Shown: positions 1 to 54,941, counted from the whole stretch's first letter. The stretch: 54,941 nucleotides of DNA, filler included, from Sphacelaria rigidula (GCA_964200075.2; 6 parts of 6 records of this genome joined end to end with filler, not necessarily neighbours in it), one strand, 5' to 3'. The notes: generated from the letters alone by a model not told the origin. Made by a program: numbers and translations.

Positions 1-1
1 G

Positions 2-51
<50 letters not shown>

Positions 52-62
52 GCTGCTGTTGC

Positions 63-93
<31 letters not shown>

Positions 94-134
94 GCTGCTG
101 TTGCTGTTGCTGTTGTTGATGTTGTTGTTGTTGC

Positions 135-166
<32 letters not shown>

Positions 167-251
167 CTGTTGATGTTGATGTTGTTGCTGTTGCTGTTGC
201 TGTTGCTGTTGTTGATGTTGTTGTTGTTGCTGTTGTTGTTGTTGTTGCTGC
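1..251. repeat. (GTT/GCT/GAT)n trinucleotide microsatellite
   Basis: Direct reading: about 250 bp of gtt/gct/gat triplets at the contig start. It explains the poly-Leu ORF 2..424. Confidence 0.97.
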
Positions 252-355
252 TTTGCCGCTTTTTTGCCTATTTGATGACGATTTTGATTATTGTGACGAT
301 GTTCGCAATAATATTGGCTAAATGGCTTTGCGCTGTATTTCGTTTTGTTGTAAAC

Positions 356-659
356 AACAATGTTTTCGTGAGATTGAGCGTAAAGGACACGATTGAGAGT
401 GAAAAGCGGCCCATCAGGAAATGATTCGTTTCAGTCCCGGAACGCCCCTCCGCGAGGCCCCGATATGCTCTCTGTAACCGCTTTCCACCGAGGCCCTTGA
501 AATATCTGAGTAGGATATCGACGTGTAGCTGCAAGCACCCGCCAGTGACAGGCAAAGAAAAGTACACACGGAATGAAAAATTTACCGAGTTGAAGCGAAT
601 GATCAAAGCCACTCTCAATCAGCGCTCTACTGTACTCTCAATCTCACGAAAACGCTGTT
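356..659. mobile_element. MITE family A, copy 1 (TIR AACAR(T/C)GTTTTCGTGAGATTGAG)
   Basis: Starts aacaatgttttcgtgagattgag and ends ctcaatctcacgaaaacgctgtt. Flanks are aaac/taac. Homologous copies lie at 1136-1447 and 6551-7562. Confidence 0.9.
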
Positions 660-681
660 TAACATGGATGATACTATCCAG

Positions 682-809
682 GCGGGACTGACGTGTTTCG
701 GCAACACAACAATGGCGTTCGCAACATGGAGAATATGGCAAGCGGGAATCGCCAAGTGGGGAAAGATGGACGGCAACGAAGCGGTGGAACCAAGGGCAGC
801 CAATGACGG
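682..809 (+). CDS. Internal exon of Ycf49/DUF2499-like plastid membrane protein
   Basis: Acceptor atccag|, translation AGLTCFGNTTMAFATWRIWQAGIAKWGKMDGNEAVEPRAAND-G, donor gg|gtgag. It resembles the Ycf49 C-terminal motif LQAxLTxxGNxTxxxAxxRI. The phase-2 end fits the exon at 3924. Not in the ORF track. Confidence 0.78.
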
Positions 810-1135
810 GTGAGATGGAAACGCAGGAGACAGAGCAGTGCAGCCAGGGTCGTTCTCGTTTTTTTTGTTCTTGAAATGCAAATGTACGGGGGAAAAAGGA
901 AAATTCCAATCTGACCGATCTGTGGTGATTCCAACATGCTTTTCGTTTTCCACTGCGCTCGTTCGATCCAGAAATGATTTGCGAGACACAGCCTGACCCC
1001 CTTGGCCGATTAGATCATTTACAAGTTCAACAATATCTTCATAGACCAGAATTTTCAAGGAAATCGATCGATGCCCTTGCGTGGCCGCGGGTTGTCGCGG
1101 GGACGTCAACGGCAGTTTCAACGCATATCACGCCT

Positions 1136-1447
1136 CACAGTGTTTTCGTGAGATTGAGAGTAGAGGATACGATTGAGGGTGAAAATCGGTCAAGTAGTTA
1201 ATGAATCGTTCCGGTTCCGAAATGTCCCTCCACGAGGCCCGATATGCTTTCTGGAGTTGCCTGCCATTGGAGCCCTTGATATCCCTGAGTAGGATATCGA
1301 CGTGTAGCTGTAGGCACATACCAGTGATAATATACAGGCAAAAAAAAACACACACACACACGGAATGAAAAAGTGGCCGAGGTAAAGGGAATGATGAAAC
1401 CCTCTCTCGAGCGTATTATTTACTCTCAATCTCACGAAAGCATTGTT
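1136..1447. mobile_element. MITE family A, copy 2 (intronic)
   Basis: Same TIRs (cacagtgttttcgtgagattgagag ... ctctcaatctcacgaaagcattgtt) and same interior (gagtaggatatcgacgtgtagctg) as 356-659. Confidence 0.9.
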
Positions 1448-2021
1448 CCCCATGTCAGTAAACCACCCGTACGCGGGATGCGCGCGGCTACCGTTGCGCA
1501 CCGTCGGTCGGTGATGCAAGCCCAAATGACTGGAAGCTTCATCCCTTGAGTATCTGCTGCTGCTGTACACCGCTCAGTTTCACGTCGTGCAGTCAGTCAC
1601 CGGATATCATGCAAGCGTGGAAGATCATAATGCGTGTTGCACGCTCATCAGGGCGCTGAAGGTTGCCATTTACTGGATGAAAGCAGGCAGGCCCATGCCA
1701 TAACAAAGTGAATCGGGATGGTTTTTGTGATACCCCCGTTTCCACCTTCCCCCCCCCCCCTCTTCCCGTCCTTCGGTGACCGCGCTCAATATGATCAGTA
1801 CCTCTCGATGGTCGCGGATGACTCACGAAGGACAATGTAACCTCGCACTCTATCATCGTTGGTCCGATGTTGGTTGTGAGACGTCGCGATCACTTGGACC
1901 TGTACTCCGTCTCGAGTTTCGACCTGTACCGTAGATTCCGGGAGATGACGCCCTCGGCGATATTTTTGCGGTCTCGAGCAGTCAAGCGTAACATTCCACA
2001 CGTCTGACAGCTTATGAGCTA

Positions 2022-2335
2022 CTTTTTTTTTTTTTCCTCACACTTTGAACCCCTCCCCTTCCTCGGGATGAGTCCGTGGTCTCAAGGGATCAATCCATCT
2101 CTCCCCCGGTACGCGCCTTTCATTTTGGCCTCGCGGATTGGGTCAGCACTCCCGCACCGCGTCAATTCACGTCACACGAACCCACTCGACTACTTTGTTT
2201 GCTTTACTCACGTTCTCACGCTTTCCACGGTGGAAATCATACATTACGAAGAAAAAACCCAACGCATCGGGAATCGAACCCCCGTTCTCTCCACCTTAAT
2301 GGCGACAGTCCGGCCATTACTCCTGGATATTACTT
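2022..2335 (-). mobile_element. tRNA-derived SINE family B, copy 1
   Basis: The minus strand has a B-box GGTTCGATTCC near its 5' end and a poly(A) tail (T-run at 2023-2035 on +). A homologous copy lies at 20372-20690. Confidence 0.75.
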
Positions 2336-2690
2336 CTTATTAGTAGAGTACTGATCTGGATCATGAGCTAAATATTATAGCTCATTTGGCCACTATCTCC
2401 GTATTGGCTCCCGACAGCTATGGGCCCCGAGCACGCGGTGCAGCGGGGAGGGTAAGGCTTTGGATTCTCGGACGTTGCTGTCACGTGTTTGGTGTTTTTG
2501 TACGAAGGATCTGAAAATTCTCTTCGATGAGTTATTTCACGTATTTCATGGGCTGTGCGACGTGTGTAACATTCCACTCCTTGCCGACGATTGTTTTTGA
2601 TTTCAAAAGGCGGTTGGGGAAAGGTAGGGTCCCAGCATTTTGTGGTACTCTGGGATACTCGGTATAAATTATATTCCTATTTCGTGTATA

Positions 2691-3137
2691 AACACGGGAT
2701 CTTACGAATTGGGGATGGATCTTTTATTGGGGATGGGAAATCGGAGAATTAAAATCTTCATATCCACACCAAATCTTCGAAATATGGTTTCATTTCTTAA
2801 CCTGCTGATAGCTATCGACAAGTGCTACACGCCATACAAATTTGGATTCCGATCACTGAAATCTTGGGGTCCTAGGTGAAAAAACAATTGTGGGGAATTC
2901 CGGGTTTTCGAACGGACGCCAAAATGGTTCCGAAATTGTTTTTTCACCTAGGACCCCAACATTTCGGTGATCGAAATCCAAATTTCTGTGGCATGTAGCA
3001 GTCAGTTGTCAATGGCTATCAGAAGGTAAAGGAATGGAACCGTATTTCAAAGATATGGTGTGGATGCGAAGATTTTGATTCTCCGGGTTTCCCATCCCCA
3101 ATAACAGATCCATCCCCAATTTGTAAGATCCCGTGTT
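2691..3137. mobile_element. Foldback MITE family F, copy 1 (~200-bp inverted arms)
   Basis: aacacgggatcttacgaattggggatgg ... ccatccccaatttgtaagatcccgtgtt. The arms pair over most of the length. Flanks are tata/tatg. Second copy at 17550-17994, fragment at ~9260-9322. Confidence 0.9.
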
Positions 3138-3344
3138 TATGAGAGAGTTCAGTCTCCGATCGGAGCTCGATCCTTTTTTCAGGTGATGTCTGCAGGGATC
3201 CTGGAATACCGAGTATTTTTCGGCAGTCGGTATCCGAAACCGTGGAAATTCGGTACTGTGAGTGCCCTGGAAACTGGAAGCGTCGGGTACACCGGAGTGC
3301 GATACACTATCCCAACCAACTAGTACTATTTCAAAAAGCTCAGT

Positions 3345-3748
3345 AGAGCGTCAAAGTCGTCAGTGTTTGCCGACATGGATAAAATGGGGCGAATGTCTTC
3401 GATTTATTTTCACCTCAAGATAGGCAGAGATGTGTTCCCCGATATTGCGATCGCCTTATGTCGGTGTCGAAAAACATGCACCCCCTGCTCGTTTTTGGAT
3501 AAATTCACGGTCCGGACGAATCATCAAATCCCCGATTTATGACGCCTGACTGCTCGAAAGATGAAATGAACGTTCACCGCTGGTCGAAGAGGTCGCCACG
3601 CAATTTTTGCGCCATTCCACGTGCCTGGACCGCGCTTACCTGAGTTGCAACGTTGAAGACAGAGCTCAAGGATAGATTCGTACGGTACGAATCAATTAGA
3701 CTAAAATCAAGTCATTTTCAGACAAATCGGTAATTCGTCCGACCCTTG
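3345..3748 (-). mobile_element. Non-autonomous DNA element (CAAGGGTCGGACGAAT terminus), partial
   Basis: The reverse complement aligns by eye with 53527-53960 (shared gttgcaactcaggta, ggcac.tggaatggc.caaaaattgcgtgg and caagggtcggacgaatt). Confidence 0.7.
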
Positions 3749-3923
3749 GATAAATTTCTCGTGCCCTTGTACTAATAGAGCCAGAAATTGATCAGTTTTT
3801 CACCAGTATTTTTTGCAGAGGTGAAACCCTGCTGGCACGCTGCATCTACTTGGCGGCAGGAATCATACTAACCACACGCCTCCTTACCGCTTGCCACGCC
3901 TCTTTTTGTCATTTTGTCATCAG

Positions 3924-4143
3924 CGTTTCATGGAGTGACGATCTGCCGTTTTATGGACAAATCCTGGGCATCACCGCTGCGGGGGCAGCGCTGGTCAAGT
4001 GGGGAGAACTATTTGTCGATTTCCCCTTCGAGCCGACGTACACCGCGGCCGCTGCGCTTATCCTAGTACCCACTGCTTTCAACGCTTACAAGTGGGCGGA
4101 GAGGAGCAAAGATCCAACGGCTCCGATCGAGGGAATGTTGTAA
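3924..4143 (+). CDS. Terminal exon of Ycf49/DUF2499-like plastid membrane protein
   Basis: Pyrimidine tract plus catcag| acceptor, phase 2 (GG+C=Gly with exon 682-809). Translation VSWSDDLPFYGQILGITAAGAALVKWGELFVDFPFEPTYTAAAALILVPTAFNAYKWAERSKDPTAPIEGML*. It has two hydrophobic helices and a KxGELFxDFP...LNAxKWxxRS motif recalled from algal DUF2499-family C-termini. Confidence 0.75.
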
Positions 4144-4886
4144 TTGGTCATTTTTTATGCTGGGTTTGTTCGTACACTTGTGGTTCCATCATGGGGTGCG
4201 GGGCAGGTGCACGAGTAGTTGTGAAACGAACCGGAGATATATGTAGATAATATACATGTCCATAGAAGACGTTGTCCTTCCCTTCCCTTGGTGTCATCAC
4301 TGAAGGACAACGGCATCATAAAAATTTGTTTCCTCCTCTCAAATTTGTCCGTGAACGCAAAGCCTACCCTAGCCAAGCTTCTGCGAGGCCGAGCGCTCTA
4401 CCGAGGTGATAGTCGCTGCAATATCGATTGTTTTACCTCCATATCGCAACGTACTTACATCGCCTGTGAGCGGTTTCCGGATCCCCCTCCGGTGTACGCT
4501 CTACTGTCGTTTCCAAAACCTCGTGACCTTCTGCCCCCCCCCCCTCCCCCTAATGGTCTGATGACTATGGCAAGCATGATCATGAGTACACCCCCCTCCC
4601 CCTCCATATACGGCGGCCATGTGGTTTTGTGCGTCGGCGTTCCTCATGCAGAGAAGTTCGAATAGGGTGCATCTGATCGACCTGAGTGAGCGCTATTTCA
4701 CATAAAGACTCAACACAAATTGTCACCCTCAACATACCGTCGGTCAAGTTCGAGTGAATATACAGAGCCGAAATGGACAGCACAAGATGTAGGGTCAAAT
4801 GATGCAGAAATACGGCAGTGCTATACTTTTGCAGCAATATGGTGCGATGAGGTTGTGGTGGTTGAGTGGGATAGACAGACGAGCAT

Positions 4887-5206
4887 TTCAAGGGCAGGTC
4901 GAGCAGAATACGTTCTTTTGAATTCTGGGGTAAAATACCCGAGTATTTACTCCAATCAATTTTTGGGTACATCCGGTATGGCCTCAGTACTCTCGAATTC
5001 TGAGTAGCTTGAGTACGGCCTCAAATATTCTACTCAAGTTTTGGGAAGTACTCTGAGTAATACTCGAGTGTAGAGTATCATTTGGGTATGACCCCAACAC
5101 TCTCCTCAAATTTCGGGTAGATCGAGTACGACCTCAAATACTCTCCTCAAAATATTGGGCAAGCACCCTCGGTATTACTCAGGTATAGAGCATCACTTGG
5201 GTGTGA
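4887..5206 (+). mobile_element. Partial copy of CAAGGGYAGGTCGAG element with internal actc/gagt tandem subrepeats
   Basis: Begins caagggcaggtcgagcagaata like 5586 and 15877, with internal repeats tactctactcaaa. It serves as the empty-site reference for the insertions in 5586-7912. Confidence 0.75.
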
Positions 5207-5646
5207 TGGGTAACCGTGACCGCTAGCGATTTCGTGACGTCACTTCACAGAGACCGCGTTGAATGTATGGGCGAACGATGGCCATCAATGAGATGAGTGA
5301 CGTTACGCCATGTGCTACAATGAGTATGAGCGAATGATGGGCCATAAAAAAATAAAAAAAGCGTACAGGTGAATGAACATACGTGCCCCAGCTCACCTGC
5401 CGCACTCATGACAGTACATACTTCATACCTCGTAACCCCTTCGACATCAGTTTCAGTAGAAAGCGCTACTCATCATCATTGGGTAATCGAGTAGACGGGT
5501 AGTCCGGTAGGTATTGTCAAGAAGAACGACTCTACGGGCCGCAAATCTGACTCTTCCATGGGAGACCCAGCGGTGGAAACAGTGCAAGGGTAGGTCGAGT
5601 AGAGTATGTACTTTTGAATGCTCGGGTAAAATACCCGACTATTTAC

Positions 5647-6538
5647 TAGGGTTGGGGACTGGCGCTACGCGCCAGTACCAGGTAAACTGGCTGCGGAGAG
5701 CAGCCAAGTAGGTATACTGGGTCCTCTCAGTATACATTGGTGTCGCGGCTGCGCCGCGACCACCGCTCCCCCCCCGGCTGATGAGGGGGGCCCCGCTGGA
5801 GGCGCCCCGCCGGAGGCATATTTTCACGCGATTTGGCTTCACTGGAAGATATTTTTTGGGTGATTGTGGGCCACTTCGATGATGCCTGCCCGGGTGTGAA
5901 AACGTTTCTTCTTCAAATAGTTGTTAGTGTACCCAGAGAAAAACTTCAACAACCGTGATTCGCTGGAGGCCGCGGCGGGTGCAGGGATCTGAGGCCCCAG
6001 GCTCGGGTCTGAAGCGGGCGGGCTGCTGCTGCTAGTGACGTATTGATTTAGGGGCATAATGTTGGACGTACGTAAGACGAGTATGTACTGCCTGTACTGG
6101 CAGCCTCTGACGCAGTACAGGAAAACTGCCAGTACAGGAATACTGTCAGTAGATACTGAGACCGGTCGGCCCGGTGGCTTAATTGGTAACTTCGCAACCT
6201 TCTGATGGTTGAGTTGTGGAGTTCGATTCTCGGAACGATCTGGGAATTTTTCGTACAACATGCCCAACGGTGGAGAGCGACTATGTCGTGGGTACACAAA
6301 ATTCGTCTTCACAGTCGACGAGGGAAAGGAACTGCTGAGCCCCTCTCGCGATAAAAAACAAAGGCATGCATCACAAAGGGAAGGTATTAAAAAAAAAAAA
6401 GCTCCTGTGTTGACCTTCCTCCTGTGTGACTCCGGCTGATGCGCCCACATATCCCCCGAAAGGGGCAGATTGGCGCCCAGAATAAATGGGACGACAACAC
6501 AACACACAACACAGCTACTGGTCCAGTCCCCAAACCTA
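5647..6538. mobile_element. hAT-type non-autonomous element
   Basis: TIR TAGGGTTGGGGACTGG / CCAGTCCCCAAACCTA. The 8-bp TSD is ctatttac (5639-5646) / gtatttac (6539-6546). The empty site gagtatttactcc is seen at ~4941. Confidence 0.88.
6162..6514 (+). mobile_element. tRNA-derived SINE family S, full length (inside hAT element)
   Basis: A-box tggcttaattgg, B-box agttcgattc, and an (AC)-rich tail after gggacgacaac. Homologous to 42541-42907. Confidence 0.85.
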
Positions 6539-6550
6539 GTATTTACTCCA

Positions 6551-7562
6551 AACAATCTTTTCGTGAAATCAAGAGTAGAGGATACGATTGAGAGTGAAAA
6601 TCGGCCAATTACCGTAATATCCTCTGTGAACGCCCCCCCCCAAAAAAAAAATTGTTTTTTGACGCCAAAATCCTTTTTTCACCCCGAGGCGCCATGTTTT
6701 TCTGCAAAAAGAAAATCGCCCCGCTACCTTTGTGTTACCCCGGGGCGTTCTTTCAACCAGCTGCCTCCGCTACTGCTGCTGCTGCTTTAGCTGTCCTGTA
6801 GCTCCTGTCGCGTTTGTGCTACTGCTACTGCTGACTGCTGATTGTCGTTCCTATTATTGTTGTTATGGTTGTTGATGTTCATGTCCTTGCTGGTACGAGG
6901 AGCGCCCCTTTGGCCCGGTGACTCGTGAGGGCAAAGTTGGGCTCAGGGTACACTCGTTTGAGCGGACCCTTTTGTTTTTTGTTGGAGGGGCCATCATCCC
7001 CATCCTCCTTCTCCTCACCACCCTGCGGACGACGCAAGCTCCCCCAATCACAAGCCTTTTCGCGCCTCTTGAAAGCTTTCTCGTAGATAGCGTTGAGGCC
7101 CGACATGGTGGTTTCCAAAACGAAAGAGGTCCGCGTAGACATGCTGTGGATGTTGTGCAGGTAAAATCTACAAAAGGCCCACGCCCCGGGGGCTTTTTCG
7201 CCCTGGGGTGTTTTTTTTTTCCACGGAAGATCGCCCCTCTACCTTTGAAAACACCCCGGGGCGATCCTCTGATGACCGGATTTTGACGCGCCTCCCGGGA
7301 CGTTCACAGAGGATATTACGGTAGTGAATGAATCGTTTCAGTTCCGAAATGCTCCCGGACGACGCTCGATACGGTTTCTGTAGTAGTTTGCCACTGAGGC
7401 CCTCGATATCCCTGAGTAAGATATCGACGTGTAGCTGTAAGCACACGCTAGTGATGGAGGCAAAGAGAACCACACACGGAATACAAAGTTGGCCAAGTTG
7501 AAGCGAATAATCAAAGTCACTCTCAACCAGCGCCCTACTCCCAATCTCACGAAAACGTTGTT
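6551..7562. mobile_element. MITE family A, copy 3, split by a Tc1/mariner-type insertion
   Basis: The 5' part (6551-6611) and 3' part (7322-7562) together rebuild family A. Flanks are tcca/tcaa. Confidence 0.88.
6612..7321. mobile_element. Tc1/mariner(pogo)-type non-autonomous element
   Basis: Perfect TIR CCGTAATATCCTCTGTGAACG / CGTTCACAGAGGATATTACGG flanked by TA on both sides. The uninterrupted family A copy 2 has a single TA at this site. Confidence 0.9.
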
Positions 7563-8394
7563 TCAACTCAATTTTTGGGTAGATGGGGTACGACCGCGAA
7601 TACTCTACTCAAATTCTGGGTGAGTACTCTCAGTAATACTCGCTCGAGTGTAAAGTATCACCTGAGTATGACCTCAAATCTCTACTCAAATTTTCGGTAA
7701 GTTAAATATAACCTCAATACTCTTCTCAAATTTTCGTAGATTGAGTACGATCCCAAATACTCTACTCAAATTTTGGGCAAGGACCCTCAGTATTACTCGA
7801 GTGTAATGTATCACTTGGGTGTGACCTCAATACTCTACTCAAAATTTGGGCACTGAAAGTATGACTTTTAAAAAATACCTAGTACTGAGTATACTCTACT
7901 CGACCTGCCGTGGGAGCATTTCGCAGAGCATGCAGCCTCAATGACTTATCAGGGCGTCTTTTTACCGAGTGCTGGAAAATCAAGAGTCCTGGAGTATCGT
8001 CGGCGGCTATAATGGTAGACGACAATCCTCCGCGGCCAAGACAGTCGACAGCTTGGGTTAATACGACGCTGCTTGCAAGTGCTGGACAGCAAGCGCATTC
8101 AAAATTCTAGTCAAGTGCGAAGCAACAACCACTATGCGTCGTGTCCCCTGCGGTGCTAACCTTTTATTTTCACCTCTCTGCACAAATACTTCGTATCTAC
8201 AAAAATCAATGCATCAACGATCTTTCACTTACAGTACCGTCACCAAAGCTTCAACCTTCCAGCAACGTTACATAGTCCACACCACACAGTTATCGATTTC
8301 ATTTTTCCAACCTTCGTGAGAAACAGTCGCACAAAGCTCTGGGCTGTCGGGTACCAGTATATCCCACAAGTAAACGGAGAAATTCGGGGCAACC

Positions 8395-8598
8395 TCATGT
8401 CAAAGAATCAATCAGAGAACTACGCATGGTGTTGACGATGTTGGATGGCCCTTGCTCATTGAGCTTGAATATCGACTCCACCACGCTGATCTCCGTAGAT
8501 GTCGTGTCCAGCCCACAGAATGCCGTCCAGTCATTCGCCACGACCCCCGCCCCCAACACATCCGACCCTCGGTTAACGGTGCCCGCCACTAAAGGGAT
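8395..8598 (-). CDS. EIF6: Eukaryotic translation initiation factor 6, terminal exon
   Basis: Acceptor ccgctag|, translation [67 protein letters not shown]. This is the highly conserved eIF6 C-terminus. Upstream exons were not found in this contig. Confidence 0.96.
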
Positions 8599-9074
8599 CT
8601 AGCGGAACGAAGGACAGCAGAAAAAAAAGTCAGGAGTCCGTACGGTACGAGGGAAAGAGGATCACTCCACATGGGCTCAAGAAAAAAATGAACAGAAGAC
8701 ACGACAATGTGGATGTGATCTTGGCAGATGGAGACCCAAGAGCCAAAGAACGAGGGAGGGGGAGAGGGGGGGGAAATCGTCTTTTCCCCCCGGAATATTC
8801 CCGTGTCCCGCGCCCGGGGGAAACGCCTGCAGAACGGGAACAGGGTCAGTTCATCTGTCGAGTCATCAAACTACGTTGAATAAATCTTGCAGCAGATGCA
8901 GACGCTTGCGGAGACCTTCTTCACACTGGTTTCTCATCCATGTGTGATATATTCTGCGAGGGCAAAGTTGGGAGAAAGGGGCGTGGGAGGTAGGTATAGT
9001 GCAGGATCCGAGAGATATGCGGGCTCGCGCCCGCCGTCCCCCCAGGCGGGCTAATCGCGGTCGGGCCGGCGCCT

Positions 9075-9174
9075 NNNNNNNNNNNNNNNNNNNNNNNNNN
9101 NNNNNNNNNNNNNNNNNNTTAATTAATTAANNNNNNNNNNNNNNNNNNNNNNNNNNNNNNNNNNNNNNNNNNNN
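9075..9174. other. Artificial contig linker (N44-TTAATTAATTAA-N44)
   Basis: 100-bp spacer with stop codons in all frames. It recurs every 9174/9173 bp. Confidence 0.98.
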
Positions 9175-10971
9175 AAACTAAATCCGAAAAATTGACACAA
9201 TCCCGGGGAGCGGCTGATTCTCATTTCAAAATACGTTCTCATTTTTCTGGCAACCCTGTTAATTGGGAATGGATCTTTTATTGGGGATGAGAAGCCCGGA
9301 GGATTAAAACCTCCGCATCCGCTTCCGTTTTATACAAAATACGTGGAATACAAGAAGCGGGTGGAGCATCCGAATGCGGGGGGTGCGGCAGGGCATCAGG
9401 TGATTTCCATGGCGCAACTCGTGCCTACCCCCCTCCAACGCGTTCTTGCGAGAATGTATTACATGAGAAGCACACAATAACGCCGCTGCAATTGGCTGCA
9501 GCGATCGAGAAAGATGCAGGGCATGCGGCGGGCGCCGAGGTAGAGCTAACCCAGGCGTCCGCGGCCGTGGCAAAGGCTATCGCCATGAACCACAAGGGAA
9601 AAACCATGCTTGAGAGGGTGGAGCTAATCATGGGAAAGTTGGAGCCATATTTTCCCGAAAATCCCAACGTCGAGATGGTTCATTGTTCCTCCGATGGAAA
9701 ATTCCGTCAAGGACCCGCTGTGGTGATCACGAAAGCGATGGTGGAGAGTCTAGCACCGGCGGAATTCAAAGAGGCCGTGCTTGTGCAATTAAAGCACGAA
9801 ACCAATTGGAAGTCGGACCCGTACTTAGTTATGGATACCGTGGTGGCTGAGGCTCAGGCATGGCGGAAGATTGAAGCATTTGGGAAATCATCCACTTCGT
9901 CGCCGCAGTCTTCGAGCTCGCGTAACCGCGGATCAAACTCCGCAGGCAGTGCCGCCGCCAATATCACTTGCTTTCAGTGTGGCCAGGTAACCACTACGCA
10001 CGCAAGTGCCCAAAGTCTTCCGAGGGGGAGTCTGGAAAGACGAGTTCCGCGCGCCCTCGCAATCACAAAGGAGGAGAAGGTAATCGGGGTGGTGGCGGAG
10101 GCGGATCCTCCAGCGGTGGAGGTGTGCATCCGAGTTCCCAGCAGCAGCAGCAGCAGGGGTAGCGGCGTCAGCAGGAGCAGCGGCGTCAGCAGGGGTCTGG
10201 TTCTGAGTCCGGCTCAGCCGCACGGGCTGTTGCTCCGCAAAGGACGGTGCAGGTGGGATCGACCACTCTAGTGTCGGGCTCGGTGCCGGCGCCACCGGCA
10301 GCAGAGCAAGGCGAGACGCCTGCTGCTGAGCCGGCCGGATTTCAGCTGAAGTTTGGATCCACTGCTGCGTCGGCCGGAGTACCGCTGCAATTTGGTTCTG
10401 CGAGCGGGGCTTCATACCCACCGACGGTGCCGGTGACCCCAGCGGGGGCGTCTACGCCTGCGCCGCACGCGCAGCCGTGGCGCCAAGTGGGGACCACGAC
10501 AAATCAGTCGGCGGAGCAGGTGCCGGTCGAGAATCAAGAAAATTATATTCCTGCAGAGTTCAATCTCCCAAATCAACGGGTGCGGGGAACCATGTCAGTC
10601 AACGCAGTGTTGGATTCAGGCGCCCATTTCACGACCGTGTCGGTGCTGATTGTGGAGATGCTGGGGCGTCTACTCCCCGGTGAGCAAATCCGCATCCCGT
10701 TCTCGCTCGGGGCGCGGTAAGCCATCACCGCATCGGGGCATCGTATAGGTGTCACGGAGCGTACGATTTCCCTACAGTTGGCGTTCAGGGCTACCTGAGG
10801 GCCAGCGAAATTACCCCCGATATCGTTTGCGATCATGCCGGGGACGGATGGTGTCGTTCTGTTGGGCTTACCGACGCTTCGGGAACTCGGAGTCGATCCG
10901 TATGGTCGGCTGTTAGAGTCTCTAAAAACGCAAATGCCGTCGCCCGGTTCGAGTGTCGAGACGCCTGCTTT

Positions 10972-12609
10972 TTGGCCAGTCGCAGAGTGAGCTTGTCGGT
11001 TGATGCTCTCCAGGAGGTGGGGGAGCAGGTGTCCGAGGAGCATGATGAGGCGGTGGAACGCTTGGTGGAGCGTGGCCCGGATATGTTAATGGAGCCTGCA
11101 AAAGAGGAGTCCGCGCGAATGGCTGCGCTGGAGCAAAACGTGACGGATGCTGTGGCAAATGGCCTCAACCTCTCAAAAGCGGAGCGCTTGCGTGGCATAT
11201 TGTATCGTCACGTTAAGATATTTCGTCGTGTGCTGCGGGGTGATCTCCCTGCGCGCGTGGAACCCATCAGGGTTACACTGAAGCCAGGGGCGGCCGCGGT
11301 GAAGGCAAGACCTAGGAGGTATGATCCGGTCAAGTCCAGTCGGTTAGCTTCTTGCATGGGAGCTCTTGTGGCGTTTGGGTTGGTGTTCAGGAATCTACAG
11401 GTGATGTGGTCCCGTCCAGCGATGGCGGTGCCGAAGAAGGGCTCTTCCCGTCTTGTCAGCGATTACCGAGCCGTCAATGATCGGATGGAGAAGCCGCCAG
11501 GTGTCATGCTCAATCAGGAATCCGATATGATAGACCTGTTGAGCGCGCGATGTTTGGGTAAGTTGGACCTCCTACAGTGGTACCGGCAGATACCGTTGGC
11601 CGAAGAGGCGCAAACGATATTCACCATCACGACTCCGTTTGGCATGTTTACCCTGGAACGAGTACCGCAAGACGTGTTGAATGCTACTTCCTATTTTCAA
11701 GGTATCATGGTAGACCTTTTAGATGGCTTGAGATACAAGATCTGGGTGGATGATGTTTTTTTCTTCGCGGATACGGAAGACGAACTGTTGGATACGCTTG
11801 ATGCGATCTTGGCTCGCTTAGAGAGTGTTGGTCTGTTTGCAGCTGCCCACAAGTGCACCTTTTTTGCGAGTGAATTAGTGTGGTGTGGGAAAGTATATTC
11901 ACTCAGCCGCGTCTCGCATGACCCGATCCGCTTGCAAGGTTTGCTTGACATGCGGCGTCCAGAAACAGCAGCAGAACTAATGCAATTCCTGCACGCAATG
12001 AACTGGTTGCGTACCTCGTTGCCACGTATGGCCGAAGCTGTGGCGCCCTTGCGCCTTTTTCAAGAAGAACTCATGGTTGGGGCTGCAAGGTGCACGAAGC
12101 GGGTAGCCAAAAACCGCGTTATGCCACCCGCCTCGTGGACGGAGGACAGGCTGCAGGTATGGGCGGTAGCGAAAGATCTAGTGGCTCATGCCGTGACGCT
12201 GTTTCATCCCCGCCCCGGTTGCCAGGTGCTGATATTTTCGGATGCATCCGAGTGTCATTGGGGTAGTTTTGTAACGCAGGCGCCTGATGCAGAAATGCAA
12301 CAACGGTTGCTGGTTGAAGACATGGCGCATGAACCGCTGACTTTTCTTAGTGGTAATTTCAAGGGTTCACAGATGCGTTGGGCAACCACTGACAAGGAAG
12401 GTTTTGCTATCGTGAGCACTTTTCGTCGTCGCGAGCATCCATCTATTGTGGAATGGTGTGCACATTCTTACAAATCACCGAAATCTAGCGTGCATTTTCA
12501 ACCCGGAGGCATGGGTGACGTCTGTGTCGAAGGCGTTGGCACAGCGGTTGGAGGGGTGGAAAGGTGTATGAGGCTAGTATCGGTACACGATTTGTCATAT
12601 TTCGGGTGA
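10972..12609 (+). pseudogene. Gypsy pol fragment: reverse transcriptase + RNase H
   Basis: The 545-aa ORF carries RT and RNase H motifs and drifts out of frame at ~12435. Confidence 0.93.
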
Positions 12610-12991
12610 ACGTAACGCGTGGGGTGACTTGCTGTTGCGCTGGGTAAATATTCCCACTTTGCCTGCGCGCGCTGTGGCGGTGTATGGTCCGTGTGAACCT
12701 GATGACTCGATGCCGTCCAAATCTGTTGTCCGCCAAGCGCAACGAAAAAACCTTGGGGCCGAAGACGCGGATGTGCAATCTTTCGAGTCGGACGTTGGCG
12801 CTGCTTTTTTGGACAATGAACGTTTGTTTCGTGTGCATGTGCGTGGCAGAAGCATTTTGTGGATTCCGAATTCTGACAAGCAGTTGCAGGCACGTCTGAT
12901 GATTTGCGCGCACATGCGCGACGCCGGGCAAAGCGGTGTGGCTGCGACACTCGTGCGCTTGCAAGAGTTTTGTGTCTGGCAGGATAGAAAC

Positions 12992-13250
12992 TATAGACCT
13001 CTGTCACCCAAGATCAGATTGCCATGTGGACTCCTCCCATCACGGGCACATGGACTTCAGCAGCTTTAGTTATTTACGTATTAACCATCAGCATAGTACA
13101 GGAGAACAGGACCATATAGCCTCTCTCCACCAGAGTGACAAAACCAAGCCTACTCGCCATGGAGGTCACCATCACAGAGTCCGGCAATCAGACCCGCAAC
13201 TCCACCTACAATATCCCTGATCTTAGGTAACAATGGTGGCTAGGTCTACA
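12992..13250. mobile_element. Solo LTR (259 bp) inserted in the integrase Zn-finger region
   Basis: Ends tatagacc (TG>TA) ... ggtctaca, with 4-bp TSD AAAC on both sides. Removing it rejoins EFCVWQD..THVRGFVRQCLHC. Confidence 0.8.
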
Positions 13251-14603
13251 AAACTCATGTGCGCGGATTTGTCCGCCAGTGTCTTCACTGTGCTAACTCA
13301 AGGGCGGGCGATGTTGTTCCCCACCCGCTGGGTGAAACGGTCTATGGGACCACGCCGAATGAAGTCGTCCGTTTTGACTTCTTGTACGTGGGCGAGAGTG
13401 GCCCGCTAGCTTCCCAAGATTTGTCGGAGGATGCTGGGTTCCGATACATTTTGGTAATCATGGATGATTGAGAAACCTTGTGGCTCTGAACCAGTAGGGG
13501 TGTGTACTGCTGAATCGACTACTGCGTCTTTGCTGAATTGGTGCAAAATTTTAGGGGTACCCCGTGTGTGGGTGAGTGATACCGCCACGCATTTCAAAAA
13601 TGCGATCTTGGCCCGATTGCGAGAGGCATTACGCGTTGATCGCCAGTTTGCGGTAGCGTATTCTCTCTGGTCTAACGGTACGTGCGAGTGCATGGTTAAG
13701 GAAGTAGTTCGTGCTCTTCGATGTATTCCTTTCGAGCAGCGTCGAGAGGTGACCGAGTGGGTGGACGTGTTGCCCGCTATGCAATGGGCGCTAAATACAG
13801 CATATCGCCGGCGGTACGATAGTACGCCGTATCACGTGATGTTTGGTCGTGCACCTCGGACGTCTTTCTCGGTGTTGGCGTCGTCATCGGCGGGGGAGTG
13901 GAACTGTGATGTCTTAGACGATGCGCAACTGAAGCGTGCGTTGCAAGGAGTTTTGGAGTTGCAGTAAAGTTTCCACGTTCAAGTGCAGGGGCGTGTTGCT
14001 GCTGAACGTGCGCGTAGACGGGAGGGGCCTTTGTCGGGGCTGAAATTGCCGAATTTCGAGGTAGGTGATTATGTTTGTATGCACGCGTGCGTCGCCCGGG
14101 AGTTACGCTTCAATTGATGGCGACGTGGACTGATCCGTGGAGAGTGGTTGGTGCTCATCATCCGCATGTGTTTGAGATCCAAAACATTGTTTCGGGTCGT
14201 GTTCAGACCGCCCATGTAGCTCGTCTGCGTTTTCATGCAGACTCACAGCTCAATGTAACGGCAGACGTGAAGGATGTGTTTCAGCACGCTTTTAACCAGG
14301 GGCAATTTCAGATGGCTGGGATTGTTCGCGTGGCAGAGGCAGAGGATCGTTCGTTGATCGTTTTGGTCGACTGGGTTGGTTTTGAAGTCGAGGAGCGTAC
14401 GTTGGAGCCTTTTAAAAATATTTTTGAGGCCGCTCCGAAATTTCTCAAAAAGGAGTTGCGTAAGGTGCGAGTGACTCGTTCCATTGCTGCTCGCATTACG
14501 CATGAGTTTGGTATTCAGTTGTGACTTGCTCAATCGTCTTGGCGTCATTTTTCCGAGTGTCAAGCTTGTTGCTCGATTCTCGTCCAACGCGCTTTGGGGG
14601 TGC

Positions 14604-14857
14604 TGTGACGAAATCACGCCGCCACGTTGAGTATATAGTGATATCATGGATGATGACTTGGGATCTGTAATGATGATATGGATGATGACATGGACACAGG
14701 GGTGATGCCCTGATGTGGTTTATGGAGCCGCCTGCGTGGCACTCCAGGATAATGAAAGGTGTTGCCAAGGCTAAAAACTGAAACCTGAGGCCAGTGGAAC
14801 TGGGGAGTCCCTCAACAGCATTAGACGCTGCAGTACTAGCAACCTGCTGGAGTCACA
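14604..14857 (+). repeat. Putative 3' LTR of the Gypsy element
   Basis: TGTGAC start immediately after a G-rich PPT-like ttgggggtgc. A candidate GTCACA end lies at 14857. The end is uncertain because there is no 5' LTR to compare. Confidence 0.5.
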
Positions 14858-15159
14858 GCTCATACTGTATCAGTGTACTACAGTACGGGATGCGAGTCGC
14901 TCACAAAATATATAGGATATCTTTCCCCAAAAGTGTCCTGGCTCTTCCTGATGGACAAATCAAGCTAGCCAGTCAGAAACTAAGGATCCGTCCGGTCGAT
15001 TCCAAGAGCACCCCAGAAGGCCTTCTGCGCACGCTACACACGCTGCCGCAGGTGCAGTACTCATGGTCGTACTGTTGATTCATTTTTCAACCGGAAATAT
15101 TATTCGATGCAGATGTCTCAACCTTGGGGTGACTTTAGACAAACCCGAATTAAAATAGA

Positions 15160-15875
15160 GTACAACAGCAACTGTAGTACAATGCAGTGCAAAAGTTTGT
15201 GGTACAGTTCAGTGCTGTCTCATCTCTTCTCCCGCTGCTTTCCTTCCCTTCTTCTTTGGGCGCCACCAATGATCAGAATACATTAAACCTTCGAAAAGCG
15301 TTGGGTCTGTGAGCCTCCACGGTGGTTCATTTGTGTCTTGGGTTCATCTTTCATGTCAAAATTATGCCAATACACAGCAGATGACTCGCCCTGACGGTTA
15401 TTGTACATGGGTGGACAAAGCAGAACAAGGGACGGTATAGGACAGGACAATGCAGTACGATGCAGTACGGTACAGTTCAGTAGCGTGTTGTTTTCTCTCC
15501 CGCCCCCCCCCTGCGTTTCGTTCTATTGCCCCCATGATCTGTGGATATCACCATGGACCAGATGACAAAAAACCTCGGGTGGCCGTTTATAAATGGACAA
15601 AGCCAAACCGCAAGACACAAGCACAATACAAGACAGTACAGTTCAGTAGGTTGCTGTCTTCTCTCTCTCTCCTTCCCTGCATTCCTTCCCATGGCTCCCA
15701 TTATCTATGGCTATCACCATGGCCCACATTACAAGAAACCTTCGGAGCATGAAATCGTCCTGCCCGCAGCTCTGAAAGTGAACCCTTAAAAGTCCAGAGT
15801 GGATCATCTGGGTCCTGTTCATATTTCGAATTAGATCAGGCCAATTCAATATATGCCAACAGAACACTGAAGCTT
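15160..15875. repeat. Degenerate tandem repeat (about 3 units, core gtacagttcagt...tctc...ccatg)
   Basis: The core recurs at ~15202, ~15470 and ~15636 with similar downstream pyrimidine tracts. Confidence 0.55.
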
Positions 15876-15876
15876 C

Positions 15877-15980
15877 CAAGGGTAGGTCGAGTAGAGTATA
15901 CTCAATACTCGGTATTTTTGAAGAGTCATACTTTTCGTACTCAAAGTTTGAGTAGAGTATTTGAGGTAGTACTCAACCTG
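15877..15980. mobile_element. Terminal fragment of the CAAGGGTAGGTCGAG element
   Basis: It is the reverse complement of the 7820-7910 terminus. Confidence 0.75.
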
Positions 15981-17433
15981 CTCAATGATTCGAGTAGAAA
16001 CAGCCTGGATCCGATTTTAAGGTTCAACATTTGGGAGGGGCTGAAGCAGTCATCGAAATTTCATTCGTTTTGTCCAATAGGCTCGGGGTACGCAAGCAGC
16101 TTCGGCCATGACACTTGTGCCAGAAGCTTTTATACGGCAGCCCAAGCGTGATGAGCAGTTCAGAAGAAAAACCGCCGTCGTCAGGGTGCGGTGTTTTTCG
16201 AACAGAAGGACGTGCCTCTGAGCGCTACGGAACACGTAACAAAGCAGGTTGAGAACATACTTCTTTGGACTAGTCATCGAGTTTCTGAGCGCCTCTTGTT
16301 GAGTATCTGAGAGAGACTTCATACTGTTGCGCCGGCGACGACCGCCGTCAGCGACACGATCCAAGACGGCGACAGACGCCAGCGATCTTTGAAACGCAGC
16401 ATCATTCAGCAGTCTGCTTAGATACACCATCACCAGAGTACAGCATCACTACAGTACAATCGTCAGTTGGATAAAATGGATGCCCCACTCAGGGTTGGCC
16501 CCACGCTTGGGGTTGTTTCGCCAGTAGCGTCCATGAGAGACGCTTCATCCAGTCTGAACCAGCTATCACGCCTTGTATGGCCACTCCCGCCGTGGCTGTG
16601 TTGGGAACTGGTTTCGGGGTGGGACTGTCGAAGCATATTGTAGTGCAGCGCGCTTGAAAAATCCGAGCCATCCTTTTGTTATTTAGAACCCGCATCAGCT
16701 GTAGTCATAATAGATCTCCTCTGGGTCCCATAGAGCGTCTGAACTAGCGATGGAAAGTGCTGGCACCCTCTCCCTCAGAATTGTTTCGTGACAACCTCAG
16801 GGTTAGGATTAGTGCCCAGGGGAAGTCCTGAAATAACGGATGGTTTTCTTGGAAAGCAGTCGTCTATTGTAACGGGTATAAACCGTTCAAGCAAGGAAAT
16901 CTCGACTTTAAACAGGGAAATATTTGCCACGATACCCCTGGATACTCTTCTACATGTTTCATTCCGAGCGATGTTTCCCAAATACCTCCACGGTTGTCAC
17001 GAAACAATTCTGAGGGAGAGGGTGCCAGCACTTTCCGTCGCTAGTTCAGACGCTCTATGGGACCCAGAGGAGATCTATTATGACTACAGCTGATGCGGGT
17101 TCTAAATAACAAAAGGATGGCTCGGATTTTTCAAGCGCGCTGCACTACAATATGCTTCGATAGTCCCACCCCGAAACCAGTTCCCAACACAGCCACGGCG
17201 GGAGTGGCCATACAAGGCGTGATAGCTGGTTCAGACTGGATGAAGCGTCTCTCATGGGCGCTACTGGCGAAACAACCCCAAGCGTGGGGTCAACCCTAAC
17301 CCCCGTTGTATGTTTGTGCAGCTTTTTTGTGGGGCATCCATTTTATCCAACTGACGATTGTACTGTAGTGATGCTGTACTCTGGTGATGGTGTATCTAAG
17401 CAGACTGCTGAATGATGCTGCGTTTCAAAGATC

Positions 17434-18130
17434 GACACTTTCTACGATAGCCCCCCCAAAACGATTGCACGGTTTTGGGAGGCAAAATCTTCACGTAAAT
17501 CGAAATGGAAAAAGCCGAACACAGCGAGCAGCTGGAACTCCCCATCCTTAACACGGGATCTTACAAATTGGGGATGAATCATTTATCGGGGATGAGAAAC
17601 CCGGAGGATTAAAATGTTCGTATCCGCACCAATTCTTCGAAATATGGTTCCATTTCTTCACCTACTGATAACTCTTGACAACTGCTACACGCCATAGAAA
17701 TTCGGATTTCGATCACCGAAATGTCGGGATCCTAGGTGAAAAAACAGTTTTGTGGAATTCCGGGAGTCCGAGCGGACGCCAAAATGGTCCCGAAATTGTT
17801 TTTTTCACTTAGGACCCCGACATTTCGGTGATCGAAATCCAAATTTCAATGGTGTGTAGCAATTGTCAACAGCTATCAGTAGGTAGAGAAATGAAACCAT
17901 ATTTCGAAGATTTGGTGCGGATACGAAGATTTTAATTCTCCGGGTTCTTCATCCCCAATAAATAATCCATCCCCAATTTGTAAGATCCCATGTTCCTTGG
18001 GTTCGTTCTAGCCAATGTCGCCAGTATGAGTCGCTTCATGCAGCGTCAACCCAAACATCAGGCGCTGTATGGCCATTGTTTTCGTGGCACTTTTGGGCTG
18101 GTTTTGGGGGGGGCTATCGTAGAAAGTGTC
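17434..18130. mobile_element. Non-autonomous TIR element (GACACTTTCTACGATAGCCCCCCCAAAAC) with GATC duplication
   Basis: TIRs at both ends and GATC on both flanks. The empty site with a single GATC is preserved in the left arm at ~16384. Confidence 0.9.
17550..17994. mobile_element. Foldback MITE family F, copy 2
   Basis: Homologous to 2691-3137, with an exact 4-bp TSD CCTT (17546-17549 / 17995-17998). Confidence 0.9.
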
Positions 18131-18248
18131 GATCGCTGGCGTCTGTCGCCGTCTTGGATCGTGTCGCTGACGGCGGTCGTCGCCGGCGCAACAGTATGAA
18201 GTCTCTCTCAGATACTCAACAAGAGGCGCTCAGAAACTCGATGACTAG

Positions 18249-18348
18249 NNNNNNNNNNNNNNNNNNNNNNNNNNNNNNNNNNNNNNNNNNNNTTAATTAA
18301 TTAANNNNNNNNNNNNNNNNNNNNNNNNNNNNNNNNNNNNNNNNNNNN
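18249..18348. other. Artificial contig linker
   Basis: N44-TTAATTAATTAA-N44. Confidence 0.98.
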
Positions 18349-19224
18349 GGTGGCGGTGTTGGCGCGGCCATTTCCCGCGAGGAACAGTTTTTTTTTCTTT
18401 TCTTGTTGGGGCCCGGGGGCCCATGCCCCCCCCCCCCCCCCCCCCAGAATGATGTGCGTGAAAAATTCGGAGCGAAAACGGTCAAGCTGGCGTGTTTAGC
18501 TGCTTCCGCGTGTCTGGCCATTATTCGTACCTTTCTTAGGCAGAAAACGAGAAGGTATACCTTTTCAAGGCCATTGCCTTTTTGTATTATCCCTCTTTTT
18601 TCATTTGTGCACGAGATTGAGACCCCCTCCCCCTCCCCCCCCCTGCGCCCCGATAAAAACGAGGATTCAAAAAAGGTGCATAGGGTCTGGGATTCGGATT
18701 TTGGCCACCGTAGGCCGAGTCCTCGTTTCGCCCAATTTATAACGGAGAAACACGGAATCTCGGGCAGCCCATGCTGTAGGAATCCCATATACTGTAACCA
18801 GGATATATACGGCCAAATATACCTCTTCACCTGTATGCACGGTCCAACCGTATACACACCCCTCGAAGAACCCCGTAGTCTCGATAGAGCCAAACGTCCA
18901 GAAATAGCCATGTTTCTCGAACACCCGACACACAGGGCGCGCGCAGCACAGACGACATGCACACACGCACAGCACCTCAGGGCACACACGAACTACCATA
19001 GCGGCAAAAGCAGCAGCAGCAGCAGTAGTAGCATGCTTTACAGTAGAAATTCCGTTCCTGAACGGGTTCATTCTCGTCCGCTACGCAGTCGTTTGGGCCG
19101 TGCGATGCTTATAACGATCAGAGGCACATTCTAGCGAGCGTATCAGAGGCACATTGTGTCGTCTCCGCCACACACGCGGTCATTCGACTACCGCTAAAAA
19201 TACTCTGTTTCGGTCAACCTTTCG

Positions 19225-20095
19225 AGCCTCCGGAGGAATTTACCGCCTCCAGAAGGTGCGCGGACGTCCAGATGGGCGGGATCAAACGCCTCCAGGGGCT
19301 TGTTTTGCCTCTAGAGGGCCGCGCATCCCTCCGGAGGAATCTGGAGAATACGCGGCCCTTCAGAGCACCATATTTTTCGTTACTCTCAAGGGATTCAGAC
19401 CTCAGAAGTCACTGGATAGTCAGATGCCCTCCAGAGGATTCGTTTATGACTGCACCTGAGGATGAAATACCCTCAGGGCATTTGATCCTCGGGAGGATGA
19501 AAATCACGATAGAGGATTTTCATGGGGGTAGCCGAATGGCAGCATGTGTATTCCTCCAGAGTCCACCAAGAGCTTGTTCGCGTCGACGAACATCGCGGCG
19601 GAATACTGCTCTATAGCGACATACATGCGGTGGGATGAAGCCCTGGACGACTGTTGCGTTGATCTTCAGTGGGATGCGCGTATAGTTGGCCTGTCGAGGA
19701 CTTAACTGTCTTCTGGGGGCTTGATGTACTACTCACTCCGGAGGAACATGTACACACACTGGAGGATATTACACCGCTATTTCCTCCGGAGTCGTAAAAA
19801 TGCCCTATATACCATTATCGGTGGCTCCCTCAGAGGAATGTTGTCCAATTTTCGCCAGAGGTACGTGCAGCAAAGTAACGTGCTTCGGAGAACCATATTT
19901 GTGTTCCTCTGGAGGGACTCAGACCTCGTAAGGTTCGAGAGCATCATCGTGAAACGTGTGCCCTGCACAGGGTTCGTGTAACGTCCACTCCAGAGGCATT
20001 ACAAACCTCTACAGGGTAGTTTATCCTCCAGACGACCATTTTTCCCTCCAGGCGAGAAAACTCACGATAGAGGCATGTCAAGGAGGGGCCGATTG
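19225..20095. repeat. Repeat rich in CCTCYRGAGG-like palindromic motifs, with an internal direct duplication
   Basis: Motifs include cctccggagg, cctctagagg and cctccagagg. 19357-19535 resembles 19883-20092 (accatattt...cagacctc...tcacgatagagg). Confidence 0.6.
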
Positions 20096-20371
20096 GAAGA
20101 GTGTGTGAATGTGAGTACCCTATTTATTATTAGCGTGATGTCTCTCCGCTGCACAGTTTGATGAGTACATCGGCGTCCGATTTTTCCATACTTGATCCAC
20201 GTCAAAAACTATCCTTCGGAACCATATTTTCACAGACGCTCTTCTAGTGTCCAACGCCGCTTTTCTTTTCACAACTTTCCATATACGAACATATATAGAA
20301 CCAACTAGCGAAGTATATAGCACAACCTTCTCATAGCCACACGGTACAACACCCACTCCCACGACTCTCTT

Positions 20372-20690
20372 CTATTTTTATTTTTATTTTCATTTTTTGT
20401 CGCATTTCGAACCCCCCCCCTTCCTTCGGACGAGTCCGTGGTCTCAAGGGATCAACCCATCTCTCCCCCGGTACACGCCTTGCATTTTGGTCTCGTGGAT
20501 TGGATCAGCACTCCCGCACCGCGTCAACTCCTGTCAAACAAACTCCGTCGACTACTTCGTTCACTCGCGTTCTCACGCTTTCCACGGTGGAAATAACATA
20601 TTACGAAGAAAAAATCCGACGCATCCGGGATCAGACCCTCGTTCTCTCCACCTCAATGGTGACAGTTGGACCACACCACCGGGGCGCGGC
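20372..20690 (-). mobile_element. tRNA-derived SINE family B, copy 2
   Basis: Collinear with 2022-2335, with an A-rich tail and 5' head ccgcgccccggtgg. Confidence 0.78.
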
Positions 20691-22273
20691 GGCTTCTGGG
20701 ATTCTCTTCTGGGGAAGGGGGCAACTGGGGGTAGAGTAGAAAAAACACACCCGTGCCACCCGAAAAAAATACCACGTTGTTACTGTTGTACGCAAGCTCA
20801 TCGTGTGTGACGGCTTGCGAGAGAAACGCACTGCTACACTGCACATGCGAGGCCGCAGACTATTCATGACATACGCAAGAAAGATGGTAATTTGTAGAGA
20901 CCAACACGGTGCAACACACTGTACAACATCTACGCCCACGGTTCTCTCTAGGGTGAGAGCAAAACGAACAGACACCCCTTTCGCTTGGAGGTAGGACAAG
21001 TCCGTGTAATGGACGTGCAGCACACATACACATGCTTGTGAGTAGACATGGGGAAGCTTAGGTGTGGATGATACAATTTGCTGCTGCGTTGACACGAAAC
21101 GTACGGCAACGAGACAGTCTCATTAACGCCTCGGCTGGATCATGTCGAGATAATCTGCTTTGTAGAACACCTCTTCTGGTGAAAGCGCTTTCGCGCCTGC
21201 GTCGATGAGAGTTCAAGGAGCATTGTCGAAGGCGACACAGTCGCTACCGCCGGCGATCTGAGCACAGCTTTGAGCGCCTCATGATCATGCAAGGCGGAGT
21301 GTACGCCCAGTCTAGTTCCTCTCCTGTACCCTCTCGGGTAATTGGGGGAGTAGAGCCGGGAGAAAACAGGGGGTCCCTCTCCGTTAGACCCCCTACCTTC
21401 CTTCTGCGTCATTTGTCTCTCATATCCCGAACTCCGCAAAGCGCGACTTCCTGCGAGAGTTATGGCCGATTCACTGATTCCGCCGAGGCCACAATTGTTT
21501 CATTTTCAAAAGCAGGTACCAATCGACTGCTTAATACCCCCGCATATCCCCCGGAGGGTCGCCAAAAACCTCTTTTCTCTCCCCCCATTGTATCGCGAGA
21601 ACGTTCAGCAGTCCTGCGTGCGTCCTCAACAACCACATAAACTTTCACGGGCGCCCGTACACTGCATACAAGTACGAATGTCACGAAGTAACCGGGCTTG
21701 ATGAAAACTTTCGAGAGCATTTGTTCGAAACGAAATCCGGATCTAGTGCACCCCCATGAACTGCATGCTTCAACATGGTATGCGCCCGAATTCCATTCTC
21801 CGCCCGCGCATGCCACGAGCGAAACACGCCTTTATCAGTGAGGCTGATAACATCCAGCAGGGAACAAACTCACGGCAGCGACACGCGTAGGACAGGCGCA
21901 CACGTTATGGTTCACACACCCTTCCGTTGCCGCTGTTCATATCATACTAGCAACAGAGCAACACCAGATCCCGCGAGCGGGTGATCAAAGCGGTGTGCGT
22001 GGGAAGCGTGGGTACGGAGGTTCGTGAGTACTCAGATTGGTGATAAGTGACGACCCAAAGCTCGAGGACAAGTTGTCAGGCAGGCGTGATGTAAAACCGG
22101 GGGAAAGGTGAATTCATCGAGCCCTTTGAGACTGCCGACTGCGGCCGTGTCCCGAGCAAGGCAGAGGGGGCGAAGGGGGATAGGGGTGCTGGCAGCATAA
22201 CAAGGAACATAAAAACACGTTTGTTGACACCAGCACACTCAACGTTTCTATGCGACCTTATCCCCGTCGCCCC

Positions 22274-22507
22274 TTATCGCCACGACCGTCCCGCGCCCTG
22301 CCGAGCGTTACTCGAAGACGGACGTCGCCCGCCTGCCCCCCTCGTGCCTCCCGACCCCCCTCCTCCGCTACCCCCAATCCCCGAGGATGAATAGCTTGCC
22401 CCGTTCTCGGGTTTGCTTCGCTCTCTCTCTGCAATATTTACGGCCTCCTCGTCATAGAGCACGTAAAAACCACCGGTGTCACGGCAACGTCCCATAGATG
22501 CAGCGCC
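22274..22507 (-). CDS. Candidate terminal exon, unknown protein with Gly/Ser-rich tail
   Basis: Pyrimidine-rich upstream sequence and caacag| acceptor, then GAASMGRCRDTGGFYVLYDEEAV...GGSGGGGSGG...RSWR*. No family recognised. Confidence 0.35.
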   Translation of the reverse strand, partial: GAASMGRCRDTGGFYVLYDEEAVNIAERERSKPENGASYSSSGIGGSGGGGSGGTRGAGGRRPSSSNARQGAGRSWR

Positions 22508-23869
22508 CTGTTGAGCGCCGGAGAGGAGAGGGTCAAAATGAAAACATGACTGGGGTGCAAAGATAATCAACTCTGTGTGAACGGAGAGGGAACGGGGGGG
22601 CCCGAAATGTGTGAAGGGCAGCAAAATGATATGTTTCCGAACAGGGGAATCAAACCAGGCGATGCCTCCAGTGTTGTATTTTTGTTGGGAAAAGAGTCTC
22701 CGCAACAGAAATACCGCTGCGCTTCAATATCCAACACTACGCTAAATCTCCGGTTAGCGCAAAAACTGAGACGAACTATGAGGACAGCCAACAAACCAAC
22801 GGCCATGCTACAATTTGCAACCAAGTGGCATCAAACGTGTCACTACAGTAGGACGACTCGAGACACGCTGTCTCGTCAAAATCAACGCACAACATACCGC
22901 CGCCGTCTCGTCCACACCCTCACATGAAACATCTACTTTACGCTCGCGGCGGAACATTGCAGAACAACCAAGTATACTGGGGGTATTGACCGTGTTGTTA
23001 CTGAACACACACATACCTCAAAGTTTCTGTCCTGTTTGGTGCGTTGGTTGCGTCGATTCACTCGGCAGCGAGAGATAGCTGTGGTTGCTACTCGCTCTAT
23101 TTGGCTAGCCAGCGACGGCCGGTATATATGCTACGTGTTCGCTGACACCGAACACCACAGCCACGTGAGGCTACTACTATGCCGCATGTTCCATCATATA
23201 TGACATACGCGTGCCAAGACACCGATACGTCGAAGTCATTATTTGGCAGAAAATTGGTATGTATGGGACATGATTCACGATATCACCTTGTACGACGGAT
23301 CCGAGAAGTCTGGAGGGACCACGACGGCAAAGATATCCCGGAGCAAACTCGTCTGTCGACAGGAGAGAGAGAGGTAGAGACAGAGATAGAGACAGAAATA
23401 CACAGAGAGAAATGGAGGGATAAAAGGGGAAGAGAGACGGAGAAACATCAAAAAAGAAAAGAGATGATAATATATGGTGGTGGGAATTCGAAAAGACAGA
23501 AGAAAAATACGGCGACGTTCATGAACACACCCCTCACGCCTTCAAAAAAACTCTAGATGTCGTCTTTTTCCAACGTGGTCTTCATCCACAAACCAGGGGG
23601 GCGTCATTTTTCGTACATGTCCCTTCGTTCCGAAAGGTCCCCAACAGCGTGCTTATCCCTCAGGACAGGACAACTCCGCGGTACACGCCAGTCTCATTTT
23701 TCCAAGACGAGATAGGTTGCACAATGTATCTCGACGATGCGTGTGGCTTGTCACCGACGGTGTTGCCACACGTCGTACGGGGATGAGACCCCGCAAGGCG
23801 ATGAGAGCTCCCCCGCGCCCGCTTTGTGATACTGTAACGTGCTGTCATTGATAAAGCTGTCATCGAGAG

Positions 23870-24890
23870 GGGGGTATCGAGGATACGGTGGAGTCCTCAT
23901 GATCTTGTATGCCATCGTCATAAGCCCGTTGACTTCGCACTCCTACAAGGCCGGGACGGAGCACACCGGGTTTTCGCCGAACCAGGCTCGCGATTAGTCA
24001 CCAAGGGCGAAACGCCGTGGCGTATTCGGCGAGTTGCATGAAGGGTGAGAGTGTTCGGCTTGAAGGGTACTAATTACCTTGCATGTGGATGACAGCCTTC
24101 AATTTTTTGCTTGATTTTCTGACATCGCCACTTCCAGAGACAGCCACAGGTTACGCTGCAACATAGGTGTCTCATCATTTAAACACTACGGATTCGCGGG
24201 GGGAGGTGTCGCGGAATTCCTCTTATCAGGGTTCCCATCCGATCTTACTATTACTTCGAAGACTGCGGAGGGAAAACATGGCGATAAGGTTTCTATTCTG
24301 GGGCCGAGGGAGGGGGGGTGTACTCATGATCATGTATGTCATAGTCTTCAGTACATTGACCTCGCATCATTACAAAACCGGGACGGAGCACGCCGGGTTT
24401 TCGCCGGACCAGGCTCGCACTCAATCACCAATCGCGAAGCGCCATGGCGTGTTCAGCGAGTCGCATGAACGGTGAACTGCGTCCTGCTAAGATTGTTCGG
24501 CCGGAAGCATATTGATTATATTGCATTTGGATGAGAGTCTACAAGGAGTTGCTCTATTTTTCTGGTATCGCCACTTCCAGAGACAGCCACGGCTTATATA
24601 TTCCGCCATGGGTGTCTCATCACCTCAACACTACGTTGTACGATCATCCCCTTTGTGCGGAGCGGAGGTTCTCGCACGCCGCACAAAATGATCTAGCTCG
24701 ACCACCATCATGGTTATCCCCAAAAACTACAAGCGCGCAAAAACAATCGGTAACCTGGCTGCCTAGCTTACACAGTGAGTTGCGTGTTTTATAGCGTCAT
24801 CGCCAACCGACGCCAACCCCATCGGGAGTTCACCCCTACAAAGCCGGGACGGAGCAAGCTGGGTTCTCGCCGGACCAGGCTGGCTGACAG
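23870..24890 (+). repeat. Three clustered copies of an interspersed repeat (core tacaaagccgggacggagcacgccgggttttcgccggaccaggctc)
   Basis: Copies at ~23870-24190, ~24310-24635 and ~24790-24885. Further minus-strand copies at ~39055-39355 and ~51335-51445. Confidence 0.85.
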
Positions 24891-25913
24891 GGAAGGGTGG
24901 GGGTGGCATTCGCGTTATTCGCTTCTACTCTTCTCTACTACAGCCTCAATATCTCTACATGTACAAGGGTGTCGACGGCTTTCATCGCACGCTCAGTGGG
25001 TCGACAGCCAAGATACATGAGCACCTGTGATATTTATGTGCGTTGCATAACGGTACACAGCAAGGTTCAAGGAAAATGTCGTGGTTGCTCATCAGTTGAG
25101 CACGTGGCGCGTGACCTTTCACAAGTCTGCAAGTATTGCAATTAGAAACGGTTTCCGGTGTGAACAGCATACGCACACGTACGGGCGGCACCCGTCGAAA
25201 ATAATGTCCATTCAAATTTGAAAAAGAAAGGATACCGGTTGCATGCAGCCATTCATGATCAAAACAAACGCATGGCGGTAGAGTAGCAGCAGCAGCAGCA
25301 GCAACAGTAGTGAAAAGACAGAAAAAGAAAGTACCCCTGAGACGATGCATCATGCGTGCAAGATCGGAACACGCTCGAGGTGAGCCAGCCCCGGCCCACG
25401 GTAGACGGTGGTCAGTGGGGAGTGGTAGCGCGTTGACCGCTTTACGTAGTACACGTGAATCACGATGCCATTTTCCTGACACACAAGCGACGGAAAACCC
25501 TCGCCCATGACGACGACTTCTCATGACACTACGCACGAGTTCCTTGCGTGCTGCATGGTTGAGTTCTGAGGCATTGACCACGAACAAAGTTCGCCGAGGA
25601 CGAATGCGATTGTTTTTTTCGTTTTTAGCGCGCTGCAGCCGGCGACCTCCAATGGCGGCATCATCAACAACACTCTAAAATATTCGTAGGTCCGTGGCGT
25701 TCAATGAATCAAGGACATTTCTCGGGCCGGTATTGAACGTCATTTTTTTTTTCCCTACAAAATGTCCAGACTCTATCAGAGGAGCGATGACGTATTGATA
25801 TATATGATTGCTCGGGAAACGTTTTTTTTCCCCGACCGACGAGGTGGAATAAGGAGATTGATGCGATGCAAAACAGAAACAGAAACAAAACATCATCACA
25901 CGGGAAGTATATA

Positions 25914-26560
25914 CTCCCTCTGTCCCATAAATGAAGGTATCTAAATTGTACGGGCCCTTAACGATGTCCGATTTTTTTTTTAAATGAACTCTACGGTTCT
26001 CATTTTATTTAATCGCGTGGAAATTTCTGGCAGCGAGCCCCAGTGAAGGCGGAGGCGATTAAAACAAATAAGAAGAAAAAAATCGACACTTTCCCCTCCC
26101 CCCGGAAAGGGGGAAGAAACGGGCATTTTTGGGCCGACTACTTTTTTTGCAGCCGTTCGGCGGCATGGTTCAAGCACTAGCTGTAAATTTCAAACACATT
26201 TTCTTGACCCAAAAAACACCGTAGAGTTCATTAAAGAAAAAAAAGACTAATGCCGAGATAGCCCCCCCTGAAAATTGCACCGCAGACCGTCCGACAAACC
26301 GGCTGCTATCCCACTGTTGGGCTCGTTTGCAGCAATTTCGCACACATGAGGCGTATAGCAGTCCGAAATCAGATATGACACCCAAATGAGTCGCGTCGTG
26401 CGGCACGAAACCAGCTAGCTCTAACGGCATTTATGATCATCGCCTCCGTGCACTTTTTTGGCCGGTTCGGGGGGGGGCTATCTCGGTAGCAGTCAAAAAT
26501 GATCGGACATCGTTAAGGGTCCGTACAATTGAGGTACCTTTACTTATGGGACAGAGGAAG
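25914..26560. mobile_element. Stowaway-like (Tc1/mariner) MITE
   Basis: TA|CTCCCTCTGTCCCATAA ... TTATGGGACAGAGGAAG|TA, with inverted similarity extending about 60 bp (cccttaacgatgtccgat). Confidence 0.9.
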
Positions 26561-27422
26561 TATACGCCTATTCCACGTGTTTCTATCTCCGGTTGATGAG
26601 TTTGGGTTCCTCAACCCCGCTTCCTTTCGTGTCATCCTAGCCATGCCCCCCATATTCAGGTGAACTTTGTCCTCGCCGGATTACTCAGAACAAGACAGAA
26701 TGTCCATCACTGTGCGCACGTTGGTAATTCGTGTGCTAGTAGGACCTGCTTCGGGACTGTTTTGGACTACTTATCTGCATATGTTCGCGTCGTACTTACT
26801 AATGATTTTTTTCACCATATTTCAAAGTGGAAATATTTTCCCGTTTTCTCGTGCGACCCGAAAGTCTCAAGAGATCAACCACATCTTGCGATTTTGGTAT
26901 CGAGAATTTGACCAGGACTCTCGCACCCGTCTACTTTCGGCGGCTACCGTTCTTTGCTTGTTGCGTTCTCGCGCCTTCAACGACAAGATGAACCCAGATT
27001 CTGCCCGAAACCGGCCACCGCATCCATCGGGGTTCAACCCTGAACCCGTCATACAAACCGGAGCGCCGGGGTATTGATATTAATCTGGCTGCTCGCCTGT
27101 GATGGGAATGGGGCCGAACGGTGACCGTTTTGTTCCTCCCATGTTGACTACTTTTACTCCTATCCCCCCATGATACCCTCTCTCGAGGCGAGACGTTGCC
27201 ACAAAGGGTCGACACATTCCCTTCCCCGGCACAGTACATGCCCGACAAAAGCTTACGAGTGTATCGAGGATTGTACCAGCACTACCTCAGCCAGCGCAAT
27301 TCCACCGAACTATGTTGTCAACTCTCATCCGTACACGTTCCCGAAGGACAGAAAGCAGCGGGGGGCGGCGGGGGGGGGGGGGGGGGGTACTCATTTTTTG
27401 TTTGCCTTAGGTGTTTGAGCCT

Positions 27423-27522
27423 NNNNNNNNNNNNNNNNNNNNNNNNNNNNNNNNNNNNNNNNNNNNTTAATTAATTAANNNNNNNNNNNNNNNNNNNNNN
27501 NNNNNNNNNNNNNNNNNNNNNN
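27423..27522. other. Artificial contig linker
   Basis: N44-TTAATTAATTAA-N44. Confidence 0.98.
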
Positions 27523-28994
27523 TCCAGACCCCCCCCACCCATCCTCCCCCATTAATATACTGCTTGTTGTCGGTGACATTCTACATGTTCTGTTTCTGGA
27601 TGTGACGGACGCCCTCATGGGGTCGGTAGAGAGGATGGTGCAGCATCAAAGCGTGCCTCGTCTCATGTGATCATTATACTACCGCTTGCTGCAATGTACA
27701 ACCCGTTGGTTGGACGTGAAAACAGGTGTAAGCGACGGAGGGCAAGGCACGCCGCAGTCGACAAAGGCAGCAGTAGTAAGCGACCATATGTGCGTGTGCA
27801 GCGCTCGGATGGCAATAGACATATGCGACCAACCGTCTTCAAGTTTCCTGCTTGTAAGCACGATGCCGCAACCAGCACCGTGGTGTCAGTTTGCACCTCT
27901 TCCTCCCAGAACAGGGTGGTGACACTGGTGGATACAGACCCAGGGCGGAGCAGCTGCTCAAGAGAAGAGTGTCACACGTGAGTCCGCCTCCTGCTTTGTT
28001 TCATTTCGGACTCCAACACCAGGTAGCGACATGATAAGGTGGTGAGGGGAATAACCTTACGTCGAGGCTCGCGTTGCCGTCACCGTTTCCTCCTTCGAAC
28101 GTGATCCGGACAGTAAAACCGGAATTGTCGTGGCCGCTCATGTGCTGTCGTCGGTCATGCCAACATATCTAGTGCTGGACTGAAAACTTGGTGATTACTA
28201 AATTGTGTGAGCGGACCAAGCTAAAAACTATCGAATGTGAAGGGCTAGGGCTCCGCAGTCGATCCATGGAATCTGCTCGGTGGGCGTTGAGTTTCAGCGA
28301 CGTGTTCTCCTCTGCACCTTTTTCACGTCAGTCTTTCGGACGCAGGTAGCGGGCGGCGACAGGTCGGAACCAGCGGCGGCCAAGTGGAGAGTGTGGCCGA
28401 TGACGTGTGCAGTCACGCTCGCGCAGCCTTCAATGCCCTGACTGAGAAGACCATGCAAGTTGCCGAGAGGGTGGCATTTGCGACACCGAAATCTTCACGA
28501 AACATGTGTGCGAAGCGACGGGGAAGGGTATGTTGTCGCAGGAGGACGGCAGGACGTTGGTTTAAATGGCCAAGAATGCAGAGCTTGTCGGAGTGCCCCC
28601 TCTAGTACGAGTAGGTGCAACGGGGTTCTTTGCCGTGCGAGAGAGCGTGGGTCGTACGGTTGAGCACGGGTGGGCGCATGTGAAGAAAGATGACAACCAG
28701 GAGACGCGATTAATGTGCAAGGTAACGTGGTTATACATACGGCAATTGCACAGCATAGTAGGGCTGAAATATTTGACGTCGGTACGCGTGTGCTGCAACC
28801 CTATCTGGTACACTAGCTATCGGTACTACCTCGCTCAGTATCTCAATATTGCGAAACGACATATTTGTGCGTGACATGAACGGGGAAGTTGTCGAGGCCC
28901 ATGGCTAGCTCACTTTCCATATGTCGATGTTCATATCAACATGTCCGTGTACACTCAGGAGTACGAGGCCGCCCATATATCGTGAACCCCACAG

Positions 28995-29414
28995 GCTGCC
29001 AGAGGGAAACGGTGCATAGAAAGCATACTGCGAGGAACTGGGAAGTGCAAACACACGAACATGGTAGCGCTGGGTTTGTGCGCACAGGGAGATAAATCGG
29101 TGGGCTCTGGTGCGGAGGTGGATGCTGTGAAGGCGCCTGCGGATAGCTCTGATTCTCAGAGGCCGCGTGAACGGGCGGGGGGGCGATCAGCCTTCGCTTT
29201 TTCGCAGGAGAGACTCGAAGCGTTCCGGAGAAAAAATCGGGACTCCCTCAACCTCATGGCGGTAGTCCAGTTTCCACCACGAAAACCGGCTGGGCTCCCT
29301 GCATACAACAGAGACTTGGAGCAATCAAAGTTCACAGCATTGCAGGAGCGATGTAGTTTGTGCAGGGGATCATTCACGCCGGCAGGTTCGGTCACAGCGA
29401 AGTTGCTGACCCGG
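28995..29414 (+). CDS. KDZ gene exon: second half of SWIM-like finger and start of CxC domain
   Basis: cccacag|GCT ... CGG|gtaagg, open: AARGKRCIESILRGTGKCKH...ERCSLCRGSFTPAGSVTAKLLTR. Confidence 0.75.
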
Positions 29415-30624
29415 GTAAGGCAACGGTGGGAAGAATAGGCCGGTAGTGTGACGTTCAGTGTTTTCAGCACGGAAGGGAGCATGTGGTAGGTCAGGCGTTT
29501 ATTGATATTGTTTTGGAACTTTCCGCGGGATCTCGTCAGGGCATAACGAAGCAAAAGAAGTGGGTCAAAAACATTTTACTGGTCTAGGACGTTTCAGAAC
29601 GGTAAACATAGTTTTTGCACGAGAGCGCCCCAACCTGCCTCTCAAGAGGGAAGTGAAGGCCCATTTTTTTCTCTTCAGGATGCCTCTGCGATTCTCCATT
29701 CTCAGTCTCAAGTCACAATTGGAGAAACTGAGCTGAAAACTGAGGTAAGTTCCAAGAGCAATATTCATGTTCTCTCAGAACTCTCATAAAAAATTGAAAA
29801 ACAAATGAAAAATTAAAGAAGATTTTCCAATCATCATGCACTACGACCTGGGCCAGCCAATAGTGGGTGTAAATCTCGCTCAGGCGACGCACGGCGCGAT
29901 ATTAGGAGTTGGACGCTGAAATGTTGACAACAGCTTGTTATAATCGGAATGCAGAAGATCACGTGAGCAGCAAAGAAAAAAACAAAAAGTTAGAGGCACT
30001 TGAAATTTCAGCGCAAATAAAATAATGTCATACGTCCAGGAAAAAAATGAGAATCTGCAGGTGGACGCGTGAAGCATCAGCGCCGTGAATGTAGAGGGTC
30101 CTCCCTAATCTTTCAGCACAAGAGTCGTCGAAGTGGGCCGTGCGTTCAATATTTTCTGTGACGCTGCTGCACCACTATAAATCAAGTGATGCAAGTCTCC
30201 TATCATGGAGGTCACGAGTTCGAATCCAGACATATTCTCTTTTTTTTTCGTCCGTCGTTAAGGTCATACATTGTGCAGCACATTTGCTTTCATTTTTTTC
30301 TTCATTCATAAGTTTTGATTATTATATTTTTTCACATATAATTGTTTCAGTTTCAGGCTTAAGAATCCTCCAGCCCAGTCTGCAAGGTTGCAATGACTGT
30401 GGATTGCACAACTGGCAATGATAAGGCAGCACAGCGGTATTTGGAACGGCGGGTGTACCTCTTTTTCTCCTAAGGCGGGAAGCTATGTCCTTTATCCTCC
30501 TCGCTCAACCCCAATTTTTTCTATGCTCCCAAGAGAATTGTGCTCGAAACTATGCTGGCGTAGTCGGTAAAAACGAAACACCATCCTTCCCTTTTCGTGC
30601 CCCCCCATACCTCGCCTTTTTCAG

Positions 30625-30881
30625 GGCGTTGGCGGTCTCCAACTCGAAGCAGTCACGGTAGACCGAAGGGAGTGTGGGTGCTGGACCGCTGCGATTTGTG
30701 ACTGGCGGAGCACCGGAGTTTTTCATTTCGGCAACAGCTGGGTCATCGAGGTGCACGTTCTGTACAATTGTCTCGACGGATTCATGGCGGGCACTCCCAT
30801 CACGACATGGTTTGAAGCGGAACTTGAGCACCTTGAATTTGACACGTCATTGGGAAGAGCTAATCAAGAACTTCACTTGAG
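30625..30881 (+). CDS. KDZ gene exon: CxC4-like domain
   Basis: ctttttcag|GGC ... AG|gtgggt, open: GVGGLQLEAVTVDRRECGCWTAAICDWRSTGVFHFGNSWVIEVHVLYNCLDGFMAGTPITTWFE... Confidence 0.78.
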
Positions 30882-31892
30882 GTGGGTGATGCGGCAATTG
30901 ATTCAGGAATTACTCGGTCCGTTAGGGTGCGTTGTTGAGTGTTGACCCGCCCGTAATGTTCGAGGCTAGGATCATCACGCGCTGGTTGGTGTCCAGGGTG
31001 ACCACGTACGTCCACACGGTCGCTGGAGTTCGTGATTTTCCAGGCCCGATCTGACGTCGGCCGATTGAGAAGTTGTCGATAATGTACTTCGACGTCTTGA
31101 GTATCAAACTACCTTGCTGGAGTATTTTACCCACAATCGCAACAAAGTATTTTCGACGGACAGAAAACTAATGCAGTTTGGGTCACGCTCACCACCCCAA
31201 ATTGTGTCATCAGCGAACGCATTTCGCAATTCCTGCTCCATAGTCGCACACGTTATATCATACAGACTGCTATGGACAGCTGAAGAGCGTGACTTAGCTG
31301 GAGTTGTGTGCAAGACCATGGTGGTAGTACCTCATTTTCGTGCACAACCTCATCTTCAACAGTCGTTTGTTATTTCTTCAAGTTACGACGTCACCATGAC
31401 TCGTCAAGGTTTCCGTTCGATCCCAGGTTTTGGAAATGTAGACAAAGTAGTACAGAGTTCCTTTCGATCCCATACTTTGGGAATGTAGAGAGATGACTAC
31501 CCGACACAAATTAGTAGAAAATATATGCCATATCACCAATTTGAGCGGGATACCGACTTACCGGTCGTTCGGGGTCCTACGAGTGTACAGGCGCAGTTTT
31601 TCTCTCTCTTATTGTTTTGGTCAACCCATAGATTCGCCTGTTATAGCGAAGAACCAAATGGACTATATGTTGTTTTCCTATACACTCGTAGCGCTACAGC
31701 CAAAACAGGGTGTTTTTTGGACCATGCACGTTCAATACCACCCCCTCGATAAACGGGGTTTTAAGTCCATGTAGTTCCAACTACACAAAACCGGGACATG
31801 TGCTCGAAAGACAAGTTACTTCTTTTCTGCCGTGCGTGTCGCCACCGCCGATGCCACCTTCGCCCCTCTTGTTTCTCTATTCTACGTGCTAG

Positions 31893-32789
31893 CCTTGTCC
31901 GCGGCGACAATTTGCTCAATACACTGAAGAACGCCTTCCTAGCATTCTTGACGTTGATCGATTTTCCGATGGAGTTCTGGTGCTGGCAGTGGGGCGACTT
32001 TCCCGATATTCTCACCTTCGACGCCTGCATGAAAGTCGGAACCGATTTCATCACGAGCACCCCCCTGGATGCGTCGCGGCTAGAGCAGGACATCGACACA
32101 GACCTCATCTCTACCCTCTTAAAGCTGACGTTGGTGTCACCGATCTTCTTCAGAGGCCTGAGAGTGGCCTTTGTCATGGTGGACGGGGCAAGTGTCAGTC
32201 TCCCCGCATCGAACGTGCCGTCCACCCCTTGCGGTTGCGAGGAAAGGAACGCCATTCACGACGTGTACGCGCTGAAAGCGAGGTCGCAACCTCACGCCCC
32301 GCAGAGCCAACTCAGTGTGGAGGACCTCCTGTCCCACCGCGGCAACTTGAGTTCGTCCGCTGGCAGGGCGGCATCCCTGGCGGCTACTCGCAGCATTTCA
32401 TCGCTGCGTGTGCAAGGCCAGCGTATCCCATCTCTTTACGAGGTGCTCGTTTTCACGTACCATTGGCATTCAGCGGTGACGGCTCAGGGCATCGACGTCG
32501 CATCCGTGGGAATTGAAGGATGGGAGCTACTCGCTGCAGATGTAGCGCCATCCCCACCGTCTTCTGAGAGTGGGGGTGGATGGTCGCAGAAGGGAGACGA
32601 TAGACTACAAGCCGTTCGCGTGTCAGACGCTTTGGAGGTTGAGCGAGAGCTACTTGTTGTGATATCGGGATCTCGGGAAGGTATCCCTCCCTCTCTACCG
32701 CGCTTGGAGAAATGACCAACTGGGTGGTGGAGCAGGCAACTTGTCGACCGTTCGTCAGGGTAATAGACGGGCTGCATTCCCACGCAGAG
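31893..32789 (+). pseudogene. KDZ gene exon: first catalytic Asp region and insert (frameshift near 32710)
   Basis: gtgctag|C completes AG+C=Ser. Translation LKNAFLAFLTLIDFPMEFWCWQWGDFPDILTFDAC, donor gag|gtaagg at 32790. Confidence 0.72.
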
Positions 32790-32984
32790 GTAAGGGAGCT
32801 GTGGCCGGAGACGATCCCATCATTACATGCGACAGTAGGATGGGAAGAGAAACGAAGGTGCTGAAATCAAAATAACTAAAATTGACGACCGAAATAGTGC
32901 ATGTTTTTTTTTAGATGCCATACGTCGGAGGAATGACCACCCCTCGAAACGAATGCATTCGTTAGTGTTTTTTTAAAACACCGA

Positions 32985-33330
32985 GCGTGACTCCTACGCT
33001 TAAGTGATTTATTTAGGAAACCAACGAGCAGGGCTCGTTTGCTCACGTCGCTTATTTTTTTCACCACGAGCAACGACTCGAGTGCTGAAGTCATTATTCT
33101 TTTTGCCGACGAACGACGACGTGAGTGGTCGAGCTATTAACTTTTGTAACCAGGAGAACACTGTCGTTTTCTAGGGTCGTTTATTTGTTGAACCACGAGC
33201 AATGGGTCGACTGCTCGAGCTTTTCATTCCCTGGACCACGACCAATTCACTCGTGTACTTGAGCCCTATCGTTTTTCCACCACGAGCGCTCACTGGTTAG
33301 CTCCAATATTTTTTTTCCCACCATGAGCTA
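32985..33330. repeat. Array of ACGAGCAA(T/C)GACTCGAGTGCTCG-like units inside a KDZ intron
   Basis: About 7 degenerate ~40-bp units. The same motif occurs at 36205-36540. Confidence 0.75.
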
Positions 33331-33394
33331 CTTACTCAGCTGGTGTCCGTCCAGAATCTCAACCGCAAGCTTCATTTTACTGTGCGTCGCGCAG

Positions 33395-34366
33395 GCCAAG
33401 GTCCGATTTGTTGTGGAAGGCCTGCTCCCTTCTGGCCCAGAAGACCGGATAAGAGCCGGTAAGTCAGTCCGTCGCGCGTGCTCGTAGGAGAAGGTCCCGT
33501 GGGCACAGATTGTCCATGTGCGCTGCCACACGCGCACGCTGGAATTTCCCCATGTATGAGGCAATGTACCCCAGTTTCCCGGTGTAGCCCACGCAAGTTA
33601 GTCCGTATACTACACTGCTTCACGATCGTGCATCGAAAAGCGCGAAACGCACTAACGGTCAATTATCCCCGCGGGTTTGACTGTAATCTACCCGTCTGTG
33701 CTCGTCCCTCGTCATCTTCCAGAGCGCGCCGTACGCAGTGGTATCGGCTTCAGCCAAAATGTTGCCTCGGTCAAGTCCCTGCAAATAACTCTGGCCCCGA
33801 ACGTTCTTCCGCATGATAGCGCCGGAGAGGACTCCAAGGTCGCAGGTTACGGCATAAAATTCCACGACACGGCCAACGATGGCCACAAGCACACCTCCAA
33901 TGGCCGGCGTCGCCCGCATCCCCACACGCGTTGCTCAAGCGGAATGTACGTCGGGCCCGATGGTCCGCACGAGAAGAACCACGACGCTGACTGCAGGCGA
34001 AAGTACGCTGGGTTGTCTCAATGCTTGGAAATTAGCGGCGTAAATCTTAATCCCCACGAGCAAGACAATTCCCTCTTGACTTTGCACGTGCGTACGCTAT
34101 CCAACATGACGCTAGAGGTCTTGACTTACTCTCCACGAGTCATTCACGAGGTACGCAACGAGGCCATCAACATGGAAACCCTGATGAGGATCGTACGAAA
34201 TAGCATGCACCACAGGAAGGGAGGGGCTGCCACGGTCTGTGCATTTGACATCTGGATCCGCGGACGGTGCTTTTGTAACTTCCCCTTGATGCGAGTGTTT
34301 GACCGCTTTGGGAGGGTTGATGTAGTCTCCTTGCGTGCGGTACTTGGGCAAGGGAAGGCTTCATGA
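33395..34366 (+). pseudogene. KDZ gene 3' region: catalytic core (D...H/H...E)
   Basis: gcgcag| acceptor, a degenerate CS*EK..IVHVRCH segment, then IKFHDTAN, DGPHEKNHDADCRRKY and GVNLNPHEQDNSLL. Confidence 0.75.
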
Positions 34367-34699
34367 GGCGCGTTGCAGGGGTGGGGGGGGGTCGCCTCTG
34401 GGAGGGAGTGTTCTTTGGGCAGGGGCGGTGATGCCATTGAGTGCGCTTGCTGTGGGTGGAAAGTGATTTGGGTGTTCGCGGCGTGCCTGTGATTGGGTGG
34501 CCGTTGCGGTTGTCGTTCTCCGTTCGTTGTACTCTTTTGGAAGTACTTTCAGATTTGTCGTGACACTTCAACACGTCTATGAACATGCCCATTTCCCTGA
34601 GTTTTACATATTTCGATCTCGATCCCCCATCAGCATTCCTGTATAATCGTCATATTCCGTGAGCGCCTGGCAAGGGCAAGAAAAATGACCACTGGTATT

Positions 34700-35930
34700 T
34701 CACCCGGTCATCACATAATAATCGTCGTGAACCACCGCCTGTCCTTCGGGACCACCGTCTGCCGTTCGACCCTGGAATATGAAAATATATCACGTAGTGA
34801 TTTTTCATCTGGTAGTTGTCGTACATCATCGGCACTCGTTAGGGAACGCCGTGTCTACTTCGACCCCGGAAAGTGAGCGAATGTTACCCAGTCATTTACA
34901 TATGACACTCGTTGTTCACTACCATCAGTTGCTCGGAGAGATCGCTCGTGGTACGACCCTGGCAGATGAACCGGTATGATCCACTGTTTACCGAAGATAC
35001 TCGTTACCCATCACCAACACTTGTCCGGGACCATCATTTTTGCACACTGGCACATGATTAAAAAATAGCAAGAACAATGCTACGTTAGGGGTGCGCTTAT
35101 TTCACGAAATTTTGTCTGGTTCAGGGGCTTCTAACGATTCTATAGACGCACAAGAATATGGGTCAGGGCATTCCCGTTTGCAGATTCATTCGGGATATCC
35201 CCAGCACATTGGAATAGTAATTCTGGCGTGCTCTCGCATATTTTCATAAGTCGTGTTTTGGATGAAATAAAGGGCTCCTAACAATTCTAACCTCAGAAAA
35301 TATTTGTGTACCCCTACCGTAGCACCCTTCGCAAGATACCTGGCACATGATACTCGTCATTAATCGTGGGCACTTGGTCGGGAACATAGTCTTTACTGAG
35401 ACCTTAGAAGGTGAAAATATTCTAGGCACAGAGTTTATACGTGCCAATCGTTGTCTAGCACCAGCACTCGTTTGGGAGTATCTTTGTTTATCTGACTCTG
35501 GCGGGTGATATAAAAAAAATTGGCCGGTGATCTCTCACAATACACGGTGGATGCCCACCACCATTAGTTGCTCGAAGAGATCGCTTGTTGTACGACCGTG
35601 GCAGAGAACCGGTATGATCCAGTGATCACACGACATACTCGTCACCCATCATCAGAACTTATCCGGGACCATCATTTTTGCACCCCGGGAGGTGGGAAAA
35701 AAATCGAGCGGGAGACGTTACACATGATACTCGTCGTTAAGCATGGGCACTTGATGGGGAACATCATCTCTACTCAGACCTTGGAAGGTGAAAATATTCG
35801 AGGCACAGGGTTTAAACGTCCCAATCGTTGTCCAGCACCAGCACTCGTTTGGGGACATCTTCGTTTATCTGGCTCTGGTTGATGAAAAAAACATTAGCAG
35901 GTGATCTCACACATGAGACGGTGAGTGTCA
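34700..35930. repeat. ~375-bp degenerate tandem repeat (about 3 units) downstream of the KDZ gene
   Basis: Recurring gcactcgtt.ggga, agttgctcg.agagatcgct, ccgggaccatcatttttgcac and gaaggtgaaaatatt. Interrupted by 35077-35324. Confidence 0.75.
35077..35324. mobile_element. Short TIR element (TGCTACGKTAGGGGTRC)
   Basis: tgctacgttaggggtgcgc ... gtgtacccctaccgtagca. The same left end appears at 54881-54941. Confidence 0.75.
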
Positions 35931-36204
35931 TATCCGTTAACCCACGTTACATCGAATGCGTATCTGACACACTAGAATGATTCCTCTTCCTTTCTTTTTC
36001 ACTCGAAAGGTGCACATGACTATTGATCAGAGAAGAAATTTCTTCTCACTTGTTTACAGGTTGATTGATCCTCGTTTGGTGCTCTCTCTCATGGCTTGAT
36101 CACCGACATCATGCTGAAACAAGCCGTCATTCAACAAATGATTTCCCCCCATCATATTGATGCCGTAATCCTAAATGTCCGCCTATGAGGGTGTGTGTTT
36201 TTCC

Positions 36205-36540
36205 AAAAGACAACGAGCATGACTCGTGTGCTCGAGTCATTACTTTTTTTTACAACGAGCAATGACTCGAGTGCTCGCCCTATTACTTTTTTCCCCAACG
36301 AGCAATGACTCCAGTGCTCGCCCTGCTAATTTTTTCCCCAACGAGCAATGACCCGAGTGCTCGCCCTTCTCATTTGTTACCACAACGAGCAATGACTCGA
36401 GCGCTCGCCCTACAACTTTTCTTTCCACAATAACTCGAGGGCTCGTGCTCAAGTCATTCACTTTTTCACGTGGTATGGCTCGTGTGCTCGCTTGCTCGAG
36501 TCATCTATTTCTTCATCACGAGCAATGACTCGCTTGCTTG
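36205..36540. repeat. Tandem array of ACGAGCAATGACTCGAGTGCTCG units (~42-bp period)
   Basis: Units at ~36213, 36255, 36298, 36341, 36385 and 36518, separated by T-rich linkers. Confidence 0.85.
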
Positions 36541-36595
36541 TGTTTTTTCTGGACAACCCCAGGACCAATCATCAATCACTGAAGTGATGGACGAG

Positions 36596-36695
36596 NNNNN
36601 NNNNNNNNNNNNNNNNNNNNNNNNNNNNNNNNNNNNNNNTTAATTAATTAANNNNNNNNNNNNNNNNNNNNNNNNNNNNNNNNNNNNNNNNNNNN
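36596..36695. other. Artificial contig linker
   Basis: N44-TTAATTAATTAA-N44. Confidence 0.98.
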
Positions 36696-38026
36696 CAAAG
36701 TGTGCGTTGGCAGCCTTCGAATCGTCGCGGCAGGTTCAGATTTCTACAGAAACACGTTCTAGACGAGCTGTGTCCACTGCTCCCCGGCCCCAGACCATAT
36801 TTTTTTTCGAAACTTTATCAACACTCAGATCGAGTAGTCATCCCCTGTCAACCATTGTGTACGAACATTCCATCAGGTCTACAGCTCTACGGGTCAATGG
36901 GCCTCTTATTATGCTAGAAGCCAACGTGTGGTGTAACAATTTCAAAGATGAATGCCACGCCGGTGGAGAGCAAATGTCACTCTCAATCCTATATTCAACT
37001 GTCAATTTCGCTAGTGTACCAAAGCACGTGCAGACAGTGCTCTGGTGCTGCTGTTGCGTACACAAAGACATATCGTCTTCTTCACCAGTGTACTGTGGTA
37101 GCGCCTATCGCGTACAATGCTCAAGAGTGCGCTGTGTGGATAGCTCGGTGCGGATCATGTGAACATCGTCACATCGCGGTTTGGTGATACTCCAAAGGTT
37201 TCAACACAATTGCTCGAAAGATATATCCTTTTTTGCCAGCACTTCCCTGGCTGGGTAGTTTACAAGCCAAGTTTAAGATCAGGCTCTCATCACCGTCCAG
37301 ACCAAGAGAACTCGAAACGTCCAGTCCTAAAGACTGACTTGAGAAATTCCTTCAACGTGGGTATCCTACACTCAGCGGGAAAGTGCCACTCGCTGGGCGA
37401 TCCAACCCTCCACTAGTTTCCTGAGCCCCTCAATTTTGCAGTGGCCGCCGGGTATGCCTAGTATTCGCCAAGTGAATGATGGCAAGTAGGGACGCAATTC
37501 TGACGTCAATGTACATTTTTTCTCCTTTTCTTTTCTCTCAGCTGTCTAATTTTTGTTCATCACGTTTCGCTCGCTCCGTTCCATGTCGCTAAATCTTTCC
37601 CCTACCTCGAGTTTCGTGTAGCCATGCACGATCCGTACGCAAAGCAATAAGCTGTAACGTCTCGCGTGCTTTGTTCCTGTGACAGGAAGCACTACTGTCA
37701 TCGCAGGGGAGGTATGATACTGCGGGGCGAGCATACTAGCCTGTAATATTGATTGATTGATTGACTGATTGTCGCACTTCATCTGACCCCCCAGGGATTC
37801 AGCCGCGGTCTCATGATAGACGTACCCAAAAAGCACAATACTGAAGCACGCTCGGAAGAAATAGAGGAAGGGAAAAAAAAAAGTCGAACAGGACGACGTA
37901 GCAGACCAAGTCGTGACAAAAAAAAAAGAGAAAAAAAGTCAAGACAAGCAAAGCACAGAAAGAAATAGCCGGCCTCAAACAAATAAACGAACAAAAAAAG
38001 AAAACAAATATGGGCTTGCAAATTAC

Positions 38027-38384
38027 CTGTACCCACAGGCCCGCATGAACAACACGTAGACCCAAGCACGACAGCTCGCAATGTGAACTGCCAACTCTCC
38101 AAACCACGAATTTTCTCTTGCAAGATCAAGATTCCCACATGCATGGAGCTTGCGGCCAAGGTGCCATGTCCATATTTTGACGCGAGGTACCTGTACAGTT
38201 ACAGAGTCCCCGGTTCGCTGCGAACTGTGCGGCACAGTGAAAAGATGGGAACACAAAATTCCGTCACCAGAACGTTTCTTTGTTTCTCGAGACCACCGGG
38301 GGAATGATATACGGTTCAACAGGTTCACTTGGCGTTAGGAACGACGGAAGCTCGACGCCGATGACGAATCCGGGCCCGGGGCTG
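38027..38384 (-). CDS. Two candidate exons (38268-38384, 38027-38190) of an unknown protein
   Basis: GT-AG boundaries are phase compatible (TG+G=Trp), giving SPGPGFVIGVELPSFLTPSEPVEPYIIPPVVSRNKETFWYLASKYGHGTLAASSMHVGILILQEKIRGLESWQFTLRAVVLGSTCCSCGPVGT. No family recognised. Confidence 0.3.
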
Positions 38385-38410
38385 CTGCTTCAATCAGAAT
38401 AAAAAAGAAC

Positions 38411-38947
38411 AGGTTGTGTGCTGTAGGGTACGGATATGTTCTGTATGGTATGAGATACCTCGGAGAAGTTACGAAAATATCGGGTACGGGTATGAACGTC
38501 ATCCAAAAAATTCCAGACTGTCTGGTAACGGTATGTGAGTATTGAACAAGTTACAGTACATAACATTTCGGGTAAGGTATGGGAGGCTCACAGAGAACCG
38601 TACCGGCAACCGGGTATTTCTTCAAAGGTATACCCGCACGCCAGGTGAGGGTAAACACTCTGTACAAAACTCGCCGAAACTGTCGGGTAGGGCATGGAGG
38701 TTTCCCAGAAAACCATGCTCGCAACTGGGTATCTTGTCAAGGACAGACTCATGACCCCCGTGACCGTACGGGAGGCTTTCAGAACTCACGGAACTATCGG
38801 ATAAGGGTATGAAAGTCTCACAGAGGTCACAGAACTGTCGGGTACCGATTTGAAAATCTCACACAAGCCACAAAATTGTCGAGTCAGGCAAATACCCGAA
38901 AAAATACCCCGGGTATACAAAAAACCGTACCCTGCAAAACACAACCT
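38411..38947. mobile_element. Non-autonomous TIR element with internal ~30-bp subrepeats
   Basis: aggttgtgtgctgtagggtacgg ... ccgtaccctgcaaaacacaacct, with internal cacagaactgtcgggta-like repeats. Confidence 0.8.
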
Positions 38948-39054
38948 TCACTGATATCGCAACCAATTAACCTCGTTTCACATACACCAAAAATGCTAAT
39001 TTCGAATATTTGACAACGTTCGTCACACCAAACCCCCTCTCCTCGGATGAGGCT

Positions 39055-39355
39055 GTGTGTAACCCATAGCTATCTCTGGAAGTGGCAAAATACCACAAAA
39101 TGAAGGAGGTCATTCGAGATTGCCACCCACATGCAAGATAATCAGTACGCTTCGGGCCGAAGAATCTTAGCAGGATGCAGTTCACCTTTCACGCGACTCG
39201 CCGAAAACATCGCGGCATTTCGCGCTTGGTGACTGATTACAAGCGTGGTCCGGCGAAACCCTGGCGTGCTTCGTCCCGCCTTTGTAGAGGTGGGAGATCA
39301 ACGGTCTGATGACCATGGCACGCAAGATCATCAGTACACCCCCCTCCCCCCCTCC
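39055..39355 (-). repeat. Copy of the interspersed repeat seen at 23870-24890
   Basis: The reverse complement matches 24310-24600. Confidence 0.8.
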
Positions 39356-40683
39356 CGTCAGTATTATGCAGCGTTGGCACCGCAGTGCACACACAGCATG
39401 AAGCTATTTTTATTCGTCAAAGAACACGTGGTAGCTCCGGTGTCTGTGCTAGGATTGCGACCAGATGTCCCGCAAATTTCACTTTCGGCTTCTTTCGTTA
39501 TTTCATATCGAGGTTGTCGAGGTAGAACGCGAAAGCTGCGAGATACGCGTCCAAAGCGATTGCAGTCACTTGGCGTCCGAGGAAGGTCGTAGACCGGCGA
39601 CTTGCCTCTTGTATCGGGGCACAGAAAACACGGGTAAGGGACATGTATCCAGCTGTCGTCTATCGGCCCTTGTGTTTGCTAGAGTTGTTCCATGAGTCAC
39701 GATTACACACGTATCATGGTCGGCAAGGAGAGCACATCCAGCGAGGTAGAACGGGGGCAATTCGCTTCGTGGTGTTTAACCTGTTGTGGATCCACCAGTC
39801 TCATCAGATATCATAGCACACCAGGTGATGGAAGTGTGATTGGGTGTGAACGAGCGTCGGCAACGCGTGGTGTAAGTCCGACTTTTGGCCGTCGCTGCCA
39901 CAACGAGTCACCATCGGAAAATGACGTAACGCGTGCTTGCTCTTTGAGTGTTAGATTTTCCACATCAGTATGTTGTGTCATTCGAGCTGTGGAGTCGAAC
40001 CAACGTATCGGACTTCGCAGCCGCAGAGACTGGCTATCGGTGGACATCACCAGTGTTGCGCCATACTCTCTTGCCCATCTCGTACACCCCGCCGGGCATC
40101 GGTTCCAAGAGAGGGGTGGCGAAACATTTCAAAGTACTTGGTGCAAGTCTGGTGGTATGTATTTTCGCATATATGGGGGTATTGTTACATGCGGGACAAA
40201 ACACGCACAAACGCACTCAAGACACTGCGTGCAGTGCAGACAGTACGGACTGTCTATACTATACACGATCGACCATGTACTGTTTCACGAATTTCACGGT
40301 CTTTTTTCGATCGCAAGCTTGGCAATTCGCCTGATCCCAATTCGAGGAGAATGAGCGAATTTCGCTTAAATCAATTTTACCGCTCCTTTTTCTCGATCGA
40401 AAACGAAAGTGCCGAGACACGCCCTGAAACGCCTTTTCATATTAGAGAATTTCGGAAACAAAAAACGGGCGGGAGAAACCCAGCGTTAGGGTTTAGAAGT
40501 TGGGATTGAAGGCTAGGATATGACGAGTTCCCCTAGTCAAACCCCGAAAACTGATCCCCGAGAAGAGACGTGCGCCACAACTCTGGATTAATTTTCAAAT
40601 TCTTCAGAAAAACTGAGTTGCCAAACACCCCAAAGCGTTGGTGCCCAACTCAGGGTTAGGAAACAGAACTAGACACCTTGCCC

Positions 40684-41483
40684 CATAACGACCAAGGTTA
40701 TACAGCACAGTCGTGCGCTAAATATCCTAAGTGGGACGATGGCGGATACCGTGAACGCTCGCGACAGCGCTGGTGATGGCAGCTCGTTCACGAGGGTTAC
40801 CCAAGACTACGAGTTAGACTCAGAGGCGAAGGGGGGAGCTGGGACACCAGTCGACCTGGCTTATGATGACGCGAAAGGGCGGGAGTCGGCCGCTCAAGCA
40901 GCCGCTACGAGGATTTGACAAAACAGCCACCGAACGTGAAGCTTGCGTTAGCTCGTCCAGGTACCCCACCGTTGAGTGGCCATTTTGTCGAAGTCCTCGT
41001 AGCGGCTGCGTGACTGGCGGGCCCACTTCCGCCCTTCCGTGTCATCTTTGGCCACGTCGACTGGTGTCTCTGTTCCCCCTTTGGCCTCCAAGCTGCTAGG
41101 ATTACTGCGTAGTGAACATTTATCGAGAATGACTGTACTTTCCTCGAAATGTGCACACGCACACACACAGGCATGTGTACAATTGTACTAGAGACAGTAC
41201 AGTACAGAACAAGTACTACAGACAGTATACAGAACAGTCTACAGACAGTGCAACAGTACAACTCTCAACTGTCACAACTTGTACTAGTGCTGTACCACAC
41301 ACTGACAGATGCAGGACTAGCGAATGACTAGCGGGCGCCGAGGTGCACTGCCTGTGTGCCCAACGCTGTGTACTCTGCCGTGTTGAGACCTGGGGATTAT
41401 GTTGACGATACCGCTGTCGCGTATTCAACGGTACGGGGACAGCAAAAACAACCACAGTCATGCTAGGATAGAAGGGGTGGGGG
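40684..41483. repeat. Local duplication unit 1 (paralogue 44677-45758) containing a long hairpin
   Basis: Collinear from cataacgaccaag to atgctaggatag in both copies. Confidence 0.88.
40823..41088. ncRNA. Candidate pre-miRNA/hpRNA hairpin 1
   Basis: ~115-nt imperfect arms (gacaccagtcgac / gtcgactggtgtc; gcagccgctacgagga / tcctcgtagcggctgc) and a ~30-nt loop. No expression evidence. Confidence 0.4.
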
Positions 41484-41771
41484 GGCATTGCTTCCACAAA
41501 ATTCAACTCCGAATCGATTTTAGAAGCAACGATCGTCCGAACGCGCGTGTTTGCCGATAAATATCGCTCATTCATACTGCTTGACGCCGTTTTACCCAAA
41601 TACGAGCGCACGGCGAGTGTCAGGTTGTCCGAAACACCAATTAGTCCTTCCTTCCTGGAATCAAAAACTGGGGTTCAAGCGTTGACAATCCAGCCGTTTC
41701 GCACTCATCCCTGAGTTCTGCGTTTTTTCCCCCGAAACTCTCTTCTGACGGATGACAGTTTTGAAACCGGT

Positions 41772-42022
41772 ATAGAGGGTAAGGCAGGTACCCGGTACGG
41801 GTATTTGGGACACCTCGTACCCTACCGATTCCGACTCAATCAGGTTTTTTCAAATACCATGCCTACGATACCTACTATACCATTACATTTCAATAGTTCA
41901 ATACCTACCGCACCCGCTCAATCGGGTATTTTCAAAACTGATACCTACGATACCCACGCATTCCATGGTATGGGATATCCGGTCAATACCGGGGTTACGC
42001 TCGGTACGGTACCTTACCTACG
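41772..42022. repeat. Degenerate element rich in ATACC/GGTA motifs
   Basis: gggtaaggcaggtacccggtac ... cggtacggtaccttaccta inverted ends, with repeated tacc motifs inside. Confidence 0.5.
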
Positions 42023-42032
42023 GATCCCGTGA

Positions 42033-42226
42033 AAGCGTGCAAATTCGCTCGAACTCAAACACGTCCAATGAGCTGATTCCATTCTGCCGCACGAACTCGT
42101 TCGAGTCGATTTTGTTTTCATAAGTCCGTGTCTCATCAAATTGTTTTCGACTCGAACGAGTTTGTGCGGCGGAACTGATTCAGTTCGCTTTGCTAGGTTC
42201 GGGTCCGAGCGAATTTGTACGCTTTG
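42033..42226. mobile_element. Palindromic MITE-like element
   Basis: aaagcgtgcaaattcgctcg ... cgagcgaatttgtacgcttt, with inner arms gccgcacgaactcgttcgagtcga / tcgactcgaacgagtttgtgcggc. Confidence 0.75.
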
Positions 42227-42540
42227 AATAAAAAAGGCTAAGCGAAGATCGTGAAGCGGTACTTCTTTACTTTCATTCAACAGACGGTACAGTACAGACA
42301 GTACAGACTACTGTACAACAGTGGCGGCCTATACTGTCCAGATGGTGTGTGTTTCGCACAGCATGCGGGCGCGATGTGGAAAAGAAGCAGGCAACGCGAC
42401 ACACAGCAGATTTGACAGACAGCACAGCTTTCTGACTCTCTGCAAACAGGAGGATGCGAAGCAGGTTTGAACGACGTGCAGTTTTTCACCGCCTCTACTG
42501 TGCATGAACGCGTTGGCATTTCGACCGCCCACCCCGCAAA

Positions 42541-42907
42541 CCGGTCGCCCCGGTGGCTCAGTTGGTAACATCGAAATCTGCTGACGGTTGGGTCGTGGGT
42601 TCAATTCCCAGAGCGATCTGGGATTTCTTCTCACACCATGCCCAGCGGTGGAGAGCGACTATGTCGTGGGTATACAAAATTCGACTCAACGGTCGACGTG
42701 GGAAAGGGATTGCTGAACCCCTCTCGCGATAAAAAATAAAGGCAAGCACCGCAGAAGGCAGTTGGGGGCACTAAAAACAAAAAAAAAAGAAAACGCTCCT
42801 GTGCTGACCTTCCTCCTGTATGACCCCGGCTGGTGCGCCCACATATACCGGAAGGTGTAGACCGGCGCCTAGAATAGATGGGATGACAACACACACACAC
42901 ACACACA
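42541..42907 (+). mobile_element. tRNA-derived SINE family S, full length
   Basis: A-box tggctcagttgg, B-box ggttcaattcc, and an (AC)n tail after gatgggatgacaac. Confidence 0.88.
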
Positions 42908-44195
42908 TCCCGACACGCAACTCCGTCGGTGGACCCTGCCACAAAGTTAGATGCCCAAGTTGTTGCCAAAAAAAACCCCGCATCATGCCAAACAGTGGTG
43001 GTGTCGGTTTCCTATCACTACAGTGTATGAATCCTTGCGCTCAGTTCGTGATCTGTGCCGCAAGGTTGAGTAGGTGGCTGCGAATGAACCGTTTGGGTTT
43101 TGAGTACCTGTGTGAAAGGGTAGTATCTGGCACGATTGTCTGCAACACGGGAGTTACGTGCCGCTTCGTTCATTCCACCGCTCGTTTCGCCCCAAGGAGC
43201 TAAGCTATTCTGTTTTGATCCTGTACATCGCGCGCAACAAATTATAAAATGGACTTGAACCAATCTAGGAACATAAATGCCGTTGACGTATCAGATTAGG
43301 CGTCGTAACGACCAGTTCGATTCGACTGAATGTTTTCGAGTCGATTTTTTTTTTCAAGACACGGCCAAGACAGGGCCTGGGCAAGCAAACTGCCTTGTGT
43401 GAATCCCAGTTCTGTAGACCCACGATGCGTCGTGGTTCTGTTCAGAACACACCCGTAGCCAAGAGGAACGTTCCCCACGTTCTCGGCCAAACCGCCCTCT
43501 GCGAAATGCCCGTAGGAAGCCCCGTAACCACGAAGCTACGTATACGCTCCGGGCTCAACGGCACCATACACCACACCGCTACGTAATTCCGTGCGCTTTC
43601 GTCGTTTCGGCGCCTTTCCCCCCTACACTAATTACTTGCTGACTTTTTGTGTCGCTCTTTTGTGTCTCGATATGATGTGCGTACGGTCTTGTCTACTACT
43701 CGGTGCACGGGTACTGTCGCAACTGTGCGTACTATACCGTAAATGTAGATGTAAAGCATACCGAACAACTTGCTGTCTCACCTTAGCTAGCTCGTCCCGT
43801 TTTAGCGAATCTTCACGCTTAATCTACTAGCGCAGCAGCTCCTTCCTCACCGTGTGTGGGTAATGCGCCCTTGCTGCCCTTTCGTATCTCAACCCCCTCA
43901 CAGCAGTGTTACGCCGGCGAACCTGTCACGTCGTTTACCACCACCCCAAAATGAGATCTGACGGAGTAAACAGAATTTTTCAGGCACAAGAATGACGAAG
44001 ATGGTGACGCATAGCTGTGGTACTTATCTGAGGCTACGCCTCCGTCAACGTCCGATTCATTTCCACCCAGTTCTGTACAGCACACGAACGAGCGACGGGT
44101 AACCCGAAAAAACTTGGCGAAATCTGTACCAGCCAAATAAGTTATTCTCCACTATTGCCGACCTGCACACGATCGAAGTGTTCCGTCGGGGGTTA

Positions 44196-44661
44196 GACCC
44201 ACTTTTATGGCAACGAGTCCCGATTTTTACAAATAGGAGGATTTCAGCCCGTCTACAGGCGATTTCCTCCCGTGGATTGATTTTTCGCACCCCAGTCCGT
44301 TGGACAATATTTTTTCGGCTAGCTGTGAGCAAATCAGATCAATTCCCCGATTATAATATATATGGACGTTGACTTTTGGTTTATCACATTTATGCCCAAA
44401 TCGGGACACTCCCGCATCTCCCCCGATTTTTTAAAAAATCGGGGGAGATGCGGGAGTGTCCCGATTTCAGCAGAACGGTGACGTATCGAAAGTCAACGTC
44501 CAGAAAATCGGAGAATTGATCTGGTTTGCTCAAAGCTAGCCGAAAAACATTGCCCAACGGACTGGGGTCCGGAAAATCAATCCACGGGAGGAAATCGCCT
44601 GTAGATGGGCTGAAATCCTCATATTTGTAAAAATCGGGACTCGTTGCCATAAAAGTGGGTC
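44196..44661. mobile_element. Fully palindromic PIF/Harbinger(Tourist)-like MITE
   Basis: TTA|GACCCACTTTTATGGCAACGAGTCCCG ... CGGGACTCGTTGCCATAAAAGTGGGTC|TTA, giving a 3-bp TTA TSD. Confidence 0.9.
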
Positions 44662-44816
44662 TTACAGAACCCAGCCACATAACGACCAAGCTTACAGAAC
44701 ACAGCCGTAGGACAAATATCATGAGTGAGGCGGTGACGGATGTTTTGAACGCCCGCGACAGCACTGGTGATGGCAGCTCGTTCACAAGGGTGACCCAAAA
44801 CTACGAGGAGCACTTG

Positions 44817-45083
44817 GAGACGAACGGGGGAGCCGAGACACCATTCGACCTGGCTTATGATGACGAGAGAGGGCGGGAGTCGGCCGCTCAAGCAGCTGCT
44901 ATGAGGACTTGACGAAATGGCAACCCAACGTGAAGCTTGCATTAGCTCGCGCAGTCACACCACCTTTGGGTGGCCATTTTGTCGAGATCCCCGTAGCGGC
45001 TGCATGGGTGGCCCAGTTCAGCCCTTCCACGTCATCTTAAGCCGCAGGTCGACAGGTGTCTCTCTGTTCCCCTTCTCGCCTTC
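44817..45083. ncRNA. Candidate pre-miRNA/hpRNA hairpin 2
   Basis: Paralogous foldback (gagacacc / ggtgtctc; ggcttatgatgacg / cgtcatcttaagcc; gcagctgctatgagga / tccccgtagcggctgc). Confidence 0.38.
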
Positions 45084-45457
45084 ACGCAGCTAGGATTACT
45101 GCGTGTGGTGAACCTTTATCGAGAACTTCGGTAATTTCTCAAAGTATGCAAACGGACACACATAGGCATGTGCACACTTGTACTACAGACAACAGTACAA
45201 TAGTACTACAGACAGTCTGAGTAGTACAGTACAGAACACTTCCTACCGAAAGTATACAAAACTGTCGACAGACAGTGCAACAACAGTAGAGTAGTAGTAC
45301 CACCCTCAACTGTCTCAACTCATTAGTGCTCCACCAGACACCGGCATGTGCAGCACTTGTGAATGACTATTATAGCGGGCGCCGAGGTGCACTGCCTGTG
45401 TGCCCAACGCTGCCTACTGTGCCGGGTTGGTATCCGGAGGCTGTGTTTACGATACTG

Positions 45458-45684
45458 TGTGTGAGTTGTCGTCCCATCTATAATGGACGCCGGTCTACAC
45501 CTTTCACCTTTCGGTATATGTGGGCGCACCAGTCGAGGTCACACAGGAGGAAGGTCAACACAGGAGGATTTTTCCTCATGTGTTTGTTTGTAGTACTCCA
45601 TTTTTCTTCTGCGGTGCTTGCCTTTATTTTTTATCGCGAGAGGGGTTCAGCAGCACCTTTTCTTCGTCGACAGTTGAGTCGAAT
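45458..45684 (-). mobile_element. 5'-truncated SINE family S with TSD ATACTG
   Basis: ATACTG at 45452-45457 and 45685-45690. The empty site is present in duplication unit 1 (~41407). Confidence 0.88.
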
Positions 45685-45768
45685 ATACTGCTGTCGCGTA
45701 TTCAACGAGACGGGGATAGCACAAACATATAAAATGATGCTAGGATAGGGCGGGGGGTATTTTGGGCC

Positions 45769-45868
45769 NNNNNNNNNNNNNNNNNNNNNNNNNNNNNNNN
45801 NNNNNNNNNNNNTTAATTAATTAANNNNNNNNNNNNNNNNNNNNNNNNNNNNNNNNNNNNNNNNNNNN
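45769..45868. other. Artificial contig linker
   Basis: N44-TTAATTAATTAA-N44. Confidence 0.98.
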
Positions 45869-46119
45869 TGTGTGTTCCTTTGTTTTTAGGTCCCCGCGTT
45901 CCTCTTGCGCTGCTTGCCTTTTTTTTTTTACCGCGAAAGGGGTTCAGCAGTCCCTTTCCCTCGTCGATCATGAAGTCGCATTTTGTGTACCCACGACATA
46001 GTCGCTCTCTACTGTTGGGCATTGTGTGGGAAAAAATCCCAGATCGCTTCGAGATTTGAATCCACGACCCAACCGGCAGAATGTGTTGAGGTTACCAACT
46101 GAACCACCGGGGCGACCGG
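45869..46119 (-). mobile_element. SINE family S, 5' part (cut by contig start)
   Basis: The reverse complement begins ccggtcgccccggtggttcagttggtaac. Confidence 0.85.
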
Positions 46120-46199
46120 CCTTGAGTAAATAACGAGATCATCCCCCGACGTTTTCCTATTTTTAAGGGAAGCCCGAATTGGTGATGATGGTGGGGGAA

Positions 46200-46273
46200 G
46201 GGGGGTCGTACTCATTTGTTGCTTGCCTTCGTCGTTTGACCATTGACCACGCATCCCTTTCAAGACGGAGCAT
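46200..46273 (+). repeat. Short interspersed repeat (gtactcatttgttgcttgcctt...gaccacgcatccctttc.agacggagca)
   Basis: A second copy lies at ~50296-50370 and a fragment at ~27385-27415. Confidence 0.75.
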
Positions 46274-47225
46274 GCCGGGCAGTACTTTTACAAGTACTCG
46301 AAAATGCAAGTAATGGAGCTGTCAGACATACTCAGCCCTCCGTTCATGTTATCAGCAGGGTACCTACCGGACTCCCGAAAACAGGGACGTACCCTACACC
46401 GTGTTCTGAGACTCTTGTTGAGAGTTGTTGACCGCAAGTCAGAGAAACCGAGCTGATGTGGAAGACATGATCCACTGAAGCAGCGGAGTTTCAAAGTTTT
46501 ACCCGGAGAAGAACCGCCCCCCAAACCTTTGAAAAAATGGGGGTGTAGGGGAACGATCAGCCCAATAATGACTGAATATCACCAAATGAGTTAGCTTAGG
46601 TCACTCCAGAGGCATTTGGACTAAGGTTCAAGCTCATGAAAGTAGGACGGCGTGGGCACTGCGCCCAGTTGGCAGGGGTTTTTAGCGGGTTCAACCCCCA
46701 CAGTGCCTTGAGCAAAGTTTTCCGAACGCTCGAGGCGCCTACGCCACATGACTGCCGCAAGGCGGTCTAGCCGAGCCTCCGGGTAATCAGCGTACGAACC
46801 CGCTTGCGGGGTGATTGTTGGGTGAGCCTTCCCCCTTTCTTCAAGGAAAAGAAAGGTGGAAGTATGTCAGAGCTTTTTTAGCGTGGTTTTCGCTAGCGTG
46901 CATAAACATTTTCACAGGGCCGAAATAAAGGAGGGAGGGACGTGGTGACGGAAATGAGAGATGCGCAGCCCCTTGGAGAAAACAAACAAACAAGCTATTT
47001 AGCGGATTCATCTACGACGTACTCGACTCACTAAAGATGCATATCTTTTGCTCGCGTGACATCGCACATTATTCTCTTCCCATCGTGCGCTCGGACTACT
47101 CCATCACGACTCCCTTGTGTGAGGCACGTCCCCTGGTATAGATATTCCCCACCCCCGAAAGACAACTTTTTTTACCTGCGGAAAAGACTAGAACAACAAA
47201 TTGCGTCCCGGTGGGGTGGTTTACA

Positions 47226-47416
47226 AGGCCCCGTCTTAGCACATGAGTTTTTGATCGAAATTGTGCGGTGGAAAGCAAAAATCCCGATCTGACAGGTCGT
47301 GATTTCAACCATCGTCATTAATTTTGAAGATGGTTGAAATCATGGCTTATCAGATCGGGATTTTTGTTTTATACCGCACTTTTTCCATCGAAAACTCATG
47401 TGCTAAGAGAAGCCCT
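47226..47416. mobile_element. Palindromic MITE family P, copy 1
   Basis: tcttagcacatgagtttt ... aaaactcatgtgctaaga. Homologue at 53161-53356, more distant relative at ~54050-54235. Confidence 0.8.
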
Positions 47417-47418
47417 AA

Positions 47419-47545
47419 TAATCCTTTTGGAACACACTGACGATTTTTATTTTCGTGAATCGGCATCATTTTGACTCGAAAATGACTGAAAATGATGCCG
47501 ATTTAGAAAAATAAAAATCGTCAGTCGGTTCCAAAAAGGTTTTAA
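47419..47545. mobile_element. Small palindromic MITE (possibly TTAA/piggyBac-like)
   Basis: ccttttggaac..actgacgatttttatttt / aaaaataaaaatcgtcagtcggttccaaaaagg. A relative lies at 49602-49749. Confidence 0.65.
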
Positions 47546-48067
47546 TGGTCCAACGGAACGCCGGTTCGATTTCCCCAAATAGGTTTTTTTTTCTGCTTCC
47601 TTAGAAAAGATATCTCATATTGTGCCGTTGAAATCGTGAGGACGAGAGCAGACAAATGGAGAATGACTTGAGTCCATTTGACGAGAGTTCACCCGGCGCG
47701 GGAGTGTTTGGTCATGATCTAATGGTCAATACGAAATTTCCATAGCGTGTACGGTACCGGGGAAGAGTTGGGCTTGATCCTCGAGACTGCGGATTCATTC
47801 CGAGGAAGGGGAGGGATTAAAAAAAGTGTGTACACCCTGGAAGATGACATTAGATTAAATGGTCAAAAAGTGTACTGGGTACACTGTCGACCATCCATAC
47901 TGTACTACGCAGTACACTCTTCTTTTAAAAATGCAATCGATCGTCCAGGGCGTGAAAGGGTGACGAAAAACAAAAAGAGCTGTGCGGATCCCAGCGAGGC
48001 GCGCATTCTCGAAAAAAAAGAGCACAGTACAGGCTGGGCCGCCCAAGAAGCCACCAGGAATGTTGAA

Positions 48068-48682
48068 ACGCATTTTCTTCGTTTAATTTTGGATTGTTTT
48101 CAATGAAATTTTGACACGATGTACAGGGCGTATGTGCGAACACCTCACCTTCCCTCCCCTGTGTTTGTTTTTGTTTTCTTCCTGAGTTTTTGGCAATTTT
48201 GTCCTGTAAAAAACTGTTCTGAAATATTTCTTCGCCAATAACTCACGGAGAAAAAAAACAAAAACAGGGGATGGAAGATGAGGTGTTCGCACATACGTCC
48301 TGTACATCGTGTCAAAATTTCATCGAAAACGATCCAAATTGAGCGAAGAAAATGCGTCATTTCGTCGACAAGCGGTTTCTACAGTGTATGGAGATGGACC
48401 AGTTACGAATAATTCCAACGCATTTCCTGGGCCCAATTTTGGATCGTTATCGATGAAATTTTGACACGATGCACAGGACTTATGTGCAACTACCGAACCT
48501 TTCCTCCTATGTTTTTTTGTCCTTCTGCGTGAGTTATTGGCGATTTTGTTCCGGAAAAAATGTTCTGAAATGTTCCGTCGCCAATAACTCACGAAAAAAA
48601 GGAAAAAAAACACACGGGAGGAACGAAGGGGTGTTTGCACATACTTCCTGTACATCATGTCAAAAATTCACCGAAAACGACT
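48068..48682. repeat. Two tandem foldback units (~290 and ~260 bp)
   Basis: Each has atgaaattttgacacgatg ... catc(g/a)tgtcaaaat inverted arms. Units lie at 48068-48357 and ~48418-48682. Confidence 0.82.
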
Positions 48683-49015
48683 GAGTATTGAGCTCGGGAA
48701 TCGTGCCACAGCTTTTGCGGCACCACGCGGCACAAAACTGACTGTAACCGAAAATCTAATCTCAGCCGTTCTCTTTTGGCTGATTCCGCCGCACATAGTA
48801 CCCTCAACTCAACTCTCTACACTTTCGCACTTGATTACAGTTTGGTATTTCGTTTGATGAAACCTTGTCGGATCGCAGTGCTACATGGATTTGAAGATGC
48901 ACGCTGATTTGCCGATTACCACGACGTGTTATAGTGGGCACAACTCGCGATACATCGTTAGTTAGAACGGGCTGAAGGAAAGTGAGCTTCTTGGGCGCCC
49001 AGCCTGTACCCCACT

Positions 49016-49285
49016 ATTTTTTTTTCTCATTTTTTCGGCATACACTTTGCTTCTCCACTACCATTACCTCAGAGCGAGTCCGTGGTCTCCAGGTTATATA
49101 TATACCCACCCACCCGTCATTCCTTCGACATGTGCCTGATATTTTGCTATCGAGGCGGATTGGATTATGACGACCAACACGCCCGATTTTCTTCGGTTCC
49201 TCGCGTTCTCATGGTTTCAATAACAGAATCCAGATATATCGAAATGAAAAGACCCAATATACGTCGGAATTCAAATCCGTAATCG
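49016..49285 (-). mobile_element. Diverged SINE related to family B
   Basis: T-rich tail, with gagtccgtggtctc and ctcgcgttctca motifs shared with family B. Confidence 0.5.
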
Positions 49286-49305
49286 TCCACACTGTGGAAA
49301 AAAGG

Positions 49306-49460
49306 TTGTGTGTCGTCATCCCATCTATTCTGGACTCCAGTCTACACCTTCCGGTAAATGTGGGCGCGTCAGCTGGGGTCACACAGGAGGAAGGCCAACC
49401 CAGAAGTTAATTTTCCTTAATTTTTCGTTTTGTTTCAGTACTCCACCTTCCTTCTGTGCT
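49306..49460 (-). mobile_element. 3' fragment of SINE family S
   Basis: tgtgtgtcgtcatcccatctattctgg...cacacaggaggaagg is the reverse complement of the family S 3' end. Confidence 0.8.
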
Positions 49461-50057
49461 GCACGATATACTACACTGTAAAAAAACGTACTGCGTACAG
49501 TATAGGATATATCGTCATTTTCCACGGTATGCAATTTTTTGGCCCATTGTAGCTGGCTTCCAGCGAGACCACCCGAGCGCGACGTGGATATATACTCATC
49601 TTTGACCTTTTGGGAACTAGAACCCCAAGAACTGCTGATTTTTGTTCTTGTGAATCGACATTATTTTCAGTAGTTTTCGAGTCAAAATGATGCCGATTGA
49701 CTAAGATTCACAAAACAAAAATCAGCAGCTGAGTTCCCAGAAAGGTTAAAAATAAACTGTTCCGAAATGACCATCACATGGGAGCAGTATTGAACAAGGA
49801 TCCACTTAACACTTGACAAAATCTACGTGCACACAGAGCACAAAAAAAAAAACGGTTGTCGAAATCACCCACTCTTTTATCACGAGTTATGATGACACCG
49901 CTTGCTTTACACAAAAAATAATCAAGCAATTTTATTCATCATGAATTAAAACAAAGTTAACTAGTGCGGTGCGATGTGGATAAGATGGGTCTCGTTATTC
50001 GTCCTTTTTTTTCTTCGAATTTTCTCCCCTGCAAATTGAGAAACAATGGAATATGAC

Positions 50058-50216
50058 CTGAATCCGCCGGTTCCGGCCACTAGCCTCCTTGGACTCTCCC
50101 TGGTAGGTCACGGCAAGTAGCACCACCTCCACGGTTGTTGCCACGGCAAGCACATGCTTCACCGACTCCTGAAACACTCCCCTCTTCGGGGGCACCAAAG
50201 CCACGGTTACGATGAC
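50058..50216 (-). CDS. NUP155: Nucleoporin Nup155 exon (beta-propeller)
   Basis: atgcag|VIVTVALVPPKRGVFQESVKHVLAVATTVEVVLLAVTYQGESKEASGRNRRIQ|gt. It matches the Nup155 motif VxLVxPKxGxFxxxVxHxLxxAT, and phase 0 fits exon 51931-52113. The donor (gtcata) is weak. Confidence 0.85.
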
Positions 50217-50539
50217 CTGCATGTTCCGTGCAATGTCGGTGGGACAACAAGAGCAGCGACGAATAATAGAGACGAGAGAGGCCACAGGTGGTTTGGGGGG
50301 GGGCGTACTCATTTGTTGCTTGCCTTAGTCATTTGACCATTGACCACGCATCCCTTTCGAGACGGAGCACAGGTGGTTTGGGGGGGTTGTTTACATGACC
50401 ACCCGCAAGTTGAGCTACGAGCACAGCTCTTGATTTCTAAAGGTTCCGAAAATCGTGAAAAACGAAAAAAATGCCATACAGATATGTGTATACATTTGGA
50501 TAATTGTTGGCGAAAATTTAGGCACTGCGGTGTCCCATG

Positions 50540-50545
<6 letters not shown>

Positions 50546-50570
<25 letters not shown>
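50546..50570. repeat. (TA)n microsatellite
   Basis: Direct reading. Confidence 0.95.
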
Positions 50571-51930
50571 CTGCGAGTTTTATCGGTGCGATGTGCAGCA
50601 TCCAGCTCATCGGGTGCCGTACCCGGTGTATTGAGCGACGGAGGAGACTACCGATAAACACTTCATTTGTTGAAATAAAACGAACACGTGAGCAAAAGGT
50701 AGTCCTGAGAGTATACGGCTTACAGACAGAAGATATAAAACACGGACAACACGGGCATACCTTGATGCCTCGGCGTCGAGCGCTCTAGGGAGAAAATGCG
50801 GAAAAATGGGTCAAATGAGCTAGCTCATGGTCCGGATCGGTACACTGAGAAAAAGTAATACTCAGATAGATTGTGAGCTAGCTACCCGACGTGTGATGCA
50901 CTCGTAAGTTCGGCGGTCGATACCCCAGGTATCCATTCTAAAGCACTCGGTAACTTTCCCTGGCCACCTTTGCTGGGCTTTTCTGTTGTGCACGTAGAAT
51001 ACCGCCCCCATTCTATACCGCCCCCCTTCATATAATGCCCAGTCGACAAGTTTTCGGGGGTATTGTTTTAGGCCTCTTCTAATTTCGCTAAAATCCCCGC
51101 TTCATATGCTTTTTAGTATAAAAAGTTCGGTAGGAGCATAATCTGTAGAAGTCCATATATTTTTGCATCATTCCAGCACAGTGAAGATCCTATCGTAGTG
51201 CGGTTATGCCGGGCTGGCGGCCTACCGCACTGTACCAGGACCACCACTGTACAGGAAGAGTAACATTACTTGATATCAGTACAGATGATCGGACTCGTGA
51301 TGAGTGACTATGACCGCACTGCGGTGCTCCCCTCCCCCTCAGCCTGATCCAGCGAGAACCTGGCGTGCTCCGTCCCGGCTTTGTAGGGGTGCGAGGTCAA
51401 CGGTCCTATGACTGTGGCATGCATAATCATAGTACCCCCCCTGGAGCTACCGTACTGTACAGGGGTACGGGGTATATCACCCCCTCAGTAGCTACAACCA
51501 CATGATCGAATGGAACTTCCCCGGGTTTTCATCACTTGAATCGAGTGTGAGCACCGAGATTCGGATCTTCGGCGGGGCTGACAGTCCGGAGTGCTCCGAC
51601 CGTGAGCAGAACGCGTTTCCGTCCAAAATCGGCGCCACAGGCACCGATCGAAACTCTGCCAACGAATACCTTGCCTAGGGCACCCTTCGCACCCCCCGTT
51701 TATTCTCGGTATCCCTCGTGTTGTGGTTAGGGTTAGGGTCAGCGTTACGAAATCATAAACTTCCGAGAAACTTCTTCGAAGAGTCATTCGATCCAAGTGA
51801 TGAAATGATCTCCATGCCCTCCCCCGTAAGTGATACCTCCGAGCAGCACGTTTTGGGGTTACAAAAAGTCATCATCCAGAGATCATATATACACCGTGTC
51901 ACACGCGGTACATACGAAATACGAACGCAC

Positions 51931-52113
51931 CTGCTTCAGCTCCCGGTACTGGGTGAAATCCTGGGTGTGATAATTCCACAGGAACAGCACGTTGTCCACC
52001 GTCATCCAGGCATGGTCGATTTCTGGCAGCAGCCCCATGAAGCTCATGCACTCGACACGGTCCCGCTCGCGAGCGAGGGGCGCCGGGAGCATGGCGAACG
52101 AAGTAGGGCGAAT
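51931..52113 (-). CDS. NUP155: Nucleoporin Nup155 exon (N-terminal)
   Basis: ctgtcag|IRPTSFAMLPAPLARERDRVECMSFMGLLPEIDHAWMTVDNVLFLWNYHTQDFTQYRELKQ|gtgcgt. It contains the MGLxPEIxxAWxTxDxxLFLWNY signature of Nup155/Nup170. Confidence 0.92.
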
Positions 52114-53160
52114 CTGACAGATCAAAACAAGAAAAAAAGCAACATCGTTTTCATTCCGCTAGCTGGGCTGTACAGAGGGATGTACTCTCTCTGTCTCAAA
52201 AGTCTGGGAAGTTATGGGCGTTGAATTGTATGGGTATACCAACGTTGCCGATCATCCCATATTTTGGTTCGTTAGGAAGATGAAACGCAACCGAAGCTGA
52301 TGAAAAAATAAAGTCGTCATCAATATCAAAGTGATGTCGAAATGTGCCCATCTTGATCCTTTTTGAACCACTTATACCCCATCATTGACCGGTTTAGGAC
52401 GTTTTCATGGCGAGCACTAGCAATTGCATGCTGACAAAGTGTTGGATGGGGCGTGCGTAGGTTAACATCACGGACATGTCCAAAGGAAATGATGGTTTTG
52501 CGATCTTCACATTTTCTGGCTCATTTCCCGCGATTTTTCGTGTTCCCGGGTTTCTCATGCTACCCTGGGAAAACGAGCGAAAAATGGCCGTTTCTGGACC
52601 GACATATTTTTTCTCGGCCGCGTGGCTGCATGGGTCAAGCACCCAAGGTGTAAAAAGGATGTGGTTTTAGCTAAAAAAAAACGCCGACGAATGCCATAAG
52701 AAGATCGATAATCAAACCGGACACGGTCAAGGGGTGGCACAAACATAACTTCCCAGGCTTATGGGACAGGGGAAGTATATACTCTGGGGTATCACGTGTT
52801 TCCACCTTTTTTTTTTTCATCTCGGGCACGTCTATTTTGTGACCACGGCCAAAGATGCCTGCGGGATCACCATAGGTACGTGCGTTCTTTGTTTCAAGCT
52901 ATTTTTGTTCCTTCCTTCGCTAAACAAAAAAGCAAATCTGGAAATGAAACGGCGTCGATCCGAAGACGAAGAAACATCAGGAAATGTGGTTTTCCAAATT
53001 GACAGTTCTAATCGTTGTCATGTGCGGAAAGGCTGCTGGAAAAAAAAATGCGGTCAAAGTGCTTGCAGATTTGGTTTTAGTAGCAAAGTCTGATGTTCTT
53101 CATCATACAGGTGTGTGCCACCGTGGATGATATCGTTTGATTTGTGCACACCTTGACTAC

Positions 53161-53356
53161 GGGCGAGTGTCTTGGCACATGATTTTTCGATCGAAAATGT
53201 GCGGTGGAAACAGAAAACTCCAATCTGATAGGTTGCGACTTCTTCAATTATCGTACTGTGTTTTCAAGATGGTTGAAATCACGACCTATCAGATCGGAAT
53301 ATTTCTTTTCCACCGCACTTTTTCGACCGAAAATTGATGTGCTAAAACACGGCCTA
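53161..53356. mobile_element. Palindromic MITE family P, copy 2
   Basis: Homologous to 47226-47416. Confidence 0.8.
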
Positions 53357-53526
53357 ACTGGAAAGTTGTGGCTTCATCAGGCCCCAACAACTCTACTGTA
53401 TGTGGTTGTGCTTTGGTCGCTTCCAACACTAAAAATAGAATCTCGTCTCCGCACCCATAGACGCAGTTTGATACTATCGGCTGACATATTTTGTATTCAA
53501 CATCCAAAAATCGGACAGGGAGTTTT

Positions 53527-53960
53527 CAAGGGTCGGACGAATTGATGATTCGTCTGAAATTACTTGAGTTTAGTGTAATTGATTCGTACCCTATGAATGA
53601 ATCCTTGGGCTTTGTTTTCAGCGTTGCAACTCAGGTACGCGCAGCCCAGGCACATGGAATGGCACAAAAATTGCGTGGAGAACTTCTTGACGAGCGGTCA
53701 ACTTTCCTTTCCTCTTTCGAGCAATCAAGCCTGAAAAAATAGTGGATTTAGTGATTCGAACCGGCGATGGTTCGTCCGAACCGGGGAGAGTTTGACCGAG
53801 AATTTGGGGAGGGAGTGTTACACCAATTTGAGCTATTAGAATTGAAGGACAAAGCCCCAGTTTTTCCGCGCTCGGCAGCCTGCTCGCCGCGCTCGCCGAT
53901 ATTTTTGCGATATATGCCAATTTCATTTGATTCACTGACGCATTCTAACCGACCCCCTTT
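53527..53960 (+). mobile_element. Non-autonomous DNA element with CAAGGGTCGG terminus
   Basis: caagggtcggacgaat ... attctaaccgacccct. The homologue at 3345-3748 is on the minus strand. Confidence 0.7.
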
Positions 53961-54608
53961 TGTAGGGTTCCAGTCGTGGTCACATGATGGACGTACCCCA
54001 GGTAAAATAGATGGAAACATTGACTGAAGAAAGCGAAGAAAATAGAGATCGCGTGTTATCAAAACGTTTTGATGTTGAGAACGTGCGGTGGAATCGAACT
54101 CGCTCGTCCCTGATGATACGTCCACGGATTTCATGTTCTCAACCATCTGAGAAAATAACTGACGTGGACGTTACGTATCAGATACGAGCGAATTCGATTC
54201 CACCGCACGTTTTCGACACCAATTGTTTTTTTATAAGGAAGGGTCAGAGAGGTATAACAGAGAGTAAACAAAGTAAAGAAAAGAATGAAGAGGAAAGAGC
54301 AGAATAAAATAAATAACTAAACATGGCCGGCCTCTGTGATATTCGCCTGTACATCGGAAAATGTCGTCATATCGGCTTCGCCGATCTCTGATATATAAAC
54401 ATCATTTTGTTCATTGCTGCAGTACCGATACACAACCTTACGTAAACGAGCGTTTCGATATCTTTTTGGAAGATGGCTCGGCAATAATTTTCAACGCCGT
54501 TGTGTCTCATCTCTTGGGATTTTCAACGGCGTGCGATTCTCAAATCGATCGTGCAGTATTTTCACCTGAGAGGTAGCTATCTGGAGTTGGTCACTTGCCG
54601 TCATATAC

Positions 54609-54702
54609 CTCTGACCAGAGGAGGGATGTTGCGTCGGTGGTTGCCCGAGAATATTCTGCATCTCGACCGCGGGTCTGAACCAACGGACTATGGTATACTA
54701 TA
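54609..54702 (-). CDS. NUP155: Probable upstream Nup155 exon
   Basis: ttttcccatcgcag|t-IVYHSPLVQTRGRDAEYSRATTDATSLLWSE|gtatat. The phase-0 end joins IRPTSF and gives the Y...W...LP pattern that precedes the Nup155 MG motif. An alternative acceptor lies at 54687. Confidence 0.5.
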
Positions 54703-54880
54703 CTGCGATGGGAAAACATGAGCGCCGCCGTCACCGGAGGTACACGTGCAGTGCCCAGTCTCTCCTGCAGTGCAGCCTACTACAGTGCCAAACGTCTTTT
54801 GGGGTTCGTATTCATGTTCCAATCCGATGTGCCGCGTCGCCGAACAGGTTAGACAGAGCTACAATAGAGCATTGGAGCAA

Positions 54881-54941
54881 TGCTACGGTAGGGGTGCACT
54901 TTTTTCGCGAAATTTTGTCTGGTTCAGGGGCTCCTAACAAT
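54881..54941 (+). mobile_element. Left end of the TGCTACGGTAGGGG TIR element (cut by window end)
   Basis: Matches 35077-35140 (gaaattttgtctggttcaggggct). Confidence 0.75.

Follow-up and report, generated by a model that had tools for sequence, protein, structure and literature searches.

A decayed copy of a spliced, repeated brown-algal gene in Sphacelaria rigidula, most likely encoding a KDZ-type transposase

Does a stretch of brown-algal DNA whose open reading frames appear only as scattered pieces hold one spliced gene, and if so, what does that gene encode? The question arises in a window of 54,941 nucleotides from Sphacelaria rigidula (GCA_964200075.2), the whole stretch of DNA analysed here, which is made up of six 9073-nt pieces separated by N linkers; the gene lies in the piece at 27523-36595. 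An earlier note, made from the sequence alone, had proposed a hidden multi-intron transposase gene of the SWIM-CxC4-KDZ type (Zisupton/HMGXB3-like), in a decayed copy, and had named four splice junctions and three catalytic residues.

Contigs from a DNA-like run (X1) and from three RNA-like runs of a single study (X6, X7 and X8) were aligned to positions 27600-35000. The 'RNA' label of X6-X8 is a software guess, and it is supported by the pattern of exon and intron cover: the repeat-free intron bins 29576-29822, 30317-30563 and 32787-33033 had a depth of about zero in X6-X8 and were covered in X1. Six GT..AG joints were present in 3/3 RNA-like runs of this study and in 0 contigs of X1, and two joint-spanning contigs (X6 records 11 and 12) differed from the window by 0 letters. 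The region is a real transcribed gene on the + strand, with at least seven exons, GT-AG introns and frames that join. All four of the junctions named beforehand (28721|28995, 29414|30625, 30881|31893 and 32789|33395) are among the joints seen in each RNA-like run, so the hidden gene is spliced exactly as predicted; the introns at 27978-28331 and 33459-33722 are additional to those four.

The upstream-frame coding part of exon 1 (27694-27977) begins at ATG 27694, within a frame that is open from 27577. Across intron 1 (27978-28331, 354 nt; joint 27977>28332 in X6, X7 and X8, absent from X1), it is joined to exon 2 (28332-28721), which contains a frameshift site behind 28476, a TAA at 28563-28565 and, at 28566, the ATG that opens a long frame. 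Intron 2 (28722-28994, 273 nt; joint 28719>28993, cut +2, in X6-X8) leads to exon 3 (28995-29414), where a Cys/His motif spans the exon 2|3 joint and CSLC stands at the end. Intron 3 (29415-30624, 1210 nt; joint 29413>30624, cut +1) is spliced out in X6 record 11 with 0 differing letters, followed by exon 4 (30625-30881) with its CxC4-like cysteine cluster (ECGC...C...). Intron 4 (30882-31892, 1011 nt; joint 30879>31891, cut +2) is likewise supported by contigs with 0 differing letters, and splicing from a second donor, at 30750, was detected as well (joint 30748>31891). Exon 5 (31893-32789) holds D 32020 in TFDAC, a point of divergence after 32187, a frameshift behind 32700/32701 and VIDG near its end. 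Beyond intron 5 (32790-33394, 605 nt; joint 32787>33393, cut +2), the 64-nt exon 6 (33395-33458) is defined by its flanking joints and by P0001, an 82% identical gene model of another brown alga in which exons 6 and 7 are already joined. Intron 6 (33459-33722, 264 nt; joint 33457>33722, cut +1), for which variant acceptors at 33725 and 33815 were also detected, precedes exon 7 (33723-34366), which runs up to TGA 34364-34366 and is conserved and repeated more than any other part. Joined from ATG 28566 to this TGA, exons 2-7 form a frame of 812 codons, free of further stops, with an X at the break behind 32700; the segments have compatible phases, and the protein motifs quoted in the earlier note are found in the joined frames. 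It is a clear example of a coding gene hidden from an ORF track and recovered exactly by RNA-derived contigs.

The window copy cannot make a full protein: an in-frame stop and two one-base frameshifts interrupt it, and it has very likely lost an internal segment. The in-frame TAA at 28563-28565 cuts ATG 28566 off from an upstream frame of 172 codons, and expressed near-identical copies share it (X8 record 22, 0 differing letters over 28332-28719). Behind 28476, the window reads TTT where other copies read TTTT; the extra T occurs in X1 (2 contigs) and X8, and is absent in X6 and X7. RNA-like and DNA-like contigs of other copies also carry an extra T behind 32700/32701, and the six aligned full-length proteins of the P0102 cluster read through this frameshift site in exon 5. 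Without correction, the window's own frame over exons 2-7 meets a stop at codon 552. An internal deletion after 32187 in exon 5 is probable, since P0103 and P0104 have further conserved sequence there, which the window lacks. The stop and the two frameshifts relative to contigs of other copies bear out the description of the copy as decayed.

Exon 7 belongs to a diverse, repeated family. In a library of 1.84 billion proteins, it had 101 related clusters (50% identity, E <=0.001), all of at most 357 aa, with 8 of the 101 at E <=1e-30; several of these relatives have broken motifs. The named members (n=5) all come from Phaeophyceae, namely Sphacelaria, Ectocarpus (three) and Laminaria, in agreement with the brown-algal origin suggested from the sequence, and the family's gene models in annotated brown-algal genomes are labelled 'unnamed protein product'. 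Within X1, 2590 contigs match the region at >=90% identity, with a summed depth of ~19 over exon 4, ~90 over exon 5 and 800-1278 over exon 7. These are repeated, divergent and partly decayed copies, as in a class II transposable element. For exon 5, only three related proteins were found at near lengths, and neither exon 5 (479-2000 aa) nor the alignment A1 (626-2000 aa) had long relatives, which is weak as evidence. Scans of metagenome contigs (twice), genome contigs and viral contigs turned up no related loci. In the ESM Atlas, exon 5 had no usable match, and exon 7 matched only clusters without a name (scores 0.81-0.84).

With moderate confidence, we read the locus as holding a single copy of a transposase gene that belongs to a repeated family of brown-algal DNA transposons. 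The family is most likely a Zisupton-like member of the KDZ superfamily, with an N-terminal CxC4-type zinc cluster. Membership of the KDZ superfamily is weakly shown and unproven, and the copy would be an ordinary decayed transposon copy. KDZ, CxC4 and SWIM together are described as the canonical Zisupton architecture (PMC11343200), and the CxC4 domain is defined as N-terminal to KDZ transposases. Pfam scans were run exon by exon, and the SWIM-like, CxC4 and core regions are intron-split. Exon 4 matched CxC4 (PF18717) at E 0.011 and 16.0 bits (cut-off 26.9), covering profile positions 46-104 of 130, and a longer piece matched at E 0.026. The exon 4 match does not exceed the strength of chance matches among 33 control ORFs from the same piece of DNA (best E 0.014), and it carries weight only because it is to the KDZ-associated family that had been predicted beforehand. 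It is the sole Pfam match of any exon, and only a handful of the 24,736 models are for KDZ-associated domains. The cluster is positioned upstream of the candidate catalytic exons, as expected for KDZ, and the remaining CxC4 profile would fall in exon 3, beyond intron 3, with CSLC as its would-be first part.

The other expected modules were not detected by profile. SWIM had no Pfam match at E up to 10 on pieces of exons 2 and 3, and the motif that the joined frame carries over these two exons, C-x7-C-x10-C-x-H, is SWIM-like at best, the canonical form being C-x-C-xn-C-x-H. Pfam gave no match for CxC7, none for exon 1 or exon 7, and none for exon 3 at the same limit. The KDZ catalytic model (PF18758) had no match at E up to 1 or 10 in window exons 5-7 or in P0102-P0104; it matched 0/102 exon-7 family members at E up to 10, and 0/29 in another scan. 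A caveat on this negative result is that scanning was by single exon and that part of the core seems to be missing from the window copy. The proposed SWIM-CxC4-KDZ identity is weakly supported, its one profile match being the sub-threshold CxC4 match of exon 4. Of the two segments where the earlier note expected profile hits, 30625-30881 yielded the weak CxC4 match and 33900-34120 neither a KDZ nor a CxC match.

Exon 7 carries PDGPHE-x-NH-x3-C (H-x3-H-x3-C), followed by HEQ with E 34058 and, towards the C terminus, a cysteine cluster, GRCFC. The D of PDGPHE is invariant among aligned exon-7 relatives, E 34058 is kept in most, not all, of them, and D 32020 is kept in 3/3 aligned relatives covering its column (P0103, P0104 and P0120). 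A conserved pattern of acidic and His/Cys residues is maintained across relatives only 30-40% identical. For the catalytic D,D,E proposed previously, D 32020 and E 34058 stand where they had been placed, and D 33866 is not conserved, relatives having F, V or I at this position. The second catalytic D may have been lost in the window copy, or may lie in VIDG near the end of exon 5. In fungal KDZ transposases, FH-x3-H-x3-C precedes the catalytic E by ~20 residues, and this spacing equals that in exon 7. The AF2 model of exon 7 (mean pLDDT 69.9) had no Foldseek match in the PDB at E <=0.001 (best 0.71); among 48,161 chains compared with VIA-align, the highest Z was 3.9, for helical look-alikes. 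Searching PDB sequences with the profile of exon 7 yielded nothing better than E 7.1, and the AF2 model of exon 5 (11 alignment rows; pLDDT 32.4) was unusable.

Could the gene instead encode a transposase of another or unclassified DDE superfamily, either EnSpm/CACTA-Plavaka (CMCT) or one of the brown-algal 'DNA/Unknown' families, with the CxC4 match arising by chance? The family does have H-x3-H shortly before a conserved E, and the CMCT group (EnSpm/CACTA, Plavaka and Transib) is described as having H-x3-H before its catalytic E (PMC12730594). Since H-x3-H is common to KDZ and CMCT, the motif does not separate the two groups. Spliced genes are likewise described for the EnSpm elements of Ectocarpus, among them the giant EnSpm-1/2_Ec32, and 51 DNA/Unknown families are counted there; the failure of the KDZ catalytic model across the family and the noise-level CxC4 score also speak for this explanation. 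We nevertheless consider it unlikely. No C(2)C was seen beside H-x3-H in the family consensus, Pfam gave no match to the CACTA or Plavaka models, and the lone sub-threshold match is to a KDZ-associated domain at the expected position in the protein. Elements of the EnSpm/CACTA-Plavaka group would have 2-bp duplications with CAC.. ends.

A multi-copy gene family specific to brown algae whose product is not (or no longer) a transposase, perhaps a zinc-binding protein domesticated or otherwise retained by the host, with a pseudogene in the window, would also account for transcription and correct splicing in three runs, a long open frame, 'unnamed protein product' gene models in annotated genomes and the lack of a catalytic domain by profile or fold. 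We judge it quite improbable, as 101 divergent clusters, many of them decayed, and uneven copy depth fit a transposon better, expressed near-identical copies carry the same in-frame TAA, and the acidic and His/Cys pattern is kept among such distant relatives. That there is no gene at all, with motifs and splice sites occurring by chance, would suit the near silence of Pfam and is refuted by the six joints in contigs, the 812-codon frame and the 101 relatives.

If the gene does encode a KDZ transposase, known KDZ elements suggest that the undamaged protein would have ~1000 aa or more and that its N-terminal Cys/His modules would bind the element ends. An RNase H-like D,D,E centre, putatively composed of D 32020, a second D, the H-x3-H-x3-C motif and E 34058, would cut and paste the element and generate 8-bp target duplications. 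The window copy would be mobile only if an intact relative supplied the transposase. A bolder and rather doubtful proposal is that the KDZ, CACTA and Plavaka profiles in current use fail to see the catalytic region of a transposase lineage spread across the brown algae; such a lineage, if true, would be a deep new KDZ branch or a separate superfamily, and intact, possibly active copies may then exist in this genome, given that its transcripts are correctly spliced and keep the 812-codon frame almost whole. Short 'unnamed' proteins with the exon 7 motif (PDGPHE..NH...C...HEQ), which no Pfam model matches, are widespread in assemblies of brown algae, and a profile built from exon 7 sequences would allow such fragments to be masked as transposon-derived rather than called as genes.

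The introns and the 3' flank contain repeats of their own. Intron 3 has a very high-copy repeat at ~29823-30316, where the summed depth of X1 is 16,000-33,000, and intron 4 has a repeat at ~31058-31304. The idea that the intron 3 repeat is a tRNA-derived SINE was unsupported: neither tRNA genes nor Rfam matches were found in 27523-36595. Degenerate 43-nt repeats in intron 5 (32979-33235; families D4, D7 and D8) are related to a 43-nt tandem array of 5.1 copies at 36210-36430, 1.8 kb 3' of the stop, which may represent the element's subterminal repeats or an unrelated minisatellite. Within the 9073-nt piece 27523-36595, no inverted repeat pair frames the gene and no termini or target duplications are visible; the element ends lie outside it.

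Among known systems, platyfish Zisupton and Cryptococcus deneoformans KDZx1, described as carrying KDZ, CxC4 and SWIM (PMC11343200, PMC12062965), share the proposed module order of a Cys/His finger, a CxC4-like cluster, a catalytic region and a C-terminal cysteine cluster, which in fish Zisupton is CxC7-like. Unlike them, the window has a sub-threshold CxC4 and a finger that departs from the SWIM spacing (C-x7-C-x10-C-x-H versus C-x-C-xn-C-x-H), with SWIM, CxC7 and the KDZ domain undetected by Pfam. HMGXB3 and Zisupton, which the earlier note had linked, were not found together in our literature search. Zisupton-3_cRei, a giant element of 31.7 kb with excision observed in Chlamydomonas (bioRxiv 10.1101/2022.05.23.493040), is also an algal KDZ-class element and indicates that such elements can remain active in algae; it differs in belonging to a green alga and in having demonstrated activity there, and the window family is likened to it by description only.

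The closest counterparts are in Ectocarpus, for which 8 curated KDZ families with 6403 copies and spliced transposase genes are catalogued (PMC12477816), so that the system can no longer be called little-described. In that catalogue, the best blastp match of KDZ-1_Ec32 is fish Zisupton, the transposase genes are often frameshifted, and tandem repeats occur in the termini. The window copy differs from these elements in lacking visible termini, 8-bp duplications and a KDZ-domain match, and it is likened to them by description only. With KDZ-1_Ec32, KDZ-2_Ec32 and the other Ectocarpus KDZ elements, as described there, it shares a brown-algal host, a spliced multi-copy gene, frameshifted or fragmentary genes, nested repeat insertions and, if the 43-nt array is subterminal, tandem repeats near the ends. 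A second brown-algal lineage thereby gains a broken copy of a giant-transposon-type gene, from a family that is still transcribed.

The spliced plus-strand gene in the piece at 27523-36595 is almost certainly transposon-derived, repeated and transcribed. Its structure was examined by aligning the contigs of four public runs to 27600-35000, namely X1, a DNA-like run, and X6, X7 and X8, three RNA-like runs from one study whose RNA status is an automated guess. That guess is credible, as intron bins without repeats had a depth of about 0 in X6-X8 yet were covered by X1. The four junctions proposed in the earlier note (28721/28995, 29414/30625, 30881/31893 and 32789/33395) were recovered as GT..AG joints in 3/3 RNA-like runs and in 0 X1 contigs, with 29414/30625 and 30881/31893 spanned by contigs that had 0 letters differing from the window. 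By the same contig evidence, two extra introns were found (27978-28331 and 33459-33722), along with minor splice variants (donor 30750; acceptors 33725 and 33815). The joint between exons 6 (33395-33458) and 7 (33723-34366) is independently supported by P0001, a library protein that its source describes as partial and from Sphacelaria rigidula; it has these exons joined and shows 82% identity to the last exon. The gene model is confirmed and extends beyond the version first proposed.

Scripted exon joining also reproduced the previously quoted protein motifs. From ATG 28566 to TGA 34364-34366, the frame comprises 812 codons and no other stop once its one break, behind 32700, is read as X; the window's own unmended frame stops at codon 552. 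Some RNA contigs and one X1 contig show that other copies carry one more T behind 32700/32701, and 6/6 aligned full-length proteins of the cluster of P0102, a related library protein, read straight through this site. Behind 28476, the window has TTT and other copies TTTT; the extra T is found in X1 and X8 but is missing from X6 and X7, which means that the window's form is genuine and is expressed. If this break is read as X, the frame from ATG 27694 runs for 172 codons and ends at 28563 in an in-frame TAA that immediately precedes ATG 28566. As no stop interrupts the upstream frame for more than 200 codons, we infer that it was once coding and that the TAA would be a nonsense change, one common to X8 RNA contig record 22 with 0 letters differing. 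Two further related proteins, P0103 (68% identical to the window) and P0104 (54% by tblastn; 53% to P0103), match exon 5 (31893-32789) up to VMVDG (32187) and then share about 75 conserved residues (PTWIGP..FHKS..GDGKAL) that are absent from the window and its transcripts. P0103 resembles the window more than it resembles P0104, so the simpler explanation is that the window's lineage lost this segment, and an internal deletion after 32187 is probable. Together with the two frameshifts (28476 and 32700) and TAA 28563, this bears out the description of the copy as decayed; the copy is non-functional.

The gene is repeated, its 3' part above all, since summed X1 depth climbs from about 19 in exon 4 (30625-30881) to about 90 in exon 5 and 800-1278 in exon 7 and its 3' flank, values that are not a copy number. 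Across 27600-35000, 2590 X1 contigs fitted at at least 90% identity, and the repeated element reaches beyond the stop codon, as X1 depth stays high as far as 35000. When the last exon was searched against 1.84 billion cluster representatives, 101 proteins were found at E ≤0.001 (55 at 1e-10, 8 at 1e-30); all are at most 357 aa and thus exon-sized fragments. Names were checked for 20 clusters, and the five named members (in 4/20 clusters) were all from brown algae: Sphacelaria rigidula, Ectocarpus (three) and Laminaria digitata. The family consensus retains LGPDGPHE-x-NH-x3-C, GVN-x-N-x-HEQ about 22 residues on, and a C-terminal C...W..GRCFC cluster, with these motifs broken in several members.

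The window is eukaryotic and rich in repeats. Five identical 100-nt linkers (N runs around TTAATTAATTAA; 9075-9174, 18249-18348, 27423-27522, 36596-36695 and 45769-45868) recur every ~9173 nt and divide it into six equal, artificially joined pieces of ~9073 nt that need not adjoin in the genome; genomic context for the gene was taken from its own piece only. There, very high-copy repeats occupy 29823-30316 in intron 3 (X1 summed depth 16,000-33,000) and 31058-31304 in intron 4 (~2,400), neither with a tRNA or Rfam match, and 29874/29875, 29982 and 30191 are positions at which many contigs depart from the window. A 43-nt unit (consensus start ACAACGAGCAATGACTCGAG) forms a 5.1-copy array downstream (36210-36430) and degenerate copies in intron 5 (32979-33235), where its copy number varies around 33054-33086 in X1 contigs. 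The 3' flank holds 180-nt direct repeats (35335-35514 and 35712-35891; 84% alike, 377 nt apart). One X1 contig (depth 24) is exact over 30805-30973 and then jumps to 27669, 3.3 kb upstream, suggesting that the X1 genome has a tandem or rearranged copy at another place. In other pieces, 1-315 is a long imperfect CTG/TTG triplet array (poly-Leu on one strand, poly-Gln on the other); 10684-12606 (+) in the second piece, with flanking ORFs at 9291-14521, is LTR-retrotransposon pol (RVT_1, E 1.4e-13; RT_RNaseH_2, E 3.9e-08); and the end of that piece (16270-18248) carries nested near-perfect inverted repeats (306 nt at 99%, 118 nt and 106 nt at 100%), which represent either a large palindrome or an artefact of assembly.

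The earlier note had identified the gene as a SWIM-CxC4-KDZ transposase, a sound template, as PMC11343200 names KDZ, CxC4 and SWIM as the canonical Zisupton architecture. In Pfam scans run exon by exon, exon 4 alone gave a relevant match, to CxC4 (PF18717; E 0.011 and 16.0 bits against a cut-off of 26.9; profile positions 46-104 of 130; E 0.026 in another scan); the missing first third of the profile would map to the end of exon 3 (28995-29414; CSLC...), beyond intron 3. Its score alone is at noise level, since a control set of 33 further ORFs from this piece gave chance matches up to E 0.014 (0 transposon-related). What weight this thin evidence has comes from its being a match to one of few KDZ-linked models among 24,736, in the exon and at the place where one had been predicted. 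These scans detected neither SWIM nor CxC7, and the Cys/His motif across the joint of exons 2 (28332-28721) and 3, C-x7-C-x10-C-x-H, differs from canonical SWIM. The KDZ catalytic model, at E up to 10, had no match in exons 5-7, in P0102-P0104 or among family members (0/29 and 0/102), and the proposed second catalytic D (33866) lies in a column that is not conserved among relatives. Structure predictions and comparisons were no help on identity, and Atlas, PDB sequence and long-relative searches returned nothing for the gene.

In fungal KDZ proteins, FH-x3-H-x3-C lies some 20 residues ahead of the E. EnSpm/CACTA-Plavaka transposases also have an H-x3-H motif ahead of the catalytic E (PMC12730594), so the one seen here is not enough on its own to indicate KDZ. 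Ectocarpus EnSpm elements have spliced genes as well, according to PMC12477816. An EnSpm-like or unclassified superfamily, the main rival, is rather unlikely, and a DDE transposase of the KDZ/Zisupton kind is the probable identity of the gene. Less ordinary is that no current profile matches the conserved catalytic-side exon of this family, which is spread across brown algae. KDZ genes with introns have already been catalogued in brown algae: PMC12477816 describes eight curated KDZ families in Ectocarpus (6403 copies, 1.8% of the genome), in which the transposase is encoded by a single spliced gene, often frameshifted, and which show nested insertions, 8-bp duplications and tandem repeats in the termini.
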